NCBI GenBank assembly: GCA_963801935.1
Contig: CAWDHA010000011.1
Coordinates: forward strand, 25,923-89,922
Length of the DNA stretch: 64,000 nt
Source of the DNA: an uncultured delta proteobacterium
GTDB lineage: Bacteria > Desulfobacterota > Binatia > UBA9968
Direction of reading: 5' to 3'
Positions 1 to 64,000 of this stretch are shown here, piece after piece (the first letter of the stretch is position 1; each line of letters begins with the position of its first letter). The translations under genes and the position numbers were made by a program. The notes under the pieces are model-generated. The model saw only the letters and a list, made by a program, of their open reading frames with translations. It was not told the origin of the DNA and did no database searches.

Positions 1-996
1 CTCGCCGGGATAGTTCTCGGCGAGATGTTTTCCGATCAGCCGGTTTAGCTCGGTCGGACTTAGGGGATCTTTGCCGTCGATATTTTCAATGACTGCGCCG
101 ATCACTTCTTCCACTGTATCGAGGTTGGTTTCAGGTTCGAGCGTATCGGTGACCCGATTGAGCTTTCGGCGCGCCAACTCGGTATCGTTGAACTTGGGAT
201 CGTACTTGTAGTGTTTAAGCCCGATCGACGAGACCAGGCCGTGAGCCATGAGCGCGCCGGTGCATGAAATCGCATGGATCAAGCCGCTCTCTATCATATC
301 GCAGATGACCAGGTCCATCTTCGCTACCGTCATGGCGCCGCTGACTGTTAAAAATCGCGCGCAGTTCTTGTCGCGCGCCATCGTTTCCAGCGCTTTGGCG
401 CCTTTGGCAACCTGCTGAGCGATGCCGCCGTATGGCGCAAGCTCACCGATCAGCGCCCTTACCGAAGTGGGCTTATCATCGAGCCACTGCTCGAGGGCGC
501 GGTATATGACCGGCATGACGTATCGTGGATCGGCGAAAACCGCATCGGGGAAAAACCCGTCTCTGATCTGTCCCGGACGCGCCATGTCGAAGGCATTGAT
601 GAACAGCGCGCGCGCCGGTTTTTTGTAGATTGCTTCCTCATAGCGCTCGGAAAATGGGCCGACGACGATGACATTCTCGCCGCCGCCGCGGCGCATGTAT
701 TCGGCAGGCTGGAGGATCTTGGCGCACCATTTTTTCTTGACGAACTCCTGGAGAAGATTACCGAGCGGCGAGCTCAGCCGGCCGTCGTAAACGATCACGG
801 GCTTTTTCGGCGCGCCGATCATTTCGCGGATTGTCTGCGCGACTTCGGCGAGCATGCGCGCGCCAAAGGCGCAATACTTCATGGCATCGACGATCTCGCC
901 GACGCTATTGGACTTTTTCAAATCAAGGGATTTGAGTTCTTCGAATTGCAACTGGACCGGCGCCTGTCTCTTGATGGAATCTTTACGTCGTAACAC
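1..996 (-). CDS. deoxyhypusine-synthase-like NAD-binding protein (partial; 3' end beyond window start)
   Basis: Minus-strand reading frame is open from the window edge up to a stop at 1012-1014. Candidate starts are GTG 996 or ATG 882. The N-terminal helix ...CAFGARMLAEVAQTIREMI resembles the DHS GFQATN..A...MI helix. The motifs FLTVSGAMTVAKMDLVICDMIESGLIHAISCTGALMAHGL and ELARRKLNRVTDTLEP resemble DHS FLGYTSNLISSGIRE..VDVLVTTAGGVEED and ELRENGINRIGNLLVP. A large insertion relative to eukaryotic DHS makes family assignment tentative. Confidence 0.4.
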   Translation of the reverse strand, partial: MLRRKDSIKRQAPVQLQFEELKSLDLKKSNSVGEIVDAMKYCAFGARMLAEVAQTIREMIGAPKKPVIVYDGRLSSPLGNLLQEFVKKKWCAKILQPAEYMRRGGGENVIVVGPFSERYEEAIYKKPARALFINAFDMARPGQIRDGFFPDAVFADPRYVMPVIYRALEQWLDDKPTSVRALIGELAPYGGIAQQVAKGAKALETMARDKNCARFLTVSGAMTVAKMDLVICDMIESGLIHAISCTGALMAHGLVSSIGLKHYKYDPKFNDTELARRKLNRVTDTLEPETNLDTVEEVIGAVIENIDGKDPLSPTELNRLIGKHLAENYPGE

Positions 997-1034
997 GGCC
1001 GTCTTGCGCCGTCAATTTTGTCCGAAGTGCAGAT

Positions 1035-1115
1035 CGTTCAAAGTTCAAAGTGGTTCGAAGCTTTCGCTCGTCGTCGGGCTTCACACGTTGAACTTTGAAC
1101 ATTGAACCTTGAACC
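1035..1115. repeat. heptad-repeat palindromic hairpin (AGTTCAA units / complement TTGAACT), in divergent promoter region
   Basis: gttcaaagttcaaagtggttcgaag ... cacgttgaactttgaacattgaaccttgaac. The two arms are reverse complements built from tandem 7-mers. Local GC is lower than the flanks. Confidence 0.5.
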
Positions 1116-1171
1116 GCGATTCTAGATGTCATAAGAAGAGAGAACAGTCCAACCGAAAGCGAGGTACGTAT

Positions 1172-2230
1172 ATGAGCATAGCCGCCACCGCCTATACGCC
1201 GGAAACGGTGCTCGCCGGAGAAAAGATCATCTCGGCGGATTCCCATATCATTGAGCCGGACGATCTCTGGGTTAAAAATCTGCCGCCGTCATTGAAGGGT
1301 AAGTATCCCGACTTTCCAAAGCGTAGCTCGCCCGGTGAGAAAACCGGCGGTTGGGATCCCAGGGCGCGCATCGACGAAATGGAAGTCGATGGCGTTAGCG
1401 CTGAAGTGCTTTACCCCACTCTTGGATTACGCCTTTTTGCCCTCGAAGACGCCGAGCTCCAGGAAGCTTGCTTCAAGATCGCCAACGATTGGATGATCGA
1501 TTATTGCACGGTGACGCCCGGTCGGCTGATCGGTATTCCAATGATCTCGCTGTACAACATCAAGAATGCGATCGCAGAGCTGGAGCGCTGTAAAAAAGCC
1601 GGGCTCATCGGCTGTTTGATCTGGCAGGTACCGCCCGAGCATTTACGCTTTACCAGCGATTATTATGATCCCTTTTGGGAAGCGGCGGCCAACTTGGACA
1701 TGCCGGTAAACCTGCACATCCTGACGGGTTTCAACTACAGCAGGTGGGAACGCAAGGGCCTCGACAGTTACAAGACCGCGGTGAACGATAAGTTAAACGA
1801 CGCGGCGAATAGTTTATTTGATCTGGTCTTCACCGGCGTGCTGGCGCGCTTTCCAAAGTTAAAATTGGTGTACGTCGAAAACGAATGCGCCTGGCTGCCG
1901 TTCTACATGCATGAATGGGACAAATACTATGTGCGCTTCAAAAACAGAACGCCTCTCCCATTCATGAAGAAGCTTCCAGGAGAGTACGTCGCCGAGCAGG
2001 TTTATGCGACCTTCTTTAGCGACCCTGCTGGCGGTTTGCTCATGAACCGTTACGGCCAAGATACGTTCATGTGGTCAAATGACTACCCGCACGCGGCTTC
2101 CACCTGGCCGCACTCACGCAAGGTGATCTCCGAAGAACTCGGTCATCTCCCCAAAGATGTTTTGAGAAAGGTCGTGCGCGAGAACGTCATCAAGCTCTAT
2201 AATTTAAAAATCGACGGCATCAACAACTGA
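1172..2230 (+). CDS. amidohydrolase family 2 (ACMSD/LigW-type metal-dependent hydrolase/decarboxylase)
   Basis: ATG at 1172 is preceded by GAGG. The N-terminal ...SADSHIIEPDDLW... matches the D-x-H-x metal motif, and the C-terminal ...WSNDYPH... is typical of PF04909. The upstream extension to 1109 lacks an RBS. Confidence 0.8.
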   Translation: MSIAATAYTPETVLAGEKIISADSHIIEPDDLWVKNLPPSLKGKYPDFPKRSSPGEKTGGWDPRARIDEMEVDGVSAEVLYPTLGLRLFALEDAELQEACFKIANDWMIDYCTVTPGRLIGIPMISLYNIKNAIAELERCKKAGLIGCLIWQVPPEHLRFTSDYYDPFWEAAANLDMPVNLHILTGFNYSRWERKGLDSYKTAVNDKLNDAANSLFDLVFTGVLARFPKLKLVYVENECAWLPFYMHEWDKYYVRFKNRTPLPFMKKLPGEYVAEQVYATFFSDPAGGLLMNRYGQDTFMWSNDYPHAASTWPHSRKVISEELGHLPKDVLRKVVRENVIKLYNLKIDGINN

Positions 2231-2387
2231 ACGGACGCGAATAGGACTCATTTAAGTTTTAAGGTTTTGGCCACTCCTTCGGTGGCCAAAACCTTTTCCG
2301 CTCTTCCGTCATTATTGTCAGGCTATCACCTGATCTCGCCATCGAGCTGCAGCGCTTACCGTCAATGCTCCGAAAGGAGACACTTGT

Positions 2388-3473
2388 ATGCCGATCATCG
2401 ATGCCGATACGCATGTCGATGAGACAGAAGCGACTTGGGAATACCTGCGTGATTATGAACAAGACTTCAAGCCGACCACGCAGTATCCCGGCCATGTCGA
2501 TCCCAAGCGGGCGCCGATGCGCTACTGGCTCATCGATGGTCATCGCCAGATGCGCTTTACCCGCGACGACGGCAACACGCGCACGACGGTTCAGACCCGT
2601 GAACTTTTGGACGTCCAGGCGCGTCTGCGCGATATGGACAAGATGGGCACAGAAGTCCAGGTGCTCTATCCCACCTTGTTTCTGATGGAAGCCACCGAGC
2701 GCCCCGAAGTCTCCACCGCCCTGAAGCGCAGTTATAACCACTGGCTCGCTGATCGTTGCGCCGAGTCGCGCGGCCGCCTGCGCTGGGTTTGCCTGCCGCC
2801 GCTGATGAACATGGAAGAGACCATTAAAGAGCTGCAATTCGCCAAGGACCATGGCGCCTGCGGTATTCTTAAAAAAGGCGATCTCGAAGCCGGCAAGTGG
2901 CCTGCCGATTCCTATTTCTCACCGCTTTACGAGGAAGCGAACCGCCTCGATCTGCCGATCTGCGTGCACATCGGCTCGGGCACGCCGGATTTCGTTCCCG
3001 CGCGCGAATTTTCGCTGGGCTCGTTTATGCGCTCGCAGCTCCCGACCGTGCACGCGTTTCACACGATCATCCGCCATCAACTGCCGGTCAAATATCCCAG
3101 GCTGCGCTTCGGCATTATCGAAGCGGGTTGTTCCTGGATTCCCTTCGTTGCTTGGGAATTGAAACGGCGCATGGAAAAGGCCGCAGACGGCGCCGGCACC
3201 TTCAGCCAGTTCGCGCGCTACAGCCTCTCTTCAGAATTGCTCAAGGCCAACCGCATGTATGTCACCTGCCAAGTCGACGAAGACTTGCCCTATATTCTAA
3301 AGGTCGCCGGCGAAGACAACTTGATGATCGGCTCGGACTACACGCACCGCGATTCTTCGATGGAATATGAATTCCCGCGCTTGTTAAAAGAACGCGCCGA
3401 TAACGGCGAGGTTTCCCATTTGGCGCTGCAAAAGATTCTTTACGACAATGCGAAAACTTTCTATGGATTGTGA
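2388..3473 (+). CDS. amidohydrolase family 2 (ACMSD-like)
   Basis: RBS GAAAGGAG upstream. MPIIDADTHVDETE (DxH motif); ...GSDYTHRD... C-terminal motif. Paralogous to 1172..2230. Confidence 0.8.
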   Translation: MPIIDADTHVDETEATWEYLRDYEQDFKPTTQYPGHVDPKRAPMRYWLIDGHRQMRFTRDDGNTRTTVQTRELLDVQARLRDMDKMGTEVQVLYPTLFLMEATERPEVSTALKRSYNHWLADRCAESRGRLRWVCLPPLMNMEETIKELQFAKDHGACGILKKGDLEAGKWPADSYFSPLYEEANRLDLPICVHIGSGTPDFVPAREFSLGSFMRSQLPTVHAFHTIIRHQLPVKYPRLRFGIIEAGCSWIPFVAWELKRRMEKAADGAGTFSQFARYSLSSELLKANRMYVTCQVDEDLPYILKVAGEDNLMIGSDYTHRDSSMEYEFPRLLKERADNGEVSHLALQKILYDNAKTFYGL

Positions 3474-3631
3474 GCGAAATAGGCGTTCACGAACTCTGCA
3501 CTTATGCCGATTCGTGCTAAGGCCAGCACTAACAATATTCAAAACTATCGACGATGACGCAGGATTGAGTGGCTGGATTTTACTTCATTCTGCCGCTTTC
3601 ATCCTTCTTTTTTTCTAACCACGGAGGCACT

Positions 3632-4795
3632 ATGGCCGGCGCGCTCGATGATGTTCGCGTAATTGATTTCACCCACGCTTTGAATGGGCCGTTCTGTACC
3701 ATGATGCTCGGTCACATGGGCGCGGAGATCATCAAGATCGAGCCGCCGGCGGGCGATGGTTTTCGCCGCTCGTGGATGCCGCCCGGCGCCAAAGTAGACG
3801 CCTATGAGTTCTTATGGATCAACGCTAATAAGAAGAGCGTTGCGCTGAACCTGAAAACCGAGCGCGGCGTCGAGATCGCGCGCCAGCTGATCGACCGCGC
3901 CGACGTGGTGGTAGAAAACTATCACACCGGGACGATGGAAAAATTTGGTCTCGGCTATGACACGCTGAAAGCGATCAATCCCCGGCTGATCTACGCATGC
4001 TCGCGCGGCTTTGGTGAGAGTGGACCATACAAGGATTATGGCAGCACCGCGCAAACCAACAACAGCATGACCGGCTGGACGCACACCGGATGGAGCTACA
4101 GCCGCGCGCCGGGAACCAAAGCTATCGGCATCGGCGACGAGGCCGCAGGCGTCAGCATGGTGTGCGGCATCCTCGCCGCGCTGCACGCGCGCCAACGAAC
4201 CGGCGAGGGACAGCGGATCGTCGTGTCAATGCAAGAGGCGCTACTCGGTTTTATGATCAGCGAGTTTCACGAGCATTTCTCCGGCATTGAAGTCGGCAAC
4301 TATCCTATCCCGGTTGCGGATGGTTACTTCACGCTCCGCGTACCGGATCTCAGCGACAGTGGTTGGGTCAAGCTGACGCGGCTCATGGAACGCGATGACC
4401 TAGCCGATGATGCGCGTTTCGCCAACCCTCAGACGCGCCGCCAGAATCGCTCAGAGCTCCAGGAATTGATCAAAACATGGGCGCGCGGCAAAACACGTCA
4501 CGCGCTTTGGGACGGCTTGAGAAGCATCGACTATTTTGGCGCGCCGGTTCTGTCGATGGGCGAAGTGCTGGAAGATCCGCACATCAAGGAGCGCCAAGCG
4601 TTCATCGAGCGCGATCATCCAAGCGCCGGGCCGACCAAGTTGCTGGCGCCGTGGATCCATATGTCTGAGACGCCGGCAAGCATCCGCGCCGACTCGCCTG
4701 CTCTCGGGCAACACACCGATAAAGTTTTGAGCGAAATTCTGGGCTTGAAAGCTTTTGAGCTGGCGGAACTGCGAATGCAGGGTGTGGTGACATAG
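3632..4795 (+). CDS. CoA-transferase family III (CaiB/BaiF)
   Basis: RBS GGAGG then ATG 3632. DDVRVIDFTHALNGPFCTMMLGHMGAEIIKIEPP is the canonical family-III CoA-transferase N-terminus. Length ~390 aa. Confidence 0.8.
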   Translation: MAGALDDVRVIDFTHALNGPFCTMMLGHMGAEIIKIEPPAGDGFRRSWMPPGAKVDAYEFLWINANKKSVALNLKTERGVEIARQLIDRADVVVENYHTGTMEKFGLGYDTLKAINPRLIYACSRGFGESGPYKDYGSTAQTNNSMTGWTHTGWSYSRAPGTKAIGIGDEAAGVSMVCGILAALHARQRTGEGQRIVVSMQEALLGFMISEFHEHFSGIEVGNYPIPVADGYFTLRVPDLSDSGWVKLTRLMERDDLADDARFANPQTRRQNRSELQELIKTWARGKTRHALWDGLRSIDYFGAPVLSMGEVLEDPHIKERQAFIERDHPSAGPTKLLAPWIHMSETPASIRADSPALGQHTDKVLSEILGLKAFELAELRMQGVVT

Positions 4796-4805
4796 TAGCC
4801 GTGCT

Positions 4806-4890
4806 CCAGTTTCTAGTTTCTGGTTTCAAGTTTCTCGTTTTAATCCAGGCTTCTGTTTTCCTAGAACCAGAGACCTGAAACCAGAAACTG
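4806..4890. terminator. heptad-repeat palindromic hairpin (GTTTC units) between convergent genes
   Basis: cagtttctagtttctggtttcaagtttctcg ... agaaccagagacctgaaaccagaaactgaac. The arms are reverse complements. Lies between the CoA-transferase (+) and LLM oxidoreductase (-) 3' ends. Confidence 0.5.
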
Positions 4891-4892
4891 AA

Positions 4893-5903
4893 CTAATCCG
4901 CCAAAGCTTTGATCAACCGCTCCGCCGACTCCCTGCCGCGGGGAAACGGCGCGACGATAACGCGCGTGCAGCCGGCGCTAAAATAATTATCGAGGGTGCG
5001 CCGGATATCATCACCGTTTCCGGCACCAACGAACGACGTTGCCAAAGGTTCGCTCACCTGTTCTTCAGCGCGCTCGATTTCACCTCGCGCCACTAGATCT
5101 TTTAGAGCGAGAAGCGCATCGCGATATTCCGGACGCTGAGTTTCGATCATGCGGTCCGGGTTGCCACGCAAGCGTTGTATAAAAGTAGCCCGGGCATGGC
5201 CGAGGGCCGTGGCGCGATCCTCGTGGGCGCAACACGTTGCAATGGCCGTCAATTCGAGCCGGTTCGGATCGCGTCCGGCTTTGCGGGCGGCGTCATGAAA
5301 CTGCTGCGCTGAGAAGTTGGCAATGTAGTAAGGCGATACGACGTTGGTCAATAATCCGTCGGCAATTTCGCCCGCCAGGGCCACCATGCGAGGCCGGGTA
5401 GCGCCAATGTAGATCGGCAAATCAAGCCGCGTCCGGCTGAAGCCGAGTTTGCTGTTGACGCCGGAGAAGCAGCGGCCGTCGTGAGTGAATTGCTCGGCGG
5501 TGAGGGCTTTACGCAGGAACCCGACATATTCCCGCAGCCGAGCCATCGGCGCTTCCAGTGGAATGCCATGCGCAAGATCATTCCAGGGATGGTGGCCGAC
5601 GCTCAAACCCAGGCGCACGCGACCCTGAGACAGCTCGTCCAGGGTGGCCGCCGCCATCGCTATCTGGAACGCCGAGCGGGTATAGACGTTGACGATCGCC
5701 GTGCCGACGCCTATCGATTGGGTGACCGTTGCTATGGCGGAGAGCATGGCGATCGAATCCCTGCCGATGTCTTCGTTGAGCCACATGCTTTCGAAGCCGG
5801 CGCTTTCCGCCTGCCGCGCCAGCTCGATAACATCGCGTGCCGACAATTCGCTGCCGTGGCCGTCGTCTTTAAAGTCAATGCCGATGGGCCGTTTTTGCAT
5901 CAT
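4893..5903 (-). CDS. LLM-class (luciferase-like) flavin-dependent oxidoreductase
   Basis: 336 aa. TIM-barrel LLM signatures: ...SMWLNEDIGRDS..., ...LGLSVGHHPW..., ...IYIGATRPRMVALAGEIADG... Confidence 0.7.
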   Translation of the reverse strand: MMQKRPIGIDFKDDGHGSELSARDVIELARQAESAGFESMWLNEDIGRDSIAMLSAIATVTQSIGVGTAIVNVYTRSAFQIAMAAATLDELSQGRVRLGLSVGHHPWNDLAHGIPLEAPMARLREYVGFLRKALTAEQFTHDGRCFSGVNSKLGFSRTRLDLPIYIGATRPRMVALAGEIADGLLTNVVSPYYIANFSAQQFHDAARKAGRDPNRLELTAIATCCAHEDRATALGHARATFIQRLRGNPDRMIETQRPEYRDALLALKDLVARGEIERAEEQVSEPLATSFVGAGNGDDIRRTLDNYFSAGCTRVIVAPFPRGRESAERLIKALAD

Positions 5904-5923
5904 AAGTATTTTCCTTGATTAAC

Positions 5924-7030
5924 TCATTTCATAAATTCTTTTTGGAAATAATCGCCCCATGCGTCGCTTTTGTCTTGAATAATCTCCGGGCTCAGATAAT
6001 GCGCCTTTTTGATTTTTCCGCCGCCCGGCTTGAGGTCCACATGCAGAGCCGGCATGTCCGGATGCGATGGCAGGTAATTGGCGAGCTGCACGACTTTCTG
6101 GCCTTTCCTCGAAAGTAGAAAGTCGAGGAATAGCATTGCCGCATGCGGCCGCGGCGCATGGCGCGCCAAGCCTACGGTATTAATGGTCGCGGTGACGGGG
6201 TCGAGCGGCTGCCACTCGACCGGCGCGCCGGCTTGCTTGCTGATGAAAGCATGGTGATTAAAAATCTGAATCGCAATGGGATATTCGCCGGCGATCACCA
6301 GGTCGAGTATCTGGCGCGCGCTGGCGGTGCTTTTTGCGATGTTCTGCTGTTTTAATCTTTGCAGATAAGCTTTGCCTTTTTCTTCGCCCATTGTCAGAAG
6401 AATGTTGCCGATGAATTGCGGCGCGCCGGAACCGCTGCTGGTGGACCACATCATCTGACCCTTCCAGCGCGGATGAAGCAGATCTTCATAGGTTTTTGGC
6501 AGTTCGGCGGCTTTCACGGCGCGCGTGTTGTAACCCAGGGTCATGAAATAAACGTTGGTGCTGCCCCAGAAACCTTTAGCATCCTTCAGCTCGGGCGGAT
6601 ACTCAGCCAGATGGGGTGAATGAAAACGCTGCATATAGCCGGCTTGTTTGACCATTGTAGTTGCGGCGCTGCCGCTGATGAGATCGACGTCGTAGCGCTT
6701 CGCTTGATATTCGGCCAGGACTCTCTGGGCGATGCGCTCCGAGTTGCCGCGAAAGAACTCCACTTGGACAAAAGGATAGTCCTTTTCAAACGCTTGCTTC
6801 AGCGGCCGCACCACTTGATCGACGATCAGGCCGGTGTAGAACATGACTTTGCCTTCTTTTTTTGCGCCCTCGATTAAAACTTTTTCGCGGTTGGCAGCTT
6901 TAAGCAGCGCGACCTCTTCGACGCCCGCCGCTAATGATACGCCTTTGCTGGACAATACGGCCGCCATGAAGAAGGCCAATGCCATCATTTCAAACTTTAC
7001 GCTGAACGGACCGCCTCGCCTTGTCATCAC
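5924..7030 (-). CDS. extracellular solute-binding protein family 1 (Fe3+/polyamine-type periplasmic SBP), orphan
   Basis: Signal peptide MMALAFFMAAVLSS... then EGAKKEGKVMFYTG... (typical class-II SBP start). Paralogous to 31792..32841 and 36377..37510. No permease or ATPase adjacent. True start may be the internal Met at 6988. Confidence 0.65.
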   Translation of the reverse strand: MMTRRGGPFSVKFEMMALAFFMAAVLSSKGVSLAAGVEEVALLKAANREKVLIEGAKKEGKVMFYTGLIVDQVVRPLKQAFEKDYPFVQVEFFRGNSERIAQRVLAEYQAKRYDVDLISGSAATTMVKQAGYMQRFHSPHLAEYPPELKDAKGFWGSTNVYFMTLGYNTRAVKAAELPKTYEDLLHPRWKGQMMWSTSSGSGAPQFIGNILLTMGEEKGKAYLQRLKQQNIAKSTASARQILDLVIAGEYPIAIQIFNHHAFISKQAGAPVEWQPLDPVTATINTVGLARHAPRPHAAMLFLDFLLSRKGQKVVQLANYLPSHPDMPALHVDLKPGGGKIKKAHYLSPEIIQDKSDAWGDYFQKEFMK

Positions 7031-7228
7031 AGGGTTCGCTCCTGCAGCCCGCTCATTATTAAGCTCAAGTCTTTGAGCCGCAACAGCGAACTGACGGAAG
7101 TAGAATAAATCATGGTCACGATATCATGTCCCGTCATTCTGAACGTGCGAAGCGAGTGAAGAGTCTCGGCTCTTTCGCAGAGTTTATCCTGAGCCGTGTC
7201 CAAGTATTTCAGGATGGCAGCCGGTAAA

Positions 7229-7270
7229 AGACTCGCCTATCGGTGTATAAGACTCGCCTATCGGTGTATA
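7229..7270. repeat. perfect 2x21-bp tandem direct repeat AGACTCGCCTATCGGTGTATA
   Basis: 7229-7249 and 7250-7270 are identical. Located ~200 bp upstream of the SBP start (7030, minus strand). Confidence 0.9.
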
Positions 7271-7496
7271 TTGTTAAACTCTTTTTGTTGAGACTCCCGT
7301 CGGCGGCCAAGTCCGAACGCTAGTCCTTGGTCCGCTGTTTTGTCAAGCCGATCCACGGCTGTTGAAAGGCGTGCGGGGTTCTCCCCCCTCAATCACTTCG
7401 GTGGTCCTTTTCAGCAGACTGCCGCGATCTCCACCTTTGGTCGCCAGTGGTAAGAAGGATGGGCCTCGGCCCCTGTTATCAGGACGCATCGGTTTG

Positions 7497-8483
7497 TTAA
7501 CTTCTAAAATGCAGTGCATGCGCGGCATTGCCACCGAGAATCAACTCGCGTTCCACTTCCGGCAGGTCCAGTTGCATGACCTTTGCCACCGGCTCGAAGT
7601 CTCCCATAGCCATGGGATAATCCGTGCCGATCACGACTCGGTCCGCACCGACGACTGTAACGAGATACTGCAAAGCCGCGACGGAATGAACAACGGTGTC
7701 GAAATACATTTGATTTAAATACGCCGACGGTTTCTGAGGAACAATCTTTTTTAGCTCTGGCCGCAAGCCGTAGGAGTGATCGAGCCGCCAGATATTGAAT
7801 GCCAGCAGTCCGCCGCCGTGGGATAAGCACAGACGCAAGTTCGGATACTTCTCGAACATCCCCTTCAAGATCATGCGCTCGACCATCAGGGTCGTCCGAA
7901 AAGTGAACTGCAGAACGTTGCCGAGAATCGGTGACAGCGGGTCGTCGGCATCCAGACCACCTTCGAGCGGATGGACAAACAGCAACATGTCTAACTCGTG
8001 AACCGTATCAAAAAAAGCCTCGAACGCCGGATCGTCGAGCGGTTTGTCGCCGACGGCGTTGCCGATCTCCAAACCTTTGAGCCCCATGGCTTTTGCTTCC
8101 CGGGCAATGGCGATGGATTCGCCAACGCTCTGTAGCGGCACGCTGCCGAAACCAACAAAGCGATCGGGATGCTTTTCGACAATTTCTTGAATCGCTTGAT
8201 TCTGCTTGCGCGAAAAGTGCGCGGCCACCGCCGACTCTTCCCAATAGAAAAGCAGAATCGGCGACGGCGAAATGGCTTGCATGTCGATGCCCATCGCATC
8301 GAGCGCTTTGATCCGCGCCGCTGGATCGTACGCGCCGGCGCCGAGCCCGGGTCGATGGCCGATCTGCGAGGTAACCGACAGTTTGCCCTGGTCCAATACT
8401 AACTTTGGCTTACGGTCTTCGTATTTGCCGGGGTTCTGCAAAGCTTCGATGGGGAAAAAATGCGAGTGGAGATCGATGTTCAC
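7497..8483 (-). CDS. amidohydrolase family 2 (ACMSD-like)
   Basis: MNIDLHSHFFP (HxH metal motif), ...VIGTDYPM..., 328 aa. Confidence 0.8.
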   Translation of the reverse strand: MNIDLHSHFFPIEALQNPGKYEDRKPKLVLDQGKLSVTSQIGHRPGLGAGAYDPAARIKALDAMGIDMQAISPSPILLFYWEESAVAAHFSRKQNQAIQEIVEKHPDRFVGFGSVPLQSVGESIAIAREAKAMGLKGLEIGNAVGDKPLDDPAFEAFFDTVHELDMLLFVHPLEGGLDADDPLSPILGNVLQFTFRTTLMVERMILKGMFEKYPNLRLCLSHGGGLLAFNIWRLDHSYGLRPELKKIVPQKPSAYLNQMYFDTVVHSVAALQYLVTVVGADRVVIGTDYPMAMGDFEPVAKVMQLDLPEVERELILGGNAAHALHFRS

Positions 8484-8568
8484 GGGAGTCTCGCGGGTGT
8501 CCCAGAAGTTGGTTGAAAAACTCCAAACAATCGCAGCGGTCGAAGGCCGCGCTCAAATCCCCCTGAAT

Positions 8569-8641
8569 CCCCCTTTTCAAAGGGGGAATTTCTTCCGTAG
8601 GATTGAAACCCCTTTGGAAAAGAGGGGAAGGGGAGATTTTT
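8569..8641. repeat. paired GC hairpins TCCCCCTTTTCAAAGGGGGA / CCCCTTTGGAAAAGAGGGGAAGGGGAG, 3' of Bug gene
   Basis: Two adjacent palindromes. The same motif set recurs at 60871-60930, 3' of another Bug paralog. Confidence 0.5.
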
Positions 8642-8688
8642 GGCGGAACGGCGCGGGAATCATGTAACGAATTTCAGCGACACGGCTG

Positions 8689-9744
8689 CTAGTTCTCGAG
8701 GATTTTTCGCACCCGTTCCACGACGTCGGCAGGCTGGTTTACCGCCTCGCGCGCCATGCTTTGCATTTCGTCGGCGGATACCGGGTCTAGATCGTAACGG
8801 CGCTTTTTAACTTCTTCAACAAACTCAGGATCCCGGAGGGTCTTCGCGAAGGCTTCGCGCTGCGCGCGCGCAAGCTCCGGTGCCATGCCCGGCGGCGCCA
8901 CCATGGGGCGGCCGAACCCGCCCGCGGCGAGGATCGCCGCCGCCACGCGCCGCGACGCCTCGGGCGTCCGCTGTTGGTCCATCAGCTCATAAAGGGTTGG
9001 CACCTCGGCCAGTCGCGGATCACGTTTGCGGCCGGTTTGAATGAGGCTTTTTACAAAACCTGTCTTGAACCAGGTTCTTGTGGGTTCCCGCGCGATAAAG
9101 CTGCCGAGGTCGAAGGCCCGGCAGTGGAGCTCGCCGCGTTCAACGGCAAGATCGATTTCCGCGCCGCTCTGATATCCGGTGACCGTCTTGAATTTTAGCC
9201 CGAGGGTTTCTTCGATGACTCTGGGAACAATCACGCCCGTGGCGCCCGTGCCTGCGCCGCCGCAGCGCGGCGGCTCGGTTGCGCGGCGGATATCGTCTAA
9301 AGTCTTGTATGGACTGTCGCTTCTCATGTAGAGCTGCCCCTCCAACCGCTCCGGCGAGCCGATCCAGGTAAACTTCTGCCAGTCGAACTTGACGCTGTCG
9401 CGTCCCAGCAATTGATCGAGATACGCTCCCGCCGAGAGCGCCCCCAGTGTGAGCCCATCCGGCTTGGCGATGCTGTACATATAATTCGCTGCGACGATGG
9501 AGTTGGCGCCCGGCATGTTTTGCAGGATTACCGCCGGCTCGCCGGCCAAATGCCGGCCGAGGTATTGGGCGATCAGACGCGCCCAGAGATCGATGCCGCC
9601 TCCGGTACTGGTACCGATCACGATCTTGATTGTTTTGCCTTTGAAATGAGCGTCGCTCTGCGCCTGTAGAGTTGCGCTGCAAATGAGGTGCGTTAAGAGC
9701 ACCGGCAAAACAACCACGACTGTCGCGCTGCGAAATTTGCTCAT
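8689..9744 (-). CDS. Bug-family (TctC-like) tripartite tricarboxylate transporter substrate-binding protein, orphan
   Basis: Signal peptide, then ...GKTIKIVIGTSTGGGIDLWARLIAQYL... and ...IVAANYMYSIAKPDGLT..., canonical Bug/TctC motifs. No tctA/tctB nearby. Confidence 0.8.
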   Translation of the reverse strand: MSKFRSATVVVVLPVLLTHLICSATLQAQSDAHFKGKTIKIVIGTSTGGGIDLWARLIAQYLGRHLAGEPAVILQNMPGANSIVAANYMYSIAKPDGLTLGALSAGAYLDQLLGRDSVKFDWQKFTWIGSPERLEGQLYMRSDSPYKTLDDIRRATEPPRCGGAGTGATGVIVPRVIEETLGLKFKTVTGYQSGAEIDLAVERGELHCRAFDLGSFIAREPTRTWFKTGFVKSLIQTGRKRDPRLAEVPTLYELMDQQRTPEASRRVAAAILAAGGFGRPMVAPPGMAPELARAQREAFAKTLRDPEFVEEVKKRRYDLDPVSADEMQSMAREAVNQPADVVERVRKILEN

Positions 9745-9816
9745 AGTGGCTCCCTACGGATCGCAACTGAACTGAAAAATTTAAAATTCAAACCAGCGAT
9801 CGATGTCGTTTTCTTC

Positions 9817-11031
9817 TCACGGTATGTTCCGCGCCTTGCGCACGCTGGCGATCAGCGAAGTGCGCAACAAAAACTCCTTGTGTTTTTTCGGATCCTCGGC
9901 CGTGGCGCAGAGCTCATCAAAGCGCGCCTGGCGCGCTTCTGGCGCGCGCTCTTCGAGTCGCTGCTTATTGAGAATCGTTTGCTCCTGGACGAATTCGATA
10001 TTCAAGGTGCGCCGCCTGCGTGTGTAGCGGTCGAGCAACGACTGATCGGCCTGCCGCGTCACGACTTGATGAAGCGTATCTACCAGTTCCATCGCGTCGT
10101 GAATACCGCCATTGAGACCCAAGCCGCCAACCGAGTTGTTTACGTGAGCCGAGTCGCCGGCAAGAAAGACCCTGCCTTGGCGAAAAGTAGCCGCAACTCG
10201 CTGGTGCACCTTGTAGAGATTACGATGGACGACATCAAACGGCCGCTGTAAAGGGAACACACGCTGCAGCCGCGTGCAAGCGGACTCGTCGCCCAAGGCG
10301 TCTTGATCGCTTTCTTCTACTCGCGTCGGGAAGACCGCGCGCCACCGCCCCTTGCCGTCATCGCCGGCGACTTTGAAGAGATTGGTCCATTCATTCGGAT
10401 CCGCCAGATAGTTACGATAGCAGCAACCGGGTAAAAGCTCCTGGAAATCGTCCAACGTCGTCAGCACCAGGAATCGCTCCGGCCAGGTGAAGCCTTCGAA
10501 TCCGATGTCGAGTGACTTGCGTGTGGCGCTGCGGCCGCCGTCGGCGCCGATCATCCACTCGCCTTGAAACGCTTCGCTGCCGTTCGGGCCGTGGGCGGAC
10601 ACCATCACGCGATCCGCGTTTTGCTCTACTCCCGTTACTTGAGTCGAGAACCGCACAAGCGCATCAGGAAAACTCTTGAGCCGCTCGATGCCCATGCGCG
10701 CAAGTTTGTGTTGCTCGGTCTGAACCACAAATGGATAAGGTGTTTCATCGCGCAATACCTCGTGGTCGAATTCAACGATTCGTTTGCGCGCCGGCTTATC
10801 CCAAAACTGGAAATAACGCGCCACCAGGCCTGCGCCGATAAATCGGTCAATCAGGCCGACCCGGGCTATCATCTCGAGGGTTGAAGGATGAGTCGTCGCT
10901 GCGCGCGGCTTGTCGTCAATTTGCTTCTCGGCTTCCAACAAAGTCACGGCGAAGCCCTCCTGCGCGCAGGCAAGCGCTGCAACCACGCCCACTGGACCCG
11001 CGCCGGCGATAATAATCCGAGTCTTGGTCAA
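9817..11031 (-). CDS. FAD-dependent aromatic-ring monooxygenase (UbiH/salicylate-hydroxylase class)
   Basis: N-terminal IIIAGAGPVGVVAALACAQEGFAVTLLE (GxGxxG Rossmann). ...GDSAHVNNSVGGLGLNGGIHDA... (DG/GD FAD motifs). Confidence 0.8.
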   Translation of the reverse strand: MTKTRIIIAGAGPVGVVAALACAQEGFAVTLLEAEKQIDDKPRAATTHPSTLEMIARVGLIDRFIGAGLVARYFQFWDKPARKRIVEFDHEVLRDETPYPFVVQTEQHKLARMGIERLKSFPDALVRFSTQVTGVEQNADRVMVSAHGPNGSEAFQGEWMIGADGGRSATRKSLDIGFEGFTWPERFLVLTTLDDFQELLPGCCYRNYLADPNEWTNLFKVAGDDGKGRWRAVFPTRVEESDQDALGDESACTRLQRVFPLQRPFDVVHRNLYKVHQRVAATFRQGRVFLAGDSAHVNNSVGGLGLNGGIHDAMELVDTLHQVVTRQADQSLLDRYTRRRRTLNIEFVQEQTILNKQRLEERAPEARQARFDELCATAEDPKKHKEFLLRTSLIASVRKARNIP

Positions 11032-11065
11032 CTTTTATAATCCTCGGCGATACTCAAAGGATCTA

Positions 11066-11230
11066 TAGCAGCCCGTGGTGAAAGTCTGACTGCATTCGGC
11101 GCGCGATCGATCCCGGCTGGCTGCGTTGCTCCTCCCCTCAAATATCCCCCGATGTTTGGGTCGTCGCGCCTTGCCATCACGGCGCCTCGCCCGTCTCGGT
11201 GCGACGCCACACTTTCACCACGGGCTGCAG
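11066..11230 (+). mobile_element. MITE-like 165-bp element, copy 1 (20-bp TIR CAGCCCGTGGTGAAAGT.../...ACTTTCACCACGGGCTG)
   Basis: ~90% identical to five other copies in the window, with terminal inverted repeats. Sits in the divergent promoter region between the FAD monooxygenase and the MFS gene. Confidence 0.6.
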
Positions 11231-11379
11231 TCACTACCATGGAGTTGCGACTGCTGACAATCGCCGTGCTCTCTCTGATGAGAATGCATGAGCCTATTTT
11301 ATGGTAACTCCAGCAAAATCCTGCTACTATCAGTGGTTCAGCTTCTTATCTCGCGCCTTATCCGAAAGCAAAAATTTCT

Positions 11380-12666
11380 TTGGAAGACCAATCTACAAGC
11401 TCCCCTGCCCGAGGAGTTGCCGGCGAAGCATCTGCAAGCGCGTCGCCGCGCTTTCGCTTCAGGATGTTTGCCTCTCTGCGCCACGTTGATTATCGTTATC
11501 TCTGGAGCGGCACCTTGATGATGAGCGCCGGCCAGTGGGTCCAGCAAGTTACCCTGGGGTGGTTGCTCTACGACCTGACAGGCAATTCCTTACTGCTCGG
11601 CGCGCTCAACGGCTTGCGCGCTTTGCCCTTCTTAGTCACCGGGCCGATGGCCGGCGTCGCCGCGGACCGTATGAATCGCCGCAGATTGCTGCTCAACACC
11701 CAGTGGGTGCTTATCGTTACAGCGCTGCTCATGGGCGTGCTGGTCGCTTCGCCGTATTTGCACGTGTGGCACATCTTCGTTTTCACTTTGATCACCGGCG
11801 TGGCGTGGACCATCACCGAGCCCGTGCGTATGAGCATGATCCCCAGTGTGGTGCCGAAGGAAGACATGGTCAACGCCATCGCGCTCAATTCCGGTGGCTT
11901 TAACTTGATGAAAGTCCTCGGCCCGGCCCTGGGTGGCGCGCTGATTGCGGTGTTCGGCGCGGCCGAAAACTTCTTCATCCAGGCTCTCGCTTATGTGGGC
12001 GTGCTGGTCATGATCTACCTCATGTACATTCCGCCGCACCGCGCCGACGCCAAGCGCTCCTCGGCGATGGCAAATCTAAAAGAAGGGTTTTCCTACGTGT
12101 GGTCGACACCCGCCGTATTGGCGCTAATGGCGCTGGCTTATGTTCCCCGAGTGTTCGCTGTGCCATATCAGACACTCATGCCGGTGTTTCAAAAAGACGT
12201 GTTGCAAGTGGGCCCTGAAGGTCTCGGAATGTTGATGGCGGCGCCGGGACTGGGCGCGGTTATCGCAGTGCTCACGATGGCGTGGCTTGGTGACGGCTTA
12301 AAACGTCACGGCCTGATGTTGGTGGTCAGCATCTGCGTCCTGGGCTTTTTTCTGATTGTGTTCTCGCAACTCAAATCATTGCCGCTCGCGCTAATCGTGC
12401 TCGTGATTGCCGGCATGTTTCAGATGTTTTTTCTCGCCAGTACCGCGACGATGATCCAGCTCCTGGTGCCTGACGAATTGCGTGGGCGGGTGATGAGCCT
12501 TTATATGCTCGACCGCGGCTTTATGCCGGCGGGCGCGTTATTTGCCGGCGCCGCGGCGCACTTCATCGGCGCGCCGATGACGGTGGCAATGATGGGCGCC
12601 CTGGTCATTGTTTTCACTTTGATTGTCGCGTGGCGCATACCGGCCATCCGTACTCTGGAATGCTAG
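11380..12666 (+). CDS. MFS transporter
   Basis: 12 predicted TM helices. The DRMNRRRLLL loop 2-3 motif (MFS signature D-R-x-G-R-R). Start could be the internal Met ~11464. Confidence 0.75.
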   Translation: MEDQSTSSPARGVAGEASASASPRFRFRMFASLRHVDYRYLWSGTLMMSAGQWVQQVTLGWLLYDLTGNSLLLGALNGLRALPFLVTGPMAGVAADRMNRRRLLLNTQWVLIVTALLMGVLVASPYLHVWHIFVFTLITGVAWTITEPVRMSMIPSVVPKEDMVNAIALNSGGFNLMKVLGPALGGALIAVFGAAENFFIQALAYVGVLVMIYLMYIPPHRADAKRSSAMANLKEGFSYVWSTPAVLALMALAYVPRVFAVPYQTLMPVFQKDVLQVGPEGLGMLMAAPGLGAVIAVLTMAWLGDGLKRHGLMLVVSICVLGFFLIVFSQLKSLPLALIVLVIAGMFQMFFLASTATMIQLLVPDELRGRVMSLYMLDRGFMPAGALFAGAAAHFIGAPMTVAMMGALVIVFTLIVAWRIPAIRTLEC

Positions 12667-12912
12667 CAGGCTGCTGAAAAAAACTCATATGCTTCGTTGC
12701 GCTTGACCGATTTCGTCAACGTACAGGAGTACGCCTCAGCTCATCGGTCTTCGCGCGCCTCGCCTCTGAGCTCTTTTCAGCAACCTGCACATCCCTGTGC
12801 GAGGCGACGTTAGAAATTTAGCGTCGTAGTCGTAGGGTCCGCCGTGCGCACCACCGAGCGAACGGTACGCAACACCCTACGAAAATCGGCGGTGCGAGAT
12901 CGTGTTGATCCT

Positions 12913-13854
12913 TCACTTATCGCCAAGCACGCGGCGTAACTCTAGGGCGAGTTCACCGGCTGCCTCGAGGCTGACAAAGTGGCCGACGCCGGGAAGCGGC
13001 CTGAAATCCACGTCGCAACCTGCATCTAACGCGCTATTCATCGCCACTCGCGCCGATAGCGCGCCGTCGCGCGCGCCCCAGACCAGCGTGACCGCAACCG
13101 CAATCGGATTCTGGTAGACCGCTTCGAGTATCGCGCGGCGACTTGGTAACAGTTGGGTGCAGACCATCTCGCGGTAATACTGGATCGGACCGCGCATGTC
13201 TTCGGGTTGCTGAAAGCGCTGAACGATTTCATCGACCAAGGCCACGTTCATTTTTCCCTTTTGCCCTTCGCGCAAAGTAAAAGAAAGTTTCAGTCCCAGT
13301 CTGCCCAAGGCAGTGGTGAGAAACCATTCGGGGATGGAGGGGATCTCGAACAGCGGAACCCAAGGTATGCGAATCGTTTGGAAATCTTCGAAACGGAGCA
13401 CCGCGCGCACCAATGTCCTCGGGTGGGGACAATTTACCACCATGAGCCGGCGGATGAGATCACCGTAGCGATGCGCGAAAATCCAGCCCAGAGCGCCGCC
13501 CCAATCATGAGAGATGAGCAGCGGACGGCTGAGGCCAAGGCTTCCCATCAATGCCTTGATATCATCGGTGAGGGTAAAGACGTCATAGCCGCGCCGCGGT
13601 CGCGCTGTTTCGCCGTAACCACGCAAGTCAGGAGCGTAGAAACGCGCCTCGCCGACAATATCCATCAATGGGCGCCAACTCATCCAGCCCTCGGGAAACC
13701 CATGCAAGCAAAAAACAGCGGGAGCGTCTTCAGGTCCGGCCGCGGCCACATGAAACTCGATGCCGTTAGCGCTGACACGCAGATGTTTCACGGTGAGCGG
13801 CACTGCACTGCTCCTTTCTCGGGCCGGTACTTTCGTGGGTCGCGGCATGGTCAA
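12913..13854 (-). CDS. alpha/beta hydrolase (epoxide hydrolase/haloalkane dehalogenase-like)
   Basis: CLHGFPEGWMSW (HGxP oxyanion motif) and LISHDWGGALGW (nucleophile elbow). Confidence 0.75.
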   Translation of the reverse strand: MTMPRPTKVPARERSSAVPLTVKHLRVSANGIEFHVAAAGPEDAPAVFCLHGFPEGWMSWRPLMDIVGEARFYAPDLRGYGETARPRRGYDVFTLTDDIKALMGSLGLSRPLLISHDWGGALGWIFAHRYGDLIRRLMVVNCPHPRTLVRAVLRFEDFQTIRIPWVPLFEIPSIPEWFLTTALGRLGLKLSFTLREGQKGKMNVALVDEIVQRFQQPEDMRGPIQYYREMVCTQLLPSRRAILEAVYQNPIAVAVTLVWGARDGALSARVAMNSALDAGCDVDFRPLPGVGHFVSLEAAGELALELRRVLGDK

Positions 13855-14225
13855 TATAAGCGATCGACACGCACAAAGTCGAGGTTTGCTGGAACCTGCA
13901 GCAGTTGGTAATTCTTAATAGCATGCTTTGCACATCCTGACTTGAGAGCAACAATGGACTGACAACAGCAGCGACATTATTGGGAGTTAGATCTCCATGC
14001 TTTCTAGACAATCACATCGTGCTGCGGTATAGAGAATCACGTTTCTTTGATTTCCATCGTCTAAATTAGAGTGCTAGAAGACTTCTCCTCGACCTTTCGA
14101 CCTCTTCATACTGAAGGGATGAATGGCCGCTGGCGCGATTTGCGGCGTTGGCGCGGCGATTTTCTGAGCCAATCGGGATTTTGCAAGCGGCCTAAGTTAA
14201 TACCTAAACAGCGGAGGAAGAAAAT

Positions 14226-15044
14226 ATGAACGCAACATTATTGAAGCGTGGCTGGTTGTTGGTGCTCGTGTTATCGTTAGCGGCTGCATTTGGTAGCGCC
14301 AACGCGCAGCCCGCCAAGCAGTTCGAGCCGCAAGTCGGTCAGGATGGGAAAGACGTGATCTGGGTCCCCACGCCGCAGGCTTTGGTGGATAAGATGCTTG
14401 ATATGGCCAAAGTCTCGCCACAGGACTACGTCATTGATCTCGGTTCCGGCGATGGCCGCACGGTGATCACCGCAGCCAAGCGCGGCTCTAAGGCTCTCGG
14501 CATCGAATACAATCCGGACATGGTCGAGCTATCCAAGCGTGCCGCCGCTAAAGAGGGTATGAGCGACAAGGCGAGTTTCATGAAGGCCGATCTATTCGAG
14601 AGCGATTTTTCCCAGGCGCAAGTGATCACGATGTTTCTGCTCTCGAGCATCAACCTCAAGCTCCGGCCAAAGATCCTCGATCTCAAGCCGGGGACGCGCA
14701 TCGTATCGAACAGCTTCGATATGGCAGAATGGAAGCCGGATGAAACAGCGACTATCCCAAATTGCAATTCGTGGTGCACGGCGCATTTGTGGATTGTGCC
14801 CGCGAAAGTCAACGGCACGTGGAAATTGCCCCAGGGAGAGCTGACCTTAAAACAAACATTTCAGATGATTAATGGCACGCTCAAGTCTGGGAATGAGGTC
14901 GCGCAAGTTACGGGTAAGCTCAATGGAGACGAGATCACCTTTAGCGCCGGCGAGGCGCACTACAGCGGCAAAGTTAACGGCAACTCTATTGCCGGCATCG
15001 TCAAATCCGGCGGCAACTGGAGCGCCACGCGCACAGCGAGCTAG
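14226..15044 (+). CDS. secreted class-I SAM-dependent methyltransferase-fold protein with C-terminal beta-rich extension (paralog 1)
   Basis: RBS GGAGGA. Signal peptide LLVLVLSLAAAFGSANA. MTase motif I VIDLGSGDGRTVITAAKRG and conserved VPTP motif. C-terminal CNSWCTAHLWIVPAKVNGTWKL... extension. Confidence 0.6.
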   Translation: MNATLLKRGWLLVLVLSLAAAFGSANAQPAKQFEPQVGQDGKDVIWVPTPQALVDKMLDMAKVSPQDYVIDLGSGDGRTVITAAKRGSKALGIEYNPDMVELSKRAAAKEGMSDKASFMKADLFESDFSQAQVITMFLLSSINLKLRPKILDLKPGTRIVSNSFDMAEWKPDETATIPNCNSWCTAHLWIVPAKVNGTWKLPQGELTLKQTFQMINGTLKSGNEVAQVTGKLNGDEITFSAGEAHYSGKVNGNSIAGIVKSGGNWSATRTAS

Positions 15045-15168
15045 GATAGTGCCTCATGACCGCTTAGCTTGAATGTCGGTTCTGAGCGGCACCCTGTGTG
15101 AAAACTCCGCGCGACTTAGACGATTCACCAAGAGCGGGAGAGAAATTACAAGCATTGGAGGAGCCATC

Positions 15169-15969
15169 GTGGTTAAAAACATTTTCTTAGCACTCTGGTT
15201 TGTCGTCGCCATTGCCGGCGGTATCGCTCAGGGACAATCGAGTAAAGATTTCCAGCCAGAGGTTGGGCAAGCGGGCAAGGACGTCGTCTGGGTCCCTACA
15301 CCACAAGAGTTGGTTGACAAGATGTTGGACATGGCGAAGCTCACGCCCAAGGATTACATCATCGATCTCGGTTCCGGCGATGGGCGCACCGTAATCACCG
15401 CAGCCAAGCGCGGCTCCAAAGCCCTAGGCATCGAGTACAATCCGGACATGGTCGAGCTAGCCAAGCGTGCCGCCGCCAAGGAAGGCGTGAGCGACAAGGC
15501 GAGTTTCATGAAGGCCGATCTTTTCGAGAGCGATTTCTCTCAGGCGCAGGTGATCACGATGTTTCTTTTGCCGAGTATCAATATAAAATTGCGGCCAAAG
15601 ATTCTCGACATGAGACCCGGGACGCGAGTCGTCTCGAATTCGTTCGATATGGAAGATTGGAAACCGGACGAAACCGCAAACGTCGAAGGGTGCAGCAACT
15701 GGTGCACGGCGCATCTGTGGATTGTGCCGGCGAAAGTGAACGGCACGTGGAAGCTGCCGCAGGGAGAGCTGACAATTAAACAAACATTTCAGATGATCAC
15801 CGGCACCTTGAAAAACGGCAACACTTCGAGCCCGATCAACGGCAAGCTCAACGGCGATCAAATCGCCTTCAGCGCCGGCAATACCCAGTACAGCGGCCGC
15901 GTGGCCGGGAACTCAATGGAAGGCAGTGCCGGCGCCAGCCAATGGAGCGCGAAGCGGGCGGGTAAGTAG
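15169..15969 (+). CDS. secreted class-I SAM-MTase-fold protein (paralog 2, tandem)
   Basis: GTG 15169 is preceded by GGAGGA. Signal peptide FLALWFVVAIAGGIAQG. IIDLGSGDGRTVITAAKRG. ~75% identical to paralog 1 including the C-terminal extension. Confidence 0.6.
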   Translation: MVKNIFLALWFVVAIAGGIAQGQSSKDFQPEVGQAGKDVVWVPTPQELVDKMLDMAKLTPKDYIIDLGSGDGRTVITAAKRGSKALGIEYNPDMVELAKRAAAKEGVSDKASFMKADLFESDFSQAQVITMFLLPSINIKLRPKILDMRPGTRVVSNSFDMEDWKPDETANVEGCSNWCTAHLWIVPAKVNGTWKLPQGELTIKQTFQMITGTLKNGNTSSPINGKLNGDQIAFSAGNTQYSGRVAGNSMEGSAGASQWSAKRAGK

Positions 15970-15982
15970 GTGTGGCTCACGC

Positions 15983-16076
15983 AGTTCTAGTTTCCGGTTC
16001 TAATTCGAGGTTTCTGGTTTATGGAACCAGAAGCTCCTGGATCAAAACGAGAGACTGGAAACCAGAAACTAGAAAC
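15983..16076. terminator. heptad-repeat palindromic hairpin (GTTTC units) between convergent genes
   Basis: agttctagtttccggttc ... ggaaaccagaaactagaaact. Long imperfect stem. Confidence 0.5.
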
Positions 16077-16475
16077 TTAGACCTGGTCTTTCTTGGCGCC
16101 GGGTCCGGCGTAAATCTCCAGCTTGTTACCGTCGGGATCTAAAAAGTAGGCCTGCTTGCCCCAGAAAACTCCCTCGTTTCGATCTTCGATGTGAAAGACA
16201 TCCACGCCGTTCCTGCGCAGAAATTCGATCGACGGCTCGAAGTCTTCGGGTTTCACTTTGAAAGCATGATGCACCGGAGTTTCTTGCGCTGAGTCGAATT
16301 TCACCGGCGCCTCACCCTGCGCCATAATAAAATAATTCTCGCCGCTTTGCAGAAAAACCATCCGCGCCCTGCGCTCAATGATCTTCATACCCAGGATCTC
16401 GTGATAAAACTTGGCGCTGGGATCGAGATCGGTTGTCGGCAAGCTGAAGTGAAGGACCCCTTGAGTTTTGATCAT
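16077..16475 (-). CDS. VOC-family protein (glyoxalase/bleomycin-resistance/extradiol dioxygenase fold)
   Basis: 132 aa. ...HFSLPTTDLDPSAKFYHEILGMK... and ...YFLDPDGNKLEIY..., classic VOC motifs. Confidence 0.75.
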   Translation of the reverse strand: MIKTQGVLHFSLPTTDLDPSAKFYHEILGMKIIERRARMVFLQSGENYFIMAQGEAPVKFDSAQETPVHHAFKVKPEDFEPSIEFLRRNGVDVFHIEDRNEGVFWGKQAYFLDPDGNKLEIYAGPGAKKDQV

Positions 16476-16571
16476 GATTGACCTCCTCCCCCCATGCTTT
16501 CCGCCCCCGCGTCGCGGGGAGGATGAAGGACGGGGTTGAACAGCTTGAACGGGAGCGCCTCGCCACGAGCT

Positions 16572-17705
16572 TTACGCGCCCAAGCTGTAAGCTTTCGTCG
16601 GGTTATCCCAGAGAATCTTGGTGCGCGAGGCGCGCGAAATCTTGTCATTGCCGCTGATTGCGCCGACGGTTTTATCCGGAAATTTGTCGATCGCATCGCT
16701 GTGCGGGTAATCGGTGGCGATCATGAGATAATCATCACCGATATGGTCGATGAATACCGGCGCCAGTTCTTCGCCCGCTTCGCAGCTTATCCAACAGTTG
16801 CGTTTGAAATAGTAGCTCGGCTTTTCTTTGGTAATCTTGGCCGACCCGTGGGATTCGTGCTCCCAGTGCTCATCCATGCGTTCTAGCCAAAACGGCGCCC
16901 AACCGCAGCCCGATTCGAGGTGCGCGACTTTGAGTTTGGGAAATCTCTCGAGCACGCCGTCGCCGCAAAAATTTAAGCAAGCCAGCATCTGCTCCAGCGG
17001 ATGGCAGGCCACATGCCGGCCGAATTCACTGTAGCGATCGGAGCCCGCCTGCTGTAGAACGGTGCGCGCGCCCTCGTGAACGCAGATGGTAACGCCGAGG
17101 CCCGAGCAGACGTCGTAAATCGGATCGTAATCCGGACTTGCGAAGGTGCGGCCACACAGTTTGTTCGGCCGCCAGAAAATTCCTACCAAGCCCAACTTCT
17201 CGCGCGCATATTTAAGCTCTTCGACGGCGCGCGCCGGATCCTGCAGCGGCAACAGCATGACGCCGTAGAGACGTTTGCGATCGTGGTCGCAATAGTCCGC
17301 CAGCCAGGTATTGTAGGCGCGGCAAATCGCCGCGCTTAACTCAGGATCGATATCGTCACGCCACATGATATAGAGGCCCATCGTCGGGAAGAGCACGGAG
17401 ACGTCGATGCCTTCGCGCTCCATGTCGCGCAGGTTGGATGCCGGGTCGAACTTGTTGGCGTAAGCATCGGCGAAGCACTCGCGCCAGCGCTCCGAGGATG
17501 AAAAAATGTATCCATAGTCTACCGTCTCCCGGCCGGGCCGTTGAGCGGAGTCGGAGACCGGTTTGCCGTCGACTTCGCGCACGGTCTGGTTCGGTCCGGC
17601 CAGATGCACCCGGTGTCTGAATTTCTCGGGTAAATATTTTTGATACAGATCGCTGGGCTCGAGAATATGCCGGTCGGCATCGATGACTTTAAATCCGTCC
17701 CTCAT
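16572..17705 (-). CDS. amidohydrolase family 2 (ACMSD-like)
   Basis: Start MRDGFKVIDADRHILEP at 17705 with GGAGG RBS. ...ATDYPHSD... C-terminal motif. The ORF-track start at 17930 is unlikely. Confidence 0.75.
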   Translation of the reverse strand: MRDGFKVIDADRHILEPSDLYQKYLPEKFRHRVHLAGPNQTVREVDGKPVSDSAQRPGRETVDYGYIFSSSERWRECFADAYANKFDPASNLRDMEREGIDVSVLFPTMGLYIMWRDDIDPELSAAICRAYNTWLADYCDHDRKRLYGVMLLPLQDPARAVEELKYAREKLGLVGIFWRPNKLCGRTFASPDYDPIYDVCSGLGVTICVHEGARTVLQQAGSDRYSEFGRHVACHPLEQMLACLNFCGDGVLERFPKLKVAHLESGCGWAPFWLERMDEHWEHESHGSAKITKEKPSYYFKRNCWISCEAGEELAPVFIDHIGDDYLMIATDYPHSDAIDKFPDKTVGAISGNDKISRASRTKILWDNPTKAYSLGA

Positions 17706-17805
17706 AGTGCTTCCTCCATTTTGATCGTTGGCTTGGCCGTTTATAGAATAATGGGATTTGAAATTTAAGAGCTCGAGGCGCAGAAGCGCTCGGCCCCCTT
17801 TCCGT

Positions 17806-18831
17806 TCAGACTCCGCCGAATCCTTCATCCTGCGCTTCGGCCAACAACCATGGATCTCTAATCTCCGTGGTTGGCCCTTTACCGGCAAGTACATTGACGA
17901 CTTCGCGAGCCGCGTGGGTTTGACAGTCAATATAGGACTGATCGGAATTGGCCGCAGTGTGGCAGGTGACGATTACGTTAGGCAAAGTCAGCAGTTTGTG
18001 ATCCGCCGGCAAAGGTTCCGGCTCGGTAACGTCGAGGGCGGCACCGGCAAGCTCGCCGGCGACCAGGGCGTCATATAACGCGTCCGAGTCAACCAAACCG
18101 CCGCGCGCGCAGTTGATAAGATAAGCGGTGTTCTTCATCGCTTTGAACTGCGCCGTGCTGAACATTTTTCTCGTCTGCTTGGTGAGCGGCGCGTGCAGGC
18201 TGATAAAATCGGAAGTTTTGACCAGTTCATCAAAAGTTACCATTTTTACGCCCATGCCCTCGGCGACTTTTGGCTCCAGGTACGGATCGTAGGTCTGGAC
18301 ATTCAGCCTCATACCCTGGGCGCGCGGCGCCACCTGCTTGCCGACGTGGCCCAGGCCGACAATGCCCATGGTGCGCCCTTCGATGCGGTAGACACGGCCA
18401 CGGTAGGTATGGAGCTCGGCTGTGTGACGGCGCCATTTACCATCGTGCACGTACTGGTTCATGCGCACGAGCTTGCGCGAAATGGCAATGAGTAAACCGA
18501 TCGCTTGTTCGGATACCTCGATGGAGTTGCAGCCCGCGGCGTTGCAGATGATCATGCCATGATCCTTGGCGGCCTTGAGATCCATGCGATCGACGCCGAC
18601 GCCGGTACGACAGACGACCTTGACGCGCTTCAACTGAGAAATGATTTCGCGCGTGAGCGGCACCGAACCGTGCATGATGATGCCGTCGGCGTCTTTGCCC
18701 ATTTCAACCACGTCGGCGTCAGTGGTGGGGCGCCGGATCGTCAAGTCTGCGTCGATCTCCGCCACGATCGGCTTGATGAGATCGACCGGAACATCGTTGC
18801 TGCCGAAATAGACGACGTGAAACTTGCCCAT
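17806..18831 (-). CDS. D-isomer-specific 2-hydroxyacid dehydrogenase (PGDH/glycerate DH family)
   Basis: GIVGLGHVGKQVA (NAD-binding GxGxxG). ...YLINCARGGLVD... and ...VTCHTAANS..., catalytic R/E/H signatures. Confidence 0.8.
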   Translation of the reverse strand: MGKFHVVYFGSNDVPVDLIKPIVAEIDADLTIRRPTTDADVVEMGKDADGIIMHGSVPLTREIISQLKRVKVVCRTGVGVDRMDLKAAKDHGMIICNAAGCNSIEVSEQAIGLLIAISRKLVRMNQYVHDGKWRRHTAELHTYRGRVYRIEGRTMGIVGLGHVGKQVAPRAQGMRLNVQTYDPYLEPKVAEGMGVKMVTFDELVKTSDFISLHAPLTKQTRKMFSTAQFKAMKNTAYLINCARGGLVDSDALYDALVAGELAGAALDVTEPEPLPADHKLLTLPNVIVTCHTAANSDQSYIDCQTHAAREVVNVLAGKGPTTEIRDPWLLAEAQDEGFGGV

Positions 18832-18837
18832 TTGCTT

Positions 18838-19014
18838 TTAAACCTCCAGGCTAGAAAGGAGCTTCGGATTGGCCGACAAAATTTTCCGGCGCACCTGCTT
18901 TGAAATACGCTGGTTTCCCGTGAGATCGCCCACGGTGCGATCGGGAAGCTTGCCGATGCAATCGCTGTGCGGGTAGTCAGTGGCCGTCACTCCGCAGCCG
19001 TCGCTCAGGTTCAT
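18838..19014 (-). pseudogene. C-terminal remnant (58 aa) of an amidohydrolase family 2 gene
   Basis: Translation MNLSDGCGVTATDYPHSDCIGKLPDRTVGDLTGNQRISKQVRRKILSANPKLL aligns with the last ~55 aa of 16572..17705 (ATDYPHSDAIDKFPDKTVGAISGNDKISRASRTKILWDNPTKA). Nothing amidohydrolase-like lies upstream of it. Stop is 7 nt before the dehydrogenase start. Confidence 0.45.
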
Positions 19015-19160
19015 ACATAGACTGGGTTTATGGAGCGAGTCAACCTTCAGTCGTTACGCTCCCGTTCCAAGGAGTTTCAGCAGCTCTGCTGGTTCCAACT
19101 GCAGCGCGGCGCCAATGCGTGGACGACCCGGTGAAGTCATAGTAGATTGAACACTTCACT

Positions 19161-20828
19161 ATGAAAGTACGCCGCGCCCGGCTCACTACGGGTCTGATCT
19201 TACTGACCTATCTCGCGACCCACTTCACGAATCATGCGCTGGGGTTGATTTCCTTGGAGGCGATGGAATGGGGCCGGCGCTGGTTTCTCGCGCTGTGGCG
19301 CAACCCATTGGCAACGACGGCGCTGTATACGTCTTTACTGGTGCATTTTTCGCTTGCGCTCTGGTCGCTTTACCAACGCCGCCACCTGCGCATGCCCGTG
19401 TGGGAGACATTGCAGCTCACCATGGGCCTGGCGATTCCGCCGTTGTTGTCGATCCACTTCGTGGGCACGCGCCTGAGCCACGAATGGTTCGGCGTGGATG
19501 ATACCTACAGTCTGCTGGTACTGACACTCTGGCATGCCTCCCCATGGGACGGTGTGAAGCAGTCGATTTTGATCACCGTCGCATGGCTGCATGGCTGCAT
19601 CGGCTTTCATTTCTGGCTGCGGCTGCGGCCGTGGTATAGCCGCTCGGCGCCCTTTCTCCTGGTTTGCGCATTATTGTTTCCGCTTCTGGGGCTTCTGGGA
19701 TTTTCCCAGGCCGGCCACGAAGTGTCGAACCTGGTGGCGCAGAACCCCGCCTGGATAGAGTCGGTCGTGCGTCAAAGCAAGCTGCCAGCGCCGGGCCAGC
19801 GCCAAGTTCTGTACCGCGTTAACAACGCTGTTATCGCCGTCTTCCTGTCGACCTTGGCACTCACCCTGGTCGCGCGCGCCGCGCGTTATCTTTATGAGAG
19901 CCGCAGCCGGGTACGGATCCGCTATCCCGACGGCCGCGAAGTGCGTGTGCCCCGAGGTTTCACTGTTCTCGAAGCCAGCCGTTTCGCGCGCGTGCCGCAC
20001 GCCTCGGTGTGCGGCGGGCGCGGCCGCTGTTCGACTTGCCGGGTGCGCGTTTTGATTCCGACGTCCGGACTACCGCCGCCAAGCGGCGCCGAACAGCGAG
20101 TTTTGCAACGCGTCGGCGCTCCACCGAATGTGCGACTGGCCTGCCAGCTTCGCCCCAATGCCGACTTGTCGGTGATTCCGCTTTTACCGGCGAATGCCGC
20201 GGCAACCGCCGGCTATGAGCAGCCGGCTTATCTTGCCGGCCAGGAGCGCACCATCGCCGTGTTGTTTGCCGACTTACGTACCTTCACCGGTATCGCCGAA
20301 CAGAAATTGCCCTATGATCTGGTGTTTCTCCTGAACAGTTACTTTGCGACAGTCGGAGAGGCAATCACCGCTGCTGGCGGTATCGTCGATAAATTTATCG
20401 GCGATGGCGTCATGGCGCTCTTTGGCGTTAACAACAGCGCTGAAGCCGGTTGCCGGCAAGCGATCGCCGCGGCCCATGCCATGGTTAGAGAAATTGAGGT
20501 TCTAAGCCATAGCCTTGAAGTGGAGCTTCCCGTGCCGCTTAAACTCGGGGTCGGCATCCATAGCGGTCCGGCGGTCGTGGGTCTCATGGGTTATGGCCCG
20601 AGCATTCACCTCACCGCGATCGGCGATACCGTGAACGTCGCCAGCCGGCTCCAAGACTTGACCAAGGAATATAGTTGCTCCCTGGTAATTTCCGAACAAG
20701 TGGCAAACTACGCGAGATTGAACGTGAGCGCGTTGCCGCGGCACGAGATCACCGTGCGAAACCGCCGTGAAGCCCTGACGATTTTCGTCGTGGACGACGT
20801 CGCGAGCGTGGCCGGCAGCGTATCTTAG
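19161..20828 (+). CDS. membrane-anchored 2Fe-2S ferredoxin / class III adenylate-guanylate cyclase fusion
   Basis: N-terminal ~240 aa has 5-6 TM helices with conserved His (HFTNH, HFVGTRLSHEW, WLHGCIGFHFW). Plant-type 2Fe-2S motif CGGRGRCSTCRV...LACQ. Cyclase motifs AVLFADLRTFT...FIGDGVMALFG...NVASRL. Confidence 0.75.
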   Translation: MKVRRARLTTGLILLTYLATHFTNHALGLISLEAMEWGRRWFLALWRNPLATTALYTSLLVHFSLALWSLYQRRHLRMPVWETLQLTMGLAIPPLLSIHFVGTRLSHEWFGVDDTYSLLVLTLWHASPWDGVKQSILITVAWLHGCIGFHFWLRLRPWYSRSAPFLLVCALLFPLLGLLGFSQAGHEVSNLVAQNPAWIESVVRQSKLPAPGQRQVLYRVNNAVIAVFLSTLALTLVARAARYLYESRSRVRIRYPDGREVRVPRGFTVLEASRFARVPHASVCGGRGRCSTCRVRVLIPTSGLPPPSGAEQRVLQRVGAPPNVRLACQLRPNADLSVIPLLPANAAATAGYEQPAYLAGQERTIAVLFADLRTFTGIAEQKLPYDLVFLLNSYFATVGEAITAAGGIVDKFIGDGVMALFGVNNSAEAGCRQAIAAAHAMVREIEVLSHSLEVELPVPLKLGVGIHSGPAVVGLMGYGPSIHLTAIGDTVNVASRLQDLTKEYSCSLVISEQVANYARLNVSALPRHEITVRNRREALTIFVVDDVASVAGSVS

Positions 20829-21006
20829 ACGGTCCATGGAAACGCGCGACAGCGAGTGACTTTACCCGAAAATAGTTTGCTGCCTTGTGAAAAATCCATA
20901 ACGGATTGACCGCGACCTCTTTGGCGTAAACGCCTCCTTTGTGTTACTTAATACCGGCTGGCGTTTAGCGCGCTGGTATAAGCGGGTTAACGAAAGGGAG
21001 CAAACC

Positions 21007-21981
21007 ATGAAGATCGCGGTCATTGACGATTATCAGAATGCCTTCAAGACGCTTAAGTGCTTTCCTAAACTCAGCGGCCATGACGTGGTTGCGCATAACG
21101 ATCCGGAAACAGATCCGACCCGTCTTGCCGAGCGGCTCAAGGACGCCGAGGTCGTGGTGCTGACGCAACAACGTTCGAGCTTCCCGCGCACGGTTATCGA
21201 GCGGCTGCCCAAGTTAAAAATGATCAGTCAGACCGGCGGCGGCACGGCGCATATCGACGTCGCGGCCTGCACCGAGCGCGGCATCGTCGTCGCCGCAGGC
21301 GGCGGCGGAAGATCAAATGCCACGGCGGAATTGACGTGGGCGCTGATTCTGAGCGCGCTGCGCAACGTGCCCTATGAGGTCAAACGTTTAAAAGAGGGAC
21401 GCTGGCAATCAACTCTGGGCGTGGAGGTCAAGGATAAGACATTCGGAATTTACGCCTATGGAAAAATCGGTTCGATTGTCGCCGCCGTGGCTAAAGCGTT
21501 CGGCGCGCGGGTGGTTTGCTGGGGACGGGAAGGATCTACGAAACGCGCCCGTGACGCCGGCTTTGCGGTGGCGTCGAGCCGCGCGCAGTTCTTCGCCGGC
21601 GCCGATATCCTAACCCTGCACCTGCCGCTCAATAAAGAAACCCGCGGCATTGTGACCGGAGACGATCTGGCGCGGATGAAAACCACCGCGCTGTTGGTCA
21701 ACCCGAGCCGCTCCGGGCTCATCGCTGACGGCGCGCTGGAAGAGGCGCTCAAGGCCGGCCGGCCCGGCTTCGCCGCCGTCGATGTTTACGGAAAAGAGCC
21801 GGTGCTCGGCGCCGCCCACCCGCTGCTGCAGATGGAAAACGCCACCTGCACACCGCATCTCGGATATGTGACCCAGGAAGCCTACGAGCAATACTACGGC
21901 GTCGTCGTCGATCAGATTGTCGCCTTCGCCGCAGGAAAACCGATAAACGTGGCGAATCCGGAAGTGCTGGCGGGGAAATGA
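21007..21981 (+). CDS. D-isomer-specific 2-hydroxyacid dehydrogenase (second paralog)
   Basis: RBS GGAG, ATG 21007. GIYAYGKIGSIVA (NAD motif). ...ALLVNPSRSGLI... and ...TCTPHLGY... Confidence 0.8.
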   Translation: MKIAVIDDYQNAFKTLKCFPKLSGHDVVAHNDPETDPTRLAERLKDAEVVVLTQQRSSFPRTVIERLPKLKMISQTGGGTAHIDVAACTERGIVVAAGGGGRSNATAELTWALILSALRNVPYEVKRLKEGRWQSTLGVEVKDKTFGIYAYGKIGSIVAAVAKAFGARVVCWGREGSTKRARDAGFAVASSRAQFFAGADILTLHLPLNKETRGIVTGDDLARMKTTALLVNPSRSGLIADGALEEALKAGRPGFAAVDVYGKEPVLGAAHPLLQMENATCTPHLGYVTQEAYEQYYGVVVDQIVAFAAGKPINVANPEVLAGK

Positions 21982-21984
21982 GGT

Positions 21985-22045
21985 CGTTCCGAGTTTCGGG
22001 TTTTGGGTTTCGGGTCAACTCGGAACGCGAGACTCGAAACTGCGC
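21985..22045. terminator. heptad-repeat hairpin (GTTTCGGG units) between convergent genes
   Basis: cgagtttcgggttttgggtttcggg ... cgagactcgaaact. Confidence 0.4.
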
Positions 22046-22047
22046 TG

Positions 22048-23028
22048 CTAGGGCCGCCACCCCGCCTTTGTCAATTCCTCGTCCGCTTTGGTCGCGAAGC
22101 TGAAATCATAAGCGCGCTCGGTGGGCACTATCTTGTCGACTTTGAGGACTTCGCGAACGATGTCGAGATCGTTCTTCTGGGTTTCTTCGTCGACCACGCC
22201 GTTAATCGCAAAAGTTCCGATCATGCCGTCGTAAGTCCGCGCCGCCAAGTCCCTGTTCAATTCGGAAAACTTGACCATGGTATCGATCGCGACCTCGCGA
22301 TTTTGCTTAACCAGGCGCAAGGCTTTGAGTAGCGCGCGCATGAACCCGTGCATCAGCTTGGGTTTTTGTTTGATGAACTGGTCGTTGGTTGCGATCGTCC
22401 CCCAGGAATTTTTGACTTCTTTGCCCAAGTACATGATTTCTTTCATACCCTGATCGAGAGCGGCAAAGCGTTCTTCCGAACTCAATAGGCCGCCGTCGAC
22501 AGTGCCCGACAGCAGCGCCGCAAGCCGCTGGCCCGGTGGCAAGGCAAGAAAAGTAACGTCTTTATTGGCGTCCAGCCCGTACTTGGGCGCGACCTTCCTG
22601 AACATAAACGTGGCGACCGCGGCGATGCCGGTGACGGCGATCTTTTTGTTCTTCAAATCTTTCAGGCTGCCATACTGCGGCCGTGCGATCAGCCATTGCA
22701 AAACCTGATCGTTGACGGCCAGCACCGTTTTCAACGGCGCATTGCCCTGGGTCACCGCGACCAGAGCGCTGCTGCCAGAGCCGGTGAAGTCCATTTCGCC
22801 GGCGAGCACGGCTTGCAACCCGGTCGTGGATGCCATGACGACGACATTGAGATCGATGCCTTCTTCCTTCATGTAGCCGCGCTCTTTGGCGAGCGGAAAG
22901 ATTATGAACTGAAAGGACTTGGACGGCAGGGTAACGTTGATCTTTTCCAGAGCCAAGCTCGATTTACCGGGAAAGAGCGCGCAGCTGAGCACCACGACCG
23001 TGACCATCATCATAATAATTTTTTTCAT
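22048..23028 (-). CDS. NMT1/THI5-like (SsuA/TauA-type) ABC substrate-binding protein, orphan
   Basis: Signal peptide MMMVTVVVLSCALF. ...KDLKNKKIAVTGIAAVATF... and ...ALLSGTVDGGLL..., NMT1-family motifs. No permease adjacent. Confidence 0.7.
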   Translation of the reverse strand: MKKIIMMMVTVVVLSCALFPGKSSLALEKINVTLPSKSFQFIIFPLAKERGYMKEEGIDLNVVVMASTTGLQAVLAGEMDFTGSGSSALVAVTQGNAPLKTVLAVNDQVLQWLIARPQYGSLKDLKNKKIAVTGIAAVATFMFRKVAPKYGLDANKDVTFLALPPGQRLAALLSGTVDGGLLSSEERFAALDQGMKEIMYLGKEVKNSWGTIATNDQFIKQKPKLMHGFMRALLKALRLVKQNREVAIDTMVKFSELNRDLAARTYDGMIGTFAINGVVDEETQKNDLDIVREVLKVDKIVPTERAYDFSFATKADEELTKAGWRP

Positions 23029-23325
23029 GGTTCATTCCCCTGCGATTGGCAGCGCTGGTTATCGACCTCAGACCGAACCGGCGCGTCCGCATTATAGCCA
23101 AAGTGAAATTTTTATGTCGAGAGGCCGGCGCCGGAAAGATTGTCGCCTAAGGCGCAAGCCTTCACTGTTGGCCGCCGCAGATCTCTAAGCCGCGCATCGA
23201 GCGCATGTTGCGCTTCGTCAAAGAAACGGTGTGAATCGGCAGGCTTGGCGCTTGCTTCAGCGCTCAAGGGCGGATAGAAAACTTCTTAACGGTTGAACAG
23301 AAGGCCGCGGGAGGGAAATACAATA

Positions 23326-23919
23326 ATGACCATTGTGAAAGGCTACTCGATGATAGCGCAAACGAAAAGAATTCTCTTGGCGTTGTTCGTGGCGACCGCC
23401 GCTTCCCAGGCTCAAGTCCAAGCCCAGGAAACGATTCCTTTTGTGCCTTCGCCGATGCCGGTGGTGTTGCGCATGCTCGAAGTGGCGGAGTTCAAGAAGG
23501 GCGATGTGCTTTACGACATGGGCAGCGGCGACGGCCGTATCGTTATCAATGCTGCGAAAAAGTACGGCGTGCGCGGCGTCGGTGTGGACCTCAACCCGGA
23601 ATTAGTGGAAAAGGCAAAAGCCAATGCGGCGCAGGAAGGCGTTAGCCATCTGGTCGAGTTTCGCGCCGCCGACGGCCTGACCGTCGATATTTCCGAAGCT
23701 ACCGTGGTGACGCTTTACATGTTCAAGTGGTTCAATAACCAGCTCCGTCCCAAACTGCAAAAACTCAAGCCCGGCTCGCGCGTGATTGCTCACGATTTCG
23801 ACATCGATGACTGGAAACCGACCCGGGTCGAATATGTGAGCCCGAATGAATCAGCTTCCGAATTCAGCGAACCGCGCACGCTCTTTATCTGGAATATTGA
23901 AACGCCTGCGGCGCCGTAA
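23326..23919 (+). CDS. secreted class-I SAM-MTase-fold protein (paralog 3, lacks the C-terminal extension)
   Basis: RBS GGGAGGG. Signal peptide ALFVATAASQAQVQA. FVPSPMPVV...VLYDMGSGDGRIVINAAKKYG. Confidence 0.6.
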   Translation: MTIVKGYSMIAQTKRILLALFVATAASQAQVQAQETIPFVPSPMPVVLRMLEVAEFKKGDVLYDMGSGDGRIVINAAKKYGVRGVGVDLNPELVEKAKANAAQEGVSHLVEFRAADGLTVDISEATVVTLYMFKWFNNQLRPKLQKLKPGSRVIAHDFDIDDWKPTRVEYVSPNESASEFSEPRTLFIWNIETPAAP

Positions 23920-24073
23920 TCCTTGTCGGGTGCCGGCACACTGTAGAAGCGCGTTCATCCGAAAATCTCCCATCTATCTCATGGCGTGCCGCGCAAGGAC
24001 GCAGCACGGTCGTGTGTCATGCCATTTTTGTGTTTAAGACTATGTCGCCGCGACAGGGCAAGTCGACAACACT

Positions 24074-25126
24074 ATGCTGAGCTATGACGTCGTTGAATGG
24101 GGTGAAGCCCTCGAACCCATCGAGCGCGCGCTGCCGCAACCGGCGAGCACTGAAGTCCTGCTTCGGCTCAAGTATTGCGGTGTGTGCCATAGCGATGTCC
24201 ACATCCGCGATGGCTACTTCGATCTCGGCGGCCGCAAGCGTTTGCAAATGACCGCGCGCGGCATCGAGTTGCCGGCGACGTTGGGTCACGAGCCGTTTGG
24301 AACAGTCATCGCCGCGGGACCGGACGCCGGCGACGTGCCGCTCGGCCAGGATCGTCTCGTCTATCCGTGGACCGGCTGCGGCAACTGTGCGCGTTGTCTC
24401 GAGGGGCTCGACAATTACTGCATGACGCCGCGCATGATCGGCCTCCAGCGAAACGGCGGCTACTCCGATCACCTGCTGGTGCCACACCCGCGTTACCTCA
24501 TCGATGCTGCCGGCCTCGATCCCGCCTGGGCAGCCACCTTATCGTGTTCCGGGCTGTCTACTTATTCCGCAGTAGCAAAGTTAACGCCGATCCCGGCCGA
24601 CGAGTGGGTTGCGGTGATAGGGGCCGGCGGGCTCGGTCTTTCAGCGATCGCGCTGTTGCGCGCGTTGGGACATGAACGCATCGTCGCGGTTGACATCGAC
24701 GCGCGCAAGCTAGCCGCCGCCGAAAAGAGCGGCGCGGCGGCGACCGTTCAGGCGAGCGGCGGCGACGGCGCAAGGAAGCTCCGCGAGATCGCCGGCGGTT
24801 GGTTGTATGGCGCCACCGATTTCGTCGGCTCCACGGACACGGCGGAACTGGCGCTCGGCGCGGTGCGCAAAGGAGGGCGTTTGATTTTGGTCGGATTATT
24901 CGGCGGCGAGATCTTGTTGTCGATAGCTTCGACAATCCTCCGAGCGTTAATCGTCCAGGGCTCCCACCTCGGCTCGCTCTCTGAGCTGAGAGAAGTTGTT
25001 GCGCTGGCGCGCACAGGCAAACTACAGTCGATACCGATCAGCACGCGCCCACTAGCAGAAGTCAATCAAACTCTCGATGAATTAAAAGCCGGAACGATCA
25101 TCGGACGGGTGGTGGCGAAAGTTTAA
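24074..25126 (+). CDS. zinc-binding alcohol dehydrogenase (MDR superfamily)
   Basis: GVCHSDVH (catalytic Zn), CGNCARCLEGLDNYC (structural Zn), VIGAGGLGLSAI (NAD GxGxxG). Confidence 0.8.
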   Translation: MLSYDVVEWGEALEPIERALPQPASTEVLLRLKYCGVCHSDVHIRDGYFDLGGRKRLQMTARGIELPATLGHEPFGTVIAAGPDAGDVPLGQDRLVYPWTGCGNCARCLEGLDNYCMTPRMIGLQRNGGYSDHLLVPHPRYLIDAAGLDPAWAATLSCSGLSTYSAVAKLTPIPADEWVAVIGAGGLGLSAIALLRALGHERIVAVDIDARKLAAAEKSGAAATVQASGGDGARKLREIAGGWLYGATDFVGSTDTAELALGAVRKGGRLILVGLFGGEILLSIASTILRALIVQGSHLGSLSELREVVALARTGKLQSIPISTRPLAEVNQTLDELKAGTIIGRVVAKV

Positions 25127-25143
25127 CAGGCTACCGGGGATAA

Positions 25144-25250
25144 CAGGTTCCTGGTTTCTACGCTTCTCGTTTATAGTTTGAAATCCGGAAGTTCAAATTT
25201 TCATAAACGAGAAACCTGGAACTAGGAACTAGAAACGGAAGTTCTGTCAG
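25144..25250. terminator. heptad-repeat palindromic hairpin (GTTTC/GGAAC units)
   Basis: ggttcctggtttctacgcttctcgtttat ... ataaacgagaaacctggaactaggaactagaaac. Confidence 0.5.
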
Positions 25251-25258
25251 TCGCAAGA

Positions 25259-26476
25259 ATGCCCACGCGCAGCACACAAAGTCATTGGCTTTTTATCACG
25301 TTGGCTGCCGCGGCGGTGCTGATGGTAACCATGGGAGCGCGGCAATCGCTCGGGTTGTTCGTTTTCCCGATCAACGACTCCACCGGACTCGGGCTTGTGA
25401 CGATCAGTTTCGCGCTCGCGTTCGGACAGTTTATCTGGGGCGCGATCCAACCGCTCGCCGGCGCTGTCGCAGACCGCTACGGGCCGGACGAGTGCTGGTA
25501 GGCGGTTTGCTTTTTCTCGCTTAGGAAGCGCATTGACGCCGTTTCTCACTTCGGGATTGGGCCTGGTGATCGCCATCGGTATCTTATCGGTGATCGGCTC
25601 CGGCGCGGCGAGCTTCTCAGTGTTGATCGGCGCGGTCGCGCAGAGGGTCGCCGCAGCGCAGCGCGGCAGCGCCGCGGGCGTTATCAACGCCGGCGGTTCC
25701 TTCGGACAGTTCGTCTTTGCGCCGCTGTTGCAAAAACTGATCTCGCTTTTCGGCTGGACGGGCGCTATGGGGTCGCTGGCGTTGATCGCATCGGCGACGC
25801 TGCCGTTGGCGCGCCCGCTGCGCCGCGCGCCGGGTGACCAAACATCGAGCACCGCGACCTCCGCCGCGGATAGTTTGCGCACCGCGGTGCGCCGCGCGCT
25901 TTCAGACCGGAGTTACCTTTTACTCCACGCCGGCTTTTTTACCTGCGGCTTTCACGTCGCTTTCGTTGTCACACATTTGCCGGGCGAAGTGAGTTTGCAT
26001 GGCCTGGCACTTCATGTGGCGAGTTGGTCGCTGGCGATCATTGGCGCTGGGAATATCTACGGCAGCCTCGCCGCGGGCTGGTGCGTCAATCGCTACCGCG
26101 GCAAGTATGTCTTGTCCTGCGTATACGGATCGCCAGCGCCCTTGGTGTTGCTCTATCTGCCAGCGCCGAAGAGTGAGTGGACCTTTTATCTCTTCGCCGT
26201 CGGCCTCGGTTTTCCTGGCTTGCAACCATTCCGCCGACCGCAGGTGTGATCGGCAAGTTCTACGGCCCGCGTTATCTCGCGACCCTGTTCGGCTTGACGT
26301 TGCTCTCGCACCAGACGGGTGGTTTTCTCGGCGCATGGCTAGGCGGCATCGCGGTGGTGCACTACGGTGATTATCTGCTGATGTGGTACGCGGATGTGTT
26401 GCTCGCGGCGGTGGCGATGCTGTGCAATTTCCCGATTCGCGAGCCGCTGGCGCAGCCGGCAGCGGTATCGGCCTAA
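25259..26476 (+). pseudogene. MFS transporter (OFA/YbfB-like) split into 3 frames by two frameshifts
   Basis: ORFs 25259..25501, 25533..26249 and 26177..26476 together reconstitute a 12-TM MFS protein. Breaks are near 25495 and 26230. Confidence 0.5.
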
Positions 26477-26547
26477 AGAAGAAAAATGAACCGCAGAGCA
26501 ACAGACGCAGGGCTGCTAGAGGACTGACGCGGCGATGGATTCGTAGG

Positions 26548-26573
26548 TTGGGTTAGCGTACCGTAACCCAACA
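26548..26573. terminator. stem-loop GTTGGGTTAgcgtaccgTAACCCAAC between convergent genes
   Basis: 9-bp perfect stem, 8-nt loop. Confidence 0.4.
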
Positions 26574-26649
26574 TCCTTGGAGATACGTGGCATAGCGCGG
26601 ACTGTGGCGCAGTCCTATACTTTCGAACCCGCTGATATCGACAGACTTG

Positions 26650-27597
26650 TTAATCCTCCGACCACACGCCTTTCAATTTCAATTGCATTTGGGTTAACGC
26701 AGCGCGACCGGCCAGCCCGTAAGGGTTGCCAAACGTCTCCTGCATCTCAAAATGATTTAATCCTGCGCCAACGATGAGCTCTACCGGTTTAGCGGCGGCT
26801 TTTACGGCTGCGGCAAAATCGCGCCCCTGGCGTTGGAACTCCGGTGTTTCTTCACTGCCATAAGCGATGACAACCGGCGCGTTGAGTTTGCCGAGATGGC
26901 GTTGGCTGCTCAGCTTCTCTTCGATTTCGTCGGTAAAGTTCACATATTCGCTGCGTTTGGAAAGCCTGACGGGTTTCAAGTCGTACATGCCGCTGACGAG
27001 CAGCCCGCCTTTGATGATATCCGCCGGCAAGCCGTACTCATCGACCCAATCGGTGATCAGGGCGACACCGGCCAGGTGCGCGCCCGAGGAATGGCCGGCT
27101 ATGAAAATGCGCTCGCGATCGGCGCCGAAGGTTGGCGCGTTCTTATAAACCCAGGCGACCGCGCGCCGGACTTGTTCGATCATCGGCAGGAGGCTCCGCC
27201 CGGCGTCTTGAACCTGCACAAAATCAAGAACCGCAAAATGCGCGCCGGCGGTCATAAGCATCTCGGCCGGAAACGCGAAGTCTTTGGCGCTGCCGTTGCG
27301 CCATGCGCCGCCGTGAACAAAAATTTGAATCGGCGCGTTCGGCCGTTGCGTTTTGTAGAGGTCGAGCTGCTCAACTTGAGTGGCGCCATAGGCGGCGCGC
27401 TCCGGCGGAAAGCGTTTCAACAGCGACTCGCTGGCAGCCTTGCGCCGGGCGGCAAGCAGCGGTTGATTGGACGCGTAAACCGTCTGGTCATAGGCGTCAT
27501 CCAATTGTTTTTGATCCATGTCGAGCCAGACGAGCGGGCCGCGCGGCCGGCTTACTGCCAAAGTGGAGTTTTGTTCAGCGGCGGAATCGATTGCCAT
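26650..27597 (-). CDS. alpha/beta hydrolase fold-3 esterase (HSL/arylformamidase-like)
   Basis: IFVHGGAW (HGG oxyanion hole) and IAGHSSGAHLA (GxSxG nucleophile). Confidence 0.7.
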   Translation of the reverse strand: MAIDSAAEQNSTLAVSRPRGPLVWLDMDQKQLDDAYDQTVYASNQPLLAARRKAASESLLKRFPPERAAYGATQVEQLDLYKTQRPNAPIQIFVHGGAWRNGSAKDFAFPAEMLMTAGAHFAVLDFVQVQDAGRSLLPMIEQVRRAVAWVYKNAPTFGADRERIFIAGHSSGAHLAGVALITDWVDEYGLPADIIKGGLLVSGMYDLKPVRLSKRSEYVNFTDEIEEKLSSQRHLGKLNAPVVIAYGSEETPEFQRQGRDFAAAVKAAAKPVELIVGAGLNHFEMQETFGNPYGLAGRAALTQMQLKLKGVWSED

Positions 27598-27779
27598 GTT
27601 TGTTCCTATTCTGCTGGTTCAAAGTTCAAGGCCGCCGTTCGGAAAAGGTTGGCGCTTTGAGTCACTGTCTACTTAGAGCACATAGCGAGTTTGGGTCAAC
27701 GTCTAAAATCTTCTCGACGGTCGCAACCTTGGACCCGGTGGCCAGGTGTGACATCTTGCAGCCAGAGAATAGTTGCAGC

Positions 27780-28923
27780 ATGGAAAATTTCTTTGCCACC
27801 TGCCCGCGCGGCTTGGAACCGATCCTGGCGGAGGAACTGCGTTTGCTCAATGCCCAAGGCACTTGTAAGGTCGGTGGCGGCGTGCAGTTCACCGGTGATT
27901 TTTTCTTGTGCTTTCAGGTCAATCTCGAGAGCCGTATCGCGAGCCGGGTTTTGTGGCGCGTCACAACCGCCGGATATCGCAATGAGGACGACATCTTCCG
28001 CGCCGCTTACGCGCTGCCGTGGACCCAGTGGTTCGATGCCGGCCGCACCATCCGGGTTGACATCTCCGCGACCAGGAGCCCGCTGACCAGTCTTAACTTC
28101 GTTACCCTTAAAATCAAAGACGCGGTGTGCGACAAAATCCGCCGTCTAACCGGGCGGCGGCCCGACGTGGATACACGCGCTCCGGATATTCCAATTCAGG
28201 GGCATCTGACCGATCGTGACTTTACCCTTTATCTCGACACCACCGGCGAGCCGTTATTCAAGCGCGGCCAGCGCGTGGCCAGCGGTGCGGCGCCGCTCAG
28301 AGAAAATCTCGCCGCTGGGATTCTTCGTCTCGCCGGCTGGACGCCGGGCGTTCCCCTGCTGGATCCGCTGTGCGGCAGCGCGACGATTTTGCTGGAAGCC
28401 GCAAACATGGCGCTAGACATCGCCCCGGGTCGCGGCCGCCGCTTTGCGTTCGAGAAACTCAAAAACTTCGACGGCCGCTATTGGCGCGAGCTGTTGCAGC
28501 GAGCGGCGGCGCGACAGAAAGCCAAAGCACCCATGGCGATTTATGGCAGCGATCTTTCCGCCGATGCGCTCAACGGAGCGCGCGAGAATCTGCTGAAAGC
28601 CGGCTTAGAAAAAGTTGTGAGTCTAAAAAGAGCCGACGTATTTGCAATAACCGCCCCTGCGAAGCACGGTGTTATCGTCACCAATCCGCCCTACGGCGTG
28701 CGCCTGGGCGAGCAGCAAGCGCTCGCTGAGTTTTATCCGAAACTCGGCGACCTACTGAAAAAAACAATTTACCGGCTGGAGCGCATACCTGCTGAGCGCC
28801 GACATGCGCCTGCCAAAGCTGATCCATCTTGCTGCCGCCAAACGCATGCCGCTCTATAACGGCGCCCTCGAGTGCCGGCTATTCGAATACAAAATGGTCG
28901 AGGGCGCGATGAGAAAAGAATAA
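27780..28923 (+). CDS. THUMP-domain class-I SAM methyltransferase (RlmL/COG0116-like), one frameshift near 28773
   Basis: VIVTNPPYG (NPPY). THUMP region ...TIRVDISATRSP.... The C-terminus LKKQFTGWSAYLLSADMRLPKLIHL...ECRLFEYKM is recovered after a +1 shift at an A7 run. Confidence 0.7.
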
Positions 28924-29089
28924 ACCGCTCTGAAATTAGCGATTGATAAGTTTTTCCGTACTCTCCGGGCTCTCCATATCTGATGATATTCCCTGATGAG
29001 TTAAAAAAATCTCGACCTTGACAACACTCAGAGCGTGGCTAACTTCAGATCATCTATGGACTGAGCGAAACGCAAAGGAGGTTTAGACA

Positions 29090-29545
29090 ATGGCACAGTG
29101 GAATCCATTTGAAGATGTTGAAGTTCTTCGCCGTGACATCGATCGCGCTTTTTCGGAATTTGGCCGGGGAGAAGGTCCCTCGTACAAAGTTGCTTTCCTT
29201 CCGGGTATCGGACCGAGGCGCTATCCGCTCATCAACCTCGCCGAAGACAAAGATGAGCTGCACATCGAAGCGCTGACACCGGGTGTCGACCCTAAATCGC
29301 TGAATGTTACGGTCATGCAGAACCGGCTGACGCTCTCGGGAGAAAAGAGTCCCGTGGGTGACGTCAAACCGGAGGCATTTCACAGAAACGAAAGGGCCAG
29401 CGGTAAGTTTCTCCGTACGCTCGATTTGCCGGTCGATGTCGATGACTCAAATGTACAGGCGGAATATAGGAATGGCCTGTTGCGTGTGACAATTGCCAAA
29501 GCGGAGAAGGCGAAACCCAAACAGATAACTGTCAATGTCGCCTGA
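29090..29545 (+). CDS. Hsp20/alpha-crystallin family small heat-shock protein
   Basis: RBS AAAGGAGG. ...LNVTVMQNRLTLSGEK... and ...NGLLRVTIAKAEKAKPKQITV (A-x-x-x-N-G-V-L motif). Confidence 0.8.
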   Translation: MAQWNPFEDVEVLRRDIDRAFSEFGRGEGPSYKVAFLPGIGPRRYPLINLAEDKDELHIEALTPGVDPKSLNVTVMQNRLTLSGEKSPVGDVKPEAFHRNERASGKFLRTLDLPVDVDDSNVQAEYRNGLLRVTIAKAEKAKPKQITVNVA

Positions 29546-29582
29546 TCAAAAGACGGACATACTAACCAAGGAGGCTACGATC

Positions 29583-29984
29583 ATGGCCGAAAAAACCGTA
29601 CCGACAACTGTCAAGGAAAGAAACACGCCCGGTCGAGAAGAAACCAGGAGCCAGGAACGTTACGTGACGCCGCCGGTGGACATCTACGAGAATGGCGACG
29701 GTTTGGTGGTAAAAGCCGATCTGCCGGGCGTTGCGAAGGAAAATCTGGATGTGCGTGTAGAAAATGGGCTTTTGACGATTCAAACAAAGCCGGCGCCATC
29801 AAGCTCAGCCGGCGGCGCGATCTACCGCGAGTATGAATTGGCGAACTTCTTTCGGCAGTTCGAATTGAGCGACAAAGTAGACCAGCAAAAGATTTCCGCG
29901 GATTTGCAGCACGGTGTGCTGACACTCCAACTGCCTCGCGCAGAAGAGACTAAGCCTAAGCGGATCGACGTCAAGGTTGCGTAA
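29583..29984 (+). CDS. Hsp20/alpha-crystallin family small heat-shock protein (second, tandem)
   Basis: RBS AAGGAGG. ...PPVDIYENGDGLVVKADLPGV...HGVLTLQLPRAEETKPKRIDV. Confidence 0.8.
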   Translation: MAEKTVPTTVKERNTPGREETRSQERYVTPPVDIYENGDGLVVKADLPGVAKENLDVRVENGLLTIQTKPAPSSSAGGAIYREYELANFFRQFELSDKVDQQKISADLQHGVLTLQLPRAEETKPKRIDVKVA

Positions 29985-30019
29985 GCGCCTGCGCGTTGAA
30001 AGAAAACCTCTGCCACGAA

Positions 30020-30066
30020 GCTCACCGGCGCGGCGCTACGGTCGCGCCGGTGAGCCGCTGTGTTTG
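30020..30066 (+). terminator. rho-independent-type terminator after the hsp20 pair
   Basis: 13-bp perfect GC stem GCTCACCGGCGCG/CGCGCCGGTGAGC, followed by ctgtgttt. Confidence 0.5.
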
Positions 30067-30176
30067 ACAAGCTGAACCCAAGCGGCCGTTACCCGCCACC
30101 GTTCATGCCCGCTAAACCGTTGCGCCTCCGATTGCGGTTGCGGCGGCTTTGATCATCTCTAAAAGCGCAAAATCTA

Positions 30177-30539
30177 ATGACGCAAACTCAGGTATTTACC
30201 TTTCGATTGCTACTGGTCATCGCTTTGACAGCCGTGACCTACCTCGCCACTACACGATCGGACTATCCTGTCATGAAAGAGATTTCCGATAAGGCGAACC
30301 ACATTCTGGGGTTTTATGTTTTGGCCTTGTTGGTGGATTTTTCATTTCCTGAAAGCCGATTTGGCTTAGTAAAGTTTGCCGCTTTGTTAGCCTATGGGCT
30401 GTTGCTTGAGATCACGCAGAGCTTTTTACCAAATCGCCAAGCATCGCTGTTGGACTTGGCCGCGGACGGCGCGGGCAGCGCGGCTTATAGGCTTTCGCTG
30501 CCGCTAATCAGGCATCTGCCGTTGCTTAACCGGCGTTGA
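30177..30539 (+). CDS. VanZ-like family membrane protein
   Basis: 120 aa with 3-4 TM helices. DKANHILGFYVLALL and LLEITQSF...DLAADGAGS match VanZ (PF04892) conserved positions. Confidence 0.55.
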   Translation: MTQTQVFTFRLLLVIALTAVTYLATTRSDYPVMKEISDKANHILGFYVLALLVDFSFPESRFGLVKFAALLAYGLLLEITQSFLPNRQASLLDLAADGAGSAAYRLSLPLIRHLPLLNRR

Positions 30540-30607
30540 TCGCGCTCCTGATAGGCTCCCTCGCCTGCGCTCATTCACCAGAAAAACTACTCGGGCGCGC
30601 GCTGCTG

Positions 30608-31636
30608 CTACTTCTCCAGAAGCGGTTTCATTCGCTCGACGACGTCCGCCGGCACGGTGCCAATCTCCCGTCCCAAAGCTTCGATCTCCTCTCCCGTCAT
30701 TAGACTTGGCTCCAGCCCCTTGCTTTTCGCGTCGGCGATGACCTCGGGATCCTTCATCATCTGGATGAATCCCTCGCGCAGAACCTTGAGCCGGTCGGCG
30801 GGAATTCCCGGCGGGCCGAAGAACGGCCGACCCATTTCATCGGGCAGGACAAATATTTTGGCTATCCGTCTGTAGAGTTCATTGACCTTCTGCTTATCCA
30901 TGAATTCCCACACGGTCGGAACATTCGGCAGATTGTGATGGCGCTGCTGTCCGCCTTGCGTGAGCGTCCGGACGAAACCAGTCTTGGCCCAAGTGCGCCC
31001 CGGTTCGCTGCCAAAGTACGCTTGCACGGATCCGCACCAGCACTGCGCCTCGCCTCGTTCGATGGCAAGATTGGCATCGGCGGCACCCTGATACCCGGGG
31101 ACCATGGTCAACTTGAGACTGAATGCATCCTGCAGCAGGCGCGGAAAATAATAGGCGGCGGTACCGAGACCCGTGGCGGCGCACTTGGGCGGCTCCAGCG
31201 CATCGCGGATTTCCAACAACGTCTTGTATGGAGTGTCGGCCCGGATATAAAAAATTCGATCGGTTTTCTCCGGCGAGCCGATCCAGCTGTATTTAAACCA
31301 GTCGAACTTTATTTCCTTGTGGCTGGAGAGCTGCTGGATATAAAGCCCGGGACTGACGACTCCAAGCGTCAAACCATCGGGCTTGGCAACTCCATAGACG
31401 TAGTTCGCCGCGATCATTGAGCCGCCGCCCGTCATATTCTGCACGATGAAGGTAGGGTTTCCGGCAACGTATTTGCTCAAATGGTGCGCGATAATCCTGG
31501 CCCATACGTCAAACGCGCCGCCGGCGGTAAAGCCGACACGGATGTTTACGGTTTGGCCCTGGTAAAAACGAGTTTGGGCCGCGAGATCGGTTTCCCAGAG
31601 CAGAGCAGTTAAGAGCGCCCACAATATAGTCTGCAT
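30608..31636 (-). CDS. Bug-family (TctC-like) substrate-binding protein, orphan
   Basis: Start 31636 with GGAGGAG RBS. ...GQTVNIRVGFTAGGAFDVWARIIAHHL... and ...MIAANYVYGVAKPDGLT.... Confidence 0.8.
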   Translation of the reverse strand: MQTILWALLTALLWETDLAAQTRFYQGQTVNIRVGFTAGGAFDVWARIIAHHLSKYVAGNPTFIVQNMTGGGSMIAANYVYGVAKPDGLTLGVVSPGLYIQQLSSHKEIKFDWFKYSWIGSPEKTDRIFYIRADTPYKTLLEIRDALEPPKCAATGLGTAAYYFPRLLQDAFSLKLTMVPGYQGAADANLAIERGEAQCWCGSVQAYFGSEPGRTWAKTGFVRTLTQGGQQRHHNLPNVPTVWEFMDKQKVNELYRRIAKIFVLPDEMGRPFFGPPGIPADRLKVLREGFIQMMKDPEVIADAKSKGLEPSLMTGEEIEALGREIGTVPADVVERMKPLLEK

Positions 31637-31791
31637 CTCGTGTTCTCCTCCGGACTTTTGCCGGACCGCGGTAATGTTTGTTCTGCGAAGCGAGGCGGCT
31701 CGGATAGGCTCAGCCGCGCGGCCGCGGTGCAATCTGCCTTTCTATAAAGAAATGGCTAGATCACCGTTGGGAAAACGATCGGGGCTCCCGC

Positions 31792-32841
31792 TCACTTCCG
31801 AATGATTTCTTTGAGCAGCTTGTGCCATCGTTCCAATGATTGCTCGTATTGAGCGAGCGTTCCCTCTTTCTCGGGATACCAGCGTTTGAACCCATAATCC
31901 TTACGGGCGCTGCCGAAGTCCAAGTCTTCGAGCAGCTTCTGCCCTTCGGGGCTCAAGAGAAAATCCGAAAAAAGGAGCGCCGCGTGCGGCCGCGGAGCAT
32001 TGGCGTATACCGCCGCTCCGCCTGCGCCGACGACGTTTATATCCATCGGCAGCCAGACCACCGGAGCGCCCTTCTTCGCGGCCACGTGCGTCGCGCTGTA
32101 AAATTGGCTGGGTGACGCGGGCACCTCCCCCGCCGCCACCAGCTGAGTCAAGGCGCTGCCGGCCATCATGTACGCCTTGATATTTTGCTCCTTCAACTTT
32201 TTGACAAACTCCTCGCCTTTGACTTTGACCATCGCGCCGATACTTCGAGCGCCGGTATCATCACCCGACAATCCGAGTTGACCGCGCAATACAGGTTTTA
32301 GCAGGCCGTCGAAATTTTTCGGCACGTCGGCGGCGCTCAAAAGATTGCTGTTATAGGCGAAGCCGATATAGGATTCGCGATCGATCGTCCAGTAAACCAG
32401 ATTCACCGGGGCTTTTTCTTTAGAGTCCTCGGGAAAAGCACTCAGGTGCGGTGAGGTGTAGGGAAGTAACAACTGGTTGTCGCGGAAAGTTAGCAGCCCG
32501 GGGAGCGTGGTTTCGATGGCGTCGGCGATATGGCGCCGGGCCTGGGCTTCATTGAGTAATCTCTGGACCAGCGCGGAAGATCCGGTGCGGTAAATTTCAA
32601 CTTTTACACCGGGATATTTAGCCTCGAACGTACCGGCGATTTGTTTGTTTTGCACAACCGCTAAAGTCGTATACCAGACCAGCTTGCCTTCGCGCTTGGC
32701 GCCTTCAACGAGCAGACGTTCGCGGTCCGGCCTATTATAGGCGGCGATCTCGGCCGCAGCCGAGGGCTTGCCGGACTGGCTCCGCGCCGGTGTAATTGCA
32801 ATAAGAATTAAGAGCAGCGCGGCGCCTAAAATCTTCATCAA
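31792..32841 (-). CDS. extracellular solute-binding protein family 1 (paralog), orphan
   Basis: Signal peptide MMKILGAALLLILIAITPARS. EGAKREGKLVWYTT.... ~35-40% identical to 5924..7030. Confidence 0.65.
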   Translation of the reverse strand: MMKILGAALLLILIAITPARSQSGKPSAAAEIAAYNRPDRERLLVEGAKREGKLVWYTTLAVVQNKQIAGTFEAKYPGVKVEIYRTGSSALVQRLLNEAQARRHIADAIETTLPGLLTFRDNQLLLPYTSPHLSAFPEDSKEKAPVNLVYWTIDRESYIGFAYNSNLLSAADVPKNFDGLLKPVLRGQLGLSGDDTGARSIGAMVKVKGEEFVKKLKEQNIKAYMMAGSALTQLVAAGEVPASPSQFYSATHVAAKKGAPVVWLPMDINVVGAGGAAVYANAPRPHAALLFSDFLLSPEGQKLLEDLDFGSARKDYGFKRWYPEKEGTLAQYEQSLERWHKLLKEIIRK

Positions 32842-32994
32842 ACTCCTTTGCCTTCTCAGAAGCGCCTATCGCGGGCCGGTCGATCGACGCGGCGGTGATT
32901 TTTGAAGTGCCCCGAAGATTAGAACAAAAGAATGGGAAGGTTTTTCAACAGATCTAGAGCTGCACACCTACGTCTTTCAAAAAGCCACGGTCCG

Positions 32995-34074
32995 TTAGAG
33001 CGCCGCGCGCGCCCGCTCAGTCGCCGTCACGTTCAAGCCGACAATAAACGACGGGTTCACGGTGCACAGTGTGTAGATTTCTTCCGGCGTGCAGCCAAAC
33101 GCCGCCATGTGGCCGCGCAGCAGACGGAGCGACTCGACCGAATTGGGAAACAGCGGTTCGCCGGCGTCCGAGGAGAGCGTACAGTGCTCGACCCCGACGG
33201 TGCGAATCGCCTTGTACATGCTTGCCGGATCGATGCCGAGAAGCGGCGACAACTCATCGTAGGTGAAGTTAATGCATAGGCCGGCAGCGGCCGCGTCTTT
33301 CATTTCTTCAATGGTCAAATTGACAAAGGGGCTGAAGGGATGATCGACGACGCCCTTTTTGAAGCCGATTTTTTGGCAGAACTCCGCCATTGCCTGGAAC
33401 TCCTGCTTTGTCGGATGGCCAAAAAAGATCGCCGCCTCGCGATCCTGCGCCATACGGAAAATCTCTTCGATCTCGGCCATGAGCCGGCCCTTGTCGTCGA
33501 GCAGGTAATGACCGTATTTGACCGACTCGGACCAGGACAGCGGTTCTGTATGGGCGTTTGGATCGGCGCTCTTGTCCCAAGCGCTGGGCTTGCCGCCCAC
33601 CATAGAGAGCGTATGGGCTGAGGTGTTGTTCGGCATCCAGAGCGCGATCACCCCTGCTTTCAGCATCTGGGCAGACCACGCCGGTTCGATCTTTGAGAGA
33701 AAACCCTGGGTGACCGAGCTGCCCGCCCAAACCTGCACCGGGGTTAGACCCTTCTCCTCGCACCAGGATTCCAGGGCGCTCCTCACGGCGTCAACCGCCG
33801 CCGCGGGATTCTTGCGTCCAACGATCGTCTTGTAGAGCAGACCCGTCATGGCGCTCTTCGAGGCGAGCTTGGCGACGCCGAGGGCATCCTGCTGCCCCTC
33901 GTGCGCATGGCAATGAATGTCGATCGCGTCCTCAACTCCAATCACGCGATCGAGCGACGGATCAATCGCCTGCTTGAAGCCGCGCCGCGCCGGATAAGAT
34001 GTGACCGAGCGCAGCGCGCTCGGAGTCGCGTAGTTTTGTTTTGTGTCGGCCATGGTCAAACCTCCGAAAACCAA
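32995..34074 (-). CDS. amidohydrolase-superfamily TIM-barrel metal-dependent hydrolase (subfamily unclear)
   Basis: AIDIHCHAHEG (HxH), ...AIFFGHP... and ...TLSSDAG... match amidohydrolase metal-ligand positions. Confidence 0.5.
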   Translation of the reverse strand: MVFGGLTMADTKQNYATPSALRSVTSYPARRGFKQAIDPSLDRVIGVEDAIDIHCHAHEGQQDALGVAKLASKSAMTGLLYKTIVGRKNPAAAVDAVRSALESWCEEKGLTPVQVWAGSSVTQGFLSKIEPAWSAQMLKAGVIALWMPNNTSAHTLSMVGGKPSAWDKSADPNAHTEPLSWSESVKYGHYLLDDKGRLMAEIEEIFRMAQDREAAIFFGHPTKQEFQAMAEFCQKIGFKKGVVDHPFSPFVNLTIEEMKDAAAAGLCINFTYDELSPLLGIDPASMYKAIRTVGVEHCTLSSDAGEPLFPNSVESLRLLRGHMAAFGCTPEEIYTLCTVNPSFIVGLNVTATERARAAL

Positions 34075-34300
34075 ATTGGTTGGACCATAGCGCGTCCGCG
34101 CGCAACCGGCAAACGTTTTCTCGTTCGACTATTACCCTCACGTGAAGCGATTTAGGTGTCCTTCGAAATCTTTTTTAGGTAACCTTCAAGCTGCTCCAAC
34201 AGCACATTAGCCCTGGTACCTTGAAGCGACTTGACCGTTCTCTAATCGCGTGGTTTAGACTCGCCACACGGTTCGAACTCCCGGGAAAGGCGATAACTCT

Positions 34301-34726
34301 ATGGCGACGACCCATATCCTGAAAATCGATGCGCTCCCGATTGTCGAGCGCGGCAACGGCATCCGCACGACTCCGCTGGTTACCAGGGAGCTCGGCGCCC
34401 AGCACATCACGAGCGGTCTGGCCCGTTTCCCGGCCGGCGCGAAAGTTCCGCTCCATTCGCACAACTGTGACGAGCAAGTGACGATCCTCGAAGGCGAGGC
34501 CGAGGCGGACGTCGACGGGCAGCGTCACCGCCTGCATCCTTTCGATACGACACTTATCCCCGCAGATAAGCCTCATCGCTTTATCAACGCCGGTGTGTCA
34601 CAGCTCACGATCCTCTGGATATATACTGGCGCCGAGGTGACCCGAACGTTCACTGAGACCGGCGAAACGGTTGCTCATCTTTCCGAACGTGATCTCGTGA
34701 GTGCGCCGGTTGCCAAAGCAAAATAA
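34301..34726 (+). CDS. cupin-domain protein
   Basis: ...ARFPAGAKVPLHSHNCDEQVTILEGEAEADVDG...PHRFIN... (cupin motifs 1 and 2). Confidence 0.7.
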   Translation: MATTHILKIDALPIVERGNGIRTTPLVTRELGAQHITSGLARFPAGAKVPLHSHNCDEQVTILEGEAEADVDGQRHRLHPFDTTLIPADKPHRFINAGVSQLTILWIYTGAEVTRTFTETGETVAHLSERDLVSAPVAKAK

Positions 34727-34826
34727 GCGATCGAGAGTTCACCGGCGTATCACCCGGGCAGATGTGGTCACTTTATGATGAGCCGAAGCTCGACCAACGG
34801 TTATCCTCCGGTCTATACTAATTGCT

Positions 34827-36302
34827 ATGAAACACGTGATTGATCCTGAAGGCCGGCGACTGCCGATCAAACTCGATACGACTTCGAACGGGGAATTTCT
34901 GCCGGTTCAGTTGGCGCCGGTTAACCGTGCCGCTAACCGCCTGGCACATCAGGCGGCGAGCCAAAATGCCAAGCGCCTGGGGCTCAGCCGCCGTAGTTTT
35001 CTTATTTCAGCTTGTGGCGCCGCCAGCACCTTGATCGCATTCAACGCGGTCAATGCCGCAGTGGAAAAGCGCGGCGGCTTCTTCGACCTTGAAGCTGAGG
35101 CTGCGCTCGAGCCCGAGCTCGCGCAAGCACAACTCGGCGGCAAGGGTGAGTTTATTTTCGACGTGCAGGGGCACTTCGTCGACCCGACCGGCGCCTGGGT
35201 GCAGCAAGCGCCCGCCGACGCATTCAAGTGGTCGCCCAAGACGAGCTGCGCATTGGCCGGCAAACCGGGAGCGCGCAGTTACCTCGATTGTCTTGGACCT
35301 GAAGAATTTGTCAAAGACGTGTTTCTCGACAGCGACACCGACATGATGGTGCTCTCTTTCGTGCCCTCGCGGCGAGATTCCGAACCGCTGACGATTGCCG
35401 CGGCGGATGCGGTGCGCCGGATCGTCGACCGCATGGAAGGCTCGCATCGCCTGCTGGTGCACGGCCGGGTGAATCCCAATCAACCGGGTGATCTCGAAGC
35501 GATGGACGAGCTGAAAGAGCTCTGGAAGGTGAGCGCCTGGAAGACCTACACGCAGTGGGGCGTGGACGGCAACGGCTTCTTTTTATCCGATAGTGTCGGA
35601 ACGCGCTTCATCGAGAAGGCACGCGCGCTCGGCATCAAGGTGATCTGCGTGCACAAGGGTTTGCCCTTCGGCAAGCACTCCTATGAGCACAGCCAGTGCA
35701 GCGACATCGGCGTCGTCGCCAAGCGCTACCCCGATGTGAGCTTTCTCGTCTATCACTCGGGTTTCGTCACCGGCGTACCGGAGCGTGCTTATACCGGACG
35801 CGGCGCCAGCGATGGCATCGACACGCTCATCCGCTCGCTGGTAGAAAACGACGTCAAACCGAACAGCAACGTCTATGCCGAGCTCGGCAGTACCTGGCGC
35901 TTCCTGATGCGCGATCCCGACAGCGCGGCACATGCGCTCGGCAAGCTCCTCAAATACTGCGGCGAGAATAACCTGCTCTGGGGCACCGATTCCATCTGGT
36001 ACGGCTCGCCGCAGGACCAGATCCAGGCGTTTCGCGTTTTCCAGATCTCGCCCGAGCTGCGCGCGCGCCACGGCTACCCGGAGCTCACGCCGGCGCTGCG
36101 CGCCAAGATCTTTGGGCTGAACGCCATCCGGCCCTACCGAATCAACGCCGACGAAGTGAAGAAGCGCGCCTCCAGCGATCATGTCGCGCGGCAACGGCTC
36201 GCCTACCGCGAACATCCCGAGCCGCACTATCTAACCTACGGGCCCAAGAGCCGGCGCCAATTCCTGAACCTGCTCGGTTGGAACGGCGGCTCGCGCGCCT
36301 AG
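34827..36302 (+). CDS. Tat-exported amidohydrolase family protein
   Basis: Twin-arginine signal SRRSFLISACGAAS. ...LWGTDSIWYGSP... amidohydrolase_2-like C-terminal region. Confidence 0.7.
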   Translation: MKHVIDPEGRRLPIKLDTTSNGEFLPVQLAPVNRAANRLAHQAASQNAKRLGLSRRSFLISACGAASTLIAFNAVNAAVEKRGGFFDLEAEAALEPELAQAQLGGKGEFIFDVQGHFVDPTGAWVQQAPADAFKWSPKTSCALAGKPGARSYLDCLGPEEFVKDVFLDSDTDMMVLSFVPSRRDSEPLTIAAADAVRRIVDRMEGSHRLLVHGRVNPNQPGDLEAMDELKELWKVSAWKTYTQWGVDGNGFFLSDSVGTRFIEKARALGIKVICVHKGLPFGKHSYEHSQCSDIGVVAKRYPDVSFLVYHSGFVTGVPERAYTGRGASDGIDTLIRSLVENDVKPNSNVYAELGSTWRFLMRDPDSAAHALGKLLKYCGENNLLWGTDSIWYGSPQDQIQAFRVFQISPELRARHGYPELTPALRAKIFGLNAIRPYRINADEVKKRASSDHVARQRLAYREHPEPHYLTYGPKSRRQFLNLLGWNGGSRA

Positions 36303-36376
36303 TGGAGTGCCGACTTCCTGAATTGACAAGATCCTCAAGCCGCCGATATAGTCCGGGCATCGCACGGAGGTGAACG

Positions 36377-37510
36377 ATGCAGTTGCTTCCACAAAGAACG
36401 GCCAGGCACCTGTTGTTGCTTGTTCTAATAAGCGCCGGGCTAATAAATGCGGTTGTTCTTGCCGCCGAACCCGGCGCTGCCCTGCTCAAATCGAAAAAAG
36501 ACGCGGAAGCCAAAGGCTATATTTTCGCCGCCAGCCATGACGAGATCGTCAGCCGGGCGAAGCAGGAAGGCAGACTTCGCGTTATCGTTTCTCTGGACGC
36601 TGGAATTCTCAAACGGCTGAGCGAAGGTTTTATGAAAAAGTATCCTTTCATCCAAGTGCAAGCGGACGAGATCCGCGGGATCGATGCTTACACGCGCCAG
36701 CTCCAGGAGTTAAAGGCAGGACTCGCTAAAGGGATCGATGTCAACGAAGTCGACTACGACTATTACAACGAGTACCTGCCGCACCTGAAAAAAGTCGATC
36801 TGTATGGAATGGTCGAGCAACGGGTGCTGCAAATGCCGCTTCAGATGGTGGACCCGATCAACAGGAACATCGTCGCTATCGGCAGTGGCATACAGGTTGT
36901 CGCTTATAACAAGAAGCTCATCGCAAGCGAGTCGGTCCCCAATACGTGGGAAGATTTCTTAAAGCCGGAACTCAAGGACAGAAAATTTGCGTTGGGAATT
37001 CGTCCCAAGGATGTGGCGGTCCTGGTGCCGGCATGGGGCATGGAAAAGACCCTCGATTTTGCGCGCAAGTTGTCGGCGCAGAAACCCATCTGGGTCAGTG
37101 GCGACACGCGTACGATCACCAGCATGCTCGCCGGTGAGTACACGCTTTTCTTCGGACCCAACTTCGACTCGGTTCTTAGAGCCAAAAACAAAGATAAGGC
37201 GGATGTGCTCGGCTACAAGCTCGTCGAACCGATCATGGTTCGGCTTAACGAGTCGGAAGGCATCTTGGCGTCAGCCGAACACCCGTACGCCGCGCTGCTC
37301 TGGCTGGAGTTCACGGCTTCCGTCGACGGCCAGAAAATACTCGAGGAGGGCGGGCCCTACGAGGGCTCGGTGTTTATTGCCGGAACCATTCAAGAGAAAT
37401 CTGTGCGCGGCAAGAAACAATCGCTGGTTGACTGGAGCCACTACTCAAGGATGCCGGAGTACATGAAGCGAGTCGTCGAGGCGTACGGTTTTCCGATGGC
37501 CGAAAAATAA
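36377..37510 (+). CDS. extracellular solute-binding protein family 1 (paralog), orphan
   Basis: Signal peptide LLLLVLISAGLINAVVLAA. AKQEGRLRVIVSLDAG.... Confidence 0.65.
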   Translation: MQLLPQRTARHLLLLVLISAGLINAVVLAAEPGAALLKSKKDAEAKGYIFAASHDEIVSRAKQEGRLRVIVSLDAGILKRLSEGFMKKYPFIQVQADEIRGIDAYTRQLQELKAGLAKGIDVNEVDYDYYNEYLPHLKKVDLYGMVEQRVLQMPLQMVDPINRNIVAIGSGIQVVAYNKKLIASESVPNTWEDFLKPELKDRKFALGIRPKDVAVLVPAWGMEKTLDFARKLSAQKPIWVSGDTRTITSMLAGEYTLFFGPNFDSVLRAKNKDKADVLGYKLVEPIMVRLNESEGILASAEHPYAALLWLEFTASVDGQKILEEGGPYEGSVFIAGTIQEKSVRGKKQSLVDWSHYSRMPEYMKRVVEAYGFPMAEK

Positions 37511-37552
37511 GCAGCGGCGGGCTCGTTGCAGATTGTCGGGACTAGCAGCCCG

Positions 37553-37707
37553 GGGTGAAAGTGTGGCGTCGCACCGAGACGGGAGAGGCGCCTTGATGGC
37601 AAGGCGCGACGACCGAGGATATTGGGGAATATTTGAGGGGAGGAGCAACGCAGCGGACGGGGATCGATCGCCCGTCGAATGCAATCAGGCTTTCACACGG
37701 ACTGCTA
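37553..37707 (-). mobile_element. MITE-like 165-bp element, copy 2 (inverted orientation); its terminal CTAG supplies the dnaJ stop codon
   Basis: Reverse complement matches the family consensus. Overlaps the DnaJ stop at 37705-37707. Confidence 0.6.
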
Positions 37708-38826
37708 GAGCCGCACGTCTTTGCGCACGTCCTCGTTGTATGCCTGGTCGATTTTCTCGATCACATCGCGCTCGAGGTTTTGCCTGGGTATGCGGATCAT
37801 GAGACGCAGAAATAAATCTCCCGCGGTAGTTTGTCCATGCCCGGCGACTCCCTTGCTCTTGATGCGCAGTTGCTGGCCGCTTTGCGCGCCGGCTGGCACT
37901 TTGACTTTGATCGTACCGCTCGGCGTCGGCACTTCGACCTCAGCGCCGCTTATGGCTTCGCCAACCGTGATCGGCAGCTCCATCGTCAAATCTCTTCCCG
38001 AGCGCGTGAGCACGGGATGCGGCCGGATACGCGGCGTGATGTAAAGGTCGCCGGCTTCGCCGCCGCGAATCCCCGCTTCACCCTTGCCGCGCAGACGAAT
38101 CTGCTTAGCGGGATCGGCTCCGGGCGGAATATTGACGCGGATCGTGTCCGGTCGCATCAAGCGGCCGCGACCACCGCACCTGGCACAGCTCTCGCCGGGC
38201 CAATGCCCGGTCCCGGCACAGCGCGCGCAGGTTTGGCGAAAATGCAGCGACCGGTCAGCCGGCGCTTTAGTGCCGCTGCCATGGCACTCGGGACAAGTGC
38301 TCGGTGCCTTCTTAGCTTGGCCGCCGGCGCCGCCGCAGGTATCGCAGGCAACGAGCCGTTCCACTGTGAGCGAAGTCTGAAAGCCGCGCACGGCGTCGAG
38401 AAAATCGATGTCCATATTCGAGCGGATGTCTTGACCACGAATCGGGCCGTTTTGCGCTCGCGTGCCGCGGCCAAACATGCCGCCAAGACCGCCGAAAAAA
38501 TCGCTGAGATCATCCGGGCTGAATTCGTACGCGCCCCCTGAGCGCGCCGACTGCTGCCGGCCTTGCTGATAGCTCCGCGCCTGCTCCGCGTCAAAGCCGG
38601 CGGCGCAGCCGGCTGCGCCAAATTCATCGTAGAGCTTGCGCTTCTTTTCGTCGCCGAGGACATCGTAGGCAACCGACAGCTCCTTGAACTTGCTCTCGGC
38701 GTCTTTGTTTCCGGGATTGGTGTCAGGGTGGTACTTACGCGCGAGCTTGCGATAGGCTTTGCGGATTTCCTCGCGCCCGGCGCCGCGCTTTACGCCGAGG
38801 ATTTGATAATAATCTCGGTCTGCCAT
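37705..38826 (-). CDS. dnaJ: molecular chaperone DnaJ
   Basis: J-domain [33 protein letters not shown]-rich linker, and four CxxCxGxG zinc-finger repeats ([32 protein letters not shown]). Confidence 0.85.
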
Positions 38827-39102
38827 GCTTAAACTAGAATAACCATGGCGTCGTGACTTTCAAGAGAATGCAGCGCGACTGGCGATCTAGGGATTGCGGC
38901 GCAGAAAGACGGCGCATTAACAACTAGCGTAGTTTCTCTTAAATCAGGGGACCTGTTTGCACGTCATTCCGGCCAAGCTGGCGATAGCTAGCGCGAGCCG
39001 AAATCCAGGATTTCGAAGAGTTCTGGCTTTCGCGGCAATGACGATCAAGGCCGCCTTAAATAAAGTACAAACAGAGTGAGACACTACACCTAGCGCAGCA
39101 GC

Positions 39103-39348
39103 TTAACGACCCGGTTTGCGTCCTCTGGCTTTCATGCAGTCATTCAACGCTTGCGCCCTACTGCCGGCGCTGGCGGATACTGCGGCTTCACGCTCGCATT
39201 CGGCGACGTCCTGGCTGACGGTATTCGGCACAGTCCTGCTTTCGCCGGTGGGCGCGGTCCCAGCAGCCCGGTTGGCTGATGGGGGCGATGTTTGCGGCTG
39301 AGAACATGCCACCAGCAGCAGTAAAACAGCGAATCCAAGTTTCATCAC
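39103..39348 (-). CDS. small lipoprotein (hypothetical)
   Basis: 81 aa. Lipobox LLLLVAC-S. SD AGGTG upstream. Confidence 0.4.
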   Translation of the reverse strand: MMKLGFAVLLLLVACSQPQTSPPSANRAAGTAPTGESRTVPNTVSQDVAECEREAAVSASAGSRAQALNDCMKARGRKPGR

Positions 39349-39604
39349 TCACCTGTGTTTGGCGTCTCTCAATATCAGAATCCCCCGTCAGCGCACTTTT
39401 GTAAAGCGGAATTGGCAGCGCCAGAGATTCCTTCTCGTTGAAAAAAGCGGTTCGGAGAGAGCAGGAATTTTGCTGAAAAACTCCGGTTCGCCCGCCTCGA
39501 CAAGTCTCAGGGCGAACGGCAGGGGAACTGATAACGTTAGAATTTTCCGTTCTACTGCCGCCGTAGAATCCTTAGGGTTTTCCCGCAGAGCCGCTGAGCG
39601 ACGA

Positions 39605-40960
39605 TCATGCCCCCAAGGCTTTGCGTAGCTGTACGAACGATTGCAGCTGTCCCTGATGGATGGCGATCTGACTATCCTGGGATTGATACAAGCTGCGTTG
39701 GGCGTCGAGCAAGTTGAGATAGTCGACCGCGCCGGCGTCGAACCGCGCCTTGGCGATGATGTAGGCATTCTGCGATTCCGTGACCGACACCTGGGCGATG
39801 ACAGCGCGTTCGTTAGCGCTCTTAAGCGCAGCCAGAGCGTCTTCAACTTCTCGGAAGGCCGTCAGGACGGTTTTCTGATACTGCGCCGCCAGTTCTCTCT
39901 GGCGGGCGGTTACGTTTTCGAGGTTGCCTCTGAGCCTGCCGCCGTTGAAAATCGGCGCCACCAGGTTAGCTGCCATCGAAGTGGCGGCCGCGGCCGGACC
40001 GCCCAATCCGGCGGCAATGCTAGGGTCGACACCGAGAGTTAACGAGGGAAAGAAAGCCGCGCGCGCAACGCCGATATCGGCATTGGCGGCGCGCAGCCCC
40101 GCCTCCTCGCTCTCGATGTCAGGGCGTTCGGCCAACAGAGCCGCCGGCAGCGTCAGATTGACTTCAGGCATGCGCAGCGAAATCAACTCCGCGCTCGGCA
40201 GCGAGAAATCTTGCGGCGCCAAACCGAGCAAGATCGCCAGCGCATTGGCGGCCGTGCTGCGCTGCTCGATCAGCGATGCCAATGAGGTGCGAAAGCCGTT
40301 CACGGCGACTCTTTGCTGGGAGACTTCAAGGCCGGAAACAGCGCCCTGGCTGAAGCGCGCTTCGACGATTCGTAAAATTTCTTCAGCGTTCTTGAGATTG
40401 AACTCGGCGATCCGGATGCGGTCATTGAAGCTCAAAAGCTGCGTGTAAAAACTGGTTGCGTCGGCAGTGACCACCAGCCGGAGCGCTTCGCCATCGAATT
40501 CAGTGGCCGCCGCGCGATAACCGGCGGCCCTGGCCTGGTTGCGGTTTTTGCCCCAGAGATCGACCTCGTAACTAATGCTGCCGGCGCTGCGCGCCGCTTC
40601 GTTCGTTTGATCTTGAAACGTGCGCGAGGCCGCACTGCTGGCGTTAAGCGACGGATAGAGCGGGGCGCCGGCAACTTTCGCCTGGGCGCGCGCTTGCTCG
40701 ATACGACCGAGCGCCGCCTCAAGGTCGAGATTTTGCTCTAACGCCCGATCGATCAAGCGGTTCAATTCGGCGCTCCCGAGCTCGCGCCAAAACGCCGTCG
40801 AGTTTTCGCTGGTGACGCCGATGTCCGGCGCCCCGCGCCAGCCACCGGGAATCGCCATCTCGGGTCGCTGGTAATTGGGCGCGAGACTGCACGCCGATAC
40901 ACCCAGCGAAATCGCCAAAATGCTTGTGCCGATAGCGAACAAGTATCGGATGCGAGACAT
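39605..40960 (-). CDS. outer-membrane efflux factor (TolC/NodT-family lipoprotein) of the MacAB system
   Basis: Lipoprotein signal [24 protein letters not shown]. Two TolC-type coiled-coil/beta-barrel repeats. An alternative ATG at 41070 has better SD and coupling to the macB stop, but would place 37 aa in front of the signal peptide. Confidence 0.7.
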
Positions 40961-41077
40961 GGAACACTCTGCGACGGGCTCAGGGTGAGCGGAAGAAGGA
41001 AAAACCGTTCGAGGTGAGCCTGCTGAACCATGAACGGAAGTAACTGCATTTGCAGGTAGCTGATAGCTCATGTTTTC

Positions 41078-43020
41078 CTCACTCAGTCGCCAGCGCGATG
41101 ACCGGATCGAGCCGTGCCGCCTTGCGCGCCGGCAGATAGCCAAAAAGCAGTCCTGTGGCGGAGGCGCAGACGAAGGCGAGGACGCGCCGGGGTCAATGGA
41201 GAAGATCACCGCCATCCCGCTGAAGCGCAATCCGAGTCCAGCGCCGACACCAACCAGAATCCCCAACATGCCGCCCACAGCGCACACGACCGCCGCCTCA
41301 ATGTTGAATTGCAGCAAGATGTCGCGCATGCGCGCGCCGGTGGCCATGCGAATGCCGATCTCGCGCGTGCGCTCGACCACGCTCACCAGCATGATGTTCA
41401 TGACGCCGATGCCGCCCACCAGGAGGGAAATCGCCGCCACCGTGCCTAACAGCAAGGTGAACGTGTTCTGTGTTTCCATCGCCAACTCGAGAATAGAGGC
41501 CATGTTGCGTACGCTGAAGTCTTCCGCCTTGTGGCGCGCTTTGAGTAGCGCCTCAATGCGCTGCTTGCGTTGCTTCGATGTCTGCCGTGTCTATGACCTT
41601 TACGCTAATGCTGCTCAGATAGGTTTGCCAAACAGTCGGATCAGCCCGGTGTTAATCGGCACGAAAATCGCGTCATCCTGATCGCTGCCGCCAGGCGAAG
41701 CGCCTTTTTCCGTCATGACGCCGATCACCAAGAACGGCACGTTTCTGAGGAGGACATACTTGCCGATCGGACTGCCGCCGTAAGGGAAGAGGGTTTTCGC
41801 CACCGTGCGACCCAGCACGACAACGGCGGCATAGCGTTTCAGGTCCTCCGCATTAAAGAATTGTCCCTCGGCGACCTGCCAATCTCGCGCCGCTGGAAAG
41901 TCTCACCAACTCCCTGGACTGTGGTCTGATAGTCGATGTTGCCGTAGCGCACGGTCATCCGGCCGTTGCGCTCTGGCGACACCGCTTCGATATTAGGCAG
42001 TGCTTTAATGGCGGCGGCGTCCTCCGGCACCAACGTAATGATGTCGCCGTCACCGCGGATGCCCGGGCGCGCCGGGCCGTATCATCATGAGATTGGTGCC
42101 CAGCGCAGCTAATCTGGTCCAGGACTTTCTGGCGGCTGCCTTCGCCTACCGCCAGCATCGCCACAACCGCCGCCACGCCGATGATGATACCAAGCAAGGT
42201 CAGCATCGTGCGGAAGAGATTGACGCGCAGTGATCTCCACGCGGTCGCCAGCGCTTCCTGGACGCTCGCGCCGAGGCTAACGCCCCGGCTAAGATCGTAA
42301 CTGCCGTTTTCAGTTGCGCCAGCAGTGTCATCGCGCGTGCCGCTGTCCTCGATGATCCGCCCATCCTGAATCCGTACGATGCGGCTTGCGTGCTGCGCGA
42401 CGTTCTCGGCATGGGTAATGAGAATGATGGTGCGACCTTCAGCGTGCAGCTCTTTGAACAGCGCCAGGACTTCCTCGCCGCTTTTGCTGTCGAGTGCGCC
42501 GGTCGGCTCGTCGGCAAGGATCACCGGCGGGTCGTTGACCAGCGCTCGTGCAATCGCCACCCGCTGTTGCTGGCCGCCGGAAAGTTCGGCAGGACGATGC
42601 TCGGAGCGCTCGCCCAGCCCGAGCCGTTCGAGCAATCTGGCGCGCCCGCTCGCTGCGCTCTGCTTGGCCAGCCCGGCATAGACCGAGGGAATCTCGACAT
42701 TCTCGCTTGCCGTGGCGCTGGCCAGCAGATTGTAACGCTGAAAAACGAAGCCAAAGGTCTCGCGCCGTAGTGCGGCCAACTCGTCCGGCGACAGGTGCGC
42801 CGCCTCTTTGCCCAGAACGCGGTAGCTGCCGGACGTCGGACGGTCAAGACAGCCGATGATATTCATCAAGGTTGACTTGCCGGAACCGGACTGCCCCATG
42901 ATGGCGACGAATTCACCTCGCTGTATCGTCAGCGATGCCCCGTCCAGAGCGCGTACCGTGGTATCGCCGTTTCTGGTAATGCTTATGAATGTCGGTGAGT
43001 TCAAGAATCGTTCGGGTCAT
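41078..43020 (-). pseudogene. macB: MacB-type ABC transporter (ATPase + FtsX permease) interrupted by >=5 frameshifts
   Basis: Walker A GQSGSGKST. Signature [15 protein letters not shown]. Periplasmic domain pieces in ORFs 41839..42033 and 41615..41818. FtsX C-terminus [20 protein letters not shown]. The true C-terminus ...[24 protein letters not shown] is recovered by a shift at a CCCC/GGGG run near 41185. The N-terminal shift at AGAAAC lies near 42960. Confidence 0.65.
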
Positions 43021-43049
43021 AGGCGCGGCCCTCCGCCGAAGGTTGGCCC

Positions 43050-44227
43050 TTACCGCGCCCTGCTGCTGTTGCTCGGCTCGTTCCGATTGGTCGCGCAGCG
43101 GGCGTTTGAGCAGGATGCGTTCTCCGCTCTCCAAGCCGTCGGTGACCTCCGCCTGCGTGCGTGTTTGCAGCCCGACGTGGATCAGGCGCTGTTCGCCGGC
43201 CGGATTCGGTCAGTACTCGCACGCGATACGCCTTCCCCTTTTCGTTATCTTCTCCGGTACGCGCTGGCTGAGCGCCTCCGCTGGAGATCACCGGCACGTT
43301 CTCCGCCTTGCCGAAGATGAAAAACACTTGTGTCCTCATGCCGGTCATGAGTTGGCGACCTTCGTTCCGCACATCGATCAAGACGTGGTACAGCACCACG
43401 TCGTTCAGCACTTCCGGTGAGGGAAGAATCTGTCGCACCGTGCCCTCCCAACGGCGCTCGCTATCGCCCAACGTGGTGAAATGCGCCGGCATGTTTTCCT
43501 TCAGGCGCTTCACGTCGGCCTCGGCCACCTGAGCGCGCACCGTCATCAGATCGAGATTGGCAATCTGCAGGATGAGGGGCGCGGTCTGATTGGCGTTCAG
43601 GGTTTGCCCTTCACGGGCGGGCATGGTGGTGACGGTGCCTGCCATCGGCGCGTGAATTTTGGTGAATTCCAGATTCGTGCGGTTGCCTTGCAGGTTGGAT
43701 TCGACTTCGTTGATTTGCGCGCAGGTCGCTCCCACCCGCGCCTCCGCCACCGCCGCTTCGGCTTCGCTTTCCTGCAACACCTGCTGGCTGACCGCATTGA
43801 CGGCGATCAGGTTCTGGTTGCGCTTCAGATTTTGTTTTGCCAGTGTCGCTTGGGCCTTTTGTTCATTCAATTGCGCCTTCAGACTCTTCAGACGCGCCTG
43901 GTCCGCCTCGACTCGCGCCTGGTAAACGCGTGGGTCGATCTCGGCCAGCAGTTGGCCCTTCGTCACCGTATCGCCGATTTCGACATGGATTTGCTTGAGC
44001 TGGCCGGACACCTGGGTGCCGACATCGACATATTCCTTCGGTTCGAGCTTGCCCTGCGCGGTGATCACTTCTTCGATCGTGCCGCGTAGAACGGGGATCG
44101 GACGCAGGCTTTCCTGCTGGTCTTTTTCCGCGGCGGCTCCGTACCAGTACCAACCGCCGGCGGTTAAGACGGTGATGGCAAGAATAGCGATGATTTTGCG
44201 GCTTTTTCTTAGCGCTTTCCAATTCAT
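43050..44227 (-). CDS. macA: MacA-type periplasmic adaptor (membrane fusion protein, HlyD family), C-terminus frameshifted
   Basis: N-terminal TM helix. Coiled-coil RVYQARVEADQARLKSLKAQLNEQKAQ. Beta-barrel/MPD GKAYRVRVLTESG, then ...GLESGERILLKRP in a +1 frame. Confidence 0.65.
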
Positions 44228-44378
44228 GGTTGATCGCCCTTCTGTGAATTTATCATCTGTTAATACGAACCGGGCGGCGCCAGTCTTCGCTGCCTGCCGG
44301 GCAGGAAACGCGGCGCAATTTTGGCGTTTAGCTTCGAGACCGGCTGAGGAAGTTGGCCGATCTCAGGAGTGCTCCGGG

Positions 44379-44822
44379 CTAGTTGGCGCGGCGCTCGGGG
44401 CGGCGCAGCACATCGGCGAGCATGCGGCGCTCTTCGGGGGCAAGCTCTCTCACAGTTTCTTTGATCGATTGCGCCATGCGCTTAAACGATTGCGCGCGCA
44501 ACTCTTCAATCTTGCTCACCTGCCGGCCATAGGCAGCCTCATCAAAGGGCTCGGTACTCATCAGGCGGATCGCCTCGGCGCGCGCCTCATCGATCTCGTC
44601 GCGCAGCGGCTCACCGGCGGCGCGAATCTGGCTAAAATGCGCGCGCAAGCGCGATTGCGCGGGCTCGGGCAACTTGCTGAGCGCGTCTTCCATACGCTGC
44701 TGGCGCATCGGCGGCTGGGGGTCCTTGGCTCGTGGAACCCGACCCAGAAATACACCGAGCAACAGCAGGTTCGCCAGCAGCGAAGCGAGAAAGACTAGCT
44801 TGACTATCTTGCTCATAGCCAT
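44379..44822 (-). CDS. Spy/CpxP/ZraP-like periplasmic stress protein (LTxxQ-type helical repeats)
   Basis: Signal peptide, then R/E/A-rich helical repeats (...SQIRAAGEPLRDEIDEARAEAIRLM... ...ELRAQSFKRMAQSIKETVRELAPEERRMLADVL). Confidence 0.55.
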   Translation of the reverse strand: MAMSKIVKLVFLASLLANLLLLGVFLGRVPRAKDPQPPMRQQRMEDALSKLPEPAQSRLRAHFSQIRAAGEPLRDEIDEARAEAIRLMSTEPFDEAAYGRQVSKIEELRAQSFKRMAQSIKETVRELAPEERRMLADVLRRPERRAN

Positions 44823-45133
44823 GTCTCATCGGCCGAGAAAAAATTCTGAAAAATCGGGGCGCTATCATCGGCGCCGTTATTTACATCCTCCGGCGCATTA
44901 AAACCGATCACCATCCCCAGGACCAAAGCGCTGGCGAGAACGTAACCCGGCTTCGGTAGATGAAATTCGGCGAACAGCTCAGCGAGCCACTGCCACAACG
45001 GCATGGCTTTGTCTTGCGGCAAGCGCTGCGCGGCCAAAATAATGCGCCCGGCCAGGTCCGGACTGGCCGGTTCAAGCCGCCGAGACTCAAGCAGTTGATG
45101 CAATTTTTCATCGCGGTTATCGATCATAACCAC
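44813..45133 (-). CDS. anti-sigma factor (small, single TM)
   Basis: 106 aa immediately downstream of, and overlapping, the ECF sigma gene. Central hydrophobic helix GYVLASALVLGMVIGF. Confidence 0.5.
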   Translation of the reverse strand: MVMIDNRDEKLHQLLESRRLEPASPDLAGRIILAAQRLPQDKAMPLWQWLAELFAEFHLPKPGYVLASALVLGMVIGFNAPEDVNNGADDSAPIFQNFFSADETWL

Positions 45134-45134
45134 C

Positions 45135-45767
45135 TCACAAATACGCCTTCAGCCGTTCCTTCAAGGTCGTCTTAGCACGCATGATCAGTGATTGGAGCGC
45201 CTTTAAGTTTAGCCCCATTATTGCCGCGGCTTCCTGGTTACTCAATCCTTCATCGAAACACAGGTTCAATGCGGTGCGCTGGCGCTCAGGCAGGTTGGCG
45301 ATCTCCTTTTCCAACGCTTGTTGCTCTTGAAACCGGATCATCATTTCATCTATGGGCTGCCGTTCATCAACCAGAGAGCTTTCGTCACCGAGCGCCGTCG
45401 GTTTTTTCTTTTTTCGCAAATCGAGACATAGATTCACCACGATGCGGTAAAACCAGGTGGTAAACTTGCTGTTTCGCTGGCCGCTCCAGAGAGACGGATT
45501 TTCCCATAATTTGATAAATGCGTCCTGCACCACGTCTTCGGCAGCTGGCTTGTTTTGCAGATAGCGGTAAGCGAGGCGGTAAAACCGCAGGCTATGGCGC
45601 TCGACGAGCGCCGCAAATGCTTGGCCGCTGCCGTTCTGAACGAGCTCGAGCAGTTCGTGATCTTCTTTCTGAGCCCAGCCAGCCACCATACGATCATGTC
45701 TTGATGAGAATGCCGATTCATAAGACCATATCGATAGCTCGGGAACAAAGACTTTGTCGTCGCTCAA
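45135..45767 (-). CDS. ECF (sigma-70 family group IV) RNA polymerase sigma factor
   Basis: Region 2 ...FYRLAYRYLQNKPAAEDVVQDAFIKLW.... Region 4 ...LPERQRTALNLCFDEGLSNQEAAAIMGLNLKALQSLIMRAKTTLKERL. Confidence 0.8.
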   Translation of the reverse strand: MSDDKVFVPELSIWSYESAFSSRHDRMVAGWAQKEDHELLELVQNGSGQAFAALVERHSLRFYRLAYRYLQNKPAAEDVVQDAFIKLWENPSLWSGQRNSKFTTWFYRIVVNLCLDLRKKKKPTALGDESSLVDERQPIDEMMIRFQEQQALEKEIANLPERQRTALNLCFDEGLSNQEAAAIMGLNLKALQSLIMRAKTTLKERLKAYL

Positions 45768-45940
45768 ACCGCGCTCGGTCCTCGTCTCAAAATTATTACG
45801 AACTAAACGGAGAAAGTATTCGGTCGCTTGAGCGGGGCGCTTGGACCGGCTGAATAGTTCAAAGATCAGTGGGATCGCGGCGCAAGAATAAGCTTCGCGG
45901 CAATGGCAGCATCCGCCTGATTGATTTTAACGTGCTGGGG

Positions 45941-46576
45941 TTAGCCGTCATTCACTAAAAAAGCGCCAAATTTGTTTCGGTCTTCGGCGTTTGCCGCATC
46001 GAGGGAACACCAGTCATAATCGCCGGCGTAAAGCCGGGCGGTAGGCTTGAATCCATAAACAGCCGGCACCAGGTCGCGCAGCACGTCATACCAGGCGCGC
46101 CGCTCGTCGCGGTCGATCGGGGTATCGTCGAGGGCGTTGATTGTACCGCAGAGATCTTGCCAGCGCGCCAGTGAAAAACCATAGCGCTGATGATCTGGGT
46201 AGAGCGCAAGAGAAATCATGCGCGGATAGCTAAAATGTTGACTCTCGTCGAGTTCCACGATCAGCTTTGACTGCGGCATATAGTAATCGCAAGGCGGAAC
46301 CAGCGCGCTCTTTATGAAATCTCTGTGGCCGCGGAGAGCGCTTAGTGCAGCGCGAATTCTTTGCAGAGGTTCTCCGATAACGGTAGGCGCATAATGCTCC
46401 GGCCGGGCCGGCCATGGAAAGCCATAATTTACCTGGCACGCGCCGTAGAGGGCGATCAGCATTTCCCGGATGCGCTCTTTGCACCGGCGGCAGTGTTGAG
46501 GATGGTGGGTCTCGGGAAGATTCATGAGAGCGGTGACGTGATGCGGCACTGCGGAGCGGCTCTTTCTCCTAATCAT
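45941..46576 (-). CDS. DUF559-domain (Vsr/PD-(D/E)xK endonuclease-like) protein
   Basis: CDYYMPQSKLIVELDESQHF and DRDERRAWYDVLRDL align with the DUF559 core VDFYCAEAKLIIELDGSQHY...DRKRDAFL. Confidence 0.55.
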   Translation of the reverse strand: MIRRKSRSAVPHHVTALMNLPETHHPQHCRRCKERIREMLIALYGACQVNYGFPWPARPEHYAPTVIGEPLQRIRAALSALRGHRDFIKSALVPPCDYYMPQSKLIVELDESQHFSYPRMISLALYPDHQRYGFSLARWQDLCGTINALDDTPIDRDERRAWYDVLRDLVPAVYGFKPTARLYAGDYDWCSLDAANAEDRNKFGAFLVNDG

Positions 46577-46833
46577 AGAGCTGGTTTAGCATTGGGCTGG
46601 TGGAGATTGCTAAACCCATGCGCGAGGGAAGATAGAGCAAAAAACGCATCGAGACAAAACTGGCGAGCACGAGCTCAGAGAGGATAAAAAATCAGCAAGG
46701 AAAACTGCAACTGCAAACGCTGAGGAGCATAGGCTTTGTACTCCAACCTTGGAAACCGCTGTGGAGTGAAAAGCTGATGCGCAACCGCACCCGACCGGTC
46801 GCGCATCTCTCCTGCTAGTTTAACAGACGCGGG

Positions 46834-47145
46834 CTACCAGCGATTACGTCCGGAGCTACGGTCGTTTCTCGCACCGCCGCTATCGTCATTGCGGTTGGTT
46901 TGCGGTTTCGCTTCGTTTACTTGAAGATTGCGGCCATCGCACTGGGTGCCGTTCAAGCCGCTAATCGCCGCTTGCGCTTCGCTCCCGGAACTCATCTCTA
47001 CGAAACCGAAACCGCGGGATTGCCCGGTGAATTTATCGCTGATAACCCGGGCTGATTCCACCGTTCCATGTCGGGAAAATAGTTCCTGCAGTCGCCCGTC
47101 CGTTACCGAGTAGGGCAAACCGCCCACATATAGTTTGTTGTTCAT
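46834..47145 (-). CDS. RRM-domain RNA-binding protein with glycine/arginine-rich tail
   Basis: RNP2 KLYVGGL. RNP1 RGFGFVEM. C-terminal RNDDSGGARNDRSSGRNRW. Confidence 0.8.
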   Translation of the reverse strand: MNNKLYVGGLPYSVTDGRLQELFSRHGTVESARVISDKFTGQSRGFGFVEMSSGSEAQAAISGLNGTQCDGRNLQVNEAKPQTNRNDDSGGARNDRSSGRNRW

Positions 47146-47380
47146 GTTCTCCTCCTAAAGAGAATGTTAAGGTCTCGCGCCTGGGAACCGGATGGCTAAG
47201 GGAGCAGAACATGAAATTCAAAACCACGCTCTGATCGGGGATGTCCTATAGAAATCTTTCTCTAGGTGAGACGTAATCGGCCTTCGATTTTTCGTTTCCT
47301 TTATTCAGAAGGCCCTTTACTGAAGTAAGTATCACCACGTTACGTTGATTGTCGCCATGTGTCAACTGACGAGGTTAAGG

Positions 47381-47546
47381 TAGCAGCCCGTGGTGAAAGT
47401 CTGACTGCATTCGACGGGCGATGCATCCCCGTTGGCTGCGTTGCTCCTCGCTCAAATATTCCCCGATATTCTCGGTCGTCGCGCCTTGCCATCAGGGCGC
47501 CTCGCCCGTCTCGGTGCGACGCCACACTTTCACCACGGGCTGCTAG
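47381..47546 (+). mobile_element. MITE-like 165-bp element, copy 3
   Basis: Full-length copy with intact 20-bp TIRs, flanked by GTAG/CTAG. Confidence 0.6.
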
Positions 47547-47669
47547 GCTCGTTTATTAATAGGCGGCGAATCGCTCCACTCGAATGACAAAAAGCAGCGA
47601 TTCGCCGCCTCTCGAGCGTAGTTATTTCGTTCCGCCCATGGTAGCCTGCGGCACGAAGGAGAAATAAAA

Positions 47670-47957
47670 ATGGCTGAGGCAGGTCGCAGATTATTCGCCG
47701 GGATCAGAATTTCGACGCAATTGCAAAATGATTTAAATAGTCCGGCTCCTGGGACGGAGCATTATTTCAAGCCTGACAACTCAGACTATCTCCACATAAT
47801 AACGCTGGGCGAGGAAAAGTTGATCGGTAGGTATCTGAAGGACGGCTTTCCGGCCGCGGATATGGATAATGTCAGCCGCAACGTCTGCAGCATCGTCAGG
47901 CTGATCGCACGGAGCCACCGCGTGGAAGAAAATCCAGTCCATATTTATGTTGCCTAA
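47670..47957 (+). CDS. hypothetical protein (95 aa)
   Basis: ORF with acceptable codon usage. Weak resemblance of RLFAGIRIS...YLHIITLGE to the first HxTL half of 2H phosphoesterases. Too short to be a complete LigT. Confidence 0.3.
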   Translation: MAEAGRRLFAGIRISTQLQNDLNSPAPGTEHYFKPDNSDYLHIITLGEEKLIGRYLKDGFPAADMDNVSRNVCSIVRLIARSHRVEENPVHIYVA

Positions 47958-48313
47958 GTGCCAACTTCGGTATCTATCATTTCGACCCTCCAGTTAAGCT
48001 CAGTGTCCTCTGAGAGACCTGCCCCTCGAGCGTAATCTGGAATAATTCAACTAGCTTTTTTTGTTGGTACGCACGCATGCTGCCGACTCCTGAGCGAAGA
48101 TGCTGCAGCCAACATCCTGGCTCAGGTATCTTTATGCTACTAATCTGTTATACTCTTTTGCATAAGCAGCTGCGGCCCAACGTCTAGAAATCCCCTCGGT
48201 CAAAATCTTCCCGAGTCTCGTAGAGGTGAATCCCAGGGGTGACCGCCTCTTCATTTATGGCCTAAGATCACTGGGAATCGCCAGGCCGGCTGCGAGCAGG
48301 AGATTCTCCTTTC

Positions 48314-50610
48314 ATGGAATACAGCCCGAGCCATTCCCGAATCAATCGCATCGCTTTCATCGGCAACTACCTGCCGCGCCAATGCGGCATCGCCACGTTC
48401 ACCACCGACTTGTGCGAAGCCATCGCCGCCGAGCACCGCGACACGACCTGCATCGCCGTGCCGGTCAACGATATCGAAGACGGCTACGCCTATCCCCAGC
48501 GTGTGCGCTTCGAGCTGACCGAGAAAGATCATCGAGTCCTATCGGCGCGCCGCCGATTTCTTGAATATCAACAGCGTCGATCTCGTGTGCCTGCAGTTCG
48601 AATACGGCATCTTCGGCGGCCGGGCGGGCAGCCATATCCTGGCGCTGCTGCGCGATCTGCGCATGCCCATCGTCACGACCCTGCACACGATTCTGCGCGA
48701 ACCCGACGCGCATCAGCGCCGGGTTTTGGAAGAAGTCGCCGGCGTTGTCGGATCGCCTGGTGGTCATGAGCAAGCGCGGCGCGGAATTTCTCGAGGAGAT
48801 TTATCACGTAGCGCCGGACGAAGATCGATCTGATTCCGCACGGCATTCCCGACATGCCTTTCGTCGATCCGAGTTTTCACAAAGACCTGTTCGGCGTCGA
48901 AGGCAAAATCGTCTTGCTCAGCTTCGGCTTGCTGTCGGCGAACAAGGGACATCGAGAATGTCATTGCCGCTCTGCCTGCGATCTTGGCCAAACATCCGAA
49001 CGTGGTGTACTTCATCGTCGGCGCGACTCATCCGCATGTCCTGCGGCACGACGGCGAAACCTATCGCTTGTCACTGCAGTGGCTGGCCCAAGAGAAAGGC
49101 GTCGAAGGTCAAGTGATCTTCTACAACCGATTTGTCAGTTTGGAAGAACTCGTTGAGTTCATCGGCGCCGCGGATATTTACATCACGCCTTATCTCAACC
49201 CGGCGCAGATCGTCTCGGGCACGCTGGCCTATACCGTGGGCGCCGGCAAGGCGGTTATTTCGACCCCCTATTGGTATGCCGAAGAGATGCTGGCCGACGA
49301 ACGCGGCGCGCTGGTGCCGTTTCGCGATCCGGCGGCGTTGGCCGAGCAAGTGATCGACTTGTTGGACAACGAGGCCAAGCGCCACGGCATGCGCAAGCGC
49401 GCCTATCTGTACGGCCGCGAGATGATCTGGCCGCAGGTCGCGCGTCGCTACATGGAGAGTTTTCAACGCGCCCGCGCCGAACGGCGCCACTTCACTCCTC
49501 CCGGTTTCGTGGTCAAAGCGCTCGATAAACGTCCGGCCGAATTGCCGCCGCTCGAAACTCGATCACTTACGCCGCATGACCGACGATACCGGCATGTTTC
49601 AGCACGCGATTTTCACCGTGCCCAACTATCACGAGGGTTACACCATCGACGACAATGCCCGCGCGCTGATCGTGAGCACGCTGTTGGAAGAACTGGGCAA
49701 TGAAGAGACCGCCGATCTAATCTCACGCTATTTCGCTTTCGTCTGGTATGCCTTCAATGCGAAGACCGGACGCTTTCGCAATTTCATGAACTACCAGCGC
49801 AACTGGCTGGAAGAGAGCGGCTCCGACGACAGCCACGGCCGCACCTTGTGGGCGCTGGGCACGGTGTTGGGCCGCTCCAACACGCCGGCGCTGCAGAGTA
49901 TGGCCGGCTGGGTATTCGAGAAAGCGTTGCCGGCGATTCTCGAGACGACCAGCCCACGGGCCTGGGCGTTCGCGCTGATCGGCATCGACGAGTATCTGCA
50001 GCGTTTTGCCGGTGACCGAAGAGTCACTCAGGCGCGCGAGGAATTGGCCGGGCGGCTGCTCGAGTTGTATCGCAAAAATCGAACCGATGAGTGGCACTGG
50101 TATGAAGAGTCGCTGACCTACTGCAACGCCGCGCTGCCGCACGCCTTGCTGATGTGCGGTCACGGCGATGCCCAACAACGACATGACCGAAGCCGGCCTG
50201 GAGTCGCTCCAATGGCTGGCCGATCTGCAGCGCGCTGACGACCAGCGGCGGTCATTTCGTGCCCATCGGCTCCAACGGTTTTTATCAGCGCGGCGGCGAG
50301 CGTGCGCGCTTCGATCAGCAGCCGGTGGAGGCTCAAGCCATGGTGTCGGCTTGCCTCGAAGCACATCGGATCACGGGAGATCAAGAGCTGGCACAAAGAA
50401 GCGCGGCGCGCCTTCGACTGGTTCCTCGGCCGCAACGATCTGAACCTGCCGATCTACGATCCGACGACCGGCGGTTGTCGCGACGGCTTGCATCCCGACC
50501 GCCCGAACGAAAATCAGGGCGCGGAGTCTTCCCTCGCCTTTCTCCAGGCGGTGCTCGAACTGCGTTTGGCTGAGACAACATTGGCATCCGTGGAAACAGG
50601 AGCTCGATGA
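48314..50610 (+). pseudogene. GT4 glycosyltransferase fused to an (alpha/alpha)6-type glycoside-hydrolase-like domain, fragmented over >=7 frames
   Basis: Pieces: 48314..48769 (IAFIGNYLPRQCGIATFT), 48561..48833, 48745..49116, 48984..49703 (GT-B C-terminal half ...FIGAADIYITPYLNPAQIVSGTLAYTVGAGKAVISTPYWYAEE...), 49576..50238, 50259..50573, 50302..50610. Read together they give one ~760-aa protein. Confidence 0.5.
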
Positions 50611-51600
50611 CCAACCAACATCACCGAACTTTTTCGCCGTCATAAAACCAATCCGATCTTGAGCGCGGCCGATTGGCCCTATCCGATCAATAGCGTTTTC
50701 AACCCCGGCGCCACGTTGCTTGCCGGATGGCACGACTCTGCTCTTGTGCCGCGTCGAGGATCGCCGCGGCCATTCTCACCTGACTGTCGCTCGTTCCGAC
50801 CAACGGCGTGGATAATTGGCAGATCGAATCTCGGCCAACGTTGCCGGCCGACCCGGAACATTTCCCGGAAGAATTATGGGGCATCGAAGATCCGCGCATT
50901 ACCTACGTCCCGGAATTGAGCAAGTATGCCGTCGTCTATACCGCTTTCACGCGCGACGGCCCGGGCGTGTCTCTGGCGCTCACTGAAGATTTTCACAACT
51001 TCGAGCGCTATGGCGTCATCATGCCGCCGGAAGATAAGGATGCGGCTTTGCTTCCCCGTCGTATTCAACGGGCAGTGGGCTTTGATCCATCGGCCCGTCA
51101 GCGCTCCGCGCGCGCACATGTGGATGTCTTACTCTCCGGACCTGCGCCACTGGGGCAATCACAAGCTGATGCTGGAAGCACGCCGCGGCGCATGGTGGGA
51201 TGCCAATAAAATCGGTCTCTCGCCGCCGCCCATCGAAACCCCGCAGGGGTGGCTGGTGATTTACCATGGCGTGCGCCATACCGCCGCGGGCTCGATTTAC
51301 CGATTGGGACTTGCTCTGTTTGATTTGCACGCGCCGGAGCATTGCTTGAAGCGCGGCGACGAGTGGATTTTCGGCCCGCAAGAAACCTACGAGCAGCGCG
51401 GCGACGTCGACAACGTGGTTTTTCCTTGCGGCTACACGATTGCGCCGGACGGCGACACCATTCACCTGTATTACGGCGCGGCGGATACGAGCATCGGCCT
51501 GGCGACAGGAAGCGTGCGCGCCATGCTCGAGTGGCTTGAGCCTGCATGGCAGGGAACCGGCAAGAAGTATCAACAATTAAGGAGGGTTTATGGCAGCTGA
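50607..51600 (+). pseudogene. GH130-family glycoside phosphorylase/hydrolase (DUF377 beta-propeller), 2-3 frameshifts
   Basis: ATGA overlap with the upstream gene. AGGAG RBS. WGIEDPRITYV (GH130 catalytic-Asp motif) and ...WLVIYHGV.... A shift at a GG run is near 50730. Confidence 0.55.
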
Positions 51601-51769
51601 GACATTTAAAAAACGCCAAAAAGAAGTCGCGCGGCGCGAAAAGCAACAGAAGAAATTTGCGCGCCGTTCGGAACGAAAGAACGAGAAGGCAAGGACAGAG
51701 AATAAACCTGAGGGGACCGATCCACAAACAGACGAGCTCGCTCTTCAACACGGCCCAACGATTCTTTAG
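51590..51769 (+). CDS. small (59 aa) highly basic protein, translationally coupled to the GH130 gene
   Basis: Strong SD AAGGAGGG 8 nt upstream. ATG overlaps the GH130 stop. MAAETFKKRQKEVARREKQQKKFARRSERKNEKARTENKPEG... The ORF-track alternative 51546..51908 is low-complexity and lacks an SD. Confidence 0.4.
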   Translation: MAAETFKKRQKEVARREKQQKKFARRSERKNEKARTENKPEGTDPQTDELALQHGPTIL

Positions 51770-51940
51770 TCCCGCAGGCCGGGGTACGGCCCCCTCGGAC
51801 CACTCACAATGGCTGCGGACTCATGGCATTTTTCAAGAGGCCGCGTTCTGGCTCCGGCAAAAACGAACTCCACGGGACGATAAAAATCGTCAAAATCGCT
51901 GGCAGTGAATGGCAATTGTGAATCGACAAAGGAGAATCGC

Positions 51941-52504
51941 ATGATACTGAACGCGGGGAAAAAGGTCGTCTATCCGAATCAAGGTCCCTGTCGCATCGGC
52001 GCCATAATCACAAAAGATATCGCCGGTCGGCCGGCCGCTTTTTATCCCTTAGCAGTCTTGGACGAGAGCGGTAACGTGTTATTTGTCCCCGTGGACAAGA
52101 CCGACAACCTGGGAATCCGCCAGCTAGTGAAAAAATCGCAAATTCCCAAGCTATTACGCCTGCTCAGCCAGGAAGTCGAAATTGCCAATTCACCAAACAC
52201 CCGTATGAATTGGAAGCAGCGTGCTATCGATAACACCAAGCTGTTGGCTTCAGGGTCGGCATTTGATCTCGCGACCATCGTCGGCTCGTTGAGCGAGTTA
52301 AACGAGATTAAGGCGCTGTCGCCGCGCGACCGCGAGGTCTTGGACAAGGCAAGAAAGATCTTGATCTGTGAGATTTCCGAGGTACTGGGGCAGAGCAAAA
52401 TTGCCGCTGAGAAAAAGATAGACGATTCTCTAAAAACTGGCAAAACGACCACGACGAGTTCAGCGAGCGCCGGCAGCAATTTCTCGCGCATCAGCGACGC
52501 CTGA
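51941..52504 (+). CDS. cdnL: CarD/CdnL-family RNA-polymerase-binding transcription factor
   Basis: RBS GGAG. N-terminal Tudor-like RID GKKVVYPNQGPCRIGAII...LFVPVDKTDNLGIRQL. C-terminal helical domain ...NWKQRAIDNTKLLASGSAFDLATIVGSL...REVLDKARKILICEI. Confidence 0.7.
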   Translation: MILNAGKKVVYPNQGPCRIGAIITKDIAGRPAAFYPLAVLDESGNVLFVPVDKTDNLGIRQLVKKSQIPKLLRLLSQEVEIANSPNTRMNWKQRAIDNTKLLASGSAFDLATIVGSLSELNEIKALSPRDREVLDKARKILICEISEVLGQSKIAAEKKIDDSLKTGKTTTTSSASAGSNFSRISDA

Positions 52505-52714
52505 AGAATTGCCTATGACATTCGCGCGCGTTGCGCACTGATTCGTTGGCTCGGCGATGGGTCCCCTGACAACCGCTTCAACCGATGAGGCCGGCGATTG
52601 TGCCCTGCGCAGGGCCATGGAATGGATCGATCAAAATTGAAAGATCCACGTCAAGGCAACCTTGATCGCTGCTCATGCGCTTGCCGGAACAGCGCATGCG
52701 ACCGCACTCGATAA

Positions 52715-52837
52715 TTATTTCAGGCCAAACGAAAACACTTTGCCCTCTTTCTTGGCTTTTTTCGCGGCCCTTTTTTCCATCAAGTTTTTCAGTGGCTTTT
52801 TTTTGGTTTGTTTTTTACTGTCCTGACCTTTACTCAT
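52715..52837 (-). CDS. possible 40-aa lysine-rich micro-protein
   Basis: MSKGQDSKKQTKKKPLKNLMEKRAAKKAKKEGKVFSFGLK. Weak SD AAGGA. Below the ORF-track cutoff. Confidence 0.2.
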   Translation of the reverse strand: MSKGQDSKKQTKKKPLKNLMEKRAAKKAKKEGKVFSFGLK

Positions 52838-52945
52838 GTTAGCTTTCCTTTTGGTTCTCGGTTGATCTTTGTCCTGTCGAGACACCCGGCAACTTGCCGG
52901 AGCTTCGCCGCGTCAGGCACTGAAACTGCTGCCGGTGCGCAATTA

Positions 52946-53293
52946 TTACGCTTTGTCAGTCAGCTGCTTGGCGCACGCATCGGCAACTCTACTATCGGGT
53001 TTATCTTCACCCGGCATGATCGCCCAACGCTGCGTTTCAATATAACGGCCTTTGTCCCAGGAATCTTTTTGCTTCATCTCGCTGAGCTTCTGACCCTTCT
53101 GGGAATCCGAGTTAAACTGCGCGACACAAATCGATCCCAACCGGGTGGTGACCGCATCTGCGGCGCTTTCCTTAGCCATTGCCGCTGCGGCGCCGCCGGT
53201 AACCCAACCGCCCCAGTTGAATCCGACTACAGCCAGCAGAATTGCGCCGCCGGCAGCACTCCACGAACCCAGCTTGATTTTTTCCATATCCAT
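52946..53293 (-). CDS. hypothetical small membrane-anchored protein
   Basis: GGAGG RBS. N-terminal TM helix GGAILLAVVGFNWGGWVTGGAAAA followed by a hydrophilic domain. Confidence 0.45.
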   Translation of the reverse strand: MDMEKIKLGSWSAAGGAILLAVVGFNWGGWVTGGAAAAMAKESAADAVTTRLGSICVAQFNSDSQKGQKLSEMKQKDSWDKGRYIETQRWAIMPGEDKPDSRVADACAKQLTDKA

Positions 53294-53535
53294 AAAACGC
53301 CTCCATTGAACACGTTTTTTGCAACCGCGACAATATTACCTGTGCAGGTTCGATGTCATGCTGCGCTGAAGTAACCCCGATTGCTGTCTAAAATTGAACA
53401 GTCTTGAGACTATTATTGTCTGCTCATCAAGTGGCGTGATAGTTCTGTATCAAATAGTGCAATACTAGACAGCGCAGCTATCTAGATAGCCTGCTAATAA
53501 TCATTAAAAAGTGAGTAGACACGGAGGAGGGAGCG

Positions 53536-55225
53536 GTGCTTCTCAATTACACCCCGGTTTCGTTGGCCTTTGGCACCAGCGGTTTGCGCGGCTTGGTCAA
53601 AGATATCACTGACCTTGAAGCATATATCAATGTCAAAGCGGCTCTCTGTTATTTCCTGCGGAGCGGCGCCATGGGCGGGCGCGGCGGCGTTATCATCGCC
53701 GGCGACCTGCGGCCAAGCACCGATCGCATCATGCGCGCCTGCGCCCAGGCGATCGGCGACTCGGCATTACAGGTCGAAAACGCCGGCAAAATCCCCACCC
53801 CGGCGTTGATTGCTCACGCCATGTCTAGCGGGCGCGCCGGCGTGATGGTCAGCGGCAGCCATATTCCCTTTGATCGCAACGGTATCAAGCTCAACAAGAG
53901 CGCCGGCGAAGTCCTGAAAGAGGAGGAACCGGGCATCATGCGCGAGGTCGAGCGAGTACGCGCCGAGGAGTACGGCAAGAATGAAGCTGACTCGCTGTTC
54001 GATCTCTGCGGCATGCTCAAGCGTCCACCGGAACTGCCGCCGCTTAATCGCGGCGCTGAAAAATCATACATCGAGCGCTATTTGACGAGCTTCAGCCGGG
54101 GCGGCCTCTCGGGCGTGCGTGTTCTTGTCTATCAACACTCGGCCGTCGGCCGGGACATCTTATCGGATATTCTACGCGAGCTTGGCGCCGATGTGGTCAG
54201 CGCCGGGCGCAGTGAGACGTTCGTTCCGATCGATACTGAGAACATTACCGACGAGCAGCTGGATCGACTTGAAGAATTAGCCGTCGACGCCGAAGCCGGC
54301 GGCCGGCCGCTGGACGCAATCGTGTCCACCGACGGTGACTCCGATCGGCCCCTGGTAACGGCACTGCTGCGTGCCGCCGAGGTCCAGCCGGGCATGCGGC
54401 GCGTGCGCTTTTTACCCGGCGACCTGCTCGGCATCGCCGTCGCCGAATATCTGCGCGCCGACGGCGCCGCGGTTCCAATCAGTGCCAACGATGCCGTCGA
54501 GCGACGCCTGCGCCAGCGTGGCATTTATCTCGATAAGACTAAAATCGGCTCGCCTTACGTTGTCGCCGCTCTGGAGGAGCTGCGCCGTGCCGGGACGCAC
54601 GCACGCATCGTCGGCTGGGAAGCCAACGGTGGGTTCTTGACCGGCAGCGATATCGCTCTCTCTGCGGGGCCTTTGCGCGCGCTACCGACGCGCGACGCTA
54701 CGTTGCCGATCCTGGCGAACTTGTTCGCTGCGGCCGAGCAGCGCAGCGGATTGGCGGCATTGTGGGACCGACTGCCGGCTCGCTATGGTCGCGCCGGCTT
54801 GCTCGATAACGTGCCGGTCGGCGTAAGTCAGGCCATCCTCTCTCATCTGATTCCAGCCGGCGAGACAACCGAGGTTGCGTTCGACGCCACAACCGGAGGC
54901 GTGTTCGACCCGAACCGGGCGGCCACGATGCCTACCTTGCTCGCCGAACCGGCGGCCAGAGAATGGCAGCGCTTGAGAGCGAGCTTAAGCGATTTCTTTA
55001 GCGCCGCGCTCGGATTCGATGGCGATCGCGCGAATCAATGTACTCGACGGCGTGCGCGTCTATTTTCACAACGGCGACGTCGCCCATGTCCGGCCGTCGG
55101 GGAACGCGCCGCAACTGCGCATCTACGCCAACAGCGATTCCCAAGCGCGCGCCGATCGCATCGTCGAGTTTGCGCTCCGCGAACCCGACGGCATTCTGCG
55201 TCAACTGGAGCGCGCTTTCACCTAG
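53536..55225 (+). CDS. alpha-D-phosphohexomutase (phosphomannomutase/phosphoglucomutase), one frameshift near 55020
   Basis: GTG start with GGAGGAGGG RBS. Active-site loop SGSHIPFDRNG. Mg loop STDGDSDRP. C-terminus ...IARINVLDGVRVYFHNGDVAHVRPSGNAPQLRIY... is recovered in a +1 frame. Stop TAG is provided by the adjacent MITE copy. Confidence 0.75.
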
Positions 55226-55387
55226 CAGCCCGTGGTGAAAGTCTGACTGCATTCGACTTGTGATCGATCCCCGTTGGCTGCGTTGCTCCTCCGCTCAAAT
55301 ATTCTCCGATATTCTCGGTCGTCGCGCCTTGCCATCAGGGCGCCTCGCCCGTCTCGGTGCGACGCCACACTTTCACCACGGCTGCTA
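55223..55387 (+). mobile_element. MITE-like 165-bp element, copy 4 (CTAG...CTAG flanks)
   Basis: Full-length. Its first TAG is the pgm stop codon. Confidence 0.6.
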
Positions 55388-55450
55388 GCTGGCGGCGACG
55401 ACATTTTTCGAGCATCGATATTTTCATTGGCACCGGATAAAGAGCCGTCA

Positions 55451-55990
55451 TCACAAGGATTTCTTTTCGGCCAGTGCGGCAATGGCGTCCAGGAGAGTTA
55501 ACAGGCGCACCGGTTTGACTAGATGAAGGTCAAAACCTGCTTCACGTGTGCGTTCGCGGTCCTCATCCCGGCCCCATCCGGTCAGGGCGACAATGATCAT
55601 CCTTTCTCCCCAGGGCTGTTCGCGCATGCGGCGGCAGGCGTCGTAACCGTTGAGTTTCGGCATGCCAAGATCGAGCAACACCACGTCGGGGAGAAATCTT
55701 TCCGCGGTCAGCACTGCAGCTTCTCCATCGTGCGCTAGCTGAACGGCGCTTCCTTTCAGCCGAAACAACGTTGCCAACATCTCCGCAGCGGCGCGATTAT
55801 CGTCGACCACCAGAACTCTCAATTCTTCGACGATAAGCCGGTGCGCCGAGCCGGTAAATGTTCTCATGGATTGCGCGGCCGGCGGTTGCTCGGGCAGCGG
55901 CAAGCGGATCGTAAACTCACGCCTTTGCCGCCTTCTTCACTTTTTGTTTTGACATTGCCTTTCAATAGATCGTCAACAAGTCGGCCCATA
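55451..55990 (-). pseudogene. remnant of a hybrid sensor histidine kinase (last ~30 aa of HATPase_c + complete REC domain)
   Basis: RLVDDLLKGNVKTKSEEGGKGSEFTIRLPLP matches the HATPase_c C-terminus (...[28 protein letters not shown]) after a 1-nt shift. Then receiver VLVVDDN...VLLDLGMPKLNGYD...VALTGW. No DHp or sensor domain lies upstream. Confidence 0.5.
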
Positions 55991-56386
55991 GGCCGAGTTT
56001 CCTCAACGCAACACCGCGGTCGGTCGGATTGCGGGATTCGACAAACGGCTCGGCAGCAGAGTTATGGCGGCAATCGATCGTAGGTGAGACAACAGCCTCA
56101 CGATCCCTAATCGTTGGCACCAAAAGCACGAACTCTATGCTTCGGCGCCGTTCAAGGAGATCGAGCTAGCTGCGATCGTCCGAAGTTGCTTGAGCGTAGT
56201 CTAACGCGCGCGTATGTTAGCGCAGAATCGAAATGGCAGGATTACACCGGTCGAGATCACAGGTCAAGGACCGATGGCCTCGGACAGGTTATTTCCAGTT
56301 TATTTTTGTGTTCCAAGCTTATGATTGGGAAATCGGCAGAACTGACAGCGACTGATAATTTGCTCTTGTAAAGATAGCGCTGATGA

Positions 56387-58124
56387 TTACACGCGCTCTG
56401 CCTGGCCATCGCTATCGACAACCACTCCATAATCCGCCAGCGCGCTTGCGCGCGACACGACGCCGCGGATCACATCGCGGGCGACGAGTTTCACCGGACG
56501 TCTTTTTGGATCGCCGTAGCCGCCGCCGCCGCCGGTAGACATGCGCACCCGGTCGCCGGCTTGCAACGGGCAACCTTCAGTCTTGTAAATGAGCTGGGGT
56601 TTAGACTTTCCCTGCTTAAAGATCAGCACCTCGCCCGATTTACCGGAGCCGCCGCCCTGCACCCCCCAAGGCGGGCAACCGACGCGATCGAAGTTCGCCC
56701 AGAGCTCGCACGGCGCAAGCAGGGCGTACTGCTTCTCGAATCCCAATCCGCCACGCCACTCTCCAGGCCCGCCGGAATCTCGGCGCAAGCCGAATTCTTC
56801 GATCGCGCAATGGATACATCGATTCTTGCAACTCGATGGGAATCAATCGTGTGTCACCGTGCGCCATCGTGCGAAACGGACCGGCGCCATCATGAGTCGC
56901 GCACGCGCCCCAGCCGCCATGGCCGCTGTCGTTGGCTTTAAACAACGCGCCGGTGTCCATGCGTTTACCGGCAAAGCTCAGCGAGGAAAAAGTTCCGAAA
57001 TGGGCGCCGGTCACACGCTTGGGCAGCGCCGGCTCCAGCGCCTTGATGATGCAGTCGATGACCGTCGGAAAAGGAATGCTATAGAGCCCCATGGGCGCCG
57101 TGGCTTCGGCGCTCAGCAATTTGCCTTGGGGCAGAATCATCTTCAGCGGCCGAAACGTCCCTTCATTGGCCGGCTCGTCAGTGGCAATCAGATATTTAAA
57201 CGCCACCCGCGCCGTGGTGCGGCCGCCGCCGTAAAAACCTGAGTTGATGCAGCCGCGCACCTGCGCCGACATCTCAGAATAGTCGATGGTCATCTCGTCG
57301 CCAATGACGCGGACTTTCACCTTGATGGGGATCTTTTCGTCGCGTATGCCATCGTTGTCGAGAAACGCTTCATATCCATAGACCCCGTCCGCGATGGCGG
57401 CGATCTTCTCGCGCGTGGCGGCTTCGCACTGGTCGAGAATCGCCGCCAGCGCGCCGAGAAATATCTCGCTGCCGTACTTATCCGCCATCGCCTGCGTCAA
57501 ATCGCGGCCGAGCAGCGTGCCGCCCAGCTGCGCCTCAATGTCGCCCATGAGCTCCAGCACAAAACGCGTGTTATTCTCGATGATGCGATACACTTCTTGG
57601 TTCGGCTCTCCTTTGGACCAGAGCTTGATCGAGCGCAGTTGCAAACCTTCCATGAAAATATCCGTGGAGGAATAAGATACCGAACCGATGGCCGAGCCGC
57701 CGATGTCGATCCAGTGGCAGTTGACGGCAAAAAAGCCGATCAAATCAGCGCCGTTAAAGCCGGCGAACACCGGGGTATACATGACGGTGTTATTCAAGTG
57801 TTGGCCCTGCACCGCGGCGTGGTTGCAGACGATGACGTCGCCCTTGTGAATGTTTTTGCGACCGTATACTTCCAAGCCGTCGCGCACCGCCATACCGACC
57901 GAGTCGGCGACGAATACCGGCATGCCGCCGGTGGACTGCGCCAGTAATTCGCCTGCCGCGCCGACAAAGCCGACGGCGTAATCCTTATATTCATAGATGT
58001 AAGGGCTGAACGCCGTGCGCGTCATATTGGCGTCAATTTGATCGCAGATCGAAATGATGCCGTAACGGATGACTTCCAGAGTTATCGGATCGATGGTCGG
58101 TTTCGCTGAGCGGGGCGCAATCAT
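56387..58124 (-). CDS. hydantoinase B / 5-oxoprolinase (HyuB) family protein, one frameshift near 56800
   Basis: ...DPITLEVIRYGIISICDQ..., ...GGWGACATHDG..., ...GGGGGYGDP.... C-terminal 133 aa are in ORF 56387..56788. Confidence 0.7.
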
Positions 58125-58287
58125 TCTGGCAATCCTTCGTTGGGATCAGGCGCGATAGTTTCAAGGAAACAAAATGTTGTCAAGCAAGCTCGTTTGGAGT
58201 AAGTAGTCTCACCAGTGAGCGCCGCTAAGGATAGAAATGAGCTGTAGGGGCGCGATTCATCGCGCTTTCACACTTGGAGTTAGATTT

Positions 58288-59289
58288 ATGATCAGACCCG
58301 ATAGCCGTCTGAGTCTGCTTTTCTTGGCGGCGGGCTGTTTGTCTCTTGCCCTGGCGATTTCGGAAGCCGCGCAAGCCCAGGAGGGACGCGCCAAGTTAAG
58401 AATCTCCAACGCCGGTTTCACGATCACCGCGTTGCCGCTGTTGGCCGCCAAAGAGTGGGGTATGTTCAGCGCCAACGGCCTCGACATGGAAGTCATCCTC
58501 ATGCAATCGGCGCTGGTGCCGGCGGCGCTCACTCAAGGCGACATCGATTTTCAAGCAGGGGTGGGCCCGGCCTCAGTCAACGCGACCTTGAGCGGATTTG
58601 CCACCCGGGCCATCTGGTTTTCGTCCGACAAGATTTCTTACTGGCTGATGGCAAAGCCGCAATTTAAAACCCTCGACAGCCTGAAATCGAAGAAGATCTC
58701 GATCACCGGACTTGGTGGCACGGTTCATGTCGCGTTTAATCTGGCGCTCGAGAAACTCGGTGTCAGTGCCAAGGACTTTGTTCTGGTATCGATCGGCGGG
58801 CAACAGATACAACAGCTGATCTCACTGGAGTCGGGATATGTCGATGCCGCGCTGCTCTCTCCGCCGGTGACCTTCGGCGCCCAGAAAAAGGGATTTAACA
58901 AGCTGCTCGACGTCGGCGCGATGGTTGACATGCCCGGCGGCGGCTTGACCGCGCTGGTGAAAACGATTCAAGAACGACCGGCGGAAACCAAGCGGGTGAT
59001 TCGTTCGTTGCAGCGCGCTAAAGACGAGATTAAAAAATCCAAGCCCAAGACCCTGGACCTTATCGTCAAGCTACTCAGGATGGACAGGGAAGCGGCGAGC
59101 GAAACCTACGATCAGTTTCTGACGACTCTCAGCGGGAGCGGTATCCCCAGCCGCACCGGCATGGAAACACTGGTCAGATCGGTGCAGGCCCAAGGCCGCC
59201 ACGCCGACCGCAAAGTGAGCTTTCATGAAATTGCCGACGACCGGCTGGCGATGGAAGTGGCCAGAGAGTTGGGTTATAAGATTCCGTAA
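58288..59289 (+). CDS. NMT1/THI5-like ABC substrate-binding protein (paralog), orphan
   Basis: Signal peptide LLFLAAGCLSLALAISEAAQA. ...LKSKKISITGLGGTVHVAF.... Confidence 0.7.
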   Translation: MIRPDSRLSLLFLAAGCLSLALAISEAAQAQEGRAKLRISNAGFTITALPLLAAKEWGMFSANGLDMEVILMQSALVPAALTQGDIDFQAGVGPASVNATLSGFATRAIWFSSDKISYWLMAKPQFKTLDSLKSKKISITGLGGTVHVAFNLALEKLGVSAKDFVLVSIGGQQIQQLISLESGYVDAALLSPPVTFGAQKKGFNKLLDVGAMVDMPGGGLTALVKTIQERPAETKRVIRSLQRAKDEIKKSKPKTLDLIVKLLRMDREAASETYDQFLTTLSGSGIPSRTGMETLVRSVQAQGRHADRKVSFHEIADDRLAMEVARELGYKIP

Positions 59290-59568
59290 GGTGTTGCTAT
59301 AAATTAAGCTTTTTCGATGAACGCATTTGAATCGATGGTGCTGGGCGGCGCTTTTTTGACGAGGGCCGGGGCGACGTCGCGGTGGCCAACGAGTTAGCGC
59401 GCTCCGCTGATCCGACAGGCGCCACCTTGATCTTCGATCACGAATCCTGGGAAGCTCAGAAAGACAGCCTTGTTCGAGTCCTCTAAAATATTCCCGCGCC
59501 CAACCCTGGCTCAGCGACAATGATCGAGGAGCGCCATCTTCCATCCGCTATCCGCACTCGACCAACGC

Positions 59569-60564
59569 CTATGCGCCGTCGGTATCTTCCCGGTAAAGCC
59601 CCAATGCTTCCGTCGATGGCCGATCGCTGATTGAAAACAAGATCGCGTCCTCGCTGCTCAGGTTTTCGTGGCAGTGCCATTGCCACGAGGGCACGACAAA
59701 GATATCGCCCTTTGCCCAGTTGAATTCGTTGGCTGAGACTCTGGTCGTGCCGCCACCGCGGAAAGCGTAATAGACCGTCGTGCTCGTATGACGGTGCATC
59801 TTGGTTTTTTCGTGAGACCGAAACAGTTGAATGGAGCAAGAGCAGGTCGGTAAGGTATGGCCGCCGTCGACCGGATTGGCATATTCCAAGATGATCCCAT
59901 CGTACGGATCGCCGGCGCTCTCTTTAAGCGCCTGCAGGCTCGCGTCGGTTTCCTCCCAGGCATAGCGGTAAGGCGGCGCCTGAAAAGAATTCTTGATATA
60001 ACTGGGACGCGCGTGGGCGAAAACTTTCGCCGAATAGCGGTCCGGCTTTTCGATGGGCTGCTGCTCTTTATTGAAATTCTCCTGGATCATCGCGCCCAGG
60101 TGGCTCACCAGCCGAACATCGAGCCCGTCGAGCCACATGACGGGCTCGCCCGAGCCGTTAAAATGGTCGTGCCAGGTCCAGTTGGGCGTGGTGATGAAAT
60201 CGCCCTCGAACATCGGAAAGCGTTCACCTTCAACGATCGTATAGGCATTGGCCGTGCCTTTGACGATAAAGCGAACCGCGGCGGCGCTGTGCCGGTGCGC
60301 CGCCGCGATCTCGCCGGGCTTGACCAATTGCACCGAGATATGCACGGTATTGGTCATGCCGGCGGCGAGACCCGGATTTCTCATCTGGATCGTGCGCCGT
60401 CCTGCCTCACCTGTGGTGATCAAGTCTCCCGACCAATTGAGCGCCTGCAGGATTTCGTCGCCCTTCCAAAGCCAGGGCTTGACCGTTTGCGACCATTCCT
60501 GGTGCTCCCAGTGGCCTTTAAGGTTTCGCTCTTTCATCCATTGACTGAGCTCTTGCAGATCCAT
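59569..60564 (-). CDS. bicupin ring-cleavage dioxygenase (gentisate 1,2-dioxygenase-like)
   Basis: GGAGG RBS. First cupin AAHRHSAAAVRFIVKGTANAYTIVEGERFPMFEGDFITTPNWTWHDH. Second cupin with HRHTSTT...WHCHEN. Confidence 0.65.
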   Translation of the reverse strand: MDLQELSQWMKERNLKGHWEHQEWSQTVKPWLWKGDEILQALNWSGDLITTGEAGRRTIQMRNPGLAAGMTNTVHISVQLVKPGEIAAAHRHSAAAVRFIVKGTANAYTIVEGERFPMFEGDFITTPNWTWHDHFNGSGEPVMWLDGLDVRLVSHLGAMIQENFNKEQQPIEKPDRYSAKVFAHARPSYIKNSFQAPPYRYAWEETDASLQALKESAGDPYDGIILEYANPVDGGHTLPTCSCSIQLFRSHEKTKMHRHTSTTVYYAFRGGGTTRVSANEFNWAKGDIFVVPSWQWHCHENLSSEDAILFSISDRPSTEALGLYREDTDGA

Positions 60565-60680
60565 GATAGCCTCCAGTTTCAAGCGCTTAGAAGGTTGCGG
60601 TTGAGATTTGAATACAAACGACTAATCGCACTATCGACAGGCAAGTTTCAAGCAGGGCAATGTCAAAGTCATTTGCACCT

Positions 60681-60844
60681 TAGCAGCCCGTGGTGAAAGT
60701 CTGACTGCATTCGACGGGCGATCGATCCCCGTTGGCCGCGTTGCTCCTCGTTCAAATATTCCCGATATTTCTCGGTCGTCGCCTTGCCATCGGGGCGCCT
60801 CGCCCGTCTCGGTGCGACGCCACACTTTCACCACAGGCTGTTAG
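60681..60844 (+). mobile_element. MITE-like 165-bp element, copy 5 (TTAG...TTAG flanks)
   Basis: Full-length. Identical TTAG on both sides, consistent with a 4-bp target-site duplication. Confidence 0.6.
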
Positions 60845-60870
60845 GCATTTGAATGCTCACGTTTTTCCGA

Positions 60871-60930
60871 AAATCCCCCCTTCCCCGCTTTTTCAATGGG
60901 GGGTATTGGCAGTCTCCCTTTGAAAGGGAG
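60871..60930. repeat. paired GC hairpins (CCCCCCTTCCCCGC...GGGGGG / CTCCCTTTGAAAGGGAG), 3' of Bug gene
   Basis: Same motif family as 8569-8641. Confidence 0.5.
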
Positions 60931-60948
60931 GTTTAGAGGGATTTCTCA

Positions 60949-61977
60949 TTATTCCATTACTTTCTTCATCGACGCGATAACGTCGGCCGGCTGCGACATC
61001 ACCTCCCTCGCCAGTTCTTCGATTTCTTCTCCGGGAATCAACTCGGGCTCGAGGCCATGTTTTTTCGCCTCGGCGATGAGCTCGGGACTGGCCAGCGCCT
61101 TGGCGTAGGCGGCGCGCAAAATCTTGACATGATCGGCTGCTATGCCCGGGGGCCCGAACATCGGCGCGCTGCCGAACTCTCCCGAACCCAGCATGACCGT
61201 TACGAGCCGGCGATCTGCTTCGGCAGTCTTATATTGATCCATCAATTCACTGAAGAGCGGCGTATCCGATAAACGCGGGTCGCGTTTCTTGCCGCCTTGA
61301 ACCAAAACCCGCACCAGGTTCTTAGTGCGCCAGGTATGAAACGGCTCGCGGCCGAAAAAGACCTGAATGGTGAAAGCGCGGCATTGAACTTCACCGCGCT
61401 CGACCGCCAGTTCGATATCGGCGCCGCCCTGATAACCGGTCACCAGTTGAAACCTGGCGCCGATGGCTTGTTCCAGGAGCTTGGGCAAATAGTAGCCGGT
61501 ATTGCCCGTGCCGGTAACACCGCACTTGGGCGGAACCGTCGCCGTGCGCACGTCGTGAATGGTTCTGTACGGCGTATTGGCCCACATATAGAGCAGCGGC
61601 GCAGTCGGCGTCGTGCTGCCGACCCAGGTGAGTTTGGGCCACTCGAACTGCGCTTCTTTTTTCTTGAGGAGTTGTTCGAAATAGAGCGCCGCGTTGTTCA
61701 CACCGAGAGTCAAGCCATCCGGTTTCGCAACGCCATAGATATAATTCGTCGCCGTCATCGAGCCGGCGCCGGCCATGATCTGCACCACGGTAGCCGGATT
61801 ACCTGGAATATGCCTGGTTAGTTGCGGCGCAATCATGCGAGCCCACAAATCGTGGGCGCTGCCCGCTGGATAGCCGACAACCACTCTGATTGTTTTTCCC
61901 TGATAGTAAGGTGACTGCGCACCGGCACTCGAACAAATAAACGTTAGACCGAACAGCCACAAACCGCTTCGCTTCAT
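60949..61977 (-). CDS. Bug-family (TctC-like) substrate-binding protein, orphan
   Basis: GGAGG RBS. Signal peptide WLFGLTFICSSAGA. GKTIRVVVGYPAGSAHDLWARMIAPQL. Confidence 0.8.
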   Translation of the reverse strand: MKRSGLWLFGLTFICSSAGAQSPYYQGKTIRVVVGYPAGSAHDLWARMIAPQLTRHIPGNPATVVQIMAGAGSMTATNYIYGVAKPDGLTLGVNNAALYFEQLLKKKEAQFEWPKLTWVGSTTPTAPLLYMWANTPYRTIHDVRTATVPPKCGVTGTGNTGYYLPKLLEQAIGARFQLVTGYQGGADIELAVERGEVQCRAFTIQVFFGREPFHTWRTKNLVRVLVQGGKKRDPRLSDTPLFSELMDQYKTAEADRRLVTVMLGSGEFGSAPMFGPPGIAADHVKILRAAYAKALASPELIAEAKKHGLEPELIPGEEIEELAREVMSQPADVIASMKKVME

Positions 61978-62000
61978 AGCCATCCTCCGATTTTGCGCGG

Positions 62001-62528
62001 CTAGGAACCGGCCGCGCGCTTGCCAGCAGCGGCGGCGATCTGGGCATTGATCTCGCCGCCGATGTACATGATGAGACCCATGAGGTACAACCACAGCATC
62101 AGGACGATCACAGCGCCGATACTGCCATACGTGGCATTGTAACTCGGAGAGTAACGGATATAAGTAGAGAAGGATAAGAGGCGAGTATAAAAGTCGTTAC
62201 GGCAAACAGTGCGCCGGGCAGGATCCAGCTCCATCTTTGCTTGACGAAAACCGCGGCTGCGGTTGGCAAAAACGTTCTGCACCCAGGTTTCCACGATCCG
62301 GCTTGCATCGGCAGGCATGAGCCGCGATAGCCAGAACAGAATTATCTCCTGAACCCGCGGCATAAGACTAACCAGGTTCAGCAGAACAATGAGCAGCGGG
62401 AACAAAGCCAACTGAAAGTAGAAGGCAAGCTCGGCAGCCCTGCCAAGATAATCGTGTTTACGAATTCCCCGCCAGGTCTTAACGGCCAGCTGCTTGAGCG
62501 TAAGCCCTTCCAGGATGGCGGACTTCAC
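62001..62528 (-). CDS. YihY/BrkB-family membrane protein, internally frameshifted or truncated
   Basis: AAELAFYFQLALFPLLIVLL (YihY N-terminal motif) and C-terminal GSIGAVIVLMLWLYLMGLIMYIGGEINA. The middle segment lies in frame 62108..62308. Confidence 0.5.
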   Translation of the reverse strand: MKSAILEGLTLKQLAVKTWRGIRKHDYLGRAAELAFYFQLALFPLLIVLLNLVSLMPRVQEIILFWLSRLMPADASRIVETWVQNVFANRSRGFRQAKMELDPARRTVCRNDFYTRLLSFSTYIRYSPSYNATYGSIGAVIVLMLWLYLMGLIMYIGGEINAQIAAAAGKRAAGS

Positions 62529-62634
62529 AGCGATAACCCGCCCTCAGAAGTCTGCAAACTGGCACTGCCCGATGGTTTTCATCTCTTGGAAATAACAGCA
62601 GTCCGTAAGCTGTCGCAAAATAGCTAGCAGCCCG

Positions 62635-62792
62635 TGGTGAAAGTCTGACGACATTCGACGGGCGATCGATGCCCGTTGGCTGTGTTGCTCCTCCGCTCAA
62701 ATATTCCGCGATATTCTAAGGTCGTCGCGCCTTGCCATCAGGGCGCCTCGCCCGTCTCGGTGCGATGCCACACTTTCACCATGGACTGCTAG
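62635..62792 (+). mobile_element. MITE-like 165-bp element, copy 6 (CTAG...CTAG flanks)
   Basis: Full-length with a few substitutions. Confidence 0.6.
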
Positions 62793-62870
62793 GTGAAGCG
62801 AGCCGAGATTATTCTAATGCACCGAGAACAGCCATGACAGAGTCGTGATCAGGAACGAAGCCCCCTATGG

Positions 62871-63977
62871 CTAGCCAATACTATTGTTTTTGCCCTGCTC
62901 GATTTTTTCCGCCGCTTCTTCGTGATCACCCATGTCGGCCTCGGGCTGCTCCTGCTGCGCTTTTGTCTCGGGCTCGTAACTCAGCCTGATGAAGACGGGA
63001 AAATGATCCGAACCGAAGGAGGGAAGCCGCTCAAGCTGCAGCAGTCTAAAATGGTTGGAGTGAAATACATGATCGAGGGGCCACCTGAACAGTGGATTCT
63101 TGGCGCTAAAGGTATTGTAAAGGCCGCGGCCGATGCGCGGGTCGAGGAGCCCGCTAATCTTTTGAAACAGCTTGGTCGTGCGTGACCAGGCGACGTCGTT
63201 CAAGTCGCCGGCGACCAGAGCCGGTGCGCCCGACTCTTTGACGGCGCGCGCAACAACCAGCAGTTCCGCATCGCGCTCGGTCGAATCTTGACCGTGGCCG
63301 GGTTGCGGCGGCTCGGGATGCAGGCAATGCAACACGATCCGATCCGATGATTCTAACTCGACAACCGTATGGATCGAGGGCACGTTGGGTTCGATGAGAA
63401 ATTTGATTTGCGGGTCGATCAGCTTTAGCCGGGAGCACAAGAACATCCCGTAGCAGTTCGCCAACGGATATTTAACTGTATAGCGATACTTTTGATCGAG
63501 CACGCCGAGCTGCTCTACCCACCACTGATCGGTTTCAACGGCGAGCACTATATCCGGATCCGCTCTTCTGACGATTTCCAAATATTCTCGCGCGTTGCGA
63601 TTTTCCATCAACACGTTAGAGATAAGCAGACTAAAAGCGCCGGCGGAGCCATGCGCGTTGCTTGCCTGCACCTGCGGCGAGGCAAGAAAGGTGTAAGGAG
63701 ATATCTTGTAGCCCTGATAGAGCACGCAGAGCATCAGCAGCGCCAGCCCGGCACTCTCAGCGATCGTTTGCAGGCTCCAGACGAACAGCCAATACAACAG
63801 GGTGACGCACAGCCCGCCGATGGCAATGTGCGTGCGTGGAAAATCGAACATTCGGATCCACGCGCTATCAGTGCGGCTAAAGGGCAGAGCAGTGGCAGCA
63901 ACGAAGAAAATGGCGAGAGCGATCAGCAAGGCCTGGAGCATGGCAACTCTTGTAGACCTGCACGGCAACAAAGGCAA
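62871..63977 (-). CDS. endonuclease/exonuclease/phosphatase (EEP) family membrane protein
   Basis: Two N-terminal TM helices, then EEP motifs ...LLISNVLMENR..., ...ALVAGDLNDVAWSRT... and ...GSDHFPV.... Start may be Met 63941. Confidence 0.65.
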   Translation of the reverse strand: MPLLPCRSTRVAMLQALLIALAIFFVAATALPFSRTDSAWIRMFDFPRTHIAIGGLCVTLLYWLFVWSLQTIAESAGLALLMLCVLYQGYKISPYTFLASPQVQASNAHGSAGAFSLLISNVLMENRNAREYLEIVRRADPDIVLAVETDQWWVEQLGVLDQKYRYTVKYPLANCYGMFLCSRLKLIDPQIKFLIEPNVPSIHTVVELESSDRIVLHCLHPEPPQPGHGQDSTERDAELLVVARAVKESGAPALVAGDLNDVAWSRTTKLFQKISGLLDPRIGRGLYNTFSAKNPLFRWPLDHVFHSNHFRLLQLERLPSFGSDHFPVFIRLSYEPETKAQQEQPEADMGDHEEAAEKIEQGKNNSIG

Positions 63978-64000
63978 GATGCTTAGCCCGGAGTATGCAC

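Follow-up and report, generated by a model that had tools for sequence, protein, structure and literature searches.

Insertion sequences of the IS5 group generate a 4-bp target duplication with the consensus YTAR. IS870, a member of the IS630 family, duplicates the dinucleotide TA. Passages of PMC13630536 that cite Fournier et al. 1993 describe the insertion of IS870 (Agrobacterium vitis) and ISMt1 (M. tuberculosis) at CTAG, where the TAG of the target becomes the stop codon of the transposase. We describe here a repeat found in a 64-kb window, a term by which we mean the whole stretch of DNA that was analysed. The repeat is very probably a non-autonomous transposon (MITE) of ~160 bp that duplicates a 4-bp YTAR target and would depend for its mobility on a trans-acting IS5/IS1182-superfamily transposase.

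Results

Copies of the element and their neighbouring genes

A search of the 64-kb window by nhmmer with the family alignment gave six copies in total, each 157-161 bp long, with pairwise identities of 86-95% and ends reading CAGCCCGTGGTGAAAGT.... The pattern of their flanks is far beyond chance. The flanking tetramers of all six copies match exactly those listed in a preliminary description of this DNA, and the coordinates given there for copy 4 (55223-55387) are correct to 1-3 nt. The copies and the genes that adjoin copies 2 and 4 are as follows, with flanks written in the orientation of the element.

11069-11227, plus strand: MITE copy 1, flanks ATAG / CAGT, the right flank decayed; between divergently oriented ORFs
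37524-37544, minus strand: relic of a MerR_2 (HspR-like) gene, 18/21 nt, directly after copy 2
37546-37704, minus strand: MITE copy 2, with CTAG at 37705-37708 and 37542-37545; between convergent genes
37705-38826, minus strand: dnaJ, 373 aa; the tetramer beside copy 2 contains its TAG stop (37705-37707)
47384-47542, plus strand: MITE copy 3, flanks GTAG / CTAG; intergenic
53536-55225, plus strand: phosphomannomutase/phosphoglucomutase gene; the reading frame shifts by +1 nt near 55022-55030, and the native C-terminus ...ERAFT* lies on the duplicated CTAG
55222-55225: CTAG, left target-site duplication of copy 4; its TAG (55223-55225) ends the C-terminal frame of the phosphomannomutase
55226-55384, plus strand: MITE copy 4, ends CAGCCCGTGGTGAAAGTCTG ... 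CACTTTCACCACGG-CTG; a long imperfect hairpin over its full length
55385-55388: CTAG, right target-site duplication of copy 4
60684-60840, plus strand: MITE copy 5, TTAG 60680-60683 / TTAG 60841-60844; intergenic
62628-62788, plus strand: MITE copy 6, CTAG 62624-62627 / CTAG 62789-62792; intergenic

The genes on either side of copy 2 converge, as do those around copy 4.

Target-site duplication

What do the flanks reveal about the target? We assembled 60 elements with both flanks from the window and from contigs of soil genomes and metagenomes. The tetramers on the two sides were identical in 29 of the 60, whereas 10,000 permutations gave 8.4 on average and never more than 20. The identical pairs were CTAG (12), TTAA (5), TTAG (3), CTAA, CTAT and GTAG (2 each), and CCAG, CAAG and TTTA (once each). 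Left and right flanks agreed at tetramer position 1 in 44/60 elements (26.9 expected) and at position 4 in 49/60 (28.6 expected), values that were reached by 0 of 20,000 shuffles. Position 4 of the left tetramer is variable (G in 38, A in 20 and T in 2), and position 1 of the right tetramer is also not constant. Judged by these flanks, the 4-bp target-site duplication is genuine, and because the identical pairs include TTAA, CTAA, CTAT and GTAG, the target consensus is YTAR, which is broader than YTAG. The earlier proposal of a 4-bp YTAG duplication with an IS5-type target therefore holds for the length of the duplication and the type of target, but not for the restriction to YTAG. The target logo is SSS-YTAR-SSS, with G+C-rich bases on each side, and the order of targets is CTAG, then TTAA, then TTAG and CTAA. 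Perfect duplications occur in only about half of the elements; to account for the imperfect flank pairs, one must invoke mutation, recombination between copies or assembly chimeras formed across repeats in the metagenomes. A TA-only (IS630-like) or a 3-bp (YTA) duplication would have been compatible with the six window copies and the first five genome matches; both models were rejected on the basis of the 60 elements.

Structure and spread of the element

The terminal inverted repeats (TIRs) measure 17-21 bp, and the complementary arms reach ~39 bp; in these terminal arms ~39 alignment columns are paired, with 98% of cells paired. The full-length element forms a hairpin with arms of ~75 bp (z = -5.6 and -6.8 for its stability) and encodes no protein. 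Over 37 copies, 96% of cells are paired and there are six compensatory pairs. The mean column identity is 91% for copies on Binatia-like and Acidobacteria contigs, and at least 120 metagenome contigs carry the MITE among the matches listed. The repeat thus has the properties of a MITE: it is short, non-coding and multi-copy, it has TIRs and a duplication of fixed length, and there is an IS with matching ends and the same duplication. Variants with other interiors but the same ends and perfect duplications also occur, namely a 54-bp form that consists of the TIRs only (CTAT/CTAT) and forms of 194-318 bp. The window had no match in Rfam 15 at the gathering threshold, nor did positions 55150-55460 at E <= 1. 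Scans of the element with promoter and terminator consensus sequences gave no match, and the element contains no U-tract. A locus with 2.1 kb between two ends (L019) was rejected as an autonomous element, being a MITE that carries a group II intron.

Partner insertion sequence

Approximately 14 complete copies of a partner IS of 1.46-1.51 kb, with the same TIRs and the same duplication, were found in metagenomes; identical tetramers flank 6 of 12 copies. Its transposase of ~479 aa was found at ~20 loci and belongs to a family with at least 8000 candidate homologues, and no transposase gene is present inside the 64-kb window. The domains are DUF772, DDE_Tnp_1 and DDE_Tnp_1_6. DDE_Tnp_1 (PF01609), whose cut-off is 23 bits, scored 27.1 and 36.4 bits. 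The best NCBIfam model was that of IS1182 (NF033551), a top match that at 171.4 and 181.5 bits stays below the cut-off of 270, and the NCBIfam IS5 models reached at best 90.7 bits, none passing its cut-off (110-275). These domain matches place the partner transposase among the DDE enzymes of the IS5/IS1182 superfamily. The IS5-type character assigned earlier to the repeat agrees with a partner that combines DUF772 and DDE_Tnp_1 and shares both the ends and the duplication. The ends of the partner IS, which has YTAR flanks, are identical to those of the MITE over 20-24 bp. The two elements have only the terminal 20-26 bp in common, on which ground we rejected an origin of the MITE by internal deletion of the IS.

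The partner ORF lacks a stop codon within the IS and continues across the right end as ...ACC ACG GGC TG/Y TAR, that is, ...T T G C stop (the slash marks the boundary), and the duplicated target gives the transposase the last base of its Cys codon together with the stop. In at least eight complete IS copies, which represent several lineages of 53-79% identity, the ORF reaches the IS boundary with ...TTGC, and TAR lies in the duplication beyond it. TIR-encoded C-termini were found in 101/120 database homologues, the modal length being 479 aa.

Stop codons adjoining copies 2 and 4

The dnaJ ORF ends at 37705-37707, in the TAG of the CTAG that adjoins copy 2, as the preliminary description had it. 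The C-terminus of its product, ...RKDVRL, is the same in homologues without the element, of which 55 of the best 120 end in KDVRL. The codons differ: dnaJ of the relatives ends CTG TAA and that of the window CTC TAG, and the original target is therefore beyond reconstruction. In relatives of ~80% protein identity the element is absent after dnaJ, the MerR_2 gene is next, and the window site is rearranged by comparison. Because the sequences that flank copy 2 lie ~65 bp apart in the relatives and are not contiguous, the site represents a rearrangement and not a clean insertion, and the MerR_2 relic shows that this rearrangement involved a deletion.

The identification of the left TAG of copy 4 as the phosphohexomutase stop holds for the C-terminal frame, in that TAG 55223-55225 closes the frame of the conserved C-terminal domain (...ILRQLERAFT*), but the uninterrupted ORF runs past it. 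As sequenced, this ORF (53536-55263) extends 38 nt into the MITE, to TGA 55261-55263, because of the +1 nt frameshift, which lies ~200 nt upstream of the TAG stop. The public gene call P0121 (575 aa) likewise extends into the MITE. Among the best 120 homologues without the element, 33 have the ERAFT terminus, and in one relative (L128) ACG TAG stands in place of the window's ACC TAG. Relatives of ~80% protein identity have no element after the gene, and synteny breaks down beyond it. Exact empty sites were found for neither copy; the closest relatives are ~80% identical in protein sequence, and their intergenic DNA cannot be aligned.

Comparison of native C-termini, as proposed in the preliminary description for dnaJ and pgm, gave relatives without the element ending ...RKDVRL* and ...ERAFT*. 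Since the terminal residues are shared with homologues that lack the element, the stops are native and not donated; they are part of the target, kept by the gene-proximal copy of the duplication. The earlier notion that the element donates the stop is contradicted by these shared C-termini (55/120 and 33/120) and by the TAG of L128.

Is a special attraction to stop codons required? The G+C content of the window is 57.3%, and not above 60% as had been supposed. CTAG occurs only 58 times in the 64 kb, where base composition would predict 239. Within coding sequences lie 211 of 341 YTAR sites and 20 of 51 CTAG sites, so that the supposed rarity of TAG-containing tetramers in genes does not hold in absolute terms and holds only for density, that of CTAG being lower there by ~5-fold; 10 YTAR sites lie inside the terminal or target-duplication zones of the elements themselves. 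Stops of the form Y-TAG or Y-TAA end 18 of the 64 window ORFs, and stop codons make up 13% (YTAR) or 24% (CTAG) of the non-disruptive sites in the window. Two of the six window copies lie on stops and the remaining copies are intergenic, a proportion that is about what availability and selection would give (13-24%), with no need for a special attraction. The funnelling of insertions to stop codons and intergenic DNA that had been envisaged is thus seen in where the copies lie, but not as a preference for stops. Of 56 elements in the metagenomes, 15 adjoin a long ORF that ends on the duplicated stop, and at least eight of these are Pfam-confirmed genes; ORFs at L011, L015, L102, L122 and L097 have the appearance of antisense artefacts in G+C-rich DNA and were left out of the gene count. 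The stop-codon copies have no orientation bias relative to the gene (about 7 versus 5).

Discussion

How might copies have come to lie exactly on gene stops? We propose that the MITE is moved in trans by the IS5/IS1182-superfamily DDE transposase of the partner IS, which would make a 4-bp staggered cut at YTAR, preferring CTAG in G+C-rich surroundings, and that gap repair would then duplicate the tetramer. Because YTAR contains TAG or TAA whichever strand is read, any Y-TAG or Y-TAA gene stop could serve as a target, and because the gene-proximal copy of the tetramer remains, the gene would keep its stop and its native C-terminus. Insertions within genes would be purged by selection, leaving the survivors in intergenic DNA or on stops.

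A MITE of the IS630/Tc1-mariner type would use CTAG as its target, duplicate TA only and carry the outer G...C in its inverted repeats. At CTAG the TA-only and 4-bp models yield identical sequence, window copies 1 and 3 and locus L001 fit the former when taken alone, and IS870 and ISMt1 use CTAG and take their stop from it, according to passages of PMC13630536. Such an element is nevertheless highly improbable here, in that positions 1 and 4 vary and match across the two sides (TTAA/TTAA, CTAA/CTAA, CTAT/CTAT, GTAG/GTAG, TTTA/TTTA) and the partner transposase matches DUF772, DDE_Tnp_1, IS1182 and IS5 models, none of them IS630-type. The tetramers also co-vary between left and right as direct and not inverted repeats, the same ends bound a transposase-encoding IS, the element is missing from both gene ends in relatives, and there is no Rfam match. 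These observations make it extremely improbable that TAG and CTA are simply the outermost bases of a palindrome (REP-like, IS200/IS605-type or a structured RNA) that has no duplication and overlaps stops by coincidence, even though CTAG is itself palindromic and prolongs the inverted repeat, and the hairpin is stable (both z values given above) with compensatory changes.

It is unlikely, while compatible with the YTAR-duplicating MITE, that the element has been kept at gene ends as a co-opted 3'-end hairpin module, either a terminator or a stabiliser of mRNA. Such a role would account for the co-variation in structure and for the strong conservation of the sequence (96% paired cells, six compensatory pairs, 91% mean column identity) and would suit the position of copies 2 and 4 between convergent genes; other bacterial MITEs, e.g. 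Correia elements, act at the RNA level (PMC2229807). However, the element contains neither a U-tract nor a terminator-like match, the copies on stop codons show no orientation bias, and stops are occupied as often as availability predicts. Recent spread also explains the conservation, and part of the co-variation is a single lineage event that is counted repeatedly. An active search of the transposase for stop codons or gene ends, e.g. via coupling to transcription or translation, might be suspected from the 2/6 window copies and at least 8-15 of 56 elsewhere that lie exactly on gene stops; since availability alone gives 13-24% and most copies are in plain intergenic DNA, we regard it as very unlikely. 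Bolder still, and in our estimation improbable, is the idea that the YTAR rule is an adaptive sharing of stops, in which the IS dispenses with a stop of its own, the MITE docks harmlessly on host stops, and its conserved, compensated hairpin is retained between convergent genes as a mobile 3'-end module. On this view the MITE has spread across Binatota and Acidobacteriota and is in turn a landing site for a group II intron and for nested palindromes of ~37 nt. If this were true, only insertion at YTAR would give the correct ...TTGC-stop transposase.

With YTAR insertion by a trans-acting transposase as the preferred reading, the element offers a quantified example of how the target rule of a transposon determines where its copies can persist, and a YTAR-duplicating element can sit on the stop of an essential gene, dnaJ for example, and leave the protein unaffected. 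ORFs that end at such repeats need care in annotation, as the entry of the P0121 call into the element illustrates. The IS and MITE form an abundant, previously uncharacterised pair in soil Acidobacteria and Binatia-like bacteria, and no existing concept is overturned by them.

Among described systems, the IS5 group of the IS5 family (e.g. IS5 of E. coli) has in common with the partner IS the DDE_Tnp_1 domain (PF01609), the YTAR duplication and a length of ~1.2-1.5 kb. The partner differs in its transposase of ~479 aa with an N-terminal DUF772, in its scores against NCBIfam IS5 models (88.8-90.7 bits against 140), in its ends (CAGCCCGTGG...) and in a stop codon that lies in the target. It resembles the IS1182 family in DUF772 plus DDE_Tnp_1_6, a transposase of ~480 aa, a length of ~1.5 kb and the top NCBIfam score (171-181 bits), although this score is below the curated cut-off of 270, so that membership is not established. 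To our knowledge, a uniform 4-bp YTAR duplication is no defining trait of IS1182, and the literature gave no direct match for an IS1182 target rule or for a described YTAR MITE. Annotated relatives occur in Alphaproteobacteria, on Rhodovastum atsumiense plasmid RHOApa (NZ_OW485602.1) and Sphingobium indicum pCHQ1 (NC_014007.1), where they are labelled only 'transposase' or 'IS5 family transposase'. They have 49-52% protein identity to the partner transposase over ~90% of its length, ends reading CAGCCCGTTGACGAA... and CAGCCCGTTGACGAAATCG / CAGGCCGTTGACGAAGTCGG, and flanks GTAG/GTAG (RHOApa) and CTAA/CTAG (pCHQ1); unlike the partner IS, their ORFs have their own TGA ~38 nt short of the IS end.

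Classical bacterial MITEs (Correia/NEMIS, RUP, ERIC, YPAL) are likewise non-coding, multi-copy elements of <200 bp with TIRs and a target duplication, and are mostly intergenic with hairpin-forming transcripts (PMC2229807). They are mostly A+T-rich with TA ends, whereas the present MITE is G+C-rich, duplicates 4-bp YTAR and resides in soil Binatia-like and Acidobacteria genomes. IS870 and ISMt1, as described in passages of PMC13630536, likewise have a CTAG target and a target-supplied stop, but the partner IS has a transposase of another family, a duplication of 4 bp and the broader target YTAR, and extends the IS870-type use of a target-supplied stop to an IS5/IS1182-like lineage.

MITE copies in the window

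Exactly six copies of the MITE, a non-autonomous transposon of 157-161 bp, were recovered from the window by repeat searching and by nhmmer, with the family alignment as query. Their pairwise identity is 86-95%, and all six start with CAGCCCGTGGTGAAAGT and finish with the reverse complement of CAGCCCGTGGTGAAAGT. When we re-read the flanks, we found the same six pairs of tetramers that the preliminary description had given.

MITE copies in the window, with strand and flanking tetramers
11069-11227, + strand, copy 1, ATAG/CAGT
37546-37704, - strand, copy 2, CTAG/CTAG
47384-47542, + strand, copy 3, GTAG/CTAG
55226-55384, + strand, copy 4, CTAG/CTAG
60684-60840, + strand, copy 5, TTAG/TTAG
62628-62788, + strand, copy 6, CTAG/CTAG

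The copies are dense and unevenly spread, four of the six lying in the last 16 kb (47384-62788) and five on the + strand. The G+C content of the window is 57.3%, not above 60% as had been claimed; among its named relatives, 'Candidatus Binatia' MAGs rank best. The window also holds a 42-nt inverted repeat pair (4808-4849 and 16036-16077; 93% complementary, 11 kb apart), each arm just past a gene end; its sequence consists of GTTTCNN heptads (AGTTTCTAGTTTCTGGTTTCAAGTTTCTCGTTTTAATCCAGG) and bears no relation to the MITE. A 300-nt direct repeat of 83% identity (14322-14621 and 15250-15549) is shared by two neighbouring ORFs (14226-15044 and 15073-15969), probably tandem paralogues.

Target-site duplication

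How long is the duplicated target? The six window copies are unable to settle this, because CTAG is a palindrome that prolongs the inverted repeat; with CTAG as the target, an IS630-type TA duplication looks just like one of 4 bp. The family was gathered beyond the window by scanning one genome per species, which gave five copies in two Acidobacteria MAGs, and by scanning metagenomes, mostly from soil, in which at least 120 loci carry the end sequence. Both flanks were present in 60 elements, and the tetramers were identical in 29 of these, against 8.4 expected by permutation (maximum 20 in 10,000). The identical pairs were CTAG (12), TTAA (5), TTAG (3), CTAA, CTAT and GTAG (2 each), and CCAG, CAAG and TTTA (1 each). 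The two variable outer positions agreed between left and right in 44/60 and 49/60 elements (26.9 and 28.6 expected), values that none of 20,000 shuffles reached. The element makes a 4-bp direct duplication with the consensus YTAR, bordered by G+C-rich bases. The identical tetramers and the outer-position matching rule out a model in which only TA is duplicated, and the same flank comparison rules out a 3-bp duplication. The 4-bp duplication and the IS5-like target preference proposed from the sequence alone are thus borne out; the consensus is broader than the proposed YTAG, including TTAA and CTAA.

Neighbouring stop codons

It had also been proposed that the element donates the stop codon of the neighbouring gene at copies 2 and 4; neither case held. 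At copy 4, the adjacent TAG (55223-55225) closes the frame encoding the conserved phosphomannomutase C-terminal domain. ERAFT is the commonest ending among the top 120 homologues (33/120), and the element-free relative L128 (80% identical) ends in ERAFT* with ACG TAG, against ACC TAG in the window. By this comparison the stop is native, and the tetramer spanning it would have been the insertion target. The gene (53536-55225) has one extra base at 55020-55030 (GGCGATCGCG versus GACATCGCG in relatives). This puts the last ~200 nt before the native stop out of frame, and the ORF as sequenced runs 38 nt into the MITE to a TGA at 55261-55263. The public call for this gene, P0121 (575 aa), does so too. 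Either the gene is a true pseudogene or the assembly is wrong here.

The TAG beside copy 2 (37705-37707, - strand) terminates a 373-aa dnaJ. The top 120 DnaJ homologues listed all finish in ...RL, with KDVRL the most frequent ending (55/120). The protein end is native, but the ancestral tetramer is beyond reconstruction, two relatives ending in CTG TAA versus CTC TAG in the window. In relatives (L126 and L127), a 97-aa MerR_2 (HspR-like) gene follows dnaJ. In the window, this gene is deleted save for an 18/21-nt relic at 37524-37544, immediately after copy 2, and therefore the flanks of copy 2 would formerly have been ~65 bp apart. The site is no clean insertion, and the loss of the MerR_2 gene is probably connected with the element. 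Recombination between two MITE copies would account for the rearrangement, as would an adjacent deletion by the transposase. Within 37511-37545, the relic lies 13 nt from the stop of a convergent SBP gene.

An element with such a target was further predicted to be funnelled to stop codons and intergenic DNA. We classified the YTAR sites outside elements against an approximate gene map, in which 64 ORFs occupy 82% of the window.

YTAR sites in the window by location (all YTAR, 341; CTAG only)
Within coding sequence: 211; 20
Between genes: 113; 24
At stop codons without an element: 16; 7
At stop codons with an element: 2; 2

A YTAR context is found at the end of 18 of the 64 ORFs, and stop codons make up ~13% of the non-disruptive YTAR sites and 24% of those with CTAG. 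As predicted, the window copies are confined to intergenic DNA and stop codons, the latter holding two of the six. On metagenome contigs, an ORF of at least 80 codons ends exactly on the duplicated stop in 15 of 56 elements; at least eight of these 15 are real genes by Pfam, including an FtsX permease, a PemK toxin, ankyrin, AAA_14/DUF4143, fn3/Ig, DUF192 and a zincin. The stop-codon elements showed no orientation bias relative to the gene (~7 versus 5). Because the share of available sites (13-24%) is near that observed, the funnel, although qualitatively real, is fully accounted for by target availability and the loss of gene-disrupting insertions.

Hairpin structure and nested insertions

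Every copy forms a single long hairpin, with folding energies of -72 and -81 kcal/mol for the two strands (z = -5.6 and -6.8). Across 37 copies, a 50-pair model leaves 96.4% of cells paired, versus 38-47% with slid partners, and compensatory changes occur at six pairs, most clearly at columns 47:117 (CG/UA), 51:113 (GC/CG/UA) and 79:86 (CG/UA, in the window lineage). The columns average 91% identity, and this holds between Binatia-like and Acidobacteria copies as well. This conservation and pairing may stem from recent horizontal spread, a structural need for transposition or a function at the RNA level. The MITE matches no Rfam family, and a consensus scan found no terminator or promoter consensus inside it.

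In one MITE copy (L019:501-2623), the central loop is interrupted by a ~1.97-kb group II intron. This intron begins near 590 (GTGCG), encodes an RT/maturase with YADD (1071-2393), matches RF02003 (614-741) and RF00029 (2403-2554), and has the borders ...GAGTATTTG and AGCGAGGAGCAACGC. From this single instance, the MITE may be a homing site for such introns. Longer variants (L030:5331-5559, L054:207-524, L100:57-253 and L003:7069-7349) have a ~37-nt palindrome (GGGGTCCCCAACGCGGCAGCCGCGTTGGGG...) nested in them one to four times. This palindrome is a second tiny repeat of REP-like type, with the MITE as its insertion site.

The partner insertion sequence

The element is a MITE with an IS partner. 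Pairing end matches in the fetched loci yielded ~14 elements of 1.39-1.51 kb between MITE-type ends, whose product (471-495 aa) has the domains DUF772, DDE_Tnp_1 and DDE_Tnp_1_6. The best NCBIfam model is IS1182 (171-181 bits, cut-off 270), followed by IS5 models, likewise under their own cut-offs; these matches place the transposase in the IS5/IS1182 superfamily, with no curated family model passed. The gene is present on ~20 loci, with none within the 64-kb window. The transposase family is very abundant (at least 8000 candidates at E <= 1e-40 in a homology search), and one of the matches listed carries the name Terracidiphilus.

The MITE and the IS have only the terminal 20-26 bp in common. 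Other interiors occur between the same ends with perfect duplications, namely variants of 194-318 bp and a 54-bp TIR-only derivative, as would be expected if an end-recognising transposase moves any intervening DNA. The 54-bp derivative (L070:1971-2024; CTAT/CTAT) comprises little beyond both MITE ends, which appear from it to be sufficient for movement. Unrelated interiors in elements of 118-158 bp (L087:4247-4404, L116:335-476 and L123:5280-5397) indicate that at least two or three MITE families share the ends of this transposase.

The partner IS mirrors the MITE's position on stop codons, in that the stop of its transposase gene is taken from the duplicated target. The transposase ORF itself lacks a stop. 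In at least eight complete copies, whose lineages share just 53-79% identity, it reads through the right IS end in a fixed frame, ...ACC ACG GGC TG|Y TAR. Here Y, the first base of the duplicated target, is the third base of a Cys codon, and TAR is the stop; because either Y gives Cys and either R gives a stop, the YTAR consensus always produces the same protein end. Copies ending in ...TTGC at the IS boundary, with a YTAR-supplied stop, include L028:8915-10431 and others in L018, L022, L061, L063, L101 and L104. Among the 120 database homologues listed, of modal length 479 aa, 101 have TIR-encoded C-termini: TTGC (57), ATGC (13), TTGS (13), TTDC (9), TPGC (5), TTAC (2), ATDC (1) and ATAC (1).

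The closest annotated relatives of the partner IS are on plasmids of Rhodovastum atsumiense and Sphingobium indicum (49-52% identity), with ends CAGCCCGTTGACGAA... and flanks GTAG/GTAG and CTAA/CTAG, respectively. The stop-codon arrangement is neat and has precedent: insertion into CTAG with a stop supplied by the target is described for IS870 and ISMt1 in PMC13630536, which cites Fournier et al. 1993. The partner transposase shares this feature but is of a different lineage; given that precedent, it is a new instance of a principle already known.
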